Shown in pieces: positions 1-64,000 of a stretch of DNA of 64,000 nucleotides. The position numbers and the translations under genes were made by a program. The stretch is taken from positions 48,639 through 112,638 of the forward strand of contig CAWIRL010000010.1 in the NCBI GenBank assembly GCA_963838545.1, written 5' to 3'. The notes under the pieces are model-generated. The model had not been told where the DNA came from and ran no database searches. It saw only the letters and a list, made by a program, of their open reading frames with translations. Source of the stretch: an uncultured Acidobacteriota bacterium (GTDB lineage: Bacteria; Acidobacteriota; Terriglobia; Acidiferrales; UBA7541). How positions within the stretch are numbered: the stretch's first letter is position 1; every line of letters starts with the position of its first letter.

Positions 1-986
1 CGCAAGAAGATAATTACGATCCCTCCATCGCGCGCGGCTCGCTCTACTGGACGCGTTTTTTGCGCCACAAAGCGATCGCCGCGTTTCCATCGAGCGGCGG
101 CGACGTACACGAAATCCTGGAAGACGCGGAATTTCCGCTCTGGACTCCGGACGGAAAACAAATCGCCTACATTTTCGATAGCGACCGCATGGCGGACGGC
201 CCTCTGCCGATGGATGACGGCATCATCTCAGTCAATAACGATGCCCGAAAAGCGTCGCAGCCCTCGGTGATCGTCGCGGGCTATCACGAGGATTTCACCC
301 CGGCATTTTCGCCGGACGGGCGGTGGATCGCGTTTCATTCGCACCGTTCAGCGACGGCGGTGCCGTTTTACTTGAGCGCCGGAAGCACCGACGATGTTTA
401 CTTGCGGCTCGCCGCGGATAATTCCGCTCCCGAAATTCGCCTGACGGATTTCGGATGGGAGACGGGACCCGCGTTTTGGTCTCCCGATGGACGCAAGTTG
501 ATGTTCAGCTCGTGGGTGAAGGGCGGAACGCCGGGCATCGATAAAATCTGGGTGCTGACGATCGACGCGCAGTCGGGGCGCGTTTCGAGCCGCGACCTTT
601 TTCCGCTGCCGCCCGGCATTCGCAGCGCGCAGTGGACCGCGTGGTCGCCGGACGGAAAAGAAATCGCCATCGAGGATAACCAAGGCGGCGAGCGGCGAAG
701 TATTTGGATTGTCGGCGCCGACGGGTCCGCCGCGCGAAAAATTACGGACTATCAAAGCACCACTTATGGCGGCCTCGATTGGATGCCCGACGGAAAATCG
801 ATTGTGTTTAGCGGATTGAGCGGCGAGCGAATGCAGATTTTTTCGATCGCGCGCGCCGGAGGAACCGCCCGGCAGCTGACCCGCGATTCCGCGAATCTAT
901 TTCATCCGAAAGTTTCTCCCGATGGGCGTTGGATTGCCTGCACACGCATGATCAAATCGGAACAGATTATGCGCCAGACATTTTGA
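1..986 (+). CDS. TolB-like periplasmic beta-propeller protein (PD40/WD40-like repeats), 5' end outside window
   Basis: ORF 60..986, but the same frame stays open back to base 3 (..QEDNYDPSIARGSLYWTRF..), so the listed TTG is probably not the true start. Six PD40-type repeats are visible: TPDGKQIAY, SPDGRWIAF, SPDGRKLMF, SPDGKEIAI, MPDGKSIVF, SPDGRWIAC. Confidence 0.8.
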   Translation, partial: QEDNYDPSIARGSLYWTRFLRHKAIAAFPSSGGDVHEILEDAEFPLWTPDGKQIAYIFDSDRMADGPLPMDDGIISVNNDARKASQPSVIVAGYHEDFTPAFSPDGRWIAFHSHRSATAVPFYLSAGSTDDVYLRLAADNSAPEIRLTDFGWETGPAFWSPDGRKLMFSSWVKGGTPGIDKIWVLTIDAQSGRVSSRDLFPLPPGIRSAQWTAWSPDGKEIAIEDNQGGERRSIWIVGADGSAARKITDYQSTTYGGLDWMPDGKSIVFSGLSGERMQIFSIARAGGTARQLTRDSANLFHPKVSPDGRWIACTRMIKSEQIMRQTF

Positions 987-1128
987 TTTCCTCGAATTGC
1001 TTTGCGGCCATGGCCGGTTCCGCAGGCTTAAAGTTAAAACTCTCAAAGCGGTTGGGATTTATGCGCGGCGTAGTGGTACGTTCGCTGGAACAATTTGCTT
1101 TGCACATTCCTGATGCAGGGAGGGACTG

Positions 1129-2389
1129 ATGCGCTTGGCGAGATTCGCGATTTTGTTTTTTCTTTTTGCCGGCTCGATCGCCGCGCAGACGGTGGCAATT
1201 CGCGCCGGGCATCTGGTGAATCCGTCAAACGGATCCGCCGCGGCCAATCAAGTGATTTTGATCAAGGATGGAAAAATCACTGAAGTTGGCGCCGATGTGC
1301 GCTTGCCAGCCGATGCGCAAGTGATTGACTTGCCAAACGAGTGGGTGTCGCCGGGCTTGATGGACGCGCACACGCATTTGACGCTCACGGAAATTCCCGG
1401 CGGCGCGCCCTTCGAATCATTTTATTTGAAGGAAAGCTCGGCATACCGTGGATTTCGCGGGTTGAAGAATGCACAGCAGCTTTTACGCGCGGGATTCACC
1501 ACCATTCGCGATGTCGGCAATGACGGAAATTATGCCATGGAGGATTTGCGCCGCGCGATTGCGGCCGGTTGGTTCGACGGGCCCACGATTTTGAGCTCGG
1601 GGAAAATTATCGCGCCGTTCGGCGGCCAATCGACCGCGATTCCCGCTGAGCAAGGCGAGTTTTGGAGATTCGAATATATTGATGCGGATTCGCCGCAGGA
1701 AATGCGCAAAGCGGTGCGCGAGAATATTTATTACGGCGTGGATTTGATCAAGCTGGTGGCAGACAACAATCCTTACTTTTTTTCGTTGGACGAAATTCGC
1801 GCCGCTGTGGATGAAGCGCACAAGGACGGGCGAGCGGTGGCTGTGCACGTACTCGGCGGAGATGCGGCGGATAATGCGATTGAAGGCGGCGTGGATTCCG
1901 TGGAGCACGGCTTTTTTCTCACGGACGCGCAACTGCAGCGCATGAAGGATAAAAATATTTTCTCTGGTGGGAACCGAGTTTCCCTTGGCACATCTGCAGG
2001 CGATGGGCGGAGCGGGGGCGGGCGCTGATCCGCCGGAAACAATGGCGGCAAAAATTGTGGATCGGTTGCAGCGTGCGCGGCGCATCGGAGTGAAGATGGC
2101 GTTTGGCAGCGATACGGCAATTGACATGCCGAACCGGACGCGCGCTGAAATGATGCTGGATTATCTGGCCGTGTGGCGCCAGGCGGGGGTGCCGGCAGCG
2201 GAGATTTTACGCTGCATGACCGTGAACGCGGCGGAATTGCTGCGCGTCGATCACTCGCGTGGCGCGATCGCGGCTGGAATGGCTGCCGATATTGTTGCCA
2301 TGCCGGCGGATCCTTTTGCGGATATCGAAGCGCTGAGGAAAATTAATTTTGTGATGAAGGACGGTAAGGTGATTGCGCGTCCGAACTGA
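1129..2389 (+). pseudogene. Secreted metal-dependent amidohydrolase (imidazolonepropionase / Xaa-Pro dipeptidase-like), one +1 frameshift (possibly a sequence error)
   Basis: ORF 1129..2028 has a signal peptide and the 'GLMDAHTHL' metal motif. The amidohydrolase C-terminus ('VKMAFGSDT', 'AAGMAADIVAM', 'INFVMKDGKV') continues in ORF 1967..2389, one frame over. The junction ..KDKNIF / VGTEFP.. lies near 1958-1970. Confidence 0.8.
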
Positions 2390-2583
2390 GAGCATGCTTC
2401 ACATCCCCGCTGTTGTCGAATTATGGTGACAGGGCGCCGCGCCGTGCGATCGCGGCATTCGGACGCTGCAAACGGCCATTTTGCGATTAGTTACACGCGT
2501 CGCTCACTCGATCATTTTGCGTTAGCCGACTTCAATTTGAAGGTAGTACGATATTCACCCCGGCCACAGGAGCGCTTTACGAC

Positions 2584-5049
2584 ATGGGTGCCATCGATGT
2601 TCGCGTTTTTTCCTTTCGCAATCTGATTCTTCCAGGCCTTGCAATACTTCTGCTGGCTTTTTTCGGAATTGAAATCGCCCGCGCCGATGCCGCTTTCGAT
2701 TTGGCCGGTCCGCGCGTTGAAATGACGGTCACGCGCTCGGGAAAAACTTTGCCGATTTCCGATGTGCCGAATTTGCAGCCGGGCGACCGCCTATGGATTC
2801 ATCCGGATTTTCCCGAGAGCCAATCGGTGCGCTATTTGCTGATCGTCGCGTTTTTGCGCGGCTCGACGAATCCTCCGCCCGACAATTGGTTCACGCGCGC
2901 GGAAACCTGGAACCGGCAGGTGCGGCAGGAGGGAATCATCGTAACGGTTCCGGCGGAAGCGCAACAAACACTCCTCTTTCTTGCGCCCGAGACGGGCGGG
3001 GACTTCAGCACGCTGCGCGGCACCGTGCGCGGGAAGCCGGGAACATTTGTGCGCGCCTCGCAGGATTTGAATCAGGCCAGCCTCGACCGCTTGCGTTTGG
3101 AAAAATATCTGGACGACGTGCGTGAGACTTCCAATACCGATCCGAAAGAGCTGCACGAGCGACTCGGTGCTTCTCGCGCGAACGCTGAATCTCAAGCTCG
3201 ACCAAAAATGTTTCGATAAGCCCGCCGAACAGCAAGCCTCCTGCCTCGCGCAGAACACCGATCAGACTCGTGCTCGACGATGGACACAGCGAATCGATGG
3301 TCACGGCGCTCACTTCCGGCCCTTCATCCGATTTCATCGGCGCGGTGAGCAGCACTTCGGTCATGGGCGGGGGATATTACAGCGCGTACGTTGGCGCGGT
3401 GGTGGATCTGGCGCGCATCATGAGCAATATCCACACCGCGGAATATCAATATATACCGGCGCTGGCGCGAGCCGAAGCAGCAGCAATTGAATTTGCGGTT
3501 GAATAATCCGCCGTCGTTCCGCAAACCGAAGTCCGTGCTGGTGGTCGGATTGCCTGCCGGTGGAGGCGGCGCAATTGCCGCCGCTGCGCGCGTTGAATGT
3601 GGACGAGGTTTTCTGCCTGCAAAAATCCCCGCTGGTGCTTCCGGCGGACGGCGCTCCTTTGGTATTTGCGAGCGACATTGCACACGATTTTGTGCTGCAC
3701 GTGGAAAGCAAATCGGGCACGGGCATGGATCTGCCGGCTACGGCGGACGCGGCTCGCGGCGGATTCACGATCGATACGCACGCGCTTCACGCCGGGCAAT
3801 TGGATCAGGAAGTGAAGGGCACGCTTCGCGGCCATTGGGGCTTCGAGGCTTTTGACGGCCCGAGTTTTCATTTGCGCTCCGCACATTCGTCGAAATGGAT
3901 TATTCCGCGCGGAAGACCGGAGCGCGGTGATTGTGGGCCGCGATGATTCCATTCACCTGCAATCGGCGGCTGCGGCGTGCGTCGAGAAAGTCAGCGTCAC
4001 CGCCGCGAGCGGCGAAGAGCTGAAGACAACTTGGAAAACGGGGAAAGCGGACGAACTCGAAGTGCAAATTCCGCTCAAAGACCAAGCGGCCGGCGTCGTG
4101 AAATTGAAAGTGAAGCAATATGGACTGGCGGAGCCGGACGAACTCAGCTTGCACGCGTATTCCGAGGTGGCGCGGATAGAGAGGTTCACGATCAACGCCG
4201 GGGACCAGCAGGGCGTGCTGAAAGGCACGCGGCTCGATGAGGTCGACAGCTTCGAATTGAACGGAATTCACTTCGTGCCCGCAAAATTCTCGCGCGCGGA
4301 TCAAAAAGACGAGTTGCGGCTGGCGGCGCTGAACAACGCGCCGACGGCCGCGCTGCACGCCGACGAAAAACTGACGGCGCACGTGACACTGAGCGGATGG
4401 CCGGGTGCTCGACGTGCAATCGACGGTGGAGCCGCCGCGCCCAAAGGTCGTGCTGCTCAGCAAAAGCGTGCAGCGCGGCCCCGCGCTGTCGGCGATCCGC
4501 TTCGGAAACGAGGAGGAATTGGCGCAGGGCGCCCGGCTGACATTTTTCGTGAAGTCCGAGGTGCCGGACAAATTTTCGCACAGCGAGAAAATCGAAGTCG
4601 CGACGGCGGATGAATCGTTTCACGTTTTGCTGAGCGAGGCGGACGGCAATTTGATTCTGCAGGATTCGCAGACGGCGCTGGCGATTTTCGATCCGGCGAA
4701 AAGCTTCGGCGCTTCTACGTTCGGCCCGCTGCGATTTCGTCCCGTGGATGCGGAGGGCACCAAGGGCGACTTGGATGCCTCTCGCAAATCTGGTGCGCGT
4801 GCCGTCACTCAAGGAAATTCGCTGCCCGGACAAGCCGGACCAGCAGTGCAGACTGAGCGGCTCGAATTTATTTTTGATCGATTCGGTCGCGTCCGATCCG
4901 GAATTCGCCACACCGTTCCGGTGCCGGCGGGCTTCGCGGATTCGACGCTCAGCGTGCCGCGACCGAATGGCACGTTGCTGTATCTGAAATTGCGCGATGA
5001 CCCGGCGACGGTAAACATGATGGTGCTGCCGGTGCTTCCGGAGGAATGA
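2584..5049 (+). pseudogene. Large (~820 aa) secreted hypothetical protein, readable only across about 8 frame switches
   Basis: N-terminal signal/TM segment (LILPGLAILLLAFFGIEIARA). Coding-like segments chain through ORFs 2584..3219, 3122..3490, 3270..3506, 3487..3855, 3560..3946, 3852..4613, 4405..5049, 4748..4987 and back to the 4405 frame, ending ..MMVLPVLPEE*. I recognise no family. Confidence 0.55.
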
Positions 5050-5074
5050 CCGCCCAGGTTTGGGATAATCCGAT

Positions 5075-6122
5075 TCACGGGTGGGATGGCAAAAAATCCC
5101 AGATGGCCGGATCTTCGGTGCCCAGGACCCAGGAGCAGAACCCTTCAATATTGTGCTGCTGCGCCAGCGCGTAGCGTTCTTTAAACGTGCGAACGTCGGT
5201 ATAGAAAATCCACTCGCGCTCCATCGCGCGGTAGAAATAAAACCACGCGGTGCGATCCTCCGCGTCCCATTCCATCTTCCCACCGTAGGCGTGCGCAAGA
5301 TCGAGCGCGTCGGCGGTAGAGATATATTCGGCCGAGGGATTCGGTTTTTCGACGCCCTTCGCGGGAGTGCCGGCGAACCAATGATATCCGTAGAGCGGAA
5401 TGCCGAGTGATAGCTTCGCTGGCGGAACGAATTTGACCGCGTATTCGAGATTGCTGACAGTCCAATCCCAGCCGGCCACCGGGCCTGGTGCGGTCCATCG
5501 TGTGTGCTGGTCGTAGGTCATCAGACAAATCAGATCCACGGACTTTGCAAGCGCAGCGAGATCGTAAGCACCGCGCCAATTTTTAAAGATCCACGCGGAA
5601 TAACCGGTCTCGCCCGCGGCTCCCGGAGCATTCGGGACGGTTGCGATCGTGAGCTTCAGACCGTTTTCATGGAAGACGGCTCCGGCTTCCGCGACCATCT
5701 GAGAGAAGACCGCGCGATCGGTCCAAATCACATTTTCGAAATCGAATTGAATTCCGGTGTAGCCCGAATCCGTTGCAGGCGCGCACGAGTTGCGAAAACA
5801 TTTCGCGGTAGCCGGCCGGATTCATGAGCAACTTGTGAAAATCGTCCTGGACGAAGCCGGCATTGGCCACCAGCGGCATTACCGGGACGTGATGCTGGCG
5901 CGCGGCATCCATGACCATCGGGTTGGGCCCGCCGGAGACGAGGCCGTTGGCGTCAACGAGATACCAAGCCGGCACGAGCGTATCAATCTTATCGGCGTGC
6001 GCCAGGAACGAGCGCACGGAATTGGGTTCGCGGGTCATATAAAAAAGCGACTTGGGCGTTTGCGCGTGCGTGGAAAGGGGAATGCAAAACACGAAGCCAA
6101 GAATCGCCCACCCGATTTTCAT
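5075..6122 (-). pseudogene. Glycoside hydrolase family 18-like protein (chitinase/YaaH-like), one frameshift
   Basis: ORF 5667..6164 carries a signal peptide from the internal ATG at 6122 (MKIGWAILGFVFCIPLSTHAQT). ORF 5075..5731 holds the rest. Translating across 5763-5774 gives ..QLVRACN then SGYTGIQFDFENVIW.., the GH18 catalytic strand ending in FDFE, so there is one extra base near 5765-5775. Confidence 0.75.
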
Positions 6123-6243
6123 AATTGACCGTCCTCGTAAGAGCCGAGCGTAAACATCTCTCACGATCGAAACAAGAGCTGAGTGGAGTTTCTGCGCATG
6201 TCGAGGTCAGCTTGGATTGACGGTTCGGGCCTAAAGGGGTGCT

Positions 6244-6273
6244 ATGAGGGATTTTCAGACCCCTCATTTTTTC
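6244..6273 (+). terminator. Terminator-like hairpin plus T-run with no obvious upstream + strand gene
   Basis: ATGAGGG (6244-6250) pairs with CCCTCAT (6261-6267) across a 10-nt loop and is followed by TTTTTT. The neighbouring genes are both on the minus strand, so its role is unclear. Confidence 0.3.
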
Positions 6274-6275
6274 AC

Positions 6276-6354
6276 GGTTAGAAAATGAAATTTCCGTTTG
6301 TTTTGTTGGAGTTAGCGTGATTTCTAACCGTTTCCGTGTATCGATTAGAAATGG
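6276..6354. repeat. Structured intergenic repeat, copy 1 (about 80 bp)
   Basis: GGTTAGAAAATGAAATTTCCGTTTGTTTTGTTGGAGTTAGCGTGATTTCTAACCGTTTCCGTGTATCGATTAGAAATGGG. Three mutually complementary arms: GGTTAGAAA / TTTCTAACC / TTAGAAA. Confidence 0.75.
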
Positions 6355-6466
6355 GCTTTTGCCGGGTCCGGCAGGCCAAGGTAGGGCTTCTCGAGTGGGC
6401 CTTACGGTGAGGCAGGCTAACTCACTGATTCTACTACGCCGGCGTTGCAGAGGCCTTGTTTTGTCT

Positions 6467-6545
6467 CGACCTGAAAATGAAATTTCTGTTTGTTTTGTTG
6501 GAGTTACGGCTATTTCTGGTCGTTTCCGTGTATCGACCAGAGCTC
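6467..6545. repeat. Structured intergenic repeat, copy 2
   Basis: CGACCTGAAAATGAAATTTCTGTTTGTTTTGTTGGAGTTACGGCTATTTCTGGTCGTTTCCGTGTATCGACCAGAGC. The core is the same as copy 1, but all three arms are changed together (GACCTGAAA / TTTCTGGTC / GACCAGAG). Confidence 0.75.
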
Positions 6546-6678
6546 GTCTTTTGAGGGCACCCGGCAAGCCGGCTTGAGCTTTGTGCATAGCCATAACGCT
6601 ACGTGGATAGCAGGGAAATTCGGATAGGGTCAAGAGTACGAGCTTGGGAACTACGGATGATTGCGGCGGGGTCCGGCA

Positions 6679-8256
6679 CTACAAAGTGCGGCTCGGTTGC
6701 TCCCTGGTGGGAATCAGCAGAAAAGCGATAGCGGCGCTGGCAAAGGAAAGCGCGGCGCAGATGAACATGATCGCGCGGAATCCGATGACGAAGGCGCGGG
6801 AAATCGCTGAACTGATGAGCGACGTGGTATGCGAGTCGAGCCCGGCGGGTGGATCAAGCCCCGCGAGTTTGATTTCGTTGGATTGAAGGTACTGGAGTGA
6901 GCTGGAGGGAAGATTCAGGCCGGCGAGGCTGTGATTCAGGCTGGCGCCGAACAGATGGACCATCCCAATACCCAGCACGGCGATGGCGAGTACGCCGGCC
7001 ACTCGAGCGACGGCATTGTTGATCCCCGAAGCGGCGCCCGCGCGATCCTGGCTGACGGAACTCATCACCACAGTGGTGAGAGGAGCCACGCTGATGGCCA
7101 TGCCAAAACCAAGAACGAGAAATGCGGGAAAAAATTCCTTCCAGTAATTGACTCCCACACCCGGCGCGGCGAAAAGCGCGAAGCCCATCGCGGCGATCAG
7201 CGGACCGATTACCAGCGGTTTCTTGCGGCCATAAGTCGCGACCAATCCGCCGGACCAGCGCGAGAGAAAAAAACTCAGCAGGATCAGCGGCAGAGCAGCA
7301 GCGCCCGCGGCGGTGGTGGAGTAATGCTGGACTTGAATCAAATTCATGGGGAAAAGGAAAAAGAAAATCCCGAGCGCGGAATAAAGGAAAAGAGTGAGAA
7401 GGTTTGCGCCACTAAAACTGCGCGACGTGAAAAGCGCGAGCGGAACCAGGGGTGAAGCGGATCTGCTCTCGATGAATAGGAATCCCCCGAGACAAACGCA
7501 GCCGGCAATCAAAGCACCGTACACAAAAGGATTGGCCCAGCCCAGACTTGTGGATTCGATCAGGCCGAAAACCACGCCGCCCAGCCCGAGGGTCGCAGCG
7601 GCTGCGCCCCACCAATCGAGATGGCGGGAGAGAGCGTTGCGGCTTTCAGGAATGTGCCACAGAGAAATAATGATCACAGCGGCTGCGGCGGGAATATTAA
7701 TGTAGAAGACCCAGCGCCATGAGGCGTGCTCGATGAACCAGCCTCCGAGAACCGGACCGATGGCCATGGTGATGGCGGTGAAGCCGGACCAGGTGCCGAT
7801 GGCGCGGCCGCGTGATTTTTCGTCGAAATTCGCGCTGATGATGGAGAGGCTGCCGGGAACGAGGAGGGCGGCGCCGACGCCTTGAATGCTGCGGGCCATC
7901 ACGAGTTGCTGGATATTCGAGGCAATGCCGCAGGCGGTCGAGGCGGCTGCGAAAATTCCCACGCCAATGAGAAAAATCCGGCGGCGGCCAAGCAGGTCAC
8001 CGAGCGAGCCGCCCGCAAGGATTAGAGCACCCAGAAATAATCCGTAGGACTCAACGACCCATTGAACGCCGACAACCGTGGCGTGAAGACTGGATTGGAG
8101 AGCGGGCAGAGCGATATTGACCGCGGTGCTGTCCGTGAACGCCATGCTGGAACTCAGGATTGTTGCGGCGAGAATCCAGCGAGCAGCGTGGCGCGAGCAA
8201 GGGATCGCGCCGCTCGCTGATTGAATCGCGGCTTCATCGCACGGCGGCTTCAGCAT
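6679..8256 (-). CDS. MFS transporter, DHA2 (EmrB/QacA, 14-TMS) drug:H+ antiporter family
   Basis: 525-aa uninterrupted ORF, hydrophobic throughout. DHA2-type N-terminus ('MAFTDSTAVNIALPALQ', 'GSLGDLLGRRRIFLIG', 'ARSIQGVGAALLVPGSLSII'). Confidence 0.9.
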   Translation of the reverse strand: MLKPPCDEAAIQSASGAIPCSRHAARWILAATILSSSMAFTDSTAVNIALPALQSSLHATVVGVQWVVESYGLFLGALILAGGSLGDLLGRRRIFLIGVGIFAAASTACGIASNIQQLVMARSIQGVGAALLVPGSLSIISANFDEKSRGRAIGTWSGFTAITMAIGPVLGGWFIEHASWRWVFYINIPAAAAVIIISLWHIPESRNALSRHLDWWGAAAATLGLGGVVFGLIESTSLGWANPFVYGALIAGCVCLGGFLFIESRSASPLVPLALFTSRSFSGANLLTLFLYSALGIFFFLFPMNLIQVQHYSTTAAGAAALPLILLSFFLSRWSGGLVATYGRKKPLVIGPLIAAMGFALFAAPGVGVNYWKEFFPAFLVLGFGMAISVAPLTTVVMSSVSQDRAGAASGINNAVARVAGVLAIAVLGIGMVHLFGASLNHSLAGLNLPSSSLQYLQSNEIKLAGLDPPAGLDSHTTSLISSAISRAFVIGFRAIMFICAALSFASAAIAFLLIPTREQPSRTL

Positions 8257-8310
8257 ATATAAGGATAGATTGCGAATCTGCCGCGCGTGGTGGCAGGAGC
8301 TAGCGCGCTC

Positions 8311-9216
8311 TTAGCGATGCTTGATGAAATCGCCGGTTTGGAGATCGGTCATGGCCTGGCGGATTTCTTCCTGCGTGTTCATTACGATCGGCCCATACCA
8401 TGCCACGGGTTCCTGGATGGGCTTGCCGGATACTAGCAGAAAGCGAACGCCATCCGGGCCGGAGCGCACGGTGATTTCATCGCCGCGATCGAAAAGCACG
8501 AGCGAGTGATTGCTGGCATCGTAGACGGGCGCAGACGCGGGATCGACGGCTGATTCGGTGAGAACCGCGCGCGGCTCGGAAGAATCGCGAAACGTGCCGG
8601 AGCCGGCGAAAACGTAAGCAAAAGCGTTGCGCGTGGTTTCGATATTAAATCGCTTGCGCTGATTCGGGGCGACCGAGATATCGAGATAATTCGGATCGGC
8701 GGCAACACCTTCGACCGGGCCCGTCTTCCCCCAGAACTCACCGCAGATTACGCGGACGCGCGTGCCATCATCGTCGGTGATCTCCGGAATTTCGCTCGCG
8801 GGAATATCCTGATAGCGCGGGTCGGTCATTTTCAGCGACGCGGGCAAATTGGCCCAGAGTTGGAAGCCGTGCATGCGGCCATGCGGATCGCCCTTGGGCA
8901 TTTCTTGATGAAGGATGCCGCTGCCCGCGGTCATCCACTGTACATCGCCGGCAGTCATTTTTCCTTCGTTACCGAGACTATCGCCGTGCTCAACGGAGCC
9001 GGCCAGAACATAGGTGATTGTCTCGATGCCGCGATGAGGATGCCAGGGAAAACCGGCGATGTAGTCGTCGGGATTTTCATTGCGGAAATCGTCGAGCAGG
9101 AGAAAAGGGTCGAAATCCTTGGTTTTGCCGAAGCCGAAAGCGCGCTGGAGTTTTACGCCGGCGCCTTCGATGGTGGGCTGGGTCTCGATAATTTTCTTGA
9201 TAGGGCGCAGGGACAT
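8311..9216 (-). CDS. Pirin family protein (bicupin)
   Basis: 301 aa. Pirin N-terminal signature 'GFPWHPHRGIETITYVLAGSVEHGDSLGN', then 'MHGFQLWANLP'. Confidence 0.9.
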   Translation of the reverse strand: MSLRPIKKIIETQPTIEGAGVKLQRAFGFGKTKDFDPFLLLDDFRNENPDDYIAGFPWHPHRGIETITYVLAGSVEHGDSLGNEGKMTAGDVQWMTAGSGILHQEMPKGDPHGRMHGFQLWANLPASLKMTDPRYQDIPASEIPEITDDDGTRVRVICGEFWGKTGPVEGVAADPNYLDISVAPNQRKRFNIETTRNAFAYVFAGSGTFRDSSEPRAVLTESAVDPASAPVYDASNHSLVLFDRGDEITVRSGPDGVRFLLVSGKPIQEPVAWYGPIVMNTQEEIRQAMTDLQTGDFIKHR

Positions 9217-9511
9217 TTTATTTTGCCGGGCTTAATCATAAGCCCGGACCCGATCTTAATCCTTTCTTTCGACGAGGGGCGCGCGAATTCTCGCGACATA
9301 GATAATTTAAAGCTTTGTGGAGTTTACGTCGAGGGTCATGGCGAGCGTCGGGCCGGTGGAAGTGCTGGAGGCCCGGGCGTGTTACGCCAGGCATGATTTG
9401 CGGGCGAAATCCTTGACAAAGATAAGGAAAAGAAAGTAAAAGAAACAAATCGAAAGTAGTCGTAATGGGGTGTTTCAGTCGAAAAATCGCTTGGGTGGGC
9501 GGAGGTGAGAG

Positions 9512-12500
9512 ATGCGCAGCGCATTTCTGAGCATGCGATCGTGGATGAGCATTTTCGCCGTGATTTTCGTGGCCGTTGCGGGCGCGAGCTCGCCGGCGCT
9601 GGGGCAATCGTCGTACACGTCACAGCTCTCGGGCGTGGTGACGGACGCGAGTGGCGGGGTGATGCCCGGCGCGACGGTTACGCTGACGGACGAGGGCACG
9701 GGCGTGGGCACGACGAACACCACCGATAGCCACGGGATTTATGTTTTCACCGGAGTGCGGCCGTCCACGTACACGATCCGAGTGGAAGCGCCGAATTTTA
9801 CGGCGCAGGAACGCAAGGGACTGGTGTTGGCGGTGAGCCAGCAGGCCACGCTCGATTTCAAGATGTCGCCAAGCACGGTGACGGAGACGGTGAACGTGAC
9901 GGCGCAGGCGCCCTTGCTGGACACAGCGAGCGCGTCACTCGGCACGGACGTGACGAACGAATACGTGCGCGATATTCCCCTGGTGGACCGGAGTTTTTTC
10001 AGCCTGGTGTTTTTGGCCGGCGGAGTGACGGAAACCGCGGGACAGGGGACGGAAGATACCTATCCGACGGGGACGAACTTCGTTTCGAACGGGCAGCGAA
10101 ATTCGACGGCGGAAGTGCGCGTGGATGGCGCGTTGACGAGCGCGCCGGAGCAGGGCGAAGGCGCGACGACGAATACTTATTACGAGCCTTCCGTGGAGAT
10201 CGTTCAGGAATTCAAAGTGGAGAACAACAGTTTTTCGGCGGAATTTGGAAACAACGGCGGGACGGTAGTGAACATCGTGCTGAAAGAGGGCGGGAATAAA
10301 TTTCACGGGAGCGGCTGGTGGTTCGGGCAGCGGTCGGGATTGGATGCCAACGATTTTTTCAACAACGCGGCAGGCGTGGAGCGCCCGGATCATTTGCGGG
10401 ATCAATATGGATTTTCGTTGAGCGGGCCGATCAAGAAAGAAAAGACATTTTTCTTCGTGGATTACGAGCAGATACGGCAGAACGATCCGGTGAACATCAA
10501 GGGATTTGTGCCCACGGCGCTGGAGCGCATGGGGGACTTCCGCAACACGCAGGTGATTTGCTCGGATAGCTCGCTGGGCTGCAACATCGGCGATCCGGTG
10601 CAGCAGCAAATTTTTAATCCATTCAACGTGGATGCGGACGGCAATCGCGCGGACTTTGCCACGCCCAATCTGATCGATCCCGGATTGATCGATCCGATCG
10701 GGCAGAAGATCATCAATCTCTATCCGCAGCCGACGGTGAGCGATCCGGCGCCGGGAGATTTCAATTTTATCCAGTCGGTGCTTCAGCATACGACGGCGAG
10801 GCAATTTGACATCAAGGTGGACCATCATTTTTCGGAGAGGCAGCGAATTTCGGTGCGCTACAGCAACCATCACGATGAGCAAGCGGTGCCGACGGTTTTC
10901 GGAGACGACGATTTTGGCGATGGATTCAGCAGCACCACGGACGTGCACAATGCGGCGATCGAAGAGAGCTGGAGCCCCAGTTCGACGATGGTCATCACCA
11001 GCCGGTTTGCGCTGGATCGCGCGAAGCAGCCGGTGCATGAAAACTATCCGAGCTTGACCAGCGTTTTCGACCAGCCGGGCGATGCGATCCTGGCGTCGGT
11101 GAACGGAATTTCGCGCTTTCCGGTGATCCAGATGGATAACAACGCAACTTCGATTTTCAATCAGTGCTGCACGGACACGGATTTCGCGCACACGCTTTAT
11201 TCCTACGGAAACTCGATTTCCTGGGTACGCGGACGGCAGATCTGGAAATTCGGATGGGAGCAGCGGCTTTTCTTCAACGATTTCTTCCAGCCGAATCCGC
11301 CGACGGGATTTTTTCACTTCACGCAAGGGGTGACTGAGGAAGTGGTGGGAGGCGGAAATCCAATTCAGGGGAACTCGTTTGCGAGCCTGCTGCTGGGATA
11401 TGGAGACACGGATTCGAGCAACGACCCATCGAGCTTGAGCGCTTTCAAGCCGGTGGCAAATAAATCGAAAGAGACGGCGTTTTATTTTCAGGATGACTGG
11501 AAAATCAATTCCAAGCTGACGGTGAATCTGGGCCTGCGCTACGAATGGAGCACGCCTTACACGGAGCGGCACAATCTGCTGCAGTTCAGCGATTTTACGA
11601 GCGACAGCGGAGTTGCCGTGCCGTACTCGGTGCCGGGACTTGTGGACGTAACCGGAAACCTGCCGGGCAGCACGATATTTCCCGGCTCGGGGAACCGGCA
11701 CATGGGCGTGGACCGCAACAACGTGGCGCCGCGATTGGGATTCGCATACGCGTTGAATTCGAATACGGTGATTCGCGGCGGCGCGGGAATTTACTACGGG
11801 CTGAACGTGGCGACGAATTTTCAATTTACGGGCACGGCGTTCGGCAATACATCGCCGATTCGATTCACGAAGGATAATTTCCAAACGCAATTCGCGACGC
11901 TCGAAGATCCGTTTCCTTCCACGTTTCCGGAGCCGCAAGGAGACAAGTACGGATCGCTGGCGCTCTGGGGGCTCGCGAACAACAACAGCCTGGACACGTC
12001 TACGGCGCGAAACGCGGAAATTTATCAGTGGAATATCGGGATCCAGCGAATGCTGCCCGGGCAGATCGTGATCGGCGTGGATTACTCGGCGAGCCGAAGC
12101 ACGCATTTACCGTACAGCTCGTTTTCCAACACGGCCAATCGCAACTTTTTGCCGTCGTCGCTGAGAAATCAGCTGGTGCAGCAATTGAATCCGACGCACG
12201 ATCCAAACAGCACGGACGTGAGCGACTTTTTGAACAGCCAGGTGGACAATCCATTTTTGCCGCTCTTCCAGGGGCCGGATGCGACATTCCACGAGCCGGA
12301 CTCGCTCTACAACGATCCGACAATTCCTTTGATCAATTTGCTGCGGCCGTTTCCGCAGTACGACGGAGCGTTTGCGGGTTTGACGCGGTTGACCGCCGAA
12401 GCTTCGTACCATTCGCTGCAGGTGCGATTTTCGAAGCGGGCGAGCCACTACATCAGCTTTGAAGGGAACTACACGCTATCGAAAGCGACCGATAATTCTT

Positions 12501-13174
12501 CGGCGGGCGCCAACTCGTTCATCACTCCGGTCTTGAGCGCCGGCAATCCGCAGGAATTGGATAATTTGCGAGCGGAGCACTCGATCAGCGCGAATGATGC
12601 GACGCATCGCATGGTGCTGGCGACGATCGTGGATCTGCCGGTGGGGCGCGGCCGGTGGATCGGGCGAAATATGAATCGGGCTCTCGACGCGATTGTGGGC
12701 GGCTGGTCCATTTCCACGATTCTGACTTTTCAGAGCGGCACGCCGATCAACATCAGCATGGCATCGCCGCGACTCGCGGATGGCAGCCAGCGTCCAGACG
12801 TAATTTGTCCGCAGGTTTCTTCCGGCGTGAGTTACCACTCGGCTGCGGCCAATGGGCTGAGCGGGAATGGGAATCCTTCGGTTTTCAACGCCGCGTGCTT
12901 CGCGGATCCCGGCGACGAGATTGCCGGAAACGCGCCACGGTATTTTTCAAATCTTCGCGGCGACGGCATTCACAATTCGGATCTTTCCTTCAGCAAGGAA
13001 TTCGCAATCCGCGAAGGGATGAACTTGCAGGTTCGCGGCGAGTTCTTCAATTTCACCAATACTCCGCGATTCAATACTCCTGATGCGTTGTTCGGCGATT
13101 CGCAATTCGGGCAGGTGACGAGCACATTGGGATCGCCGCGGCACATGCAGATCGGCGTGCGGTTCGAATTTTAG
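9512..13174 (+). CDS. TonB-dependent receptor with N-terminal CarboxypepD_reg-like domain
   Basis: 1220-aa ORF with GGAGG 6 nt before the ATG and a signal peptide. Carboxypeptidase-regulatory-like fold ('GVVTDASGGVMPGATVTLTDEGTGVGTTNTTDSHGIYVFTGVRPSTYTIRVEAPNF'), a long beta-barrel and the C-terminal 'MQIGVRFEF'. Confidence 0.9.
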   Translation: MRSAFLSMRSWMSIFAVIFVAVAGASSPALGQSSYTSQLSGVVTDASGGVMPGATVTLTDEGTGVGTTNTTDSHGIYVFTGVRPSTYTIRVEAPNFTAQERKGLVLAVSQQATLDFKMSPSTVTETVNVTAQAPLLDTASASLGTDVTNEYVRDIPLVDRSFFSLVFLAGGVTETAGQGTEDTYPTGTNFVSNGQRNSTAEVRVDGALTSAPEQGEGATTNTYYEPSVEIVQEFKVENNSFSAEFGNNGGTVVNIVLKEGGNKFHGSGWWFGQRSGLDANDFFNNAAGVERPDHLRDQYGFSLSGPIKKEKTFFFVDYEQIRQNDPVNIKGFVPTALERMGDFRNTQVICSDSSLGCNIGDPVQQQIFNPFNVDADGNRADFATPNLIDPGLIDPIGQKIINLYPQPTVSDPAPGDFNFIQSVLQHTTARQFDIKVDHHFSERQRISVRYSNHHDEQAVPTVFGDDDFGDGFSSTTDVHNAAIEESWSPSSTMVITSRFALDRAKQPVHENYPSLTSVFDQPGDAILASVNGISRFPVIQMDNNATSIFNQCCTDTDFAHTLYSYGNSISWVRGRQIWKFGWEQRLFFNDFFQPNPPTGFFHFTQGVTEEVVGGGNPIQGNSFASLLLGYGDTDSSNDPSSLSAFKPVANKSKETAFYFQDDWKINSKLTVNLGLRYEWSTPYTERHNLLQFSDFTSDSGVAVPYSVPGLVDVTGNLPGSTIFPGSGNRHMGVDRNNVAPRLGFAYALNSNTVIRGGAGIYYGLNVATNFQFTGTAFGNTSPIRFTKDNFQTQFATLEDPFPSTFPEPQGDKYGSLALWGLANNNSLDTSTARNAEIYQWNIGIQRMLPGQIVIGVDYSASRSTHLPYSSFSNTANRNFLPSSLRNQLVQQLNPTHDPNSTDVSDFLNSQVDNPFLPLFQGPDATFHEPDSLYNDPTIPLINLLRPFPQYDGAFAGLTRLTAEASYHSLQVRFSKRASHYISFEGNYTLSKATDNSSAGANSFITPVLSAGNPQELDNLRAEHSISANDATHRMVLATIVDLPVGRGRWIGRNMNRALDAIVGGWSISTILTFQSGTPINISMASPRLADGSQRPDVICPQVSSGVSYHSAAANGLSGNGNPSVFNAACFADPGDEIAGNAPRYFSNLRGDGIHNSDLSFSKEFAIREGMNLQVRGEFFNFTNTPRFNTPDALFGDSQFGQVTSTLGSPRHMQIGVRFEF

Positions 13175-13182
13175 CCGCGGAG

Positions 13183-15117
13183 ATGCGCGCGATATTTAAA
13201 TCGAGTCTACGTGGCGCGGGGCAATGGTGTTGGCGCGCCGCGATGGCGGCCGCGGTGCTGGCGCTGGCAGCGGGCGCGCAGCAGCCGGAGCAGGATTGGA
13301 CGCATTACGTCCGCATCGGCGCTTACGGACTGGAATCGAAGAGCGCTGACGCGATTGTGCGCGATGCGCAGACGAGTCATGTCTTCGGGATCGAAGTGGA
13401 CAACGACATTCCGGGGCGATACGAAAGCTTCCTCGATCCCACTGAAAAATTGAATGCGATTCGCGCCGTGGCGGAACGCGCGCATCAGGCGCGGAATCGC
13501 GCGTTCGTTTATATCGCCGGCACGGAATGTATTACGGCGAACGCGGACAAGTCGCCTCATTCCGTGATGAAGGATCATCCGGACTGGCTGCAGAGGAAAA
13601 TTACCGGCGAGCCGGCGGTGTTTACGTCGGGAGCGGCTTTTTGGATTCGCGCCGGCGATGAGGATGTTTGGATCAGCCCGTACGCGAAGGCGTGGCGGAA
13701 GATTTATATGGAGCGAGTGCGGCAAATTGCGGCTACGGGAATTGACGGCATCTACGTGGACATACCCTACTGGATGACGCATTTTGACGGATGGGAAAAT
13801 ACCTGGGCGAGTTTTGATGACGCGACGGTTGGCGCGTTTCGCGAGAACACCGGCTTGGAGGCAAGAAAGGAAATTAAGCTTGGCGATTTTCAAGATGCGA
13901 ATTTCCGGAAGTGGGTGGATTTCCGGATTTCGACAATGACCGCGTTCATGGCGGAGATTCGCGCGAATGCGCGCAGCGTGAACGCGAGCATCATGGTGAT
14001 TCCGGAAATTTATCCCGGGATCGAGGAAGAAGCTACGCGAGTGGGCGCGGATGTGTATGAAATGTATGCGGTGACGGACGCGATCGCGCATGAGTATGAA
14101 TTTGGCGACGGAGATCACATGGCGTCGTCGCGTTCGCAGCTGGATTGGTTTCTGTATCAGGCGGGAATGTTGTCATTTCGCGCGTTTGCGGAAGGGAAGG
14201 CGACGTGGATTCTGAATTATTCGTGGGATGGGGACAAAGGCGTGGACGCGCGGGAGGCGATGAAGACGCTGGCGATGTCGCAGGTGATGGCCGGCGCAAA
14301 TTTCTGGGATGCGCCGGGACATTCGATGGCGGGATCGAACGACCTGGCGACGCGGGCGCAGATATTTGAGTGGATCGGTAAAAATGAGAAGCGCTTATAC
14401 GCGCCGCGGGCGCCGATGCAGCCTGTGGGCGTTTATTTTTCGCCGAAGAGCCGCGATTATGATGCGGGAGGTTTTTTGCCGGCTTACCGGGGCGCGCTTT
14501 TGTTGCTGCTGCAAAGCCATCGGGAGTTTCGGGTTGTGACGCCGCGAACTTTGGCGGCGTTTCATGGCGCGGTGCTGGTTCTGCCGGATGTGAGCGTGAT
14601 GAGTGATGCGGAGAAAAGTTCATTTGCGCAATATCGGAAGAGCGGCGGGCGGCTGGTGTTCGCCGGTAAGGATGCGCATGATCTATGCGGAGCTTCGAGC
14701 GATTCCTGCGTGATTGGCGACGCGCCGACTGCTTATGTGGATGAATTGCGGCATGATTTTCCGGGGGCTAGCGGAAAGATGCCGAAGGAATTTCTGGAGA
14801 TGCTGCGGGTGAAGGAGCCGGCCGAGATCGAAATTGACGCGCCGGCGACGGTGGCTGCGAATTTTGGGCGCGTGAATGGCGAGGCGCACGCATTTTTGGC
14901 GAATTTTGGCGGGATTGTTCCCGGCAAAAATCTTGTGCCGTCGGTCGAACGGGAAATTCGCGTTCGAATTCCTGCGAAGATGGGAGACGCGCTTGGGTAC
15001 CTTCCGTTTCTCGGCGAAACGCGGACGTTGAAGGGAACGAAGCGCGGTGACCGCGTGGAATTTACGCTGCCGGAGTTGGAGCGCGGCGCGGTTGTTTGGA
15101 TCGAGGCCAAAAAGTGA
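13183..15117 (+). CDS. Secreted hypothetical protein, possibly a glycoside-hydrolase-like TIM barrel
   Basis: 644-aa ORF starting 8 nt after the receptor stop, with a signal peptide (AAVLALAAGAQQ). 'GIDGIYVDIPYWM' and 'VIPEIYPGIEEE' resemble GH-like (GHL) TIM-barrel strands. The function is inferred only. Confidence 0.6.
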   Translation: MRAIFKSSLRGAGQWCWRAAMAAAVLALAAGAQQPEQDWTHYVRIGAYGLESKSADAIVRDAQTSHVFGIEVDNDIPGRYESFLDPTEKLNAIRAVAERAHQARNRAFVYIAGTECITANADKSPHSVMKDHPDWLQRKITGEPAVFTSGAAFWIRAGDEDVWISPYAKAWRKIYMERVRQIAATGIDGIYVDIPYWMTHFDGWENTWASFDDATVGAFRENTGLEARKEIKLGDFQDANFRKWVDFRISTMTAFMAEIRANARSVNASIMVIPEIYPGIEEEATRVGADVYEMYAVTDAIAHEYEFGDGDHMASSRSQLDWFLYQAGMLSFRAFAEGKATWILNYSWDGDKGVDAREAMKTLAMSQVMAGANFWDAPGHSMAGSNDLATRAQIFEWIGKNEKRLYAPRAPMQPVGVYFSPKSRDYDAGGFLPAYRGALLLLLQSHREFRVVTPRTLAAFHGAVLVLPDVSVMSDAEKSSFAQYRKSGGRLVFAGKDAHDLCGASSDSCVIGDAPTAYVDELRHDFPGASGKMPKEFLEMLRVKEPAEIEIDAPATVAANFGRVNGEAHAFLANFGGIVPGKNLVPSVEREIRVRIPAKMGDALGYLPFLGETRTLKGTKRGDRVEFTLPELERGAVVWIEAKK

Positions 15118-15139
15118 TGCTGCGGGATGAGGGCGATCT

Positions 15140-16081
15140 GTGTTTCTTTGCGTGAGTCTGAATCCCGCGATTGACAAGCGGTTGCGGCTGGACCGGCTGC
15201 GGACGGGACAAGTAAATCGAGCGCGTGAAGTGGCGCCGGCTCCGGGAGGAAAAGCAGCGCACGTGGCGATGGTGTTGAAGACGCTGGGCGCCGATCCGCT
15301 GTGGCTGGGATTTGCCGGCGGCTCGACGGGGGCGATGCTCGTCGAGGGATTGCGCTCGTTATCCATTTGCGTGGAAACGATTGCGACGGCGGGCGCGACG
15401 CGGATGAATTTGGAGATTCTGGACGATGACGGCGCGATCACGGAAATTCTGGAGCCGGGCGAAGCGGTGAGTGCGGAAGAGTTGGCGCGGATGCGGGCGG
15501 CGTTTGAGGGCGCACTGAAAAAAGCGGGCGGCGATGCGAAGGTGATTCTTTCGGGAAGTTTGCCGCCGGGTGTGCCGAAGAACTTGTACGCGGAGCTTGT
15601 TGATGCGGCGCATGCTCTTGGGGCGCGCGTGATTTTAGATACGAGCGGGGAGGCGTTGAAACTGGGGCTGAGCGCCGGGCTCGATTTCGTGAAGCCGAAT
15701 CAGGAAGAGGCGGAATCTTTGAGCGGCGGCGCGATCGATGGAGCGCGAGCGGCTGACGCTGCGCTGAAAACTATTTTGGCGGCCGGCGTGAAAGAGGGAG
15801 CGATCAGCTTGGGAGCGAAGGGGCTGGTTTGGCGATCGTCGCGTGCGGAGCATGGGCTATTTGCCGGCGCCCCGGCGGTAACGGTGCGATCGTCGGTGGG
15901 CAGCGGAGACGCCACGCTTGCGGGATTTGCATTCGCGGCAAGTGAAGGGCTCGAGCCGGCGGAGGCGCTGCGACTCGCGGCGGCATGCGGGGCCGCGAAT
16001 TGTCTTGCAGATGCGCCGGGCCGCGCGCGCGCGGAGGATATCGCGCGCTTTCGAAAACAGATTCACGTCGAGCAAATTTAG
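15140..16081 (+). CDS. PfkB-family 1-phosphofructokinase / tagatose-6-phosphate kinase-like
   Basis: 313 aa with a GTG start. 'VSLNPAIDK' N-terminus typical of the FruK/LacC subfamily, 'PGGKAAHVA', and C-terminal 'VGSGDATLAGFA'. Confidence 0.85.
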   Translation: MFLCVSLNPAIDKRLRLDRLRTGQVNRAREVAPAPGGKAAHVAMVLKTLGADPLWLGFAGGSTGAMLVEGLRSLSICVETIATAGATRMNLEILDDDGAITEILEPGEAVSAEELARMRAAFEGALKKAGGDAKVILSGSLPPGVPKNLYAELVDAAHALGARVILDTSGEALKLGLSAGLDFVKPNQEEAESLSGGAIDGARAADAALKTILAAGVKEGAISLGAKGLVWRSSRAEHGLFAGAPAVTVRSSVGSGDATLAGFAFAASEGLEPAEALRLAAACGAANCLADAPGRARAEDIARFRKQIHVEQI

Positions 16082-16120
16082 CCAGCCCAGCCGCTGGCGA
16101 AAGGAACTTCGGAGCCGCGC

Positions 16121-16882
16121 ATGTTGAGCGAAGAACGCCGCCGCGCCATTCTGGAGTTGCTGCAATCGGACGGGCGCGTGCTGGTGAGCGACATCGCGCG
16201 GCGCTTTCGCACTTCGCTGATTACGATTCGCAAAGATTTGGAGGCGCTGCACCGGCAGGGTGAACTGGAAAGGACGCACGGCGGGGCGCTGCCGATGAAG
16301 ACGGGCGCGCTGCAAGATCGTTCGCTGCAGGAAAAAGAAGGGATGCACCGCCGGGAAAAGCTGCGGATTGCAGCGGCTGCTTCGCACATGATCCGGCAAG
16401 GGCAGGTGGTGATTCTCGATTCGGGGACTACGACGACGGCGATCGCGCGCGCTTGCCGGCATTTCAAAAGCCTGACGATCGTGACCAACGCGACGAATAT
16501 CGCGGCCGAGCTGGCGGATACGCCGGTGGAAGTAATTTTGACCGGCGGAGTGCTGCGAAAGAATTCATTTTCGCTGGTGGGGCCGCTGGCGGAAGAGTCG
16601 TTGCGGAAATTGAGCGCGGATTTATTGTTCTTGGGAGTAGACGGGTTCGATGTGCGCTATGGATTGACGACGCCGAATTTGCTGGAGGCGCGCGTGAATC
16701 GCGCGATGGCGGAATCGGCGCGGCGGACCGTGGTGGTATGCGACTCGAGCAAATTCGGAAAGCGGAGCTTGTCGCTGATTCTGGCGACTTCCGCCGTGCA
16801 CGAAACGATCACCGACAAGAAAATTCCACGGAGCGATTTGAAAGCGCTCCGGCGCGAGAACGTCGAAGTGAAGCTGGTGTAG
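16121..16882 (+). CDS. DeoR/GlpR family transcriptional repressor
   Basis: 253 aa. N-terminal HTH 'RRRAILELLQSDGRVLVSDIARRFRTSLITIRKDLEAL', followed by a DeoR C-terminal sugar-phosphate sensor domain. Confidence 0.9.
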   Translation: MLSEERRRAILELLQSDGRVLVSDIARRFRTSLITIRKDLEALHRQGELERTHGGALPMKTGALQDRSLQEKEGMHRREKLRIAAAASHMIRQGQVVILDSGTTTTAIARACRHFKSLTIVTNATNIAAELADTPVEVILTGGVLRKNSFSLVGPLAEESLRKLSADLLFLGVDGFDVRYGLTTPNLLEARVNRAMAESARRTVVVCDSSKFGKRSLSLILATSAVHETITDKKIPRSDLKALRRENVEVKLV

Positions 16883-16921
16883 TGCGCGAAACTTGAAATC
16901 GGGAGCCCGGGGCAAAAACTG

Positions 16922-17998
16922 ATGGCCATGAGCGGCGCGCAATTGCGGCAAACGGACACTTGGAAAGAAATTCTTTCTCAGGGAGAGGTATGGCAGGCGG
17001 TTCTGCGCGAGTTGGGGCGGAGCGCGACGCCGGAAAGAATTCTTGCGGAGAGCGCGGCGGCGAAGGAATGGATTTTTGTGGGCTGCGGGTCGAGTTTTTA
17101 TTTGGCGGAGGCGGCGGCAAATTCCTGGAATCTTTTGACCGGGCAGCGAGCGAGGGCCGTGCCCGCTTCGGAGATTTTGCTTTTCCCGGGGCTGCTGCAG
17201 GCGAATGGGCGCGAGACGCAGGCGGTGGTGATTTCACGGTCGGGACAGACGTCGGAAACGATCCGGGCGGCGAAGGTATTGTCGCGGGAGCTGGGCGTGC
17301 CAACGCTCGGGATCACGTGCGCGGCCGGATCGGAACTGGAGCGCGTCTGCGATATTTCGATTGTGCTGCAAGTTGCGGATGAAAAAAGCACGGTGATGAC
17401 GCGCTCGTTTACAAGCATGCTGCTCGGATTGCAATTTCTGGCGGGGCGGCGCGCGCGGAATGAAGGCTTCCTCGGCGAATTGACGAGGATGGCGGAACAA
17501 TTTGCGCCGCGGATCGGTGCGATTGCGGACGCGATGGAGGAGTTTGTCGCGAAGGGCTCGTTCGCGGATTACGTGTTTTTGGCGCAAGGTCCGTTTTACG
17601 GAATTGCGCGCGAGGCGTCTCTAAAGGTCATGGAGATGTCTTGCTCGTACAGCCAATTTTTTCACGCGTTGGAATTTCGCCACGGGCCGAAAGCGATCGT
17701 GAGCCCCGACACTTGCTTACTGTTTTTTTTGAGCGAGACCGGCCGCGATGCGGAATTGCAGGTGCTTGCGGAAATGAAGGAATTGGGCGGAGCGACGATT
17801 GCGGTGTGCAATCATGCGGATGCTACGATCCGCGGCGCGAGCGATTTGGTGATGGAAGCCGGCGTCGAAGGGCACGAACTCGCCTTGCTCGCTCCTTTTG
17901 TCGTCGCCGGGCAGTTGCTGGGGCTTTTTACCGGCGCGAAAAAGGGTCTCGATGCGGACCATCCGAAAAATCTGACGCGCGTTGTGATTCTCGACTGA
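16922..17998 (+). CDS. Double-SIS-domain sugar-phosphate isomerase/deaminase (AgaS / FrlB / GlmS C-terminal-like)
   Basis: 358 aa. 'FVGCGSSFYLAEAAA' and 'VVISRSGQTSETI' SIS motifs, then a second SIS half ('FLAQGPFYGIAREASLKVMEMS'). Confidence 0.85.
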   Translation: MAMSGAQLRQTDTWKEILSQGEVWQAVLRELGRSATPERILAESAAAKEWIFVGCGSSFYLAEAAANSWNLLTGQRARAVPASEILLFPGLLQANGRETQAVVISRSGQTSETIRAAKVLSRELGVPTLGITCAAGSELERVCDISIVLQVADEKSTVMTRSFTSMLLGLQFLAGRRARNEGFLGELTRMAEQFAPRIGAIADAMEEFVAKGSFADYVFLAQGPFYGIAREASLKVMEMSCSYSQFFHALEFRHGPKAIVSPDTCLLFFLSETGRDAELQVLAEMKELGGATIAVCNHADATIRGASDLVMEAGVEGHELALLAPFVVAGQLLGLFTGAKKGLDADHPKNLTRVVILD

Positions 17999-18016
17999 GC
18001 TTTCGGGAGAGCAACT

Positions 18017-19000
18017 GTGGCTTCGTTCGACGTTAGCGTGATCGGCGAATTGAATCTCGATTTGATTTTGTACGGGCTGCCGCAAGAGCTGCAGTTGGAG
18101 CGCGAGCATCTGGCGACGGACCTCAGCATCACGCTGGGAAGTTCCTCGGCTATTTTCGCTCACAACCTCGCTGCGCTGGGAAATAAAGTCGGCTTCAGCT
18201 CGGCAATCGGCAGCGATCCATTCGGTGAAATTTGCGTACAGAGGCTGGGAGCGAGCGGCGTGGATATGTCGCGCGTTCGCCGGCTCGCCGACAAGACCAC
18301 CGGGCTTTCGGTGATCCTGCCACAGCGGAAGCAAAGATATATTCTTACGTATCCGGGAACGATGCACGAGTTGAGCGAGAAGGATTTGGACTTGGGGTAC
18401 GTTTACGACGCGCGGCATTTGCATGTGTCATCGTATTTTTTGCAGAAGGCGCTGCGTCCCGGCTTGATCGAGATTTTTCGGAAAGCGAAAGAAGCTGGCC
18501 TGACGACTTCGCTCGACACGAATGACGATCCCTCCGATCGTTGGCCGACCGACATTCAGCTGCTCTTGAGATACGTGGATATTTTCCTGCCCAACGAAAG
18601 AGAAGCCTGCAAGTTGACGCAAGCGAATGACGTGGCGCGAGCGGCGGAAATTCTTTCGCAGCGCGTTCCGATGCTGGTGATTAAACGCGGGCCGCAGGGC
18701 GCGCTCGGATTTGCCGGCAAAGAGAAATTCTCGTCGTTTCCGCCGATGGTGGACGCCGCGGATCCAGTGGGCGCGGGCGATAGCTTTGACGCGGGGTTTG
18801 TACACCTATTTATTCGCGGCGCGAAACTCGAGGATTGCCTGAAGTTTGCGAATGTTGCCGGAGCGCTCTCGGTGACGCGGGCCGGCGGGACGGAAGCGTT
18901 TCGCGACGCGAAGTATCGCACGGAATTTTTGGCCAAATATGCGCCGGGGATGGGCACGGGGCCATCGAGCACTCCGCCGTCCGCACCGAAACAGCGCTAG
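18017..19000 (+). CDS. PfkB-family carbohydrate kinase (ribokinase/fructokinase-like)
   Basis: 327 aa with a GTG start preceded by GGGAGAG. 'VIGELNLDL' and 'DPVGAGDSFDAGF' PfkB signatures. Confidence 0.85.
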   Translation: MASFDVSVIGELNLDLILYGLPQELQLEREHLATDLSITLGSSSAIFAHNLAALGNKVGFSSAIGSDPFGEICVQRLGASGVDMSRVRRLADKTTGLSVILPQRKQRYILTYPGTMHELSEKDLDLGYVYDARHLHVSSYFLQKALRPGLIEIFRKAKEAGLTTSLDTNDDPSDRWPTDIQLLLRYVDIFLPNEREACKLTQANDVARAAEILSQRVPMLVIKRGPQGALGFAGKEKFSSFPPMVDAADPVGAGDSFDAGFVHLFIRGAKLEDCLKFANVAGALSVTRAGGTEAFRDAKYRTEFLAKYAPGMGTGPSSTPPSAPKQR

Positions 19001-19008
19001 CCTGCGAA

Positions 19009-21318
19009 TTATGGCGCCGGCGCGGCTTCCAGAAGAAGATGATCGGTGAAATCCACTTTTAGTTTGGCCGTCGGGCCTTGGACGGTGCCGAGGTCTTTGC
19101 CGCTGACGTAATCCGTCACGCGATAACTTTTCTGCGCGAGACCCCGCAGTTCAATCTCGCCGCTCCATGACGGCTCCGCGGATTTCGTTTCGTGCGTCGC
19201 CGGCGGATTCGCCGGCGCGTAGAACGCATAGAACATGTGTCCATTCTTCTCGATCGCGTAGGCTTCCGGGACGTCGTAACCGTAGATATATAAATTCAGG
19301 AAATTTCCCTTGGAGAGCATCTTCTCGTTGTAGAGCCCGATCCATTTCTTCCAGTGCGCGTCCTTCTCGGGAGTCAGAAAAACATTTTTGAATTTCGGTC
19401 CGTCGTCGGGCCAGGTAAATTTCGTGCCGAGAACGCCGCCGGTGCCGAGAGTGGAAGCGAAATCATCGCCGACGTCGATTTCATTATCGGTATTCGCGCC
19501 GCGGATGCGCGTGAGTTCCACATGATCGCCATAAACGGCCGCACGCGGCCCAAGCAGCGCTTTATACATTTTCACGCGCCGCCGCACCTGAATGGAACCG
19601 ACGGGATCAGCGGTGACGGCCTGATCCATATCGCGCAGCCAGGCGATACTTGGCGGAGTTCCGCAGGGGCAGCTTTGCGTGACGCTGTTCGGCTTCAGCG
19701 CGCGCGTGGTTTCGAAAATTGTCTTGTAGACGTCGCCCATGGCATAGACGGAATCATACGGAGATTTGTGATGGTGCTTCGGGTTGTAACACGGAGGCGT
19801 GGTGTAAATATTGTCGAGCTTGTGTCCGTCGAAATCCCAGTCGCGGATAAAACGTTCGGTGACTTGCTTGAAATATTCGCGGACTTCGGGCAGCGCGGGG
19901 CAAAGCGTGGCGAGATTGCGGGCCATTCGCGCGGGCTTTCCTTGTTTATCGAGAATCAGCCAGTCGGGATGCTGCTTCAAAACGTCGGACACGACATATT
20001 TCCGGCCGCCGTAGCCTGAGTGGCCGTCTTCCACGCCGAGCGGCAGCCACCAGAGCTGCACTTTGAAACCTTGCTCGTGAAATTTTTTCACCATATCGGT
20101 GATGGCGTCGCCGGCGAAGGCGGGTTTGCGCGGCTGCCAATCGCCGTAATCGTTAAACCAGCCGTCGTCGAGCGTCGCCCAATGGATGCCGAGCTCTTTT
20201 AATTTGGGAATGGTTTCGAGCATTTGCTTCGGCGTGACGCCGAATTCGTAGCCCCAGCCGCACCAGCTTACGGCGTAGTTCTCGTCATTGTTGGCGGGCT
20301 TGGCGAGGCCTTCTTTTTCGACGGCCGCGGACCAGAGGCTGAGCGGTTCGTAGAAATCGCCGGAATAGACGGCGAGAAAAGTTCGCGGCGTGGAAAAAAC
20401 GCCTCCTGGTTCGAGTGTGGTATTGGCTGGGACGCGGACAGCCGCTTCGACGCCCTGGCTGGGAGCGGATTGCACGGGAATCGAAACGGCGAGCGGAAGC
20501 GTTTCGATGTGGCCGATTGCTTCGCCAATGTTGCGCGTCCAGAATGCAACTACGGGGATGCCGCCGCCGACGCGGCCGAGATCGTCTTTCGTTTCCACGG
20601 GAGCGCCGAATGGATTTTCCTGCGTGAACTTCGCAGGCATCAGAAACGTTTCGTCCTTGCCCCATTTCAGACTCGAGCCTTGAAATGTCCACATCGAGTA
20701 AGGCGCGGTAGATGCGTCGGCGAGTGAGGCGTCGAAGCGATGCCGTTGCAGCGTGACGTCTTCAAGCGAGATGGCCGCGGCGCCGGTATTGCGCAGCCGG
20801 AGCGAGAGCAGGGCGAGATTGGGGAAATCGTCGTAGACCTCAAGAGTGGCGGTTTCTTCGAGGTCCGTGCCGGGGATTTTCCCAGTCAATTCGACTTGTT
20901 TCCCAAGCTTGCCTAGCTTGCCGGCGGCGTCGTGAATCGCGGCATGAGAAACATCGAGTGCCGCGCCGGAAAATTCTTTTTTGGCGATGGAGATCGATTG
21001 GGCAAAGTCAAGCGATCGCGCGTCGAGTGACGACGAGGCGCCGTTTTTGAGAAGCGATGCGGTCAATCTGCCATCGGCAGCGAGCAGAAATTCCGCTACC
21101 GGCGTTGTCGCCCGAACGCCATCATCGCTGATCTTGATCTCGATTGCCGACTTCGCGATTCGTGTAGCGGCGGGAGCTTCTTTCGCTTTCTGGCAAGCGG
21201 ACATTCCTACCAGCCCAGCGAGCAGAATGATAGCGCGGATCGTGACAACCGACTTTCCGCGAGCTGCAGCGTTCGGTGCGAGCAATTGTCGCGGATGGAG
21301 CGCGGCGCGCGTATCCAT
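19009..21318 (-). CDS. Alpha-galactosidase-like glycoside hydrolase (GH27/GH36 clan), probable lipoprotein
   Basis: 769 aa with a lipobox-like 'LLAGLVGMSAC'. Catalytic-barrel-like 'HWATLDDGWFNDYGDWQP', 'KVQLWWLP', 'DFDGHKLDNIY'. Its ATG directly abuts the stop of the upstream gene (TAAATG at 21316-21321). Confidence 0.7.
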   Translation of the reverse strand: MDTRAALHPRQLLAPNAAARGKSVVTIRAIILLAGLVGMSACQKAKEAPAATRIAKSAIEIKISDDGVRATTPVAEFLLAADGRLTASLLKNGASSSLDARSLDFAQSISIAKKEFSGAALDVSHAAIHDAAGKLGKLGKQVELTGKIPGTDLEETATLEVYDDFPNLALLSLRLRNTGAAAISLEDVTLQRHRFDASLADASTAPYSMWTFQGSSLKWGKDETFLMPAKFTQENPFGAPVETKDDLGRVGGGIPVVAFWTRNIGEAIGHIETLPLAVSIPVQSAPSQGVEAAVRVPANTTLEPGGVFSTPRTFLAVYSGDFYEPLSLWSAAVEKEGLAKPANNDENYAVSWCGWGYEFGVTPKQMLETIPKLKELGIHWATLDDGWFNDYGDWQPRKPAFAGDAITDMVKKFHEQGFKVQLWWLPLGVEDGHSGYGGRKYVVSDVLKQHPDWLILDKQGKPARMARNLATLCPALPEVREYFKQVTERFIRDWDFDGHKLDNIYTTPPCYNPKHHHKSPYDSVYAMGDVYKTIFETTRALKPNSVTQSCPCGTPPSIAWLRDMDQAVTADPVGSIQVRRRVKMYKALLGPRAAVYGDHVELTRIRGANTDNEIDVGDDFASTLGTGGVLGTKFTWPDDGPKFKNVFLTPEKDAHWKKWIGLYNEKMLSKGNFLNLYIYGYDVPEAYAIEKNGHMFYAFYAPANPPATHETKSAEPSWSGEIELRGLAQKSYRVTDYVSGKDLGTVQGPTAKLKVDFTDHLLLEAAPAP

Positions 21319-22500
21319 TTAATTTGATCCTTTGAATTGGGCGAAGACTCGCTCGGCGTTGGCGTGATAGACCTTCTCCAAAATCGAATCCGGCAATTCC
21401 ATTCCATAAATCTGCCAGCGGCCCTGTCCCGGATAACCCCAATATGGAAAATACTCGTCCGCGGTTTCCAGCCAGCGGAAATAATTCGCGTACATCGCTT
21501 CTTCCGGCTCGCTATCGGTGCCGAAAAGAATTCGGTCCTGGTAGTCGGTGAAAAACTTCGTGGCGCGTCGCGGCTGCCGGCCCAATTCGGCCTGGCGCGC
21601 GCCAAACTCGACGTACATATTCGGGTATTTATCGAGCCACGAAGAAACGGCATCCAAATTTTCCGGCCAATTGGCCACGTGCAGGGCGAAAAATGTGGTG
21701 TGCGGATGTTTCTCGATAATGTGATTGCGCTCGGCGAGCAGCTTCTCCTTGCTGGGAAACTTCGGGCCATAGAAGCTCCAACTCGGATTTTGCATCAGCT
21801 CCTCGTAGCGCTCGTTGTGGCGGTTGATGGGAGTGAAGAACGCCTCCGGGTCGGTGGTGTGAATCGCGACGGGGATGCCCAAGCGGCCACATTCTTCCCA
21901 AATGGGATCGAGGCGCTCGTCGTCGACGGCAATGAGCTTGCCGGACTTGTCGCGAACGCCGAGTCCCAGATCCTTGAGCACTTTCAATCCGCGCGCGCCG
22001 CGGCGGACGCCGTCATCGAGTTGCGCCACCATTTCCGCGCTGAAATTGGGATCATCGATTTTCTTCCAATCAATTTGCGTGAAGACGATGAAGCGGTCGG
22101 GATACGGCTTCACCATCTGGTCCAGCACGCGTTGCAGCTTTTCGCCCCACATGCCGGTGAGAATCACGATCTTATGAATGTTAGCGCGATCCATGCGGTG
22201 CACCAATTCATCGGCGGGGACGAGGTCGCCATGGATTCCGTCGGCGTCGTTTACGTGATTGTGGACGTCAATCACCGGGAATTTTGCGCGCGGCACGGAA
22301 TGTTCCGCGGCGTGCAGCATGGACTTGGGATCGTAATCCTTGAGCTGCAGCGTCATGCGCTTGGACGCGTTTGGGTCGCCGCCGTATTTGATCTCTTGCG
22401 CGAAAACCAGACGCAATCCCGCCGCCACGAGAATTAACACGAACGCCGCGAGGACGTACGCCATGCGGGATTGCGCGGTGCGCCGGATCGTTCCAGCCAT
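21319..22500 (-). CDS. Amidohydrolase-2 type metal-dependent hydrolase (TIM barrel)
   Basis: The ORF is open to 22743, but the ATG at 22500 has GGAGG 5 nt upstream and gives an N-terminal membrane anchor/signal (MAYVLAAFVLILVAAGL). 'FPVIDVHNHV' HxH motif, 'IAIHTTDPE'. Confidence 0.8.
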   Translation of the reverse strand: MAGTIRRTAQSRMAYVLAAFVLILVAAGLRLVFAQEIKYGGDPNASKRMTLQLKDYDPKSMLHAAEHSVPRAKFPVIDVHNHVNDADGIHGDLVPADELVHRMDRANIHKIVILTGMWGEKLQRVLDQMVKPYPDRFIVFTQIDWKKIDDPNFSAEMVAQLDDGVRRGARGLKVLKDLGLGVRDKSGKLIAVDDERLDPIWEECGRLGIPVAIHTTDPEAFFTPINRHNERYEELMQNPSWSFYGPKFPSKEKLLAERNHIIEKHPHTTFFALHVANWPENLDAVSSWLDKYPNMYVEFGARQAELGRQPRRATKFFTDYQDRILFGTDSEPEEAMYANYFRWLETADEYFPYWGYPGQGRWQIYGMELPDSILEKVYHANAERVFAQFKGSN

Positions 22501-22723
22501 GAGAACCTCCCCTGGCGCGGGCAGCGGGCTAAGCGTGGCTGGCCGCGCTTGATTCCGAAGGATTCGTGAGTCTACTACAAACGAAAGGATAAGTAACAAA
22601 AAGAAGTTAAACGTAACTGGGGTGCCGGTGAGGAGCGTTTTTGTTTTCCGGCGATTAGGCCGTAAGATGCCGCACGGAGATCCTTCGAGGCTCAGGCTGG
22701 AGCGGCGGTATTCGGAATACCAG

Positions 22724-23512
22724 ATGATTGAAGCTACGCGCATCGCTTATGGAGATGATCCTTCGCAATTTGGGGATCTGCGGTTGCCTGCGACTGGAAA
22801 ACCGCCGCATCCCGTTGCCATCGTCGTGCATGGCGGTTTTTGGCGGGCCCGCTATGGCATTGGGGAAATTGAAAAGATCGCCGTAGCGCTGCCGGAGCGG
22901 GGGATCGCCAGCTGGAGCATCGAATACCGGCGCGTGGGGCATGCGGGAGGCGGATGGCCCGGAACACTGAAAGACGCCAGCCGCGCCGCGGATTATTTGC
23001 TGACGCTGGGCCGTGCGCATCCACTGGATCTCATGCGAGTCGTGAGTATCGGTCATTCGGCGGGCGGCCACCTGGCGCTCTGGCTCGCGGGCCGGCAACG
23101 GTTGAAGAAGCCGAATGAATTCGTGAGCGGGGAATCGGTGGCGATTCGCGGCGTCGTCAGCCTGGCCGGTGTTTGCGATTTGCGGATGATGGCGGAAGTG
23201 CAGCGCGAAGATAATCCCACCGCGGCACTTCTGGGTGGAAGCCCCGCCGAAGTTCCCGAAAGATACGCGCAAGCTTCGCCTGCGGAAATGCTCCCGTTGG
23301 CGGTGCCGCAGATTTTGCTGCACGGCGACCTAGATGACTGCGTGCCCGTGGAGATCGGCCGAGACTACGCGCAGCGGGCTGCCGCAGCGGGCGACAGGAT
23401 TCACTACGTGGAATTTCCCGGTACCGGGCATTTCGAACTTGTTGATCCAAAGACTGCGCCGGGAGAACAGGCGCTGCTGGCAGTGGAAAAATTGATCGCA
23501 GGCCTGCGGTAA
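22724..23512 (+). CDS. Alpha/beta hydrolase (arylformamidase/esterase-like)
   Basis: 'VHGGFWRARYG' oxyanion-type motif and nucleophile elbow 'IGHSAGGHLALW'. I prefer the ATG at 22724 (MIEATRIAYGDD) over the ORF-track start at 22622. Confidence 0.8.
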   Translation: MIEATRIAYGDDPSQFGDLRLPATGKPPHPVAIVVHGGFWRARYGIGEIEKIAVALPERGIASWSIEYRRVGHAGGGWPGTLKDASRAADYLLTLGRAHPLDLMRVVSIGHSAGGHLALWLAGRQRLKKPNEFVSGESVAIRGVVSLAGVCDLRMMAEVQREDNPTAALLGGSPAEVPERYAQASPAEMLPLAVPQILLHGDLDDCVPVEIGRDYAQRAAAAGDRIHYVEFPGTGHFELVDPKTAPGEQALLAVEKLIAGLR

Positions 23513-23546
23513 ATCCTGGAATGGTGCGTGCGGCGGCAAATTTGCG

Positions 23547-24317
23547 CTAGAAGCGCAGAGAGAGGCAGCTCAGGCCGCCGTCCATTTTTTCAAATTCCGA
23601 CGTGTCGAGCGCAACGACTTTGTAGCCGCGCTCTTTCAACGCGGCTTCCACGTGCGGGCGCCCGGCGGGCAGCAAGACGAAGTCGTTTACGCGCACGCAA
23701 TTTGCGGCGTAGTTTTCTTCGGGTTGGACGCGGATGCGATCGTAATTGTGAAAATGCGGAAGGTCCGCCATCGCTTCCATGGTCACGAGATGGTTTTCGC
23801 CGATGTAGGCGATTCCGCTTTTCAAGTGCAGCACGCCGCGGATTCCGCGGATGTCAACGGTGGAAGAGGTGAATCCGTCGCGGACGAGAAATTCCGCCAA
23901 TTGCCGCGCGCCCTCTTCATTCGTGCGCTGCGAGAGGCCGATGAAGAAATGATTTTCGGCTTCGCAGATATCGCCGCCGTCGAGCGTGCCGGGCGGCTCG
24001 ATCTGGTGAAATTCGCGAAAGAAGCGCGCCAGGGCCTCGCGGATGCCGGGCACTTCGCCCTGCCGGCTCGTGGCGCCGGGGCGCGTGAGGATCGCGGAGC
24101 GTGAAGTCACGATCGCGGCGTCTTCGACGAAGGTCGAATCCGGATGCTGCGAATCGGGCGGAAGAACGAGCAGCTCGAGACCGCAGCGCTGCAGCGCGAC
24201 GCTGTATGCGGCATGCTGCTCGAGGGCTTTTCGATAAGCCGGCTTGCCGAGCGTTCCGCTGGTCAAGCCGTCGGCGAAATTTTCGCTGGGAAGCCGGACG
24301 ATGGCGTTTCGAAACAA
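23547..24317 (-). CDS. Dimethylarginine dimethylaminohydrolase (DDAH) / amidinotransferase-fold enzyme
   Basis: 256 aa. TTG start with GGAGG 5 nt upstream. 'DSTFVEDAAIV' and the C-terminal catalytic 'KMDGGLSCLSLRF' are typical of DDAH. Confidence 0.85.
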   Translation of the reverse strand: MFRNAIVRLPSENFADGLTSGTLGKPAYRKALEQHAAYSVALQRCGLELLVLPPDSQHPDSTFVEDAAIVTSRSAILTRPGATSRQGEVPGIREALARFFREFHQIEPPGTLDGGDICEAENHFFIGLSQRTNEEGARQLAEFLVRDGFTSSTVDIRGIRGVLHLKSGIAYIGENHLVTMEAMADLPHFHNYDRIRVQPEENYAANCVRVNDFVLLPAGRPHVEAALKERGYKVVALDTSEFEKMDGGLSCLSLRF

Positions 24318-24342
24318 TCTTTCCTCCGAGAATTGGAATGGA

Positions 24343-25558
24343 CTAACTTTTTGAAAAAAGCTGCGTTTCGCCCTCCCAGCGGGCGATCACTACCGTTGCG
24401 AGACAATTTCCAAGAACGTTCACGCCGGTGCGCGCCATGTCCATGAGCTGGTCAATTCCAAAAAGAAGGAAGACGGGCTCGAGCGGCAGATGGAACGACG
24501 TGGCCGCGGCCAGCACAATGACCAGCGACGCGCGCGCGACGCCCGCGACACCTTTGCTGGTCACCAGTAGCGTCAGCAGCATCACGGCTTGCTGGCCGAC
24601 GCTCAAGTGAATTCCGGCCGCCTGCGCCACGAAAATCAGACGCGAGCGATTGATAGAGACTCGAGCCGTCCAAATTGAAGCTGTAGCCGGTGGGAAGGAC
24701 GAAGGCGACGATGTCGCGCGGCACGCCCAGGATCTTCCATTTCTTCCATGGCGCGCGGCAAAGCGGCTTCCGAGCTTGCCGTGGCAAACGCAATGGTCAC
24801 AGGTTCTGCGGCCGCGCGCAGGAATCGCCGGATGGGAACGCCGACAATCACCGCGATGGGAAGCAGCACGGCCAGGATGAAGACGTAAGAGCGACATACA
24901 TTGTGCGCGAGCAATCGCAGCAGCGGCATCAGCACGCCGAGCCCGAGATGCCCGACGGTGTAAGCGATCGCGCCGAAGACGCCGATCGGCGCGAGCAGCA
25001 TCACCAGGTTCGTGAACTTGAACATGGTCTCGGCGAGACTTTCGGCGAACGTGAGGAGACGGCCGGCGCTTTTCCTCCGGCACCATCGCCAGCGCGAGAC
25101 CGAAGATGCACGCTGAAGATGACCACTTGCAGCACTTCGCCCTCGTACACGGACTTGGCGATGTTCTCTGGGAAAAATGTTCACGATGAAATCGCTGGCC
25201 GAGCGCGGCGCGGCATTCAGCGCGAGCCGTGGCGGTGCTTGGCGGAAGTTTCACGCCTTCGCCGGCGCGGCTGAGATTGATGGCGACGAATCCGATGACC
25301 AACGCCAGCGTCGAGACGATTTCGAAAGTAGATGAGCGCCTTCACGCCCATGCGGCCCACTTTTTTCAGATCGGCGTGGCCCGCGATTCCCACCACCAGC
25401 GTGCTGAAAATCAGCGGCGCGATAATTACTTTGATCAGGCGCAGGAAAATCGTTCCGAGAAGCTGCAGATTCAGAGCCGCCGCCGGCCAATCGTGGCCGA
25501 ATTCAACGCCGGCGGCCATGCCGACCAGAATCCATGCCGTGAGCGTGCGCTTCTGCAT
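24343..25558 (-). pseudogene. Dicarboxylate/amino acid:cation symporter (DAACS, GltP/DctA-like), about 7 frameshifts
   Basis: The N-terminus 'MQKRTLTAWILVGMAAGVEFG..IKVIIAPLIFSTLVVGIAG' is in the 25972 frame. 'VIGFVAINLSRAGEG', 'IFGLALAMVPEEKRRP', 'LVMLLAPIGVFGAIAYTVG..TIAFATASSEAALP', 'ILGVPRDIVAFVLPTGYSFNLDGSSLYQSLA' and the C-terminus 'LLTLLVTSKGVAGV..GIDQLMDMARTGVNVLGNCLATVVIARWEG' sit in successively shifted frames. An in-frame TTG at 25711 with AGGAGA upstream is an alternative start. Confidence 0.8.
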
Positions 25559-25780
25559 GGCGTAGCCCGCAAAAATCGCAATCACGCCCCAGCGCAGAGT
25601 CTCGCCAATCGCCGCCGAAAGATGCACCCAACCGAGACGCTGGCCGAGGCTCACAAGCGGCCACCGACGAGCAGTCCGATCAGATCCGGCGAGGAGAAAT
25701 TTAGATTTCAAGGTTCTCCTATTTTGTGGCCAGACTCTACTGGAACTTTGCCCCGCACGCCACCGCGATTCGCATCGCAG

Positions 25781-25920
25781 GCTCGCGCACCGCCGCGTCG
25801 CACGCTCGCGCACCGCCGCGTCGCACGCCCGCGCACCGCCGCGTCGCACGCCCGCGCACCGCCGCGTCGCACGCCCGCCGTACGCCACGTCGCGCGCTAC
25901 GTCGCACGCCACGTCGCACG
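25781..25920. repeat. 23-bp tandem repeat (4 near-perfect units plus a degenerate 12-bp-periodic tail)
   Basis: GC[TC]CGCGCACCGCCGCGTCGCAC x4 (25781-25872), then GCCCGCCGTACGCCACGTCGCGC / GCTACGTCGCAC / GCCACGTCGCAC. It is intergenic, between divergent genes. The unit length is not a multiple of 3. Confidence 0.85.
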
Positions 25921-26085
25921 TACCCCCGCAATCGCTCGATTCCGCGCCGACAATCCCAGCCCAACCGCGCAAAATCCCCTCCAGGTTATCGAAAAATCAT
26001 TTCTCTCCAACGCAGTAATCTTTAGGCGCGCACCCCCAAGCTTGATGCGAATCCGCCCCTTCCGATTGCGCTAAGCTCGAAGCAA

Positions 26086-27876
26086 ATGGGATCCGAGGCC
26101 AATCCCTCTCGCACGCTGTCCGTGTCGCTGGTCGCGCCATGGCTGCTGCTCGGCGCAGGCTTTGCGGTGGTATCGCTGGTGCTCCCGCGCGGGCAGGCGC
26201 AAACGACTTTCGGCGATATCTTCCTCTGCCTCCTGCCGCTTCTCGCCAATGCCGCGCTCCTCGCCAACGCCGGCACTCCCTTCCGCCGCACAAATTCCTT
26301 CTGGATCCTGATGGCCGCGGGATGCGGTCTCTGGCTGGTGGGCTCGCTAATCTGGACGTACTCCGAACTCGTCCTCCATCACCCGTCCGGCTACACCTAC
26401 GCCGGCAACGTCGCCTATTTCCTGCATCCGGTTCCGTTCATGGCCGCGCTCGCGCTGCAGCCCCACGCGCGCGGGATGCGCGAAACGCTGCGCTACGGCA
26501 TCATCGATCTTTCGCTGCTCGCCACCACCTGGCTTTATATTTACGCGTTCTCCACGCTCCCCTGGATTTACGTCGCCCCCAATCCGCAGCTCTACCTGGT
26601 CCGCGGCTGGCAAGCCTACATTGGCGAAAATATCGTTTACATCTGCGGCCTCGCTTTCCTGCTGCTGCAGACGCGCAGCGCCTGGAGAAAAATCTACGCC
26701 CATTTGCTCGGCATCGCCGTCGTGCACACGATCGGATTCCTGGTGATCGCCTGGGCATCGCTCTCCGGCTCCTACTCCCCGGGCAGCATCTACGATCTCG
26801 CCTACGTCGTAACTTTTCTCTGGCTGGGAATGCTCGGCGTCATGGCGCGGCGCATGACGCTCGCTCCCGATCAAGATCCCGTCTGGCAGGAATTCGGCCG
26901 CCACTGGCCGCAATGGTTCGCGATCGCCGGCGTCCTGTTCATTCCATTTCTCGCAGGCGTGGAGCATGTTTCTCAGCCGCGCGCCCTCCGCCGTGCGCGA
27001 ATTCCGCCTGATGCTCACGCTCGTCGCGCTGATCGTCGGCATGGGCCTGGTCTTTTTCCGCCAGCAGCTCATCAATCACGAGCGCCAGCGCCTGGTGAAA
27101 ACGCTGCAGAATTCGCTCGACAATTTCAAGCGCCTGCAGAGCCAGTTCGTGCAATCGGAAAAGCTCGCATCGCTCGGCCAGCTCGCCGCCGGCGCGGCTC
27201 ACGAAATCAATAATCCTCTCACCGCCATTCTCGGTTATTCGGATTTCTTGCTGGATGAAGAGTCGGCCGGCACCCGCGCTCGCAAGTCTCGCCGAAAAAA
27301 TTCGCGAGCAGGCGCGCCGCACCCGCGAACTCGTCACCAATCTGCTCAGCTTCGCACGCCAGGTCCCCGCCGAAAAGCAGCTCCTCGATCTCACCTGCCA
27401 CTCTCAACGGCGCGGTGCAGCTCCGCACTCTCGATCTGCGCACTAAAAATATCCGCATCGAAGTGCAGAATCGCGGAATTCTTCCCGCCGTTCGCGGCGA
27501 CCCGAATCAATTGCTGCAGGTTTTCTTCCAGATCATCAGCAATGCGGTGGACGCGATGGAAGCAACCGGCGGCGGTGTGCTCACCATCCGCACCGAACGC
27601 GAGCGCGCCAACGTCGTCATCGAATTTTCGGATAGCGGCCCGGGCCTCTCCGGAACCCGAGCGCGTTTTCGATCCGTTTTATACCACCAAGCCCGTCGGC
27701 AAAGGTTCCGGCCTTGGCCTGAGCATTTGCTACGGGATTATTCAGGAACATGGCGGCACGATCACCGGCTCAATCGCGTGGATGGCGGCGCTATTTTCCG
27801 CATCGAGCTGCCCGCGGTTCTCGCCGTGCTGCCGCAACTCGCCGTGGCCGTCTCGCCCGTCGCCCGCATGCGCTGA
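26086..27876 (+). pseudogene. Membrane sensor histidine kinase (multi-TM N-terminal domain, HisKA, HATPase), multiple frameshifts
   Basis: ORF 26086..27213 has about 8 hydrophobic helices. The H-box '[24 protein letters not shown]' is in the 26966 frame and '[22 protein letters not shown]' in the 27255 frame. The N-box '[26 protein letters not shown]' is in the 27415 frame, '[34 protein letters not shown]' is back in the 26966 frame, and the end '[11 protein letters not shown]' is in the 27415 frame. Confidence 0.75.
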
Positions 27877-27908
27877 GCCCCACGTCGTTGTGCTACATTT
27901 ATCCGCTC

Positions 27909-28728
27909 ATGTCCGCTCCCGCCATCGCCACGGAAAATCTCACGCGCCACTTCGGCCAGCTTCTCGCCGTGGACCACGTTAATCTGACCGTCGCTCCCGG
28001 ACAATTTTTCGGGTTTCTCGGCCCCAATGGCGCGGGAAAATCCACCACCATCAAAATGCTCACCGGGCTTGCTCGCGCCCAGCGAAGGGCGCATGACCAT
28101 TCTCGGCAGCGATCTGGTGGCAGGATCCGGTCACCGTGAAACGCCAGATCGGCGTGGTTCCCGAAGGCCTCGCGCTTTTCGGACGCCTCACCGGCGCGGA
28201 ATATCTCAATTTCGTCGGCCGCATGTACGGCCTCGATCGCAAGAGTCGCCGCGCAACGCGCCACCGAGTTGCTCGATTTCATGCAGCTCAGCGATCGCCC
28301 GAAGGCGCTGGTCACCGACTATTCGCACGGCATGCAGAAAAAACTGGCCATGGCCGCGGCGGTGATTCACGGGCCGAAAATTTTATTTCTCGATGAGCCG
28401 TTCGAAGGCGTGGACGCCATCGCTTCGGGCACGTCTGAAAGCCATGCTGCAGCGGATGATTTCTCACGGCGCGACGATTCTTCTCGACTTCGCATGTTCT
28501 CGAAATCGTCGAGCGCCTCTGCAGCCACGTGGCCATCATTCATCAAGGCCGCCTCGTGGCACAGGGCTCGATCGACGAACTGCGCAGCGGCGTCGAAGCG
28601 CGCGTCGCAGGCAATGGCGCCGGTGAACGCCGCCGCCGCCGCACGAAAAACTTACGCTCGAACAAATCTTCCTCGAGATTGTCGGTGGCGCACGCCTCAC
28701 CGGCCAGGAACTCACATGGCTGGCGTAG
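27909..28728 (+). pseudogene. ABC transporter ATP-binding protein (ABC-2/DrrA-like), about 7 frameshifts
   Basis: The Walker A '[20 protein letters not shown]' is in the frame of the ATG at 27909. '[14 protein letters not shown]', '[23 protein letters not shown]', the signature/Walker B '[32 protein letters not shown]', 'GATILL', 'HVAIIHQGRLVAQGSIDEL' and the tail 'EKLTLEQIFLEIVGG' each sit one frame further on. Stop at 28726-28728. Confidence 0.8.
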
Positions 28729-30444
28729 GCTCGTCTCCCCGCGCAAGTTTCCGATCGCTTGCGCGGCCCATCAATCGCGAGCTTTTTTCCGCCGTCACCG
28801 AACTTCGTTGGCGCATGCTCGTCAATTCATTGCGCACAATCCGCGGACGCCTGGAGCTGGTGTCGCGCGCTCTGGTCGGCTTTGGCGTGACCATGCTTTC
28901 GCTCGGCGGCGCCGTCTTTCTCGTTCCCATGTCTCTTATCTCGCGATTGTCCACGAACCATCCCGGATATATCGCCGCCGCCCTATGGTTCATCTTCGGT
29001 TTTTGGCAGCTCTATCCCGTGCTCGAGCTCGCTCGACTTCCGTGCCTTTCGAGTTCGCCACGCTGCTGCGCTTCCCGATGAATTTCTCACTTATTGGTGG
29101 CTGGCATTTATTTACGGATTTGTCGATCCTGTCTGCCTCGGCAGCTTGCTGTGGCTTTTCGCCATCCTTCTCGGAGTGGGCATGGCATCGCCCGCGATGT
29201 TGCCCGGCGCTCTGCTGGCGTTGCTGCGTTTTGCGCTCGTCAATCTGTTCCTTTGTCGCGCGCCACCTATCTATGGCTCGAACGCTGGCTGGCGCAGCGC
29301 AAGACACGCGAAATTCTCGGCGTGGTTCTTAATCTTCTGCATGGTCGGCTTTCAATTCATCAGCCCACTTGATGCGCCCGCCTGGGAAATCATCCTCGTA
29401 ACACCGCATCTTCGCTGCAAGCTGCCATGCAGATCTCGCAATTTTTTCCACCGGGTCTCGCGGCCCTTTCGCTCCAGCATATCCAGGCCGGCCAGACGCT
29501 CGATGCTTTGCTTCCCTGCGCCGGCCTCGCCGTTTATCTCGCCTTGCTCGCCGCGCTCGTGAATCGCCGTCTTCGCGCTCAATTCCTGGGCGAAAATCTC
29601 AGCGAAGCAGCCGCTCCTTCCGCCATCCGCTCTCGCGAAAAAGTCCGCGAGGGTTGGAATCTGCGCGGCTTCTCCGCTCCCATCGCCGCAATTTTCGAAA
29701 AGGAAATGCGTTACCTGATGCGCAGCGGCCCGGTTCTTTTCATGTTTGTAATGCCCATCGTCGTCCTCGCTCTCTTTCGCATTTCTCCGGCCAGGTCCGG
29801 CGCGGGCGGCGCTTTCCTGGCGCGCGCTTCCGATTGGGCATTTCCGGTTGGCGCCGCCTACGCGCTGCTGATGCTCACGAATATCGTCTACAACTCCTTC
29901 GGCGCCGATGGCGGCGGCCTGCAATTTTTCCTCCTCGCTCCGGTCCCCATGCGTGACATCTTCTTTGCCAAAAACCTCTCGCAATGCGCCGTCCTCGCCA
30001 TCAATATCGCCCTCGTCTATATCGCCACTTCCTTCCTCTACCATCCGCCGGAATTGGCTGTCGTTTTCATTACTCGTCACCGCCATCGTCTTCGCTTTCC
30101 CGCTCAATCTCTCTGCCGGAAATTTGCTCTCCGTTTATTCCCCCAAGCGCTACGACCTGGCCGCTTTCGGCCGCCAACGCGCCAGCGCCGCCACCGGAAT
30201 CATCGGCATGTTCGTGCAGCTCTTCGTTGTCGGCGTTTCCGCGCTGGTCATCTTCGCCGCAAACCGTTTCGGCCGGACCTGGCTCGCCGGTTTCGCATTC
30301 CTCCTGCTCGCGGCTGCTTCATCGCTGGTCTATTGGTTCGTTCTCAATAAGAGCGCGAGCGCCGCGCTGAATCGCCGCGAAATTCTCGTCGGCGAAATCT
30401 GCCGCGTCGGCGCCGATTCCACGGCCTCTGGCCGCGCTTCCTGA
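28716..30444 (+). pseudogene. ABC-2-type exporter permease (putative ABC exporter family), many frameshifts
   Basis: The ATG at 28716 overlaps the ATPase stop. There is a chain of hydrophobic segments in shifting frames up to 29427, then two long clean stretches (29427..~30070 and the 29908 frame to 30444). Examples: 'PIAAIFEKEMRYLMRSGPVLFMFVMPIVVLALF' and 'GIIGMFVQLFVVGVSALVIFAAN'. Confidence 0.6.
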
Positions 30445-30479
30445 AGGGAATTGCGAGAAATTGCAGAAGGAGAAATCGT

Positions 30480-31591
30480 ATGGCGCGAATCTCGATTGGA
30501 ATCACCGTTGCCGCCGCGGCGCTCGTCGTTCTTGCCGCCGCGCCCATCGCCACGGCTCAGCCTCAGAATGAATCCCGCGTCAGCGGGGACATGAACACTG
30601 ACCTGCGCGAATTTGCCGCCACTCCCGCTATTTCCGGCTACGAGCACGAACTCGCCGCGAAGATCAGCAAGCAACTCGCCAGGTTTTCGCCGCAAGCCGA
30701 CAATCTTGGCGACGTCACCGTCACGATCGGCAGCGGCGCGCCGCATCGCTTGATCGTTGCCGCGCTCGATGAGCCTGGATTCGTCGTCAGTAACATCACC
30801 GAGGATGGCTATCTCCGTCTTCAGCGGCTTCCACAAAATGGCGCCATTCCGTTATTCGAAGAGCTCTACGCCGCGCAACCGGTCCGCGTGCGCACCGCGC
30901 AAGGCAAATGGACCGATGGTGTCGTCGCGGGCCTCTCCGTCCATCTGCAACCCGGCCGCACAGACACTCCCAAGATGGGCGACATCGAGAATTTATACGT
31001 GGACATCGGCGCCACTTCCGCCGCCGACGTGCGCCGCGCGGGCGTCGACATCCTTAGCCCCGTCGGAATCAATCCGCCAAGCCGAAGAATGTGAACTCCC
31101 ATTGGAACGCGGCAGGCAATCGGTGATCGCTATGGCGCCGTCGCGCCTGCTCGACTCGCTGCGGCAATTCGATCCGTCGAAGTTGAAAGGCACGCTCACG
31201 GTCGCCTTCGTCGTCCAGCAATGGACCGGCGCGCGCGGCCTGCAGCGAGTTCTCGAGCGCGTGAAGCCGGATGAAATGCTTTACGTCGGCCGGCTGATGG
31301 CCGGTGGTGTCGTTCCCGGCATGCAAACGGTTCGCCGCGCCCCGCGCCAGGAAATGGGCAGCGGCGTCCTCATCGGCCTCGACGCAAGTCGGCGAGACCG
31401 TCGTAGATTTTCCGGCCGAGATCAAACAAGCTCGCCGAGCTGAACAAAATCCCCATCGCCGCGGATTATTCCGCTCCGCTGCTCCCGCAAAGCTTATCTG
31501 CCGCCCGCGACTCTTGCCCGGTCGCTCGGCGCACATCGGCATCGCCACGGCTTGGCCCTCAACTCCAGCGGAGATGATCGACGAGCACTGA
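30480..31591 (+). pseudogene. Secreted M42 peptidase-like paralog, frameshifted and probably catalytically degenerate
   Basis: Signal peptide (VVLAAAPIATAQP). 'TPAISGYEHELA' and 'LIVAALDEPGFVV' align with 'VSGHEGAV' and 'LVVAHMDEIGFEV' of the intact neighbour, but the metal-ligand His is replaced. The continuation ('AIGDRYGAVA', 'LKGTLTVAFVVQQWTGARG', 'IGIATAWPSTPAEMID') is in other frames. Confidence 0.65.
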
Positions 31592-31662
31592 CTTGCGCCT
31601 GCTCTCCGAACTGCTCGTGAGCCTATGAGGGCGCACAGCCCGGCTCGGCTTCGACGCACGCC

Positions 31663-32751
31663 ATGAGCTGCCCGATGAAGATCGCCTCGAAACCGCCAGC
31701 TGGACCGCAAAAAATCGAAGTCCTGCTGCGCGAGTTGGTAGAAACCTACGGCGTCAGCGGCCACGAAGGCGCCGTCCGCCAGGAAATCCAGCGTGAACTT
31801 CCGCCCTGGGCCAAAACCGAAACCGACGAAGACGGCAATCTGATTCTCCATCTTGGCCCGCAATCCGCAAAAGGTCCGCGCATCCTGGTCGTCGCGCACA
31901 TGGACGAAATCGGCTTCGAAGTCACCGCCATCGCCAAAGATGGCCGCCTCGAAACCGTCTGGAAAGGCGGCGGTGATCTCAGCTTTTTCGCCGGACATCC
32001 CGCAATCCTACATTCGGATAATGGCGCGAGCCATCCCGCGATCGTCGAGCTGCCGAACGGCTGGGATCAATCCGGCTTCAAATGGCCGCGCGGAGAAGAA
32101 ACGATAGTGCACGTGGACATCGGCGCGCGCAGCGCCGATGAAGCCGCGAAGCTCGGCGTGAAAATCGGCGACTGGGTCACCATCCCGAAAAAATACCGGC
32201 CGCTGCTGGGCACGCGCGCCAACGGCCGCGCTTTCGATGATCGCGTCGGCGATGCCGCGCTGGTCTCCGCCGTCTGGGCGCTAGGCCAGCCGCTCGAAAA
32301 TCGCGATGTCACCTTCGTCTGGTCCACGCGTGAAGAAGTCGGCCTGAATGGCGCCGCCGGTGTCGCCAAGCGCCTGGCCGCCGAAGGCCGCCCGCCGGAT
32401 TTCGTTTTTGCCGTGGATACTTTTGTCAGCTCCGATTCGCCGCTCGAATCCAAACGCTTCGCCGACGCCCCCATCGGCAAAGGCTTCGTAATCCGCGCCG
32501 TGGACAATTCCAATATCGTTCCCACAGCCCTGGTCGAAAAAGTGATCAAGCTCGCCAACGCCAACAAAATCCCCGTCCAATTCGGCGCCACCGGCGGCGG
32601 CAATGACGGCTCAGCCTTCACCCGCCTGGGCTCGGTGGATATCGCCCTGGGCTGGCCGCTACGCTACTCCCACTCCCCAGCCGAGGTAATCGACGTCCGC
32701 GACGCCGACGCCCTCTCCAAAATCGTGGCCGCCATAGCCAAATCCTGGTAA
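31663..32751 (+). CDS. M42 family metallopeptidase (glutamyl aminopeptidase / FrvX-like)
   Basis: 362 aa, intact. 'ETYGVSGHEGAV', 'ILVVAHMDEIGFEVTAI', 'GRAFDDRVGDAAL', 'VWSTREEVGLNGA', 'RYSHSPAEVID'. Confidence 0.85.
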   Translation: MSCPMKIASKPPAGPQKIEVLLRELVETYGVSGHEGAVRQEIQRELPPWAKTETDEDGNLILHLGPQSAKGPRILVVAHMDEIGFEVTAIAKDGRLETVWKGGGDLSFFAGHPAILHSDNGASHPAIVELPNGWDQSGFKWPRGEETIVHVDIGARSADEAAKLGVKIGDWVTIPKKYRPLLGTRANGRAFDDRVGDAALVSAVWALGQPLENRDVTFVWSTREEVGLNGAAGVAKRLAAEGRPPDFVFAVDTFVSSDSPLESKRFADAPIGKGFVIRAVDNSNIVPTALVEKVIKLANANKIPVQFGATGGGNDGSAFTRLGSVDIALGWPLRYSHSPAEVIDVRDADALSKIVAAIAKSW

Positions 32752-32761
32752 TTCTCGGCCC

Positions 32762-32791
32762 GTAGCGCCGGCTGCCAGCCGGCGTTTGTCC
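32762..32791 (-). repeat. REP-like hairpin element, family 1, copy a (inverted orientation)
   Basis: The reverse complement GGACAAACGCCGGCTGGCAGCCGGCGCTAC matches GGACAGACGCCGGCAGGCTGCCGGCGTTAC at 39641-39670, with a compensatory A-T to T-A flip at the closing pair of the GGC loop. It lies 11 nt after the M42 stop codon. Confidence 0.65.
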
Positions 32792-33236
32792 GCGCAAACG
32801 GCGATGAGTCCGCCACTATCGGCAGCGCAGGCTTTCCAACCTGCGTCGCGCTGACGTCGGCAACTCGCCACGCGTCTACCGTAAGGCAGGCCACGATGAC
32901 GATATTTCGTCTCGACGACTCATTTCGGGTACTATCGCGACTTTCGCTATTTCTTCGAAGAATTCCGCCTCGCCACCACCTATCTATTTATGTATTAATA
33001 CGTTACGATAGGCCCAGTCACAAATTGCCACTTTTTCAAAAACTCACAAAAACAGGACAACAACTCTTTATGTTTCAGAATGTTACGGAGAGACTTAAAG
33101 TATTACTTTCACTAATGTTACACGTGTAACGTTTTCCCGTAAATGACATTCCGTGTCACCCCAAAAGCCCCTGCAGCCCCAATTCTCTCCGGCCTACCCG
33201 GCCCCGCGCAGCTTCACGAACGCCCCACTCCCACTT

Positions 33237-33245
33237 TGCTATAAT
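33237..33245 (+). promoter_or_regulatory. Extended -10 promoter element (TGCTATAAT) for the deoxynucleoside kinase gene
   Basis: TGcTATAAT at 33237-33245. The GTG start at 33254 is only 8 nt downstream, which implies a leaderless or near-leaderless mRNA. No SD sequence is present. Confidence 0.4.
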
Positions 33246-33253
33246 CCCCCGCC

Positions 33254-33904
33254 GTGACCACGCCAGCCTTCAAGTCTCCGCGCCACATCGTAATCGAAGG
33301 CCCCATTCGCGTCGGCAAATCCACGCTGGCCAAGGCTCTCGCCGAACGCCTGCATGCCCGTCGCGTTTTCGATTGCGACGACAATCCTTTTCTCTCCGAC
33401 TTCTACAAAGAAAAACCCGGCTCGGCCTTCAGCTCGCAAATGTATTTCCTGCTCGAGCGCTTTCGCCGCCTGAATGAGCTCCGCACCGAAGAAGATGCCG
33501 CCCCCATCGTCAGCGATTTCCTTTTCGAGAAGGACAAGATCTTCGCCTACATCAATCTCGATAACGAAGAACTGAAACTCTACGAACAATATTTCGCGAT
33601 GTTCGCGCCCTCTGTTCCCTCGCCGGATCTGGTGATCTATCTCCAGGCCAAGCCAGAAGTGTTGCGCAAGCGCGTGACCAAGCGCGGTGTCCCCGCTGAG
33701 AGCGATATCTCACTCGAATATCTCGAGGCCGTCTCGCAAGCCTACGAACATTTTTTCTTCCGCTATTCCGCGTCGGATCTGCTGGTGGTGGATACTTCCG
33801 AAATAGACTTCGTCGAACGCAACCAGGACTTGCAAGAACTCCTGCGCCGCCTGCAGCACCCCGTAAAAGGCACGCAATATTTCCTTCCGCTAGGGCCTGA
33901 ATAG
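33254..33904 (+). CDS. Deoxynucleoside kinase (dAK/dGK/dCK family)
   Basis: 216 aa. P-loop 'IVIEGPIRVGKSTLAKAL', 'FLSDFY', 'SQMYFLLERF', 'ISDFLFEKDKIF'. Confidence 0.85.
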   Translation: MTTPAFKSPRHIVIEGPIRVGKSTLAKALAERLHARRVFDCDDNPFLSDFYKEKPGSAFSSQMYFLLERFRRLNELRTEEDAAPIVSDFLFEKDKIFAYINLDNEELKLYEQYFAMFAPSVPSPDLVIYLQAKPEVLRKRVTKRGVPAESDISLEYLEAVSQAYEHFFFRYSASDLLVVDTSEIDFVERNQDLQELLRRLQHPVKGTQYFLPLGPE

Positions 33905-33920
33905 CGGCTCCCAGCCACGC

Positions 33921-33954
33921 ACAAAAAAACGGGTGAACCTTTCGGCTCACCCGT
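33921..33954 (-). terminator. Rho-independent terminator of the TPR gene
   Basis: The minus strand reads ACGGGTGAGCC-GAAA-GGTTCACCCGT (11-bp stem, GNRA tetraloop) followed by TTTTTTT. It starts about 45 nt after the stop at 33997. Confidence 0.75.
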
Positions 33955-33996
33955 CTTCACGACCCGCTCTTAAGGAGAGAGAAACTCTCGAATCAG

Positions 33997-34482
33997 CTAT
34001 TCCGCTCGGCCGGCCCCTCGCAAACGATGCCGCAATCTTCCCAGCGTCCGGTTCACCGGATGGCTGCGATGCAGGAAAGTAAGCACTGGCGCGCGGCGCA
34101 TTCCGATGCGCTCGAGCGCGCGGCGGATCCGGAAATCACGCCCCGCCGAAACCAAGCCCTTTTCGAGCGTGGCGATCGCTTCCGACGTCCGCCCCGCCTG
34201 GTGATACACTTCCGCCAAATTCAAATAAAGCTGCGCATGATTGCACTTTACTCCCAGCGCTTCGCGGCATAGCGTTTCGGCGTCTCCGAAGCGCTTTTCA
34301 GCCACAGCTGCCAGCAGGCCGGTATACGAGAGATAAAACGGGTTCTTCGGCGCCACTCCCAGCGCGCGTCGCGCGTGCATCAATGCATCCGTGGCCGCGC
34401 CATCCCGCAGTCTCCGCAAACATTCCTTGAATTCCACCATGCCAGCGTCGGCCGGCGTTGTCGTTCCTATCCAGTGCGACAT
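33997..34482 (-). CDS. TPR repeat protein (small)
   Basis: The ORF is open to 34719, but the ATG at 34482 has GGGAGGA upstream. TPR-like helices 'DALMHARRALGVAPKNPFYLSYTGLL', 'AETLCREALGVKCNHAQLYLNLAEVYHQAGRTSEAIATLEKGL'. Confidence 0.7.
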   Translation of the reverse strand: MSHWIGTTTPADAGMVEFKECLRRLRDGAATDALMHARRALGVAPKNPFYLSYTGLLAAVAEKRFGDAETLCREALGVKCNHAQLYLNLAEVYHQAGRTSEAIATLEKGLVSAGRDFRIRRALERIGMRRAPVLTFLHRSHPVNRTLGRLRHRLRGAGRAE

Positions 34483-34788
34483 TTTCTTCCTCCCAGCGCC
34501 CGAGACATCCGGAGCTGTTGCAGGAAGACTACTCCTGGGTCCATACCGGAAACTACCGGGCAACCGACCAGTTTTGGACCATCGCCTCACCCTGTCCCAA
34601 CTAGCAGGTATTCCGCGCCGAAGAGTACCCTGAGGCTGGCCCGAGGCAACCACCCGCAATTTTCTGCAATATTCTAAGCCGCCGCGAACGCCGAATCGCC
34701 GCTCCCGCAGCTCACTCACTAAATCTCTTCGGCAAACTCCGGCAAATCCTTAGATCGCCAGCCGAGCCGGTGTCATCGCGGCCACGGC

Positions 34789-36129
34789 CTAAGGCTTTGG
34801 AGCTGCCGGCGGCGCGGTTGCGGGTGAAGGAGCTGCTGGCGACGGAGTGGGGCTGGTAGCAGTGAGCGGCGCGGGCGAGGCATTGGGCGATATGCAGGCG
34901 GACGAAATCACTTGATTGTAAAAAGTTGCCGTCGTTGCCGTCGTAGCGTATTCGGCCGCGGCCTGGCCGTGGAAAGTGGCGTGGCGCCAGCGGTTGTTGT
35001 TGGCCCAGAGGCCTTGTGAGTCGATCCCCATTACTCTGCCGGCAGCATCCTTGATCCAGCGCTCATCGGTCGAGACGCTCAGCAGCCAGTCGGCGCGCGC
35101 TTCGGCATCGGCGGATTGCGTATCGGTGGAAATTTTCAGGCCGGCGACGTCGTTCGCATAAGTGATGTAGTAGGTGAACGGCGCGCGCTTTCCGTCCTTG
35201 CGCATTTTTGCGCCGCTGGGCAATTCAAAAAGCAGATCACTGCCGATTCGCTTCTGCTTCATTTGCGTATCGGTGCAGGTCTGGATCGTCCAGTCGCTCG
35301 CTTTGGAATCGTGGAGCACAACTCGGAACGAACCGGCACTCAGATCGAGAAGGTCGCTATGCGGTCGCAGATCGTCTTTACGGAATTGCAGCACTTGGCC
35401 GGGATAATCGAAGTGGAAGCGCCCTTCGGAGTCGGTAGTCGCAGTGCGGCGCTGCGGTTGCAGCGTGGGTGTTTTGTTGATCACCGTCACGCCGGCGACG
35501 GGCTCGCCGGATTCGGAGACGACTGCGCCATCCACTCCCGCGCTGGCGGCGGGATCCGATTCCACATTCGAGACGCTGGTGATCAGCAACAGATTGCAGC
35601 AATTGAGATGGCCGTAAGCGGAGGTGAGTTTGTTGCCGCCGGAATTCAGCAAGCTGCTGCCCGCGGCGAAAAAACCGCCGGTGAGAGTAGCGGTGACGCG
35701 ATAGAGAGGATTCCTGTCGCTGCGCGCCGTGATCAGCGAGAAAAGTTTCAGAAAATTATCATCCTTGGTGAGCGCAAACGAGCTTCCCGCGAACACAACA
35801 TTCGCCCCGGGAGTGCGTTCGGTATCGCCCGCCGTCGAGTCGGTAGGCGTGGCCACATCTCCTGCGAACATCATCCAGATGTCAGGCTTGGTAGCGCAGT
35901 CGCTCGCGTGCAGCGTGAAATCCTGATAGCTGAGGCGAATCGTTCCGCGCACTTTCACGTATTTGTGATCGTAGCTATGGGGATCGCCGAGGACTTTGCA
36001 AAGCGGAGTTTCGGCGACGCCGGATTGCGCGCCGGTGTGTTGCGGAGCCGCCAGAGAAATGATCGCGAACAGCAACGAAAGCACGAGGAGCTTCGTCGGG
36101 CCGCAGCCGGAGAGGGCACATATGCGCAT
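34789..36129 (-). CDS. Secreted hypothetical protein with a CarboxypepD_reg-like segment and a Pro/Ala-rich C-terminal tail
   Basis: 446 aa with a signal peptide (LLVLSLLFAIISLAAPQHTGAQS). 'GAVVSESGEPVAGVTVINK..TDSEGRFHFDYPG'. C-terminus 'SPAPLTATSPTPSPAAPSPATAPPAAPKP'. Confidence 0.65.
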   Translation of the reverse strand: MRICALSGCGPTKLLVLSLLFAIISLAAPQHTGAQSGVAETPLCKVLGDPHSYDHKYVKVRGTIRLSYQDFTLHASDCATKPDIWMMFAGDVATPTDSTAGDTERTPGANVVFAGSSFALTKDDNFLKLFSLITARSDRNPLYRVTATLTGGFFAAGSSLLNSGGNKLTSAYGHLNCCNLLLITSVSNVESDPAASAGVDGAVVSESGEPVAGVTVINKTPTLQPQRRTATTDSEGRFHFDYPGQVLQFRKDDLRPHSDLLDLSAGSFRVVLHDSKASDWTIQTCTDTQMKQKRIGSDLLFELPSGAKMRKDGKRAPFTYYITYANDVAGLKISTDTQSADAEARADWLLSVSTDERWIKDAAGRVMGIDSQGLWANNNRWRHATFHGQAAAEYATTATTATFYNQVISSACISPNASPAPLTATSPTPSPAAPSPATAPPAAPKP

Positions 36130-36216
36130 GGCCGCGAAATAATAGCACCGCAGCAGCGTCGAGGGCGCGTAGAGATGCGCAAGAACCGGCAGGCAAAGCG
36201 GCTGCGTCTTTGAGGA

Positions 36217-36257
36217 TTCATGGGCGGTTCATACCCGCGTAATCCGCGACGGATAAT
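36217..36257 (+). promoter_or_regulatory. Candidate Pho box plus -10 element upstream of phoU
   Basis: TTCAT (36217), TTCAT (36228) and GTAAT (36239) sit at exact 11-bp phasing. GATAAT follows at 36252-36257, about 8 bp after the last repeat. This is the geometry of PhoB-dependent promoters. Confidence 0.35.
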
Positions 36258-36298
36258 ATTTTGTCGCGGAGAGTGTAATTGGCCCGCGGGGAGGCAGC

Positions 36299-37039
36299 AT
36301 GGCGACGGCGGTCAACGAAGTGGATGGAATTTATCAGGCGGCGCTGGTGAATTATCTGGTTTCGATGGCGCGCACGGTGGAGGGTTCGGTGAATCGCGCG
36401 ATCGAAGCGTTGCTCGATCGCAATGAAAAACTCGCGGGCGAAGTTTTTCTCACCGAGCCGCGAATCAACGAGATGGAAATCATTATTGACGAGCACGCCA
36501 TCCGCTTGCTGCGCGGCGGGAATTTACCCGAGGGCGCGGTGCGCCTAATCGTGGCCAGCCTGAAACTGAATAACGACCTCGAACGCATCGGCGATCTGGC
36601 GGTGAATATTTGCCAGCGCGTGATTTCGCTCGCGGGCATGGAGGAAGTCGAAACGCCCGCGGAGCTCACTCCCATGGCCGCGGCGGTGCGCGCGATGGTG
36701 AGCAAGAGCCTGGGCGCGTTGATCTTCCGCAACGTGACGCTGGCCACAGAAGTGCTTGAGAGCGACGACATCGTGGACCGTTATCGCGACCAAATTTTTG
36801 AGAGCCTTCTGGCGGGCATGCGCGAAGACGCGTCGCAAGTGGCGCCGAATTTGCATTTTGTTCTGGCCGCGCGGCATCTGGAGCGCATCGCGGATCACAC
36901 CACGAATATCGCCGAGGATATTTTGTTCTGGGTCCGCGGATTGGATGTACGCCACGGCCGCGCGCTGCAGATCGAGCCCGAAAAGGACATCGAAAGGCGC
37001 GTCACAGCCGCCCCGGAACTGCGCGCCGAAGAGGCCTGA
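36299..37039 (+). CDS. phoU: Phosphate signalling complex protein PhoU
   Basis: 246 aa with GGGAGG 6 nt before the ATG. Two PhoU repeats with 'NNDLERIGDLAVNICQRV' and 'ARHLERIADHTTNIAEDILFWVRG'. Confidence 0.9.
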   Translation: MATAVNEVDGIYQAALVNYLVSMARTVEGSVNRAIEALLDRNEKLAGEVFLTEPRINEMEIIIDEHAIRLLRGGNLPEGAVRLIVASLKLNNDLERIGDLAVNICQRVISLAGMEEVETPAELTPMAAAVRAMVSKSLGALIFRNVTLATEVLESDDIVDRYRDQIFESLLAGMREDASQVAPNLHFVLAARHLERIADHTTNIAEDILFWVRGLDVRHGRALQIEPEKDIERRVTAAPELRAEEA

Positions 37040-37267
37040 TCGCCCGAGATTTCATCGCCCTGCTGTTTCTTACGGCGCGAGATTATCTACGCACGGCATG
37101 AGTTGCATCTCCGTGGCCGCTAACCCGTGGTGTATTGCCGCGTCTATCGGCTCACATCGATCGTGATTCCGGGGGCGCACGATTCCGCGCCGCACTAAAA
37201 ATTCATTTTCGAATCCCGCCGTCCGAGGCCGCATCCAAAAAAGCGGCGTGCCAGTTGCGCTGCATTT

Positions 37268-37807
37268 ATGGAGGCTCCGCCGATGGAACTACGATTACCG
37301 GATGCAATTTTGATTCTCGGCAAGACGCCCGCATGCCTGGATCTTCTGCTGCGGGATCTTCCGGACGAATGGCTGCGCGCGAACGAAGGGCCGGACACCT
37401 GGAGCTGCTACGATGTGGTCGGCCACTTAGTTCACGGCGAACTCACCGACTGGATGCCGCGATTGCAGATCATTCTCGAGCACGGCGCCGCGCGCGCGTT
37501 CACGCCCTTCGACCGCTTCGCGCAGCTGCAGAACGATAAGTCGAAACCGATCGGCGAGGTGCTCGACCGCTTCAAATTTCTACGCCAACAAAATCTCCAG
37601 CGCCTTGAAGATTTGCATCTGACGGCACAAGACTGGAGCCGCCCCGGCAAGCACCCGGAACTCGGCGCGGTGACACTGGGCCAACTCATTTCCACGTGGG
37701 TAGTGCACGACCTGACGCACTTCAACCAAATCCATCGCGTGATGGCCAAGCAGTATTCCGAAACGGTTGGCCCCTGGAAGCAATATCTCTCCATCCTGAC
37801 GCGGTGA
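37268..37807 (+). CDS. DinB-family (DinB_2-like) four-helix-bundle metalloprotein
   Basis: 179 aa. His triad context 'YDVVGHLVHGE' .. 'STWVVHDLTHFNQIHRV'. Confidence 0.75.
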   Translation: MEAPPMELRLPDAILILGKTPACLDLLLRDLPDEWLRANEGPDTWSCYDVVGHLVHGELTDWMPRLQIILEHGAARAFTPFDRFAQLQNDKSKPIGEVLDRFKFLRQQNLQRLEDLHLTAQDWSRPGKHPELGAVTLGQLISTWVVHDLTHFNQIHRVMAKQYSETVGPWKQYLSILTR

Positions 37808-37967
37808 AGCGGCATTGGTTATTTCAAACGCGCTGCTTTGCGATGTGACGGAATCCGCGCTGATCCGTCAAAACCCTGCAGACGTCCTCGGTGTGGACTA
37901 TAATTCCGCGCGAATTGCGCTTGGATGCAAAGATGCAAACCAAATTCGTTTTCTGAGAGATGAACTG

Positions 37968-39614
37968 ATGCGAAGGATTTTTTTCACTGTTGAAGTGCTT
38001 GCGCTGCTGATCCTGGCTTCGGCGGCCACGGTGGCTCGCGCGCAATCGAAAGAGGATTCCGCCGACGCCAAGCCGAAGTCTGCAGCGCGCGAAATTTTCA
38101 AGGTGGAGCAGCAGGCGAGCAAGGGATCGGTAACGATCGGCGGAAAAAGCATCGCCTATGACGCCTATGCGGGAACGATCGTGGTGCACCCGAAAGGCTG
38201 GGACGACGTGCCGCAGAATTACGAGGCCGACACCGAAGCCTCGAACGACAAGAGCAAGAAAAATTTGCCGCAGCCGGAAGCCAGCATGTTTTACGTGGCG
38301 TATTTCAAATCCGGCGATGCGGCCGCGCACCGGCCGCTGACGTTTCTGTTCAACGGCGGACCGGGCTCCTCCACCGTGTGGCTGCACATGGGCGCGTTTG
38401 GCCCCAGACGCGTGGTGACGGCCGACAATTCGCACACCGCGGCGGCGCCTTATCCCGTGGTGAATAACGATTACAGCTTGCTCGACGCGAGCGATCTCGT
38501 TTTCGTGGACGCGCCCGGCACGGGCTTCAGCCGCATCGCGGGCAAGGATCGCGAAAAGGCTTTCTATGGCGTGGATGCGGATGCCGAGGCCTTCGCCGAT
38601 TTCATTTCACAATTTCTCTCGAAATATTCGCGCTGGAATTCGCCGAAATATTTATTCGGCGAAAGTTACGGCACCACGCGCTCGGCGGTGCTCATCAATG
38701 TGCTGGAAAACAGCCGCGACATTGATTTCAACGGCGTGATCCTGCTTTCGCAGATTCTGAACTTCGATAACAGCGCGGATATTCCGCAATACAATCCCGG
38801 CATTGACTTGCCTTATCAACTGGCGCTGCCGACTTACGCCGCGACGGCGTGGTATCACCACAAGCTGGCGCCCGATGCGCCGAAAGAATTGGCGCCGCTG
38901 CTCAGCGAGGTGGAGCATTTTGCCATGACCGACTACGGCGTAGCGCTGGCGGAAGGATCGGCGCTCGCACCGGAGCGGCGCGCTGCGATCGTCGCGAAGC
39001 TGCACGAATACACCGGCCTTCCCGCAGAGTACATCGAGAAAGCCGACCTGCGCATCAGCGGCGGCGAATTCGAAAAAACGCTGCAGGACAACGACTCGAC
39101 CACCACCGGACGGCTGGATTCGCGCTTTTCCGGTCCCACGCTTGATCCGCTGAGCAAGGAAGCGGAATACGATCCGCAATCCGCGGCGATCAGTTCGGCG
39201 TATGTTTCGGCGTTCAATGATTACGTGCGGCAGGAGTTGAAATTCGGCGAGGGCAGGGAATTCAAGCCGGGAATTGACGCTTGGAAATTCTGGGATTTCC
39301 GTCACAAGCCGCCCGGAGCGAGCGATCCTGTGATCTCCGCGGCGAATGTGATGACGGATCTGGCCAGCGCGATGAAGCAGAATCCGAATCTGAAAATTTT
39401 GTTGAATGCTGGTTATTTCGATTTGGCCACGCCTTTTTATGAGGGCATCTACGAGATGCAGCATTTGCCGATTCCGATGAAGCTGCAGGGGAATATTGAA
39501 TATAAATTTTATGAGTCTGGGCATATGGTTTATGCGCATGAGGCTTCGTTGAAAGAAATTCACGATAATGTGGCGGCGTTTATTCGCGGTAATGTGACTG
39601 GGAGTTCGAGGTAG
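37968..39614 (+). CDS. Secreted serine carboxypeptidase, peptidase family S10
   Basis: I prefer the ATG at 37968, which gives a signal peptide (MRRIFFTVEVLALLILASAATVARAQ). 'FLFNGGPGSSTVWLHMGAFGP', nucleophile 'LFGESYGTTRSAVL', and 'YESGHMVY' near the C-terminus. Confidence 0.85.
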   Translation: MRRIFFTVEVLALLILASAATVARAQSKEDSADAKPKSAAREIFKVEQQASKGSVTIGGKSIAYDAYAGTIVVHPKGWDDVPQNYEADTEASNDKSKKNLPQPEASMFYVAYFKSGDAAAHRPLTFLFNGGPGSSTVWLHMGAFGPRRVVTADNSHTAAAPYPVVNNDYSLLDASDLVFVDAPGTGFSRIAGKDREKAFYGVDADAEAFADFISQFLSKYSRWNSPKYLFGESYGTTRSAVLINVLENSRDIDFNGVILLSQILNFDNSADIPQYNPGIDLPYQLALPTYAATAWYHHKLAPDAPKELAPLLSEVEHFAMTDYGVALAEGSALAPERRAAIVAKLHEYTGLPAEYIEKADLRISGGEFEKTLQDNDSTTTGRLDSRFSGPTLDPLSKEAEYDPQSAAISSAYVSAFNDYVRQELKFGEGREFKPGIDAWKFWDFRHKPPGASDPVISAANVMTDLASAMKQNPNLKILLNAGYFDLATPFYEGIYEMQHLPIPMKLQGNIEYKFYESGHMVYAHEASLKEIHDNVAAFIRGNVTGSSR

Positions 39615-39636
39615 TAGGTGGCGAGGTTGCCGGTTT

Positions 39637-39671
39637 GGGGGGACAGACGCCGGCAGGCTGCCGGCGTTACG
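39637..39671 (+). repeat. REP-like hairpin element, family 1, copy b
   Basis: GGGGGGACAGACGCCGGCAGGCTGCCGGCGTTACG. The stem ACGCCGGCA / TGCCGGCGT closes a GGC loop. It lies between convergent genes. Confidence 0.7.
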
Positions 39672-39750
39672 AAGATCACGGCAATGTGGCGTTCATTCGC
39701 GGCAATGTTGCTGGCGAGTTCAGAGTAGTAGGTCGCAAGGTCGCCAGGTT

Positions 39751-39784
39751 GGGGGACAGACGTCGGCAGGCTGCCGGCGTTACG
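39751..39784 (+). repeat. REP-like hairpin element, family 1, copy c
   Basis: GGGGGACAGACGTCGGCAGGCTGCCGGCGTTACG, with one mismatch relative to copy b. Confidence 0.7.
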
Positions 39785-39806
39785 GGTTCGCGGCTCGGCT
39801 TCCGCG

Positions 39807-41630
39807 TTACGTTGCCAGCGGGATGGTGAAGTGGAATTGCGAGCCTTGGTTTACTGCGCTGTCTACCCAGATGCGGCCGCCGTGGGCTTCTACTATGTGC
39901 TTGGCGATGGAGAGGCCTAGGCCGGTGCCGCCTACCTCGCGGCTGCGGGCTGCGTCCACGCGATAGAAGCGCTCGAAGATGCGCTCTTTGTCGGCTAGCG
40001 GAACGCCCACGCCGGTGTCCGCGACGGTGACCACCGCTTCGGAATCGCGCGTGACGGCGCTTAACGCGATTTTGCCGCCGGGCTGCGTGTATTGCACCGC
40101 GTTATCGAGCAAATTCTGCAGCACTTCGCGCAACAGGCTGGCATCGCCGCGCACCGGCGGCAAGCCCGGCGGAAAACTTACATCGAGCGACAAATTCCGC
40201 TGGCTGGCTTTCAGCAGTGTGGTGGTGGCGCAGCTTTCCATGATATCGGCCAGCGCCACGGGCTGAAATTCCAACTCGAGCTTGCCGGCTTCGATGCGGG
40301 CTAGTTTCAGGAGATCGTCGGTGAGGCGCCCGAGGCGCACGGCGTGATCGCGGATAATTTGCAGGAAGCGGCGATTATTTTGTTGGTCTTCGAGCGCGCC
40401 GCTTAGCAACGTTTCAGAGAAGCCCTGGATCGCGGTGAGCGGCGTTTTGAATTCGTGGGAGACGTTGGCGACGAAATCCTGGCGCACGCGCTCGAGGCGG
40501 CGTAGCTCGGTGATATCGTGCAGCACGATCACCGCGCCGCGCTGCTGTGCTTCCGCGCGCGACGAAACGCCGCCGGCGGCTTCTGCGGCGGCGCCCGCGT
40601 GGGCGTCAGCCTGCGAAGCTAGCGCTGTAATTGGCGCAGCAGTGACGCCAAAATTCCGCGGCGCCACGGTGCCCAGCACCAAATCGCCCTGCACATTCTC
40701 GCCACTCTGCAACGCGCGGCGCGCCAGCTCCACCAAATCTGCCTGCCGCACCACTTCCAGCAGCGGCCGGCCTTCACTCCGCGCTGCGTCAATGCCCAAA
40801 ATTTCCGCGAACGCCTGATTGCAGAAAACGACGCGCTCTTTGGCGTCAATCACCGCAACGCCTTCCACCATGCTGCGAAGGATGGCGCTCGAGCGATTGC
40901 GCTCGTCGGTGAGCGTGCGAATATTTCCGGCCAGGCGCGCCGCGGTTTCATTCAGCGCGCGAACCAGGTCGGTAAGTTCGTCCTCGGTATCCTCGCGCTC
41001 CAGCGGACGAAAATCTCCGGCGGCAACGCGTCCGGCGAAATCCTTCAAGCGCTCGACGCGCATGGAAAATCCGCGCGAAACGAAAAACGAAACCGCGCCG
41101 CCCAATATAAGGATGAGCAGCGAGGCCACAATGAGCCGATGGCGCACCACGGCAATCGCTTCGCTTACTTCCGCCAGCGGCACAGCCATGCGCAGCACTA
41201 CGGGCGATCCGGCCGGCGGCTGGTAACGCACGGCGCGGTACACCAAATCGCGATTGACGGTCGCGCTGTGACGCACGGATTCTCCCGCGCCATTCGCAAA
41301 CGCCTCGCGAATCTCGGGCCGGCCAGAATGATTTTCCATTTTGGCGGGATCTTCGGCGGAATCGGCGAGCACCAGGCCGTCGAAAGCGATCACGGTAACG
41401 CGCGCGCCGCTCTGCGACATCCCTTCCGCCCAAGCGCGCAACGCGGGAAGGTCGTCAATTTGCGGCGGATGCGCCTGCGCCGTTTTTTCCAGCGCGGCCA
41501 GCTCGTTTTCAGCGGACTGGATATATTCGCTCCGCAAGATGCGCGAGACGTAGAAATTCACCGCGGCCAGGACGGCCAGCAGGAGCAGCAGATACGTCAG
41601 CCCCAATTTCCAGAAGAGCTTAGCTCGCAC
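39807..41630 (-). CDS. phoR: PhoR-like phosphate-regulon sensor histidine kinase (TM-periplasmic-TM, HAMP, PAS, HisKA, HATPase)
   Basis: 607 aa. 'FVANVSHEFKTPLTAIQGFSETL' is a PhoR-type H-box. 'LLDNAVQYT', 'DTGVGVP', 'GGTGLGLSIAKHIVEAHGGRIWVDS'. It overlaps the upstream response regulator by 11 nt, and phoU is 3 kb away. Confidence 0.8.
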   Translation of the reverse strand: MRAKLFWKLGLTYLLLLLAVLAAVNFYVSRILRSEYIQSAENELAALEKTAQAHPPQIDDLPALRAWAEGMSQSGARVTVIAFDGLVLADSAEDPAKMENHSGRPEIREAFANGAGESVRHSATVNRDLVYRAVRYQPPAGSPVVLRMAVPLAEVSEAIAVVRHRLIVASLLILILGGAVSFFVSRGFSMRVERLKDFAGRVAAGDFRPLEREDTEDELTDLVRALNETAARLAGNIRTLTDERNRSSAILRSMVEGVAVIDAKERVVFCNQAFAEILGIDAARSEGRPLLEVVRQADLVELARRALQSGENVQGDLVLGTVAPRNFGVTAAPITALASQADAHAGAAAEAAGGVSSRAEAQQRGAVIVLHDITELRRLERVRQDFVANVSHEFKTPLTAIQGFSETLLSGALEDQQNNRRFLQIIRDHAVRLGRLTDDLLKLARIEAGKLELEFQPVALADIMESCATTTLLKASQRNLSLDVSFPPGLPPVRGDASLLREVLQNLLDNAVQYTQPGGKIALSAVTRDSEAVVTVADTGVGVPLADKERIFERFYRVDAARSREVGGTGLGLSIAKHIVEAHGGRIWVDSAVNQGSQFHFTIPLAT

Positions 41631-42375
41631 GGGTTTCGAACAAGTAGCCGGCGCCGCGAATCGTCTTTACGTAGGAGGGAACCTGCGGATTCTCTTCGAT
41701 TTTCTCGCGCAAGCGGCGGACGTAGACGTCCACGCTGCGCGGCGTGACGAAGCGGTCGGTGCCCCAGACGGCGTCAAGAAGCTGGTCGCGCGAAAAAACT
41801 TTGTTGGGCCGCGCGGCGAGATAGTAGAGCAGGCGGAATTCGAGCGTGCTGAGCGGCACTTGCTTGCCCGAGCGCGTCACGCGATAGGCCGCAGGATCGA
41901 TGCGCAGCACGCCGACATCAATCAATTTTTCGGTGGCGACGGCCGGCTCAACGCGTCGCAAGAGCGCCTTCACGCGCGCGACGAATTCGCGCGGGCTGAA
42001 TGGCTTCGTGACGTAATCATCCGCGCCCAGCTCGAGGCCGACGACGCGGTCCGCTTCTTCTCCCCGCGCCGTAAGGATCAGGATGGGCAGGCGATTGAGC
42101 GCGGCATCGCGGCGGACTTCTTTGCAGATTTCCAGGCCCGAAAGTTTCGGCAGCATCAAATCGAGCACCAGCAAATCGGGCGGCGACTTCTTCACCTGCG
42201 CCATGCCGATGGCGCCATCGGTGGCGGTGAAGACCTGATAGCCGTCCTTCTCGAGGTTGTAGCGGACCAACTCGATGATGTCGCGGTCGTCTTCGATGAC
42301 CAGAATTTTCTTCTTGATCACAGCCTCCCGGCCCTCTTTTCCGTCCACCTTAATGGAACCTGCCGATTCAAGCAA
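41620..42375 (-). CDS. phoB: PhoB-like OmpR-family response regulator
   Basis: REC ('KILVIEDDRDIIELV', 'DLLVLDLMLPKLSG') plus a winged-helix domain ('LSTLEFRLLYYLA', 'VDVYVRRLREKIE', 'IRGAGYLF'). The true start may be the GTG at 42321 (GGGAGG just upstream, VIKKKILVIEDD) rather than the ORF-track start at 42375. Confidence 0.8.
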   Translation of the reverse strand: MLESAGSIKVDGKEGREAVIKKKILVIEDDRDIIELVRYNLEKDGYQVFTATDGAIGMAQVKKSPPDLLVLDLMLPKLSGLEICKEVRRDAALNRLPILILTARGEEADRVVGLELGADDYVTKPFSPREFVARVKALLRRVEPAVATEKLIDVGVLRIDPAAYRVTRSGKQVPLSTLEFRLLYYLAARPNKVFSRDQLLDAVWGTDRFVTPRSVDVYVRRLREKIEENPQVPSYVKTIRGAGYLFETRAS

Positions 42376-42411
42376 GACTTGGAGATAGGGCTATTTTGCC
42401 TTGCGAGTTTT

Positions 42412-42447
42412 GTGACGCAGATTACGGGAGCATTACAATCGCGTGAC
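42412..42447 (-). promoter_or_regulatory. Candidate Pho box upstream of phoB-phoR (divergent with the Clp-like/TonB receptor genes)
   Basis: The minus strand reads GTCAC-N6-GTAAT-N6-GTAAT-N4-GTCAC, with pentamers at 42447, 42436, 42425 and 42416. The first three are at 11-bp phasing. The same GT[CA]A[CT] half-site occurs upstream of phoU. Confidence 0.35.
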
Positions 42448-42661
42448 TCGGAAACGAACCGCGGGTTTCAATCCGAACCAATTTGCGCGGCCTGAAGCGG
42501 AATCCGAACGAGCGGGGGAAATTCCCGAAATGGCAGGCGTAGAAGGGCTGTGCTTGCAGTGATTTACGCGTCTGCTCCGATTTGAATTTGGCCATCCTTG
42601 TGCTCAATGCCTCGCGGGTTCATGCGGACGCCGGGGCGGCCGCAGCGAAAAGGGGGACCCC

Positions 42662-43948
42662 ATGAGCACCCAGCCACGCAAACTTCTCAATCCATTTTTG
42701 CGCAGCAGCGAATCGCAGGATTTCGAGTCTGGCTTGCGGCGAAAAATTGTGGGCCAGGACGAAGCCGTGCAAGCGGTGGTGGATCTATACCAGGTATTTC
42801 GTGCCGGACTGAATTCGCCCGGGCGCCCGGTGGGCAATTTGCTTTTCCTTGGGCCGACCGGTGCGGGGAAGACGCGGGTGGTGGAGGCCACGGCTGAAAT
42901 TCTCTTTGGCGATCCGCGCGCGGTGATCAAAGTGGACTGCGCCGAATTTCAGCACTCGCACGAAATCGCGAAATTGATTGGCTCGCCGCCGGGATATCTC
43001 GGGCATCGCGAGACGCACCCGTTGATCACTCAGGAAGCTCTCGGGCAGTTTCAAACCGAAAAGCTAAAGCTCTCCTTTTTGCTGTTCGACGAAATCGAAA
43101 AAGCCTCGGACTCATTGTGGCAGTTGCTATTGGGCATTCTGGATAAAGCCACACTCACGCTTGGTGATAACCGCCGCGTGGATCTCTCGCAGACCATGAT
43201 TTTCATGACTTCGAATCTCGGCGGCGGTGAAATTACGGAACTGATGACCGGCGGCCTGGGCTTTGCTCCGCAACAACTGCCGGAGAATCGAGCAGGACTT
43301 GATGAAAAAGTGGAACGCACCGCGTCCGAAGCCGCCAAGCGGAAATTCGCGCCTGAATTCATGAACCGCATTGACAAAGTGGTTGTCTTCCATCCTTTGC
43401 GCACCGAGCAGCTTGAATCCATTCTGGAGATTGAGTTGGGCATGGTGCAGCAGCGCGTGCTCGAGACCGCGCGCGGCAGATTTCTGTTCCGCGTCACTCC
43501 CGCGGCGCGTGAATTTCTGCTCAAGGAAGGAACGGATCTGAAATACGGCGCGCGCCACCTGAAGCGTTCGATCGAGCGGCATCTCGTCTACCCGCTGGCG
43601 AGCCTGCTGGCCACCGAGCAGGTAAATCTCGGCGACGTGCTTTCGATTGATTGGGACGATAGAAATTTCTGCCTGGCTTTCGATCGCGTCGCGGCCGGCG
43701 CGCCATTGCCGCCTATTCCCGGACAACGCACGGCCGTCGCCGCTGCCGGAGAAACTACCGGCCGCGGCGAACCCGCCACCGGAATTCGCGGCGTGCCCGA
43801 TGCCGTCTGGAGCGGCTTGCGCAAACCGGCCGATGCCGCTTCGCCACTTGGCGGCAACACCGCCCATACCGCCCACGCCGTTCCGGTCGAAGACAAGAGC
43901 GCCGAATCGAAAGGGAACAGGCCCACGCCCGTCGAGCCTCGCAAGTGA
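42662..43948 (+). CDS. Stand-alone Clp/Hsp100 D2-type AAA+ ATPase (AAA_2 plus ClpB_D2-small), no N-domain or D1
   Basis: 428 aa. 'IVGQDEAVQAVV', Walker A 'LFLGPTGAGKT', 'IGSPPGYLGH', Walker B 'LLFDEIEKA', sensor-1 'IFMTSNLG', 'NRIDKVVVFHPL', sensor-2 'GARHLKRSIE'. There is a low-complexity C-terminal tail. Confidence 0.85.
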   Translation: MSTQPRKLLNPFLRSSESQDFESGLRRKIVGQDEAVQAVVDLYQVFRAGLNSPGRPVGNLLFLGPTGAGKTRVVEATAEILFGDPRAVIKVDCAEFQHSHEIAKLIGSPPGYLGHRETHPLITQEALGQFQTEKLKLSFLLFDEIEKASDSLWQLLLGILDKATLTLGDNRRVDLSQTMIFMTSNLGGGEITELMTGGLGFAPQQLPENRAGLDEKVERTASEAAKRKFAPEFMNRIDKVVVFHPLRTEQLESILEIELGMVQQRVLETARGRFLFRVTPAAREFLLKEGTDLKYGARHLKRSIERHLVYPLASLLATEQVNLGDVLSIDWDDRNFCLAFDRVAAGAPLPPIPGQRTAVAAAGETTGRGEPATGIRGVPDAVWSGLRKPADAASPLGGNTAHTAHAVPVEDKSAESKGNRPTPVEPRK

Positions 43949-45400
43949 AGTTCGCCACGGGTCCCGATCGGCGCAGCTCGCTTGATGGACTCGACGAGCC
44001 ACCGACCGGTGCGGCCGCGCGAAATTTATCCCGCCGCATAATACTTGCCATTCTCGCTCTCCCATCCATATGGCTGATGCTCGCCGCCCCGGCGCGCTCG
44101 CAGTCGGATCCCCCGCGAAGCCAATCTCCTTCGCCCGATCTTTCGTCGAAAAGCCTCGAAGATTTGATGAATACCGAAGTGACTTCGGTATCGAAGAAGG
44201 AACAAAAACTTTCGCAGGTGGCCGCGGCGATTTTCGTGATTTCCGCAGAGGACATCCGGCGCTCGGGCGCCACGAACATCCCCGATTTGCTGCGCATGGT
44301 GCCGGGGTTGGACGTCGGCCAAATCAACGGCAGCACCTGGGCCATCAGCGCGCGCGGATTCAACGCGCAATTCAGCAACAAACTGCTGGTGATGATTGAC
44401 GGCCGGGTGGTGTACACCCCGAATTTCGCCGGCGTTTATTGGGACACGCTCGATTTTCCTCTTGAGGACATTGAAAGAATTGAAGTAATTCGCGGCCCGG
44501 GCGGGACGGTTTGGGGCGCGAACGCGGTCAACGGTGTGATCAGTATTTTCACCAAGACCGCGGCGGAAACGCGCGGCGGCGTGGTGCAGGCCGGCGCGGG
44601 AAATATTCAGCAGGGTTTCGGACTCGCGCAATACGGCGGAGGGTGGAAAAACGCGGTGGACTACCGCGTCTACGCGAAATATTTCAATCAATATCACCTG
44701 TCCAGCCTCAGCGGTCAAAACGGGTTTGACGATTGGCACATGTTGCGCGGCGGATTCCGCGTTGACAGCACTCTCTCGCCGAAAGACACACTGATGCTGG
44801 AGGGCAGCCTCTACACCGGCCGCGAAGACGAACTCGGCTTCGTGCTGCCTGCGGTGATGCAATCCACAGAACCCTCCCGTTCTTTTTTTGAAGCCACTCC
44901 GGCTCCGGCGCACGAGGTTCAGCTCTTCACCTATGAAAACTTGATGCGCGGCCACACCTACGGATTTGAAATTGCCGGAAAGTGGAAAGCCACGGATCGC
45001 TGGAGCCTCAGCCCCGGTTATGCGCTCAGAGCTTCTCCAGATGCATACCGATCCCGCAAGCCTGGACACGATTACTCCGTTCTTCGTTGCAGACGGTGCG
45101 CCGCGCCACAGCGCTCAGTTGCGCTCCCACTTCGACGCCGGCCACGGGCTGAGCTGGGATGCTGCGGCTTATTTTAACGGCCGCCTGAGCCATCAAGGCC
45201 TCACCGACGATCAGGCAATTCCAGCATACGCGCGGCTGGACGCCAGCCTCACCTGGAAGCCGCGCGAAAGAATCTCGTTCGTGCTCGCCGGACAGAATTT
45301 GCAGCGCGACCATCACCTCGAATTTGAGGACGTCTTCGGAAGCATGCAGAGCGGCCAGGTGAAGCGCAGCGGCTATCTCGCAATCGAGTGGCGTTTCTAG
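43945..45400 (+). pseudogene. TonB-dependent receptor paralog with a large internal deletion and a frameshift
   Basis: The GTG at 43945 overlaps the upstream stop (GTGA). The plug is nearly identical in pattern to the next gene ('SLEDLMNTEVTSVSKKEQKLSQVAAAIFVISAEDIRRSGATNIPDLLRMVPG'). About 230 aa of barrel are absent relative to 45419..47590. The C-terminus ('..SGYLAIEWRF') is in the ORF 44966..45400 frame. Confidence 0.7.
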
Positions 45401-45418
45401 ACGAAAGCCGGGAAGAAT

Positions 45419-47590
45419 TTGAAAGCACAGCACGCATTGGCGGCGTCACGTAAAAGCCGGCGGAGCTGCGCCGGACGGCAATGGGCGCGGCCTCGTCTCG
45501 CGAACCAATTCACGTTGTTGCACCGCGCCGCGCTGCAACGCACCTTGCTCCTGTTTGCCTGGCTTTTGCGCAGCAGGCTCCGGCAGTTCCGCGCCGCCGT
45601 GTTGTTGGCCATGCTCATATCGGCAGCCGCGCCGGCGGGGGCGCAGCAATCCTCCGTTGATCTCGCCGGCAAAAGCCTCGAAGACTTGATGAACACCGAA
45701 GTGATGTCCGCCTCGAAAAAAGAACAAAAGCTTTCGCAAGTCCCCGCGGCCATGTTCGTGATCACTCAGGAAGATATCCGCCGCTCCGACGCCACGAATA
45801 TTCCCGACCTGCTGCGCATGGTCCCGGGCGTGAACGTGGCGCAGATCAACGCCAACACCTGGGCCATCAGCGCGCGCGGGTTCAATGAGGAATTCTCCGA
45901 CAAATTACTCGTGCTGCTGGACGGCCGCGCCGTTTACACGCCCACCTTTTCCGGCGTCTATTGGGACACGCTCGACGTTCCGCTCGAAGATATTGACCGC
46001 ATCGAAGTAATCCGCGGCCCCGGCGCCACCATTTGGGACGTCAATGCCGTCAACGGCGTCATCAATATCCTTACCAAAAAAGCCGGCGACACTCGCGGCG
46101 GCTTCCTCAGCGCCGGATTCGGCACGCAGGCGCAGGGCCTCGGCACCGCGCAATACGGCGCACCCATCGGCGCGAAAGCCGACTACCGCATTTTCGCCAA
46201 ATACGCCAACGTCAGCGATTTTCCCGGCATTTCCGGCCAGCCCACGGAAGATGCCTGGCACCTGCTGCGCGCCGGCGCGCGCCTCGACGCGCAGCTTTCC
46301 GCCAAAGACTCGCTCACTCTGCTCGGCGACATTTACACCGGCGAAGAAGGCACCATCCGCGAGGACATCATTTCCATTTCGCCGCCGCTGAATGGCGTCG
46401 CGAACACCATCACGCATGTTTCCGGTGGAGACATCGTCGCGCGCTGGACGCAAACGCAATCCGAGCGTTCCGAGACTTCGCTGCTTCTCTATTACGATTA
46501 TGACGAGCGCAGCTCTCAGGACGCCATTCACGAGGACCGCAGCACCTACGACGTCGAATTCCAGCATCACCTGCAAATTTCCCCGCGCAACGACCTCGTC
46601 TGGGGCGTTTCTTACAGAAATTCCCGCGCCACGACGCAAGGCAATCTGAATTTCTCGTTCGATCCCGCCGCGCACACCAGCCAATTCTTCAGCGTCTTCG
46701 CTCAGGACGAAATCACCGTCGTAAAAGACCGCCTGCTCTTGACCATCGGCGCGCGTTGGGGCTGGGAGGATTACACCGGCGATAGCCTGCAACCCGCCGC
46801 GCGAATTCTGTGGACGCCCACTGCCGGCCAGGCGCTCTGGTTCGGCGTCTCCCACGCGCATCGCACTCCTTCTTTCCTGGAGACTTCCGGGCGCCAGAAC
46901 ATTTCCGCCTTCACCGGTCCAGGCGGCGTCCCGGCGCTCGAAAGCGAAATCGGAAATCCGCATCAGAAAGACGAATCGTTAGTCGCGTGGGAAATCGGCT
47001 ACCGCCGGCAACTTTCGAAACGCGCCTCGCTCGATCTCGCCGCGTTTTTCAATCGCTATTCGCATATCGGCAGCGTCGAGCCGCAAGATTCTTTCACCGA
47101 GTCTGCTCCTCCTCCGCTCCATTTGGTATTTCCGTTCCGTAACGCCAACGGCCTCCACGGAGAAACGCACGGCATCGAACTCGCCGCCAACTGGCAAGTC
47201 ACCGCGCGATGGTCTCTGCGCCCCATTTACTCCCTGCTCGAAATGCACATGCATCGCGATCCCACCAGTCTCGATTTCGATACCGCGCCGGAAATCGAAG
47301 GCAGCGATCCCCGCCAGCGCGCCGGCCTGCAATCGCATGTCAATTTCGGCCACGGCTTCAGTTGGGATGCCTCCGCCAATTTCGTCGATCGTCTGCGCGC
47401 CCAGCGCGTTCCTGCGTATACGCGCCTCGATACCGGCCTGCTCTGGCAGGTGCGCGAGCGATTTACGCTCACCGTCGCCGGTCAAAATCTGTTGCGCGAC
47501 CATCACGCCGAGTTCAGCGATCTTTTCGGGGACAGCATTCCGGATGAAATCAAGCGAAGCGCTTACGTCAAGCTGGCCTGGCGCTTCTGA
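45419..47590 (+). CDS. TonB-dependent receptor (plug plus beta-barrel)
   Basis: 723-aa ORF. An in-frame TTG at 45566 (MRSRLRQFRAAVLLAMLISAAAPAGAQQ) gives a better signal peptide than the listed start. Plug 'SLEDLMNTEVMSASKKEQKLSQVPAAMFVITQEDIRRSDATNIPDLLRMVPG', 'IEVIRGPGATIW', C-terminal 'SAYVKLAWRF'. Confidence 0.85.
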   Translation: MKAQHALAASRKSRRSCAGRQWARPRLANQFTLLHRAALQRTLLLFAWLLRSRLRQFRAAVLLAMLISAAAPAGAQQSSVDLAGKSLEDLMNTEVMSASKKEQKLSQVPAAMFVITQEDIRRSDATNIPDLLRMVPGVNVAQINANTWAISARGFNEEFSDKLLVLLDGRAVYTPTFSGVYWDTLDVPLEDIDRIEVIRGPGATIWDVNAVNGVINILTKKAGDTRGGFLSAGFGTQAQGLGTAQYGAPIGAKADYRIFAKYANVSDFPGISGQPTEDAWHLLRAGARLDAQLSAKDSLTLLGDIYTGEEGTIREDIISISPPLNGVANTITHVSGGDIVARWTQTQSERSETSLLLYYDYDERSSQDAIHEDRSTYDVEFQHHLQISPRNDLVWGVSYRNSRATTQGNLNFSFDPAAHTSQFFSVFAQDEITVVKDRLLLTIGARWGWEDYTGDSLQPAARILWTPTAGQALWFGVSHAHRTPSFLETSGRQNISAFTGPGGVPALESEIGNPHQKDESLVAWEIGYRRQLSKRASLDLAAFFNRYSHIGSVEPQDSFTESAPPPLHLVFPFRNANGLHGETHGIELAANWQVTARWSLRPIYSLLEMHMHRDPTSLDFDTAPEIEGSDPRQRAGLQSHVNFGHGFSWDASANFVDRLRAQRVPAYTRLDTGLLWQVRERFTLTVAGQNLLRDHHAEFSDLFGDSIPDEIKRSAYVKLAWRF

Positions 47591-47593
47591 AAA

Positions 47594-48283
47594 ATGGGCG
47601 TGGCGAAAATAAACGACTGCCGGAATCCACGAATCTCGAAAGCGGCCGCCGCTTCTCGCTCGCGCGCCGTCGTTCGTGCGTCGCTGCTCAGCGCCCCGCT
47701 GCTCAGCGCCCCTGTGCTGGCCGCCGCGCTGCTCGCCGCCGCGCTGTGCATCGCCGTTCGGCCGCTGACTTCTTTCGCCGATGGCGGCGCCGAGCAGGCG
47801 CCCACCGAATATCAGGTGAAGGCCGCGTTTCTTTTCAATTTTGCGCGCTTCGTCGAATGGCCGCCGCGCGCCTTCGCCTCTCCCACTTCGCCGATCGGCG
47901 TCTGTGTGCTCGGCGAGGATCCTTTCGGGGAGGCGCTGAACCGCGTCGTCGCCGGAAAAATGCTCAACGACCGCACGCTGATGGTCGTCCGCGCCAAAAA
48001 ACTTCGCGAGCTCAGCGGCTGCGAAATTCTTTTCATCAGTTCTTCGGAGCGCCAACGCTTGCCGGAAATTCTCGAGGAATTGCGCCATGCGCCCGTGCTC
48101 ACCGTCGGCGAGACCGAAGGCTTCGCTTCGCGCGGCGGCGAAGTGCAATTCACTCTCGAAGAAAGCCGCGTGCATTTCCTGATCAATGTGGATGCCGCCG
48201 AGCGCGCCGGCCTGAAAGTCAGCTCCAAGCTGCTGAACCTCGCGCGCGTGGTGCACGACGATCCGCCGCGAAAGAAGGACTAA
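47594..48283 (+). CDS. YfiR-like periplasmic protein (DUF4154 family)
   Basis: 229 aa with a signal peptide. '[19 protein letters not shown]', 'CEILFISSS', '[16 protein letters not shown]', '[27 protein letters not shown]'. It starts 3 nt after the receptor stop. Confidence 0.8.
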
Positions 48284-48284
48284 T

Positions 48285-51200
48285 ATGAACTGGATGCGCC
48301 AGCGTTCCATACGCCAGAAATTAACCCTCATCGTCATGGCCACCTGCGCCGCCGCGCTCATCCTCGCCGGCAGCGCTCTCGCCGGATACGACCATTACGC
48401 CTTCCGCCGCGAAATGGTCCGCGAGCTGGAAACTCTGGCGCAAATTACCAGTTCCAATAGCTCCGCGGCCCTGGCCTTCAATGACACCAGCGCGGCGGAA
48501 GAAATTCTCGGGGCGCTCGCGGCGCAAAAGCAGATCGTTCATGCCTGCCTCTATGCCCGCAACGGCAAGCCCTTCGCCACGTACTCGCGCTCCGGCAGCG
48601 GGAAGGATTTCCAGCCGCCCGCGGCGGAGCCCGGCGGCAGCCGCTTCACCTCCGGCCGCCTCATCGCCTTCCAGAAAGTGACGGTGCAGGAAGAATCGGT
48701 GGGAACGCTCTACCTCGAATCCGATCTGGAAGGCGCCCGCGCGCATTTAATGCGCAATATCGCCGCCATGGCCGCGGTGCTCTTGATTTCCATTATCGCC
48801 GCTTACCTTCTGGGCTCGCGTCTCCAGGAAACCATTTCGGGGCCGGTGCTGGAACTCGCGCGCACCGCTTTCGCCGTGACCATGGAGAACGACTACACCA
48901 TTCGCGCGCAGAAGACCACCCAGGACGAAATTGGCTTCCTTTACGAACAGTTCAACGAAATGCTGGATCGCATCCAGCAGCGCGATGTCGAGCTAAAGCA
49001 GCACCGCGCCGATCTGGAGCAGCGCGTCGCCGATCGCACCGCCGATCTCCGCCATAAAGTCGCCGAAGTCCAGGCCGCCGAAGAAGCCGTGCGCAAAGGA
49101 AAGGAGCGCCTGCAGGCGGTGCTCGAGTCGGTGGACGACATCGTCATGGAGGTTGACGGCGAGTGCACCTACATCAACGTCTGGAACCAGCGTAACGACC
49201 TGCTGCTGAAGCCTCGCGAGGAGCTACTCGGGCGAAAAGTGGGCGAGTTTCTGCCGGAGGAGATCACCGGGCGGATCTTCGAAGCCATTCGCCGCACGCT
49301 GCTGACCGGAAAAACCGAAATCGTCGAGTATCCGAAGGCCCTGGCGGCCGGCGAGCGCTGGTTCGCCGCGCGCTTGACGCGTATTCCCGCCGAGGCAGGT
49401 GTGCAGCCCACCATCTGCGCCGTCGTGCGCGACATTACCGAGAGCCGCAACGCTGCCCAGGAACTCCAGCGCGCCAAGGAAGCCGCCGAAGCCGCCAGCG
49501 ACGCCAAGAGCGAATTCCTCGCCAACATGAGCCACGAAATTCGCACGCCCATGAACGGCATTCTCGGCATGACCGAGCTCACTCTCGACACCGAATTGAC
49601 CCGCGAGCAGCGGGAGTATCTCAAGACCGTCAAAAATTCCGCCGACGCGCTTCTCATGGTCATCAACGACATTCTCGACTTCTCCAAAATCGAAGCGGGC
49701 AAGCTCGAGTTCGAGCGCGTTGATTTCAATTTGTGGGTCTCGCTCGGCGAAACCATGGAGGCCCTCGCTCTGCGCGCTCACCAGCGCGGGCTCGAATTCG
49801 CCTGCCGCATTCGCCCCGACGTGGATCAGTGGGTCACCGGCGATCCCGGCCGCCTGCGCCAGGTGCTTGTGAATTTGATCGGCAACGCCATCAAGTTCAC
49901 CGAGAGCGGCGAAGTGGTCCTCGAAGTCGCCAAAGATGGCGACGACGCCGCGGGCGCGCTGCTGCATTTCGCCGTCCGCGACACCGGCATCGGCATCCCC
50001 AAAGAAAAACAAAGTCTGATCTTCGGCGCCTTTACCCAAGCCGATAGCTCCATGTCCCGCCGCTACGGCGGCACCGGCTTGGGCCTGGCCATCACTCATC
50101 GCCTAGTGGAAATGATGGGCGGGCGCATCTGGGTGGAAAGCGAGCCGGGACACGGCAGTACTTTTCATTTCACCGCGCGCTTCGGCCGCGCTCTGCCGCA
50201 GGAAATTCCCGCGCATCGCGGCAAGCCTGAGAAGCTTCGCGGCCGCCGCGTTCTGATCGTTGACGACAATGAATCCGTCCGCGACATTCTCGAGGAAATC
50301 TTTACCGCCTGGCGCATGCTGCCCACCGCGGTCGGCGACGCTGCCGCGGCCATTCGCGAACTCGAACTCGATCCGCAAACGCGCTCGCCGTTTGCACTCG
50401 TGGTCGCCGATGCGCAGATGCCCGGCGGGGGCGGTTTCGATCTGGCTCGCGAAATTCAGCGCCGCTTCGGCTCGCGCGCGCCCAAGTTTGTGATGCTCAG
50501 CTCCACCGCAAAAAGCGAACTGGCATCCGCTGAGCGCAGGCAGGGAATTGACGCGTTTATTTCCAAGCCCATCCAGCAATCCCAATTGCTCGATACCCTC
50601 CAGGACATTTTTGATCCGGCATTCGAGGAGCCGCACGACGCCGCGCCGGCGCCAACGCGCGCGCCGGAAGAAGGGAGCCCGCGAATGAGAATTCTGCTGG
50701 CGGAAGACAACGCGGTGAACCGGCTGGTCGCCACTCGCTTGCTCGAAAAGGGCGGATACGACGTGATCGTCGCGGAGAACGGCCGCGAAGCCGTCGAGCT
50801 GGCGGCGCAGGGAAATATTCAGCTCGTGCTCATGGACGTGCAGATGCCGGAAATGGACGGCTTCGAAGCCACGCATGCTATCCGCGATCGCGAACGCGAA
50901 TCAGGAGCGCACCTGACCATCGTCGCCATGACCGCGCACGCCATGAAAGGCGACCGCGAACGGTGTCTCGCCGCCGGCATGGATGACTACCTCACGAAAC
51001 CCATCCGCAGCGCCGATCTCTACGAAATGCTCCGGCAGCACACTTCAAGCAGCTCTCCAAAATTGCCGAAAATGCCTGAGCTCGAGCGCGTCTCGGGATT
51101 GCAGGTCTGGGATCTCGAGAAAGCCCTGGGGCGCGTCGGCGGAGACCGCGACCTGCTCGGCGAGCTGATGCTCATTTACGAAAGGGAATGTCCGAAATTG

Positions 51201-51446
51201 CTCGCGGCCATAGGCTCCGCAATCGTGCGCGGCGATTCTGCCGCTCTCGAATTGAACGCGCACGGCTTGAAGGGCGCATCCAGCAATTTTTCCGCCGGGC
51301 CCGCGGCGGATCGCGCGCGCGAACTCGAAATGATGGGGCGCAACGCGCAGCTCGAAGGCGCCGCCGAAACGCTGGCTCGCCTCGAAACGGAAATCGCACG
51401 TCTGCTCGCTGAATTCGAGACGTTCCCGAGGAAAGTGGCCACCTGA
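48285..51446 (+). CDS. Hybrid sensor histidine kinase: TM, CHASE8-like periplasmic domain, TM, HAMP, PAS, HisKA, HATPase, REC, REC, Hpt
   Basis: 1053 aa. CHASE8-like '[76 protein letters not shown]'. '[22 protein letters not shown]', '[35 protein letters not shown]'. Receivers '[20 protein letters not shown]' and '[23 protein letters not shown]'. Hpt '[14 protein letters not shown]'. Confidence 0.9.
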
Positions 51447-53599
51447 TGCCGCAGCCCGGCAAATTTCGGAGCGCGCTCGCCGATTGGCGCGGCCGCAATG
51501 GCCCGCAGCGGCTGGCCATGGGCATCGCTTTCGTGTTTGTCTATCTGCTTCTCGATCGCTCGACGGTTTACTTTCAGCTCTGGTCCGGCATCAGCGCCTG
51601 GTATCCGCCGGTGGGAATGGCTCTGGCTCTTCTCACCGATCTCGGTCTCTCATTCGCTCCCTGGTTTCTTTTGGCCGGCTGCCTGGCCGGAATCGTCAAC
51701 TATCACACCCCGGTGCTCTCCTACGGCTTCCTCTTTGAAAATCCGATGATCGTCGTGGGTTACACCATCACCGCCTGCCTTCTGCGCCGCAATCGCGCCA
51801 GCGGAGAAGGATTCCCGCGTCTGAACGGCGTCATCCGCTTCGTGCTGATTTCCACCTGCGGCTCGTTCGGAGTCGCTGCTCTGGGCGCCTGGGGAGTGCT
51901 GGCCGATGGCGGCATCACTCGGGCCGAATATCCCACGGCGCTGCTGAATTGGTGGGCGGGCGATGCCGTCGCGATGATCTGCCTCACGCCCTTTCTGCTC
52001 GTGCACGTCACGCCGCGCCTCGCGGAGTTCGCCGGGAAAAGCACTCGCAGCGATCGCGCTCAAAATCGCCACGAAGCAATTCCGGCCGCAAGCTCGCCCC
52101 GCGAAAATTGCATTCATTGCATTGAGACCGCCGGGCAAACCACCTCCATTTTCCTCGCCGTGTGGATCGTGTTCGGCTGGAACCTGGCCCGCAGCTATGA
52201 ATTCTTCTATCTCTTTTTTCTGCCGATTATATGGATTGCCGTGCGCCGCGGGCTCGGCGGAGCGTCTGCGGGAATCCTGGCTCTGAATTTCGGCGTCATG
52301 CTCATCCTCAGCCAGTTCCCGGACGATCGCCACCGCCTGGCGCTGATGCAGGTCCTCATGCTCATCGTTTCATTGACCGGCCTCAGCCTCGGCGCGCTCG
52401 TCAGCGAAACGAAAAGAATTCACGCCCTGTTGCAGGAGCGCGAAGAGCGCTTCCGCCTCGGTTTCGAGGAAGGCCCCGTAGGCATGGCCATGGTGGACCG
52501 CGACCTGAAATTCGTAAACGTGAACCGCGCCTACGCCGAAATGCTCGGCTATACGCCGGAGGAAATGCGCGCCCTCACCGTTCTCGACATCACTCATCCC
52601 GCCGACGTTGACCAGCAAGTTCCGCGAGCCGGCTACATGTTGCGCGGCGAAATGGAACGCTTCCGCATCGAGAAGCGCTACTTCAAAAAGTCCGGCGAAA
52701 TCGTCTGGGTAGACGTCGCCGCTGGACTCATCCGCGACGCCGCCGGAAACGCCCTCTACGGTTTCGGCGTCGCCCAGAACATCACCGAGCGCAAACACGC
52801 CGAAGCCGAACTCCTGCGCGCAAAGGAAGCCGCCGAATCCGCCAATCGCGCCAAAAGCGAATTCCTCGCCAACATGTCCCACGAAATCCGCACGCCCATG
52901 AACGGCATCCTCGGCATGGCCGAACTCGCTCTCGATACTCCCCTCAACGATGAGCAATCCGAATATCTCCGCAACGTCCAGATCTGCGGCGAAACCCTCC
53001 TCACCCTCCTCAACGACATTCTCGATTTCTCCAAAATCGAGGCCGGCAAGCTCGAGCTCAACTCCGAACCCTTCAATATTCGTGAAGCCATCACCAACGT
53101 CTACAAATTACTCGCCCCTCGCGCGCAGCAGAAAAGCATCCGCATTTCCTGCCGCGCCGCGGAAAATCTTCCCCCCTCCGCCGTCGGCGATGCCATGCGC
53201 CTCAAGCAAGTGCTCACCAATCTCCTCGGCAACGCCATCAAATTCACCCTCAAAGGCCACATCGCCGTCAACGCCGCCATCGAAAGCGCCGATCCCGATT
53301 CCTTCCTCGTGCACTTCTCCGTTCAGGATTCCGGCATCGGCATCGCCCCGGAAAAGCAAAAGCTCATCTTCGACGCCTTCACCCAAGCCGATAGTTCCAC
53401 CACTCGCCGCTTCGGCGGCACCGGCCTCGGTCTCACCATTTGCCGCCAGCTCGTGGAATTGATGGGCGGACGCATCTGGGTCGAAAGCACGCCCGAGCAG
53501 GGCAGCACCTTCCATTTCACCGCGCGATTCGGCCATTCCCAGGCAGACCGCGAACTTCACGCCGCCGTCGCAGGCGGAATTCAGGAGAAAACCGCATGA
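51446..53599 (+). CDS. Sensor histidine kinase with a MASE1-like membrane domain, PAS, HisKA, HATPase (no receiver)
   Basis: 717 aa. The ATG overlaps the previous stop (TGATG). Multi-TM N-terminus with '[15 protein letters not shown]'. PAS '[16 protein letters not shown]'. '[22 protein letters not shown]', '[35 protein letters not shown]'. Confidence 0.85.
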
Positions 53600-54591
53600 A
53601 CGCCGAAGTCACTCCCAATAGCACCAACATCCTTGTCGCCGAAGACGATCTCGTTTCCCGCCGCGTCCTCGAAGTGTTTCTCGCTCGCTGGGGTTACCGC
53701 GTCACTTCCGTTTCCAGCGGCGATGATGCCTGGCGCGTCCTCACTTCCGACGCTGCGCCTCGTCTCGCCATCCTCGACTGGATGATGCCCGGCATGGAAG
53801 GCGTGGAAGTCTGCGCCAAGCTCCGCGAGCGCAAGGACAAGCCCTACACCTACGTCATGCTTCTCAGCTCCCGCACCGAGAAAAAGGATATCCTTCAGGG
53901 TCTCCAGGCGGGCGCCGACGATTACATCACCAAGCCCTTCGACGCCGAAGAGCTCCAGGCCCGCCTCTTCGTCGGCGAGCGCATCCTCCATCTTCAGGAC
54001 GAACTCATCTCCGCCCGCGACGCCCTGCAATTCCAAGCCACCCACGATCCCCTCACCGGCATCGCCAATCGCGGCGAAATTCTCACTCAGGTCCAGCGCG
54101 AGATCGCCCGCTGCCAGCGCACCGGCAAATCCATCGGCCTCATTCTCGCCGACGTGGATCACTTCAAGAAAATCAACGACACGTACGGCCACCTGACCGG
54201 CGACGCCATTCTTCGCGGCGTCTCCATGCGCCTCACCGCTCTCCTGCGCACTTACGATTCCGTCGGCCGCTACGGCGGCGAGGAATTCGTTATCCTTACG
54301 CCGCTCTCCGATGCCGCCGGCACCGTCCGCGTCGCCGAAAGAATTCGCGCCGGCATCGAAGCCACGAAATTCGACACCGCCGCCGGAGAACTCCGCCTCA
54401 CCATGAGTTTCGGCGTCTCTTCCCGCGATGACGGCCACACTCGCGATACTGAAGCCCTCCTCCAGGCCGCCGATGCCGCGCTCTATCGCGCCAAAGCCGC
54501 CGGCCGCAATCGCGTCGAGCTGGCCACCTCCGCCGATTTCGAAAATCTGGTCCTCGCCGGACCGCCGCCCATTGACGCGCGCCGCCCCTGA
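53596..54591 (+). CDS. Response regulator-diguanylate cyclase (REC-GGDEF)
   Basis: The ATG at 53596 overlaps the kinase stop (ATGA), with AGGAG 9 nt upstream. REC '[32 protein letters not shown]'. GGDEF '[11 protein letters not shown]', '[17 protein letters not shown]' (GGEEF with an RxxD I-site 5 residues upstream). Confidence 0.9.
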
Positions 54592-54812
54592 TCCCCGCGC
54601 GCCGCGGATCTCCATCGCTAGCAAATCAATCCGCCCTAAATCTCCACCCCGCGGCGCTGCTTGCGCCCGCGCCCCCGCCCGCACCATCGCAACATCAACT
54701 CCCCGCACCCGCCCTTTTCATGAGACATTTTCTCCAGCCGCGTGTTTAACAGGAAGCGTTCGACCGAGTGTTTCGAACAACTCGCGTCGCACGCAGACAA
54801 GGCCCGCATCCC

Positions 54813-55874
54813 ATGACCATCGCCACTCGCCGCCGCATCGCGATCATCAGCGTCATGGCGCTCCTCGCCGCCATCGCCTTCCATCGCGCCCATCTCTTCG
54901 CTGCCAATCGCGACGCCAATCGCGCGCAAAAAGCCGCCGAATCTTCCGCCTACGCCGCCGTCGCCGGCCCATTCGAAACCGCCGAAGAAAATGATCTCGT
55001 CCTCCGCGACGCCCAGCGCAACAAGTCCCTCCACATAAAAATCACCTATCCCACCAGCCCCGGCAAATTTCCGGTAATCATTTTCTCTCACGGTTTCGGC
55101 GGCTCCAAAGACACCTACGCCTCGCTCACTCAATACTGGTCCGCGCGCGGCTACATCGTCATCCAGCCCACTCACGACGATTCCATCGCCCAGCGCAAAT
55201 CCTCCGGCGAAATCCGCGGCCCGCTCGAAGGCCTCTCCACTCTCCGCGAAGATATCGCCGATCCCGCCGCCTGGCGCAATCGCACTCGCGATATTTCCTT
55301 CACCATCAATTCCCTCGACGAAATCGAGCGCCGCATCCCCGCCGCCTCCGGAAAATTCGATCGCACTCATATCGGCGTCGGCGGACATTCCTTCGGCGCG
55401 CTTACCACCGAGCTCATCGGCGGCCTCACCTTCACTCCGCCGGGCGCATCCCATCCCGAATCTCTCGCCGACCGCCGCGTCTCCGCTCTCCTCGTCCTCT
55501 CCGGCGCAGGTCCGCGCCAGCGCGGCGTCGAAGAATCTTCCTGGCAGAATATTGACGCGCCTCTCATGCTCATCACCGGCACCCGCGACATGGGCGTCGC
55601 AGGCCTCCGCCCCGATCAGCGCATCAAGCCCTACGAGCTGGTCCGCAGCGTCCACAAATTCGCCATCGTCCTCGACGGCGGCACGCACATGACCTTCACC
55701 GGCAATCCCGCAAAATCCGGCCGCGAGCCTGCCGTCCTCTTCGAAACAGTCCAGACAGCAACCACCGCCTTCTGGGACGCCTACCTAAAAAACAGCGAAA
55801 AAGCAGAAACCTATCTCCACTCCCCATCCCTGGTAGATTTCAGCCAAGGCAAAGCCAAACTAGACGCCCAATAA
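54813..55874 (+). CDS. Secreted alpha/beta hydrolase (PAF-acetylhydrolase / dienelactone hydrolase-like lipase-esterase)
   Basis: The ATG at 54813 gives an anchor/signal (IAIISVMALLAAIAF). 'PVIIFSHGFGGSKDTY', nucleophile elbow 'GVGGHSFGALT', and 'DGGTHMTF' near the C-terminus. Confidence 0.75.
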   Translation: MTIATRRRIAIISVMALLAAIAFHRAHLFAANRDANRAQKAAESSAYAAVAGPFETAEENDLVLRDAQRNKSLHIKITYPTSPGKFPVIIFSHGFGGSKDTYASLTQYWSARGYIVIQPTHDDSIAQRKSSGEIRGPLEGLSTLREDIADPAAWRNRTRDISFTINSLDEIERRIPAASGKFDRTHIGVGGHSFGALTTELIGGLTFTPPGASHPESLADRRVSALLVLSGAGPRQRGVEESSWQNIDAPLMLITGTRDMGVAGLRPDQRIKPYELVRSVHKFAIVLDGGTHMTFTGNPAKSGREPAVLFETVQTATTAFWDAYLKNSEKAETYLHSPSLVDFSQGKAKLDAQ

Positions 55875-55885
55875 TTCCGCGGAAG

Positions 55886-55950
55886 CAAAGGGTGCCTCCG
55901 CCTAGGCGGACGCCGCCGTTGCGCGTGGGGTTCTTGAATCTCCGGTGCTT
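55886..55950. repeat. REP-like element, family 2, copy 1 (carries a 14-bp perfect palindrome insertion)
   Basis: CAAAGGGTGCC[TCCGCCTAGGCGGA]CGCCGCCGTTGCGCGTGGGGTTCTTGAATCTCCGGTGCTT. TCCGCCTAGGCGGA (55897-55910) is its own reverse complement. Confidence 0.7.
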
Positions 55951-56048
55951 GAGCCGTGTCAGGACCGCCTTCAGCCACAAAGGTTTTGTCTAGCCTGTTC
56001 TCACGCTGGTCCATCACAGTTCGCGGAAAAATGTGCCGCGCAGCAAAA

Positions 56049-56105
56049 CAAAGGGTGCCCCATGCGCCGCCGTTGCGCGTGGGGTTCTTGAATCTGCGAT
56101 GCTTT
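56049..56105. repeat. REP-like element, family 2, copy 2
   Basis: CAAAGGGTGCCCCATGCGCCGCCGTTGCGCGTGGGGTTCTTGAATCTGCGATGCTTT. It shares the 34-nt core GCCGCCGTTGCGCGTGGGGTTCTTGAATCT with copy 1. Confidence 0.7.
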
Positions 56106-56166
56106 CCCCCCACAAATCAAATCCCCCCCACCCGCTACCATTGCGCTACCTTATTCCCCACCCCAA

Positions 56167-56652
56167 ATGCCCGAAACCTTCCTTCACTGTTCCCTAATCC
56201 CCGCCTCAGCCGAAAAAGTTTTCCAATGGCACGCCGCCCCCAACGCCCTAGCCCTCCTCTCCCCACCCTGGGAACCCGTAGAAATCCTCACCCCCGCCCC
56301 CGGCATCCGCAACGGCGATCGCGGCGCCTTACGCGTCCGCCTCGGCCCCCTAAAACTCCGCTGGGAATTCCAACACGCCAACTTCATCGAAAATCGCCAA
56401 TTCCAGGACATCCAAACCAAAGGCCCCTTCAAATCCTGGACGCACACGCACACCTTTACCCCCGCAGGCCCAGACTCCTGCTGGCTCGAAGACCGCATCG
56501 AATTCGAATTACCGCTGGGAATCCTGGGGAAATGGATCGCTGCAAAAATGGTCAGAAACAAACTGGAGAAATTATTCGCCTACCGCCACCGCGTAACCGC
56601 CGAAGCCATGCAAGTACCCGTGCACCTGCCGCTCACCTCTCCGCCACGATAA
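56167..56652 (+). CDS. SRPBCC (START/cyclase-dehydrase-like) ligand-binding protein
   Basis: 161 aa. The pattern 'VFQWHAAPNALALLSPPWEPVEIL..GDRGALRVRLGPLKLRWEFQH..FQDIQTKGPFKSWTHTHTF' is typical of small SRPBCC proteins. Confidence 0.7.
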   Translation: MPETFLHCSLIPASAEKVFQWHAAPNALALLSPPWEPVEILTPAPGIRNGDRGALRVRLGPLKLRWEFQHANFIENRQFQDIQTKGPFKSWTHTHTFTPAGPDSCWLEDRIEFELPLGILGKWIAAKMVRNKLEKLFAYRHRVTAEAMQVPVHLPLTSPPR

Positions 56653-57400
56653 AAATCCTCCGGAACGGAAACAGCGTCTTCCCATCCGCCTGCCGCGGAT
56701 ACGCCCGCGCAATTTTCTCCGCATACGCCGCCACAAATTCCCGCCCCTCGCTCTCCCCCAACGCCTGCACGTACGGCCGCAATTGCGTCCCGCGATAAAA
56801 TTCCACCACCGGATTCTCGCCCTCCATCACGTGCTGGTAAATCGTCTCCCAGATATCCAATCGCGACGCCGCCGGCGAGAGCCAGCGCCAATATTGCTCC
56901 GGCGTATGCACCACCAAGCCCAAAGTCAGCGGCAGCAATCTCTCCCGCCACCGCGCTTCCCGCGCCGTCTCCAACAGCAGCAAATGTCCCGGCGATTCCA
57001 CATGCCGCGGCATCTGCATCGCCAGAATTCCCCCGCGGCGCACCTGCTCCATCAACCGCGGCAAAAGCTGCTCGTGGCCCGGCACCCATTGCAGCGTCGC
57101 ATTCGAAAAAATCAAATCCGCCGCTGCATCCGCGCGCCACTCCGCAATGTCCGCCTGCACCCACTCCATCTCCGGAAATTCTCCGCGCGCGTGCGCCAGC
57201 ATTTCCGCCGAGGAATCCACTCCCGTAACGCGCGCTCCGGGCCAGCGCTCCTGCAGCGCCTTCGTCAAATGTCCCGTGCCGCATCCCAAATCGTAGACGC
57301 GCTCGCACCCCTCCAACGGAATCCGCTGCATCAAATCCAAAGCCGCGCGAAAGCGGATATTTGAAAACTGCAAATAAGTTTCAGGATTCCAGACGGTCAT
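56633..57400 (-). CDS. tam: Trans-aconitate 2-methyltransferase
   Basis: 255 aa. 'WNPETYLQFSNIRFRAALDLM', SAM motif 'VYDLGCGTGHLT', 'DLIFSNATLQWVPGHEQLLPRL'. It overlaps the convergent SRPBCC gene by 20 bp. Confidence 0.85.
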   Translation of the reverse strand: MTVWNPETYLQFSNIRFRAALDLMQRIPLEGCERVYDLGCGTGHLTKALQERWPGARVTGVDSSAEMLAHARGEFPEMEWVQADIAEWRADAAADLIFSNATLQWVPGHEQLLPRLMEQVRRGGILAMQMPRHVESPGHLLLLETAREARWRERLLPLTLGLVVHTPEQYWRWLSPAASRLDIWETIYQHVMEGENPVVEFYRGTQLRPYVQALGESEGREFVAAYAEKIARAYPRQADGKTLFPFRRIFIVAER

Positions 57401-57449
57401 CGCTGTTCAGCCAAATAACTCCGCCGGCAGGGAGCCGGCGCCGCGCTGC

Positions 57450-58158
57450 TTACCAAACTTCCCGCTCTTCTTCTTTTTCCCGTTTCGTTTTCTTCCGCCG
57501 CTCCGCTTCTTCCTGCTTCTCGTACTCCGCGATTTCTTCTTCGGTCATCTGATATTCGCTGCGCGAGGCGAACATGGAATTTCCACGCTGGTCTTTCACC
57601 GCCTGATTCATCCGCGTCTTCCCCGATGTTTCGAATCGCGATGTCCGCGTCGATCGCGCTATCGCCCCCGCTTCCATCAGCAGGTCGCTGATCTTTTCAA
57701 AAAAATCATGAAAATGATAAGGCAAAATCGCGTACGGCAATTCCTCGCGCTCCAGTTCCATCACCGCGCCCGCCGCTAGCTCCGCCGGCACCAGAAACAT
57801 TACCCGCAATCTCCCGCTTCCGCACTTTCTTTACTTCATCCGGGCTTCGTTTCACCGCCGACCGCGTCAATTCCTTCTCATCTTCCTCCTCGATCGTCAC
57901 TCCTTCCGCGTGCGCCAGGTCCTTCAGTATCGGAAACAGCGCTCCTTCCAGCGGCGCCAGTTCGACATTCGCGATCACCAGATCCCACGCCCCGCTCACC
58001 AATTGCTGCAGCGTCTCCTGCGCGCCCGTCACCACCTGCACGTGCCAGCCTTCCGCGCCCAGCAGCAGACGCAAAGCCTGTTGCCCCGCCGGCGTCGGAT
58101 CCAATATCAGAATCCCCACTTCCCGCGCCGCAGCCTTCGTTTTTTCCGCGTTGGCCAT
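57450..58158 (-). pseudogene. Atypical receiver-like (pseudo-receiver) protein with charged insertion and Glu/Lys-rich tail, one frameshift
   Basis: ORF 57706..58158 ('VGILILDPTPAG..AWDLVIANVELAPLEG') continues in ORF 57450..57809 ('RVMFLVPAE..'), one frame over, with the junction near 57805-57815. Asn sits where the phospho-acceptor Asp is expected (manual alignment). Confidence 0.55.
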
Positions 58159-58298
58159 CGCAGCCAGTATAAAAGTCCAGTTCTATAACCCTGTTCTTTT
58201 CGTCGCCCCGGTTTCCACGCCGCCACTCGCACTCCGCGCAGGCCCATTTCTGCGCCCCTGTCCCTCTGTACAGGCGAAAGGAAAGCGAAAAATAATCC

Positions 58299-58328
58299 TT
58301 GACTTGGCGAACAAAAGGCGAATACTAT
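58299..58328 (+). promoter_or_regulatory. Sigma70-like promoter of the radical SAM gene
   Basis: TTGACT (58299-58304), an 18-nt spacer, then TACTAT (58323-58328). The ORF-track TTG start at 58299 is this -35 hexamer, which argues for the ATG at 58353. Confidence 0.4.
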
Positions 58329-58352
58329 CCCTCTCGTGCGGCGAGGCTTTCG

Positions 58353-59645
58353 ATGGCCACTACTAACACTCTTCGACCGGCAGCGCATCTTTCCCGGATT
58401 CGCTCCGTCCGGACGAAGCAGACCAGTCTCTCCTTATTCCCCCATGCCGCTCGCCACGGCAACGATGCAATCGCCTGCAGCGCTTCCGCGCCCACCCCGG
58501 CGCCTAACCGGGGAGCGAAGCCTGCGGCGGAACTGGTCGGCATTGCGCGCCTCGCCGCTTCCTCCCCCTGCGCCGATGCCAAGCGGGGCACCGAGTATTT
58601 CGTTCTTCCCGTTCGCTCCATAATCAATCGCTGCGATTCCGATCGCGTGCCCTTCAAATTCACCGTCAATCCCTACCGCGGATGCGAATTCGGCTGCCAC
58701 TACTGCTACGCCCGTTACACCCACGAATTCATGGAGCTCGATGGCGGCGATTTCGAAAAGAAAATCTACGCCAAGCGCGACGCGGGCGCCCTCGTGGCCC
58801 GCGATCTAGAAAATCCCCGCCTCGACGGCGAGCACATCGCCATCGGCGCCGCCACCGATCCTTATCAGCCGGCAGAACGCGAATTCGGCGTCACTCGCAC
58901 CATCCTGGAAAAAATGGCCGAGCGTTCCGGCTTAAGCGTCTCCATCACCACGAAATCCAATCAGGTCCTCCGCGATCTCGATCTGCTCAAGCGCATCGCC
59001 GAAAAATCCTCCATCTCCGTCAACCTCTCCATCACCACCATGCGCACCCGTCTAGCCGCCCTCCTCGAGCCCCGCGCTCCCAGACCCGACTTGCGCATGG
59101 AAGCCGTCAAAGAATTGAACGCCGCCGGGATCGCCGCTGGAGTGCTGGCCATGCCCATCATTCCCGGCATCACCGATGCGCAGGGCGATCTAGAAGAACT
59201 GGTCCGCTCCGCCCGCGATGCCAACGCTCAATGGGTCGGCGCACGCGTCCTGTACCTGATGCCCGCCGCCCAAAAGCAGTTCCTGCCCTTCGTACAAAAA
59301 AGATTCCCGCGCCTGGCCCGCCAGTACGACGAATGGTACAGGCGCAGCAATGGCGCCCCAAAAACTTACACCGACGAACTGACCCAGCGCTTCGCCGCCC
59401 TCCGCAAAAAATACAACATCAACTCCCGGCCCACGGTCCCGATGCCGCCGCCCCAAAGCGCCCCGCAAATGACCCTAGGCCTCTCGCCATCCGGCGACCA
59501 AGCAACAATCGTCCTACTACCGGGCATGCCCGCAATTCCGAAGCCCTGTGTAGCGCCGCCCTCTCGGGGCGGCATCCGGCCCTCTCCCTCAAATGATGAG
59601 GAGCACCACTCAATTTCTCTCACCAATTTTTCAGTGAATTGTTGA
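58353..59645 (+). CDS. Radical SAM protein (SplB / 'DNA repair photolyase' COG1533-like family)
   Basis: 'NPYRGCEFGCHYCYARY' CxxxCxxC cluster motif. 'ATDPYQPAE', 'ITTKSNQVLRDLDLL', 'MPIIPGITD'. Confidence 0.85.
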   Translation: MATTNTLRPAAHLSRIRSVRTKQTSLSLFPHAARHGNDAIACSASAPTPAPNRGAKPAAELVGIARLAASSPCADAKRGTEYFVLPVRSIINRCDSDRVPFKFTVNPYRGCEFGCHYCYARYTHEFMELDGGDFEKKIYAKRDAGALVARDLENPRLDGEHIAIGAATDPYQPAEREFGVTRTILEKMAERSGLSVSITTKSNQVLRDLDLLKRIAEKSSISVNLSITTMRTRLAALLEPRAPRPDLRMEAVKELNAAGIAAGVLAMPIIPGITDAQGDLEELVRSARDANAQWVGARVLYLMPAAQKQFLPFVQKRFPRLARQYDEWYRRSNGAPKTYTDELTQRFAALRKKYNINSRPTVPMPPPQSAPQMTLGLSPSGDQATIVLLPGMPAIPKPCVAPPSRGGIRPSPSNDEEHHSISLTNFSVNC

Positions 59646-59685
59646 AGCTCTGCTTGCAACCATCAAACGCGAAAGGACGCGCACA

Positions 59686-59904
59686 ATGAAGATGAAAATT
59701 AAATCCGCCAGCTCCCTAATCCTCCTAACCGGCATCCTCTCCTACGCCGCCCTGCAAATCGCTCTAACCGGCCCAAACGCCACGCTAACCGCCGGCCCCC
59801 AACCTCAAATCTCCTCCCCGCAAAAAACCGATCGCCCCGCGCCCGCTCCCCATCGCGAAAAATCCCCTCGCCACTCGCAAATCTATTTCGCTACGGCACG
59901 ATAA
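59686..59904 (+). CDS. Small hypothetical exported protein (72 aa), weak call
   Basis: ATG preceded by GAAAGGA. Signal-like 'SASSLILLTGILSYAALQIA', then a Pro-rich tail. It overlaps the convergent gene by 14 nt, and there is no family signal. Confidence 0.3.
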   Translation: MKMKIKSASSLILLTGILSYAALQIALTGPNATLTAGPQPQISSPQKTDRPAPAPHREKSPRHSQIYFATAR

Positions 59905-60535
59905 TCCGCGAAGCCTCGGCCGCCGGCGCTTCCGCTCCCCGCGGAAACTGCCCCCGCAGAAAATCCAAAAACGCCCGCGACCGCGGACGTCCATTCGTCT
60001 CATACTTCGCCACTCGCAAAAGAAACACGAACAACCGGTACATCTCCGAGTCCTTCACCCCTCCAAACGCCCCGCGCTTCTGCTCCTCCGCCCGGTATTC
60101 CGCCAAGAATTGTCCCAGCCGCTCATAAACCCCGCGCGCCGCCAAACCATCCGGCGGACGCTCATAGATAAGCCCGGTTCCCAAAGTCCGGTAAGTCTCC
60201 GCCAAAGCCCCCAGCGCCTCGATCGCACCCGAATCATCCACGGCAGGATTCTCAAAAGCCGCCTTCAAAATCGTATCTCCCAACCCCGAAATCAGCGGCT
60301 GCCGCTCATGAATCAAATCCATCGGAATTGATAGATCCGGATAAGGCGTCTCCCCCGGATTCACAGCCTTCCGGTGCTCCCGTTCCCACCGCCGCGCCGC
60401 AATCAAATAAGTGCAGTCCGCAGGACAATCAATCGAAACCTCCCGCTTCTCCCCGCAACAAACAGCACAGATCATCTCCGCCTTGGCAGGACAATACCTC
60501 TTTTGTTTCCTAATGTTACAAAGTGGGCAAACCAA
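59891..60535 (-). CDS. Hypothetical protein with an N-terminal 8-Cys cluster (zinc-ribbon or Fe-S-like)
   Basis: I prefer the TTG at 60535 (GGGAGGG 4 nt upstream) over the ORF-track start at 60649, which would translate a REP element. 'CPLCNIRKQKRYCPAKAEMICAVCCGEKREVSIDCPADC', then a helical domain. Confidence 0.6.
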   Translation of the reverse strand: MVCPLCNIRKQKRYCPAKAEMICAVCCGEKREVSIDCPADCTYLIAARRWEREHRKAVNPGETPYPDLSIPMDLIHERQPLISGLGDTILKAAFENPAVDDSGAIEALGALAETYRTLGTGLIYERPPDGLAARGVYERLGQFLAEYRAEEQKRGAFGGVKDSEMYRLFVFLLRVAKYETNGRPRSRAFLDFLRGQFPRGAEAPAAEASRIIVP

Positions 60536-60570
60536 GTAACCCTCCCGATCGCCGCGGCCGCCACCACACC

Positions 60571-60627
60571 CCGTAACGCCGGCTCGTCCTGAGCACAACG
60601 AAGGGCTGCCAGCCGGGGTCTGTCCCC
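60571..60627 (-). repeat. REP-like hairpin element, family 1, copy d (with a ~20-nt internal insertion)
   Basis: The reverse complement is GGGGACAGACCCCGGCTGGCAGCCC-ttcgttgtgctcaggacga-GCCGGCGTTACGG. The flanks are the same as in copies a-c. Confidence 0.5.
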
Positions 60628-60676
60628 AGGGAATACCTACCTCGACCACGAAAGTCCGCCAAACCGTCGTTTTTTA

Positions 60677-60705
60677 TTGACTTATCAGTCAATATATGCT
60701 AAGTT
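60677..60705 (+). promoter_or_regulatory. Sigma70-like promoter overlapping a 16-bp palindrome
   Basis: TTGACT (60677-60682), a 17-nt spacer, then TAAGTT (60700-60705). TTGACTTATCAGTCAA (60677-60692) is a 6-4-6 inverted repeat. No protein gene lies downstream on this strand. Confidence 0.35.
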
Positions 60706-61001
60706 CAATCAAGCTTCGCAGCCAAGCAGCACAAAAAACGCGAAGCAGCGACAAAAAATGTCACTCAGACCCATCATGAACACAATCCAACTCCCCAACA
60801 AAAAACCCACACCCCGCAACCCCACAAAAAAGGCGAACAAAAATCTAATCCATATTCAATTATTAGAATCCACTCTACTCCATTGAAAACAAAGGAGGGC
60901 CACTCGTTCTAATCCATACAAAATCACGTTTTCGAATTTCGATTTCAGCCGCCGGACAGGCAAACTGGCGAAGATCCTGCGAAGAAGAAGCACTCCAAGC
61001 A

Positions 61002-61655
61002 CTAAGCAGACGACGCCACGGCCAGGGCCATTTTTTCCGCCAGCGCCACGCCGTTCAGAATCGTCTCGATCACGTACTCGTCGCCGCGATCCGAGTTGAT
61101 CATCAAATCGTAGAGCTGCCGGCAGGGCCAATCCGCCCCAAAGTGTCGCTTGATGAATTGCGCCCGCTCGCGATCGATGGTGTCCACCAACTCGCGCGCC
61201 TCGGCTTCGCTTTTTCCCAGCGACCGCACCCGACGTATTTTTTCCTGCACCGGCGCAAACACAAACACGTGATACACATCCGGACGATTGCGCAGGATGT
61301 AAGGCGAACCGCGGCCCACAATCACCGAATTGCCGGTCTCCGCAACTTCTTCGATCACGCGCTGCAGCAGCGCCACCATCCGGTCGGTGTCGAAGGCGTG
61401 CCGCTCGCCGATCGGCAACGCCCGCTCGTGGCTGCCGCGCGCAAAAACTTTGAACAGCCGGTAGACCAGCGGATCGTTTCGTTCATCGTGCCGCGCCGCG
61501 GCTTCCGGCTCCACGTTCGCGCGGCGCGCGATTTCCTGGGTCAGTTGCGTGTCCCACAATTTCCAGCCCAGCCGCTGCGCCAATTTTTCCGCGATGCGCG
61601 CGCCGCCGCTGCCATATTCGCGTTCGACCGTGATGATGCGCATGGACATCGTCAC
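61002..61655 (-). CDS. Cytidylate kinase-like family protein (P-loop NTPase)
   Basis: 217 aa. 'IITVEREYGSGGARIAEKLAQRLGWKLWD', 'SVIVGRGSPYIL', 'RERAQFIKRHFGADW' are typical of the cytidylate-kinase-like family 2. Confidence 0.8.
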   Translation of the reverse strand: MTMSMRIITVEREYGSGGARIAEKLAQRLGWKLWDTQLTQEIARRANVEPEAAARHDERNDPLVYRLFKVFARGSHERALPIGERHAFDTDRMVALLQRVIEEVAETGNSVIVGRGSPYILRNRPDVYHVFVFAPVQEKIRRVRSLGKSEAEARELVDTIDRERAQFIKRHFGADWPCRQLYDLMINSDRGDEYVIETILNGVALAEKMALAVASSA

Positions 61656-61865
61656 CCGTGTGATGCCGATTCAATCCCGGAGGAGTCAAGCAAGCCTGCG
61701 GCGGATTATAACGCCGGAAAACGCGAAGGAGGCAAGCAGCAGTTGCAAGGCGGGCGTGAATCGCCGATGTCATTCATTAGCGCAAATCGCCGGCGTCAAC
61801 AGATTGATCGGAGGGAATTGACCGGACAGGATTCGCCGGAAGCGATTCGCCGGAAGCCGCGCGAG

Positions 61866-63458
61866 CTAGTGCGCCGGAGCGGCAGCGCCGGGTTTTGGTT
61901 TGCGCACCACGAACGCCACGGGAACGAGGCACAAAATCAAAAACGCTAAAATGCGAAACGTATCCACATATCCCAGCACTGCGGATTGCCGCGCCACCGT
62001 CGAAGCCACCAAACCGTACGCCTGCTGCTTCGCCAGCGCCGCCGACGATCCGTGCGCCTGCAGCGCGTGCGAAGCGCCCTGGATGACTCTTTGCAGCGCC
62101 GCATTTCCGGACGTCAGAAATTTCGAGAGGTCCACCTGATGCGCCTGCGACCTGCGGCTGATCATCGTTTCGACGAACGAAATGCCCACACTTCCGCCCA
62201 TGTTCCGCGCGAGATTAATCAACCCGGAAGCGGCATTGTTCTTCTCCGGCGGCAACGTGGCGTAAACGAGCGTGTTGATGGGCACAAACAAAAACGCCAG
62301 CGACGCCGCCTGGTACACGCGCGCCATCACCACGGTGTAAAAATCAATCTGGAGGTTAAACCGCGTCATATAAAAAAGCGATAACGATAGGACGAACAAA
62401 CCTGCCGACACTAGGTAGCGCGCGTCCGCTCGCCGGTTCAAAAGAAAGCCCACCACGGGCATGAACAGCATCACCGTGAATCCGCCGGGCATCAGCGCCA
62501 GCCCCGCTTCCTGCGCCGTGTAACCCATCAGCGTCTGGACGAATTGCGGCAGCAGCACGGTGGTGCCGTAGAGCGCCACGCCGAGCATGAACATCATGCC
62601 GTTGCCGACGGCGAAAGAGCGGTCCTTGAACAATCGCAAATCGATGATCGGATTTTTATGCCGCAGCTCCCAGATAACCACGGAGACCAGCGCCGCGGAT
62701 GCGATCACCGTGAGCGCCACGATGAAGCTCGATTCGAACCAGTCATCGCGCTGGCCCTTATCGAGCAAAATCTGCAGCGCGCCCAGTCCCACGGCCAGAA
62801 GCCCCAGTCCGAAATAATCGATTCCAGTTTTCGGCTTCTTCTGCTTCAGGCTCGGCGGATCGAAAATCAGCCGCGCCGTCAGCAGCAGCGAAAGGATGCC
62901 AACGGGAACGTTGATGTAAAAAATCCAGCGCCAGCTGTAGTTGTCGGTGATGTAGCCGCCGATCGTCGGCCCGATAGCCGGCGCCAGCACCACGGCCATT
63001 CCGTAAACCGCGAACGCCATCCCGCGCTTCGCGGGCGGAAACGTATCGGCCAGGATCGCTTGCTCGCTCGGCTGCAAGCCGCCGCCTCCGGCGCCCTGCA
63101 AAATCCGGAACACGATCAACATTCCGAGATTGGGAGCAAAGCCGCAAAGAAAGGAGCTCAACGTAAAGAGCGCCACGCAGCTCATATAAAAACGCTTGCG
63201 CCCAATCAGCCCGGAAAGCCAGCCGCTCAACGGCAGCACGATCGCGTTGGACACCAGATACGAAGTCAGCACCCAGGTGCTTTCATCGTTGCTGGCCGAA
63301 AGGCTTCCGGCGATGTGCGGCAGCGCGACGTTGGCGATGCTGGTGTCCAGCACTTCCATGAACGTCGCCAGCGTCACCGTCAGCGCGATGATCCACGGAT
63401 TGATGAGAGGCCGATCGAACGTCTGGCCCGGCGAAAATGTGGCTGCTGCCGCGCTCAT
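61866..63458 (-). CDS. MFS DHA2-family multidrug efflux transporter (EmrB/QacA type)
   Basis: 530 aa with 14 predicted TM stretches. 'FMEVLDTSIANVALPHIAGSL', 'LSGLIGRKRFYM', 'FRILQGAGGGGLQP'. The ATGA overlap with the upstream HlyD-family gene gives an EmrAB-like arrangement. Confidence 0.9.
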   Translation of the reverse strand: MSAAAATFSPGQTFDRPLINPWIIALTVTLATFMEVLDTSIANVALPHIAGSLSASNDESTWVLTSYLVSNAIVLPLSGWLSGLIGRKRFYMSCVALFTLSSFLCGFAPNLGMLIVFRILQGAGGGGLQPSEQAILADTFPPAKRGMAFAVYGMAVVLAPAIGPTIGGYITDNYSWRWIFYINVPVGILSLLLTARLIFDPPSLKQKKPKTGIDYFGLGLLAVGLGALQILLDKGQRDDWFESSFIVALTVIASAALVSVVIWELRHKNPIIDLRLFKDRSFAVGNGMMFMLGVALYGTTVLLPQFVQTLMGYTAQEAGLALMPGGFTVMLFMPVVGFLLNRRADARYLVSAGLFVLSLSLFYMTRFNLQIDFYTVVMARVYQAASLAFLFVPINTLVYATLPPEKNNAASGLINLARNMGGSVGISFVETMISRRSQAHQVDLSKFLTSGNAALQRVIQGASHALQAHGSSAALAKQQAYGLVASTVARQSAVLGYVDTFRILAFLILCLVPVAFVVRKPKPGAAAPAH

Positions 63459-64000
63459 TTCACCTTGACCTTGGGATCGACGGACATTCCGGGGCGCAGC
63501 AGATGATCTTTATTCTGGCCGGGCTCGAGAACGATTTTCACGGGCACGCGTTGCACCACTTTCACGTAATTGCCGGTGGCATTTTCCGGCGGCAGCAGGC
63601 TGAAGCGCGCGCCGCTCGCTCCGGCGATGCTGTCAACGTGGCCTTTGTAAGTGCGGCCGTAGGCGTCCACGGAAATTTCCGCGGGCTGGCCCGGGCGCAT
63701 GCGCTTGAGCTGAGTTTCTTTGTAGTTGGCAGTGACCCAGACGTCTTCGAGCGGCACGATCGAAATCAATTGCTGGCCGGGCGAAATATTCATGCCCACT
63801 TCGACGCTCTTGCTCACCACGCCGGCAACCGGCGCGACGATGGTGCAGTACTGCAAATTCAGCAGCGCTTGATCCAGCGCCGCTTTTTTCTGCGCCACGG
63901 CGGCGTCCGCGGAAGAAAATTGCGCTTTGCTCACCAGCACTTGATGCGGCGCGGTTTGCGCGGATTGCAGCGTGGCCTGCGCCTGCAGCAAGCGGCTCTG
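63455..64000 (-). CDS. HlyD-family membrane fusion protein (EmrA-like), 5' end outside window
   Basis: The frame is open to the window edge. Coiled-coil 'AQATLQSAQTAP..KAQFSSADAAVAQKKAALDQALLNLQY', then beta-barrel 'TIVAPVAGVVSK', 'WVTANYKETQL', 'NATGNYVKVVQRVPVKI'. Confidence 0.85.
   Translation of the reverse strand, partial: QSRLLQAQATLQSAQTAPHQVLVSKAQFSSADAAVAQKKAALDQALLNLQYCTIVAPVAGVVSKSVEVGMNISPGQQLISIVPLEDVWVTANYKETQLKRMRPGQPAEISVDAYGRTYKGHVDSIAGASGARFSLLPPENATGNYVKVVQRVPVKIVLEPGQNKDHLLRPGMSVDPKVKVK

Follow-up and report, generated by a model that had tools for sequence, protein, structure and literature searches.

The 64-kb window, the whole stretch of DNA analysed here, contains a plus-strand operon that combines a TonB-dependent receptor, a YfiR-like protein and a CHASE8 hybrid histidine kinase, and the locus is a further member of a module catalogued by annotation only. 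We propose that it is a three-compartment envelope sensor working on the YfiR/YfiN principle, and we give a probability of about 0.55 to this reading as a joint claim, namely that the CHASE8 kinase is under the control of the YfiR-like protein, that the signal enters through the receptor and that a phosphorelay ends at a cyclase. In YfiBNR (TpbB/DgcN; HmsCDE in Yersinia), known from Pseudomonas aeruginosa and enterobacteria, periplasmic YfiR represses the membrane cyclase YfiN, and the outer-membrane lipoprotein YfiB sequesters YfiR.

The module is not unrecognised: NCBIfam r20 already defines the trio as NF053590 (TOL_0244-family receptor), NF053591 (TOL_0243-family YfiR-like protein) and NF053592 (kinase, titled "sensor histidine kinase, YfiR-like protein-associated"), with gene names from Thalassolituus oleivorans MIL-1. 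The window proteins pass two of the three cut-offs and fall narrowly under the third, that of the receptor. Beyond the catalogued trio, the locus carries genes for a MASE1 kinase, a REC-GGDEF protein and, upstream, an AAA+ ATPase, together with the decayed remnant of another receptor. Our literature search found no experimental paper characterising the module, in agreement with the earlier statement on the cascade. The sole experimental datum found for the annotation-defined TOL_0244/TOL_0243 family concerns solid n-C28 alkane, on which TOL_0244 increases sevenfold; its authors read this as alkane uptake (PMC6304351).

Operon organization and gene linkage

The five plus-strand genes, identified from the list of open reading frames and Pfam, encode the TonB-dependent receptor (45419..47590), the YfiR-like protein (47594..48283), the hybrid sensor kinase (48285..51446; 1053 aa), the MASE1 kinase (51446..53599; 717 aa) and the REC-GGDEF protein (53596..54591; 331 aa), the ATG of the last gene being internal to a longer ORF (53440–54591). 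Neighbouring genes are at most 3 nt apart and overlap by up to 4 nt. Specifically, the junctions are TGA 47588–47590, AAA and ATG 47594 after the receptor (3-nt gap), TAA 48281–48283, T and ATG 48285 after the YfiR-like protein (1-nt gap), TGATG at 51444–51448 between the two kinases, and ATGA at 53596–53599 ahead of REC-GGDEF. The five genes and four tight junctions described in the first-pass annotation were all reproduced from the sequence, and Pfam profiles run on the five proteins confirmed every domain call. The genes are likewise closely spaced in the relatives L001–L003, and no plus-strand terminator-like sites above chance were found inside the unit.

The transcription unit probably starts upstream of the receptor, at 42662. 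Its probable first gene, which was absent from the first-pass annotation as was the decayed receptor paralogue following it, encodes a 428-aa AAA+ ATPase (42662..43948, plus strand) similar to nucleotide-binding domain 2 of ClpB (AAA_2, 1.5e-33, and ClpB_D2-small, 9.3e-15, in Pfam; ClpB positions 559–851 in NCBIfam). Such a gene also precedes the receptor in L001–3 and L006–7, and was counted in 7 of the 80 species loci. Its stop codon shares a 4-nt overlap with the GTG of the next ORF, the paralogue (pseudogene, 43945..45400, plus strand; Plug match 1.8e-23). Aligned by tblastn with the intact receptor-1 of L001, the pseudogene covers aa 21–291 at 44032–44856, aa 519–576 at 44857–45030 and, in a different frame, aa 570–698 at 45011–45397, which indicates an internal deletion of ~227 aa and a frameshift. 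A large Oar-like receptor is encoded elsewhere in the window (9512–13174).

Gene linkage was surveyed in the 80 GTDB species-level loci with the greatest similarity to the query, which span about ten phyla; the loci were scored by single-sequence phmmer, and the frequencies are estimates for the subfamily of the query only. A receptor was near the YfiR-like gene in 62 of the 69 loci with upstream room (56 directly upstream on the same strand), and a CHASE8 sensor accompanied the YfiR-like gene in 75 of 78 (73 directly downstream), with outputs that vary among hybrid kinase, plain kinase and GGDEF. Conservation of gene order outside this genome had been named earlier as a test of the proposal; the receptor/YfiR-like/CHASE8 order proved strongly conserved, and most of the 80 loci keep the arrangement of the window, where the trio is adjacent, its genes 3 nt and 1 nt apart. 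Receptors and kinases are abundant in acidobacterial genomes, the Oar-like receptor being an example, and independent signalling and transport genes might come together by chance or local synteny. Such an origin is highly improbable here: the order recurs across phyla, the junctions are tight throughout, the YfiR/YfiN sensor pair is reproduced at the locus, and NCBIfam treats the three families as associated.

The YfiR-like protein and the sensor module of the hybrid kinase

The YfiR-like protein is exported, with a signal peptide to approximately aa 62, and its DUF4154 domain (47810–48247) matches DUF4154/YfiR at 3.5e-49 (Pfam). The 19-letter YfiR/DUF4154 signature noted earlier lies at aa 72–90. 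The protein scores 164.2 bits against NF053591 (cut-off 125) over positions 1–149 of 150, and 45.1 bits against the "regulatory sequestration protein YfiR" equivalog NF053586, under its cut-off of 85. P. aeruginosa YfiR is matched near full length (phmmer against the PDB, E 2e-5). The AF2 model has pLDDT >90 over aa 71–220, and in a fold search with this model all top 15 PDB matches are YfiR (TM 0.69–0.76), followed by substrate-binding proteins of small size and by an ABC-type binding domain with bound L-Trp. The protein is a true YfiR homologue by both sequence and fold.

The most conserved residues among 43 homologues are located in the N-terminal helix (E72, A77–L80, N82, F86, W89 and P90) and near the C-terminus (N198, A201, L207, S211, L213, L214, L216 and A217), and the C-terminal stretch aligns with the pocket by which P. 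aeruginosa YfiR binds YfiB and YfiN (PMC4655355, PMC4887326). Three features set the protein apart from the YfiR of YfiBNR: the score under the canonical cut-off, the replacement of E163 and I169 by L196 and A202, and the absence of the Cys145–Cys152 disulfide (A178 and Q185 at the equivalent positions), which is essential to the folding of P. aeruginosa YfiR (PMC4655355). C71 and C110, which form the first cysteine pair in YfiR, have counterparts in C104 and C143.

P. aeruginosa YfiR is a redox sensor independent of YfiB (PMC4655355, PMC4887326), and the redox-sensitive pair C104/C143 is nearly invariant in the 43 homologues. In addition, 7 of the 69 loci have the YfiR-like gene and the CHASE8 sensor without a detected receptor, indicating that the receptor is dispensable in some lineages. 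These observations would fit a self-contained periplasmic redox or envelope-stress sensor made of the YfiR-like protein and the CHASE8 kinase, with the receptor as co-regulated cargo or a neighbour. We consider this improbable, because the receptor adjacency (62/69 in about ten phyla, and frequently translationally coupled) far exceeds the tightness to be expected of cargo, the receptors form one coherent family modelled alongside the YfiR-like proteins, and the operon has no DNA-binding regulator that would make the receptor a transcriptional target.

The hybrid kinase contains, by Pfam and on the plus strand, CHASE8 between TM1 and TM2 (48405–48716; 9.4e-19), HAMP (48831–48980), PAS (PAS_4, 49122–49448), HisKA with H417 (49503–49700), HATPase_c (49839–50180), two Response_reg domains, REC1 with D709 (50247–50609) and REC2 with D851 (50691–51032), and Hpt (51162–51410; 3.3e-11), whose NAHGLKGAS motif carries H993. 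The periplasmic module between the TM helices is ~120 aa (~36–157) rather than the ~150 aa first estimated. Residues 7–233 (TM-CHASE8-TM-HAMP) match positions 2–224 of DgcN/YfiN (NF007423, E 2.3e-26), and CHASE8 is the class of the YfiN periplasmic domain (PMC8085984). This end-to-end alignment with YfiN indicates that the YfiR-like protein and CHASE8 correspond to the canonical repressor and sensor, here with a kinase as the output. The first reading that the operon has no YfiN was literally correct, as there is no CHASE8-HAMP-GGDEF fusion, but the input half of YfiN is present. While YfiN carries a fused GGDEF, CHASE8-HAMP here leads into PAS-HisKA-HATPase-REC-REC-Hpt within one polypeptide, and a distinct soluble protein carries the GGDEF. 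NF053592 is matched over positions 1–223 of 223 with 223.5 bits for the whole protein and 228.3 bits for the N-terminal 235 aa (cut-off 194).

The TonB-dependent receptor as proposed input

The receptor has a Plug (45731–46060; 7.9e-22) and a TonB_dep_Rec_b-barrel domain (46328–47587; 4e-31) by Pfam, both on the plus strand, and ends with KLAWRF as first noted. Its true start is probably TTG 45566 (MRSRLRQFRAAVLLAMLISAAAPAGA|QQ), and homology with relatives starts at 45560–45572 (tblastn). A candidate TonB box, TEVMSAS, was assigned by position at 45695–45715 on the plus strand, and the motif DLxxxSLExLMN just ahead of it is conserved in the family (42 members compared). The match to NF053590 covers model positions 2–604 of 604 (E 1.5e-179) with 598.5 bits against a cut-off of 645; the second-best receptor model in NCBIfam reaches 122 bits only. 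Resemblance to solved receptors (CirA, PfeA and BtuB) is confined to the plug, and conservation within the family is sparse beyond it.

The operon shares with YfiBNR a periplasmic DUF4154/YfiR-fold protein adjoining a TM-CHASE8-TM-HAMP inner-membrane protein, as well as a co-encoded outer-membrane protein, which in the window is a 22-strand-type TonB-dependent receptor instead of the OmpA/Pal-like lipoprotein YfiB. The claim that YfiB is absent holds: no OmpA/YfiB-type motif (N..LS..RA..[VA]) was found in six-frame translations of the 64-kb window, nor any OmpA in the flanking genes by Pfam. Across 88 loci, genuine matches to the motif occurred only in a MotB gene; the matches in L004 and L005 are antisense inside the kinase gene. 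Four loci (L033, L034, L040 and L048) combine the receptor and the YfiR-like protein with CHASE8-GGDEF, a YfiN-like cyclase, so that the receptor occupies the place of YfiB.

In the proposed mechanism, the exported YfiR-like protein would bind CHASE8 of the hybrid kinase and fix one signalling state, as YfiR represses YfiN, and the TOL_0244-family receptor would fill the outer-membrane input role of YfiB. Every protein–protein contact in this scheme is our inference, as are the regulatory sign, the ligand and the path of the phosphate. In the sub-step that we prefer, the conserved N-terminal segment of the receptor by the TonB box would become exposed when ligand binds or TonB acts. The exposed segment would capture the YfiR-like protein via the conserved C-terminal pocket, the one through which YfiR engages YfiB, thereby freeing the kinase. 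This sequestration sub-step is put forward tentatively.

The receptor may be a TonB-gated switch on the YfiR-like protein with about the same likelihood as an ordinary TonB-dependent transporter that imports a small ligand to the periplasm and need not contact the YfiR-like protein, and we hold the latter, too, to be possible rather than probable. The YfiR-like protein would then be a kinase-docked binding-protein co-receptor, or CHASE8 would sense the ligand directly. Precedents are sensor kinases fed by a binding protein or by import, such as TorT-TorS, LuxP-LuxQ and PfeA-PfeS/R, where PfeS senses the enterobactin that PfeA imports. The YfiR fold is half a periplasmic substrate-binding protein, and the next fold matches are such proteins. 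In the receptor, plug and barrel are normal, a TonB-box-like segment is present and a signalling domain is lacking, the absence of a co-encoded inner-membrane transporter fits a ligand used for sensing only, and the rise of TOL_0244 on n-C28 alkane agrees with import. Vitamin B6 and L-Trp bind P. aeruginosa YfiR in the same pocket, but the reported affinities are only millimolar (Kd 35–77 mM; PMC4887326). Moreover, the pocket of the YfiR-like protein is invariant over phyla whereas the receptor is sparsely conserved past the plug, which speaks for a conserved protein partner more than for a ligand that co-varies, and the four CHASE8-GGDEF loci place the receptor and the YfiR-like protein with a YfiN-type cyclase, where the known role of YfiR is protein sequestration.

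Like TorT-TorS and LuxP-LuxQ, the locus has a periplasmic accessory protein of binding-protein-like fold adjoining a TorS/BarA/LuxQ-type hybrid kinase (E down to 1e-156 against these NCBIfam families), and the receptor could supply ligand as in PfeA-PfeS/R. Unlike TorT and LuxP, the YfiR-like protein reaches half the size of a classical binding protein and comes from a repressor family; the sensor domain is CHASE8, unlike those of TorS and LuxQ, and the output is a cyclase rather than a DNA-binding regulator.

Returning to the proposed switch, the receptor is coupled genetically to a periplasm-spanning pathway and not to an inner-membrane transporter, as in FecA-FecR-FecI, FpvA and FoxA-type signalling. 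It differs from these in the lack of an N-terminal STN domain (Pfam found Plug and barrel only), in its soluble YfiR-like periplasmic partner and in a histidine kinase as the inner-membrane partner; no anti-sigma or ECF sigma factor was found by Pfam in the operon and flanking genes. To our knowledge, no TonB-dependent receptor without STN is known to signal. It is conceivable, though doubtful, that TOL_0244-family receptors are a second, undescribed class of TonB-dependent signal transducers, with neither STN nor an anti-sigma partner. If so, their conserved N-terminal segment, exposed upon ligand binding or TonB action, would capture the soluble YfiR-like protein by the pocket and strand pairing of YfiR–YfiB, and in many phyla CHASE8 kinases or cyclases would in this way respond to outer-membrane ligand occupancy.

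The proposed phosphorelay and c-di-GMP output

The REC-GGDEF protein has Response_reg (2e-26) and GGDEF (3.8e-45) domains by Pfam and matches the PleD-family model NF007135 (E 2.4e-67). Motif location on the plus strand placed GGEEF at residues 227–231 (54274–54288) and the RxxD I-site, RTYD, at residues 218–221 (54247–54258), five residues ahead; both are intact, as first described. The protein is indeed a separate REC-GGDEF and carries the sole receiver of the operon apart from those of the hybrid kinase. All phospho-acceptor and catalytic residues are intact (H417, D709, D851, H993, H479 of the MASE1 kinase, D61 of the cyclase, GGEEF and RxxD), and the relay would run from His417 via Asp851 and His993 to Asp61 of REC-GGDEF, yielding c-di-GMP under I-site feedback. 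Terminal REC-GGDEF proteins are known from PleC/DivJ-PleD, Wsp-WspR, Hk1-Rrp1 and CfcA-CfcR, and the window protein resembles them; these pathways differ in having no counterpart of the receptor, YfiR-like and CHASE8 input.

Points counted for the mechanism were the YfiR homology, the YfiN input module, the 80-locus linkage, the four CHASE8-GGDEF loci, the absence of an OmpA/YfiB motif, the conserved YfiR-like pocket, DLxxxSLExLMN, the NCBIfam association, the intact relay residues, the sole outside receiver on the cyclase and the lack of internal terminator-like sites above chance. Counted against it were the receptor without STN, the YfiR-like score (45 vs 85 bits), the absent C145–C152 disulfide, the replaced E163 and I169, the 7/69 loci without receptor, the receptor score (598.5 vs 645) and the restricted occurrence of REC-GGDEF.

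Of the 80 species loci, 21 have REC-GGDEF after the kinase and 6 have the MASE1 kinase. Both are lineage-specific additions outside the conserved core, and c-di-GMP is not the general output of the module, given the REC-GGDEF frequency. The term "envelope-to-c-di-GMP relay" thus suits the window lineage, where c-di-GMP would be the end product as in YfiBNR, and does not describe the module.

The MASE1 kinase has MASE1 (1.4e-16), PAS, HisKA (H479) and HATPase_c domains and no receiver (Pfam). It is a lineage-specific insertion, and it would be a later second input, probably feeding the same receivers. Over 258 aa without gaps, its kinase core shares 59% identity with the core of the hybrid kinase. 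After its own orthologues, the nearest relatives are CHASE8 hybrid-kinase cores (top matches 54–62%), and the identity averages 49% to all 61 such cores versus 36% to the other kinases of the loci.

Operon layout and surroundings

The feature (45419–54591) comprises five genes on the + strand, and all the domain calls of the first-pass annotation were confirmed by Pfam, well over the gathering scores. The TonB-dependent receptor (45419–47590; Plug and TonB_dep_Rec_b-barrel) is followed by the exported YfiR-like protein (47594–48283; DUF4154/YfiR, 3.5e-49), the hybrid kinase HK1 (48285–51446; CHASE8, HAMP, PAS_4, HisKA, HATPase_c, two REC domains and Hpt), the second kinase HK2 (51446–53599; MASE1, PAS, HisKA and HATPase_c) and the REC-GGDEF protein designated DGC (53596–54591), whose ATG lies inside a longer ORF (53440–54591). 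The ORF listing and direct reading reproduced the four tight junctions exactly: a 3-nt gap after the receptor (TGA aaa ATG, 47588–47596), a 1-nt gap before HK1 (TAA t ATG, 48281–48287), a TGATG overlap between HK1 and HK2 (51444–51448) and an ATGA overlap between HK2 and DGC (53596–53599). Of the four internal starts, three have a Shine-Dalgarno-like purine run (AAGGA, GGAAAG or AGGAG) ahead of them. The periplasmic module of HK1, previously put at ~150 aa, measured about 120 aa instead (aa 36–157). For the receptor, TTG 45566 is the most likely start: it yields a normal signal peptide, and homology to relatives sets in at 45560–45572. The phospho-acceptor residues of HK1 (H417, D709, D851 and H993) and HK2 (H479) are intact. 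In DGC, D61 and the GGEEF motif (227–231) are likewise intact, and RTYD (218–221), five residues upstream of the latter, is a canonical I-site. Long spurious antisense ORFs arising from the GC-rich sequence run across the operon, e.g. 46979–48361 and 53581–54708 (both − strand).

A decayed receptor paralogue with a Plug match (43945–45400) lies directly upstream of the receptor. It aligns to the intact first receptor of the related locus L001 over aa 21–291, then 519–576, and then in another frame to 698; this jump in aligned residues and the change of frame point to an internal deletion of ~227 aa (junction 44856/44857) and a frameshift near 45011–45030. Two intact receptors are found in tandem in close relatives (L001–3, L010, L011 and L013). 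The preceding gene encodes a stand-alone AAA+ ATPase of 428 aa (42662–43948; AAA_2 and ClpB_D2-small) that resembles only the second nucleotide-binding/ATPase domain of ClpB and overlaps the GTG of the next ORF by 4 nt. It lies ahead of the receptor(s) in the nearest acidobacterial relatives (7 of the 80 species-level loci), an odd placement for a cytoplasmic unfoldase-like protein at the head of an envelope-sensor operon. The phoU, phoR and phoB genes are divergent just upstream (36299–42375), as in related acidobacterial loci (L001–L017), and relatives additionally have pst genes beside them. Since phoBR is divergent and syntenic, Pho boxes were sought in 42376–42661, where none was convincing and only a 9-nt direct repeat (AATCCGAAC, copies at 42470 and 42501) was seen. 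Promoter and terminator scans gave counts at chance level; the sole promoter-like site of note (42410–42439) lies upstream of the AAA+ gene. The transcription unit probably extends from 42662 to 54591. The best protein matches were from Acidobacteriota MAGs, Terriglobia and Acidiferrales-like.

A locus from another sample (L088; ENA ERZ25039551 contig_27780) is 99–99.8% identical to window positions 34975–59512 and lacks 44858–48296 (3,439 bp), i.e. the rest of the decayed copy, the intact receptor, the YfiR-like gene and the first four codons of HK1. Its junction shows GATGC microhomology, and the left breakpoint is the window's own internal-deletion junction. The downstream segment contains 115 differences, 95 of them (25 indel columns) within 49400–50900. 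The idea that L088 lost the receptor and the YfiR-like protein and that its operon then decayed was rejected as unproven, because the clustering of these differences in 1.5 kb of the kinase core rather resembles an assembly/polishing problem or a recombined patch. The 3,439-bp gap may be a genuine deletion or an artefact of assembly. The public gene caller for L088 picked antisense ORFs of the spurious kind instead of the REC-GGDEF gene.

Elsewhere in the window, an unrelated carbohydrate-use cluster (9512–22743) holds a 1220-aa Oar-like receptor (CarboxypepD_reg and OMP_b-brl_4), an unannotated 644-aa protein, two PfkB kinases, a SIS protein, a melibiase/GH31-like hydrolase and an amidohydrolase. 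The cumulative GC skew reaches its maximum at about 24000–26000 and declines over the rest of the window; the peak may reflect a change in gene orientation only.

The YfiR-like protein and the two kinases

The YfiR-like protein can be aligned to Pseudomonas aeruginosa YfiR across almost the full mature sequence (E 2e-5). Its AlphaFold2 model has pLDDT > 90 for aa 71–220, and the best 15 fold matches in the PDB are all YfiR (target-normalised TM 0.69–0.76), followed by small substrate-binding proteins. Among 43 homologues, C104 and C143, which correspond to the redox-sensitive first cysteine pair of YfiR (C71 and C110), are nearly invariant. The alignment to P. aeruginosa YfiR gives no equivalent of the C145–C152 disulfide, which is essential in that protein (PMC4655355). 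The residues invariant in the same 43 homologues fall in two regions, the N-terminal helix (E72, A77–L80, N82, F86, W89 and P90) and the C-terminal stretch N198–A217. The latter aligns to a YfiR surface with its hydrophobic pocket (L166/I169/V176/P178/L181). In P. aeruginosa this pocket is where YfiB F57 binds; it overlaps the site proposed for YfiN and has weak affinity for vitamin B6 and L-Trp (PMC4887326). A search with the YfiR-like protein shows how large the wider family is: 23,769 cluster representatives (50% identity) score at E≤1e-3 and 2,256 at E≤1e-30. Ten long representatives were scanned for fusions to a receptor or sensor, and no credible additional domain of any kind was found; five have a single DUF4154 with unannotated extensions and five are tandem DUF4154 duplications of 340–480 aa (P0140, P0013, P0141, P0142 and P0161), covalent 'dimers' that are in keeping with the crystallization of YfiR as a dimer.

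Residues 7–233 of HK1 align end to end with positions 2–224 of the NCBIfam DgcN/YfiN model (E 2.3e-26), and the periplasmic domain of YfiN itself has been classed as CHASE8 (PMC8085984). The input half of YfiN, TM-CHASE8-TM-HAMP, is thus present in the locus, joined to a kinase rather than to GGDEF. The earlier statement that the operon has no YfiN therefore holds for the fused GGDEF but not for the input half. The CHASE8 domain of HK1 had no match among PDB sequences, and searching for homologues of the kinase's sensor domain yielded only 19 fragments, of no use for an output-domain census.

The catalytic core of HK2 is 59% identical to that of HK1, ungapped over 258 aa, with a nearly identical H-box helix. 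After its own orthologues, the closest relatives of HK2 are the cores of CHASE8 hybrid kinases (all loci; top 54–62%, mean 49%, n = 61), versus a mean identity of 36% to the other kinases in the loci. This fits, weakly since hybrid-type cores are generally alike, a receiver-less hybrid-type kinase that would feed the same receivers.

Conservation of the module

When one genome per GTDB species was scanned, 141 YfiR-like relatives were confirmed, and the 80 most similar were taken with 10-kb flanks; the counts thus describe the subfamily closest to the query. All ORFs of the loci were translated and searched by phmmer with the window's own domains, and absences in such single-sequence searches are soft. 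By record titles, the 80 loci span about ten phyla, including Acidobacteriota (several classes), Verrucomicrobiota, Geobacter, Desulforhabdus and other 'Deltaproteobacteria', Alpha- and Gammaproteobacteria, Nitrospinota, Ignavibacteria, Zixibacteria, Methylomirabilota, Binatia and Planctomycetota. The gene order is kept outside the source genome: a related receptor is nearby in 62 of the 69 loci with upstream room (56 directly upstream on the same strand, some as tandem pairs), and a CHASE8-type sensor in 75 of the 78 with downstream room (73 directly downstream). The cytoplasmic output of the sensor is of the hybrid-kinase type in 47 loci, 22 of which include Hpt, a plain kinase in 20 and GGDEF in four. 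In these four (L033, L034, L040 and L048), YfiR and a YfiN-like cyclase occur with the receptor in the place of YfiB. Of the 21 loci where a REC-GGDEF gene comes next, 20 are acidobacterial and one is 'deltaproteobacterial'; a MASE1 kinase is present in 6 of the 80. Seven loci have no receptor; these, and the retained cysteine pair C104/C143, would suit a redox or stress sensor independent of the receptor, a reading we regard as improbable.

In agreement with the first-pass description of an operon without YfiB, no OmpA/YfiB-type motif was found anywhere in the 64-kb window. The sole genuine OmpA-type matches in related loci come from MotB, encoded next to MotA and a PAS-GGDEF gene, and not from YfiB. 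The candidates rejected as YfiB were this MotB motif near seven Terriglobales loci and two regex matches in L004 and L005 that are antisense inside the kinase gene. In the seven Terriglobales loci (5061–7763, − strand, in L030; same motif in L031, L032, L035, L041, L044 and L047), the module is preceded divergently by the PAS-GGDEF gene and the MotA/MotB stator pair, a motility/c-di-GMP neighbourhood adjoining the sensor.

Proposed signal route and relation to known systems

The analysis shows the homologies, the domain architecture, the gene linkage and the intactness of the key residues. Beyond this, we propose that the YfiR-like protein controls the CHASE8 sensor as YfiR does YfiN, that the receptor provides the outer-membrane input, that the signal would leave by H417 → D851 → H993 → D61 and activate the cyclase, and that the MASE1 kinase would be a second input. 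We give these points jointly a probability of roughly 55%. How the receptor would act is a more tentative matter. Only its plug aligns to PDB receptors (CirA, PfeA and BtuB), so its substrate is not inferable. The receptor may import a ligand that is then sensed: it has no signalling domain, the locus encodes no inner-membrane transporter, and the YfiR fold is binding-protein-like and binds small molecules, although with a millimolar Kd. Slightly favoured by us over this, while still doubtful, is that the receptor captures the YfiR-like protein in the role of YfiB. Four points argue for such sequestration. In the known system, YfiR grips an unfolded stretch at the N-terminus of YfiB through strand pairing and pocket insertion (PMC4655355, PMC4887326). 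A receptor stands in for YfiB even where the cyclase is of the YfiN type. The partner pocket of the YfiR-like protein does not vary between phyla, whereas conservation of the receptor is sparse outside the plug. The receptor family also keeps a short motif, DLxxxSLExLMN, just before a putative TonB box (TEVMSAS in the window).

The periplasmic logic is like that of YfiBNR, and the locus departs from that system in four of five membership tests; the canonical YfiR model scored the YfiR-like protein at 45 bits against a cut-off of 85. The locus is not of the FecA transducer type, since an STN domain is lacking and neither sigma nor anti-sigma genes are present. Three matching models in NCBIfam release 20 take their names from Thalassolituus oleivorans genes, so the association of receptor, YfiR-like protein and kinase is already recognised by annotation curators. 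The window scored 164.2 bits with NF053591 (TOL_0243-family YfiR-like periplasmic protein; cut-off 125), 223.5–228.3 bits with NF053592 (sensor histidine kinase, YfiR-like protein-associated; cut-off 194) and 598.5 bits with NF053590 (TOL_0244-family TonB-dependent receptor; E 1.5e-179, full-length alignment), narrowly below its cut-off of 645. With the three genes adjacent, the locus is best filed as a member of this trio plus lineage-specific genes. In the literature, we found no experimental work on the module and no paper relevantly combining DUF4154/YfiR with TonB receptors. The eponymous TOL genes appear in one proteomics study only, which recorded a sevenfold increase of TOL_0244 on solid n-C28 alkane and, without genetics, took it for an alkane transporter (PMC6304351). 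The locus thus belongs to a catalogued, experimentally untouched kind: the first-pass observations were confirmed and the literature searched agrees with the claim that the cascade has not been characterised experimentally, but the module was already catalogued and the interpretation is only partly supported.

The path by which YfiBNR links the state of the envelope to c-di-GMP and biofilm persistence is well studied. The locus and its relatives put the YfiR/CHASE8 pair in far wider use than YfiBNR, and the surveyed subfamily typically combines it with a TonB-dependent receptor in the outer membrane and a histidine kinase as output. If the receptor gates the YfiR-like protein, this would be a new signalling mode for TonB-dependent receptors, without sigma/anti-sigma factors, and one may speculate that the rise of TOL_0244 on solid alkane in Thalassolituus would be a surface/biofilm signal, not alkane transport. 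If the receptor merely imports a ligand, the locus would be a tidy, unsurprising import-and-sense system. Culturable carriers of the module are Geobacter hydrogenophilus DSM 13691 (L022) and T. oleivorans MIL-1 (TOL_0242–0244).
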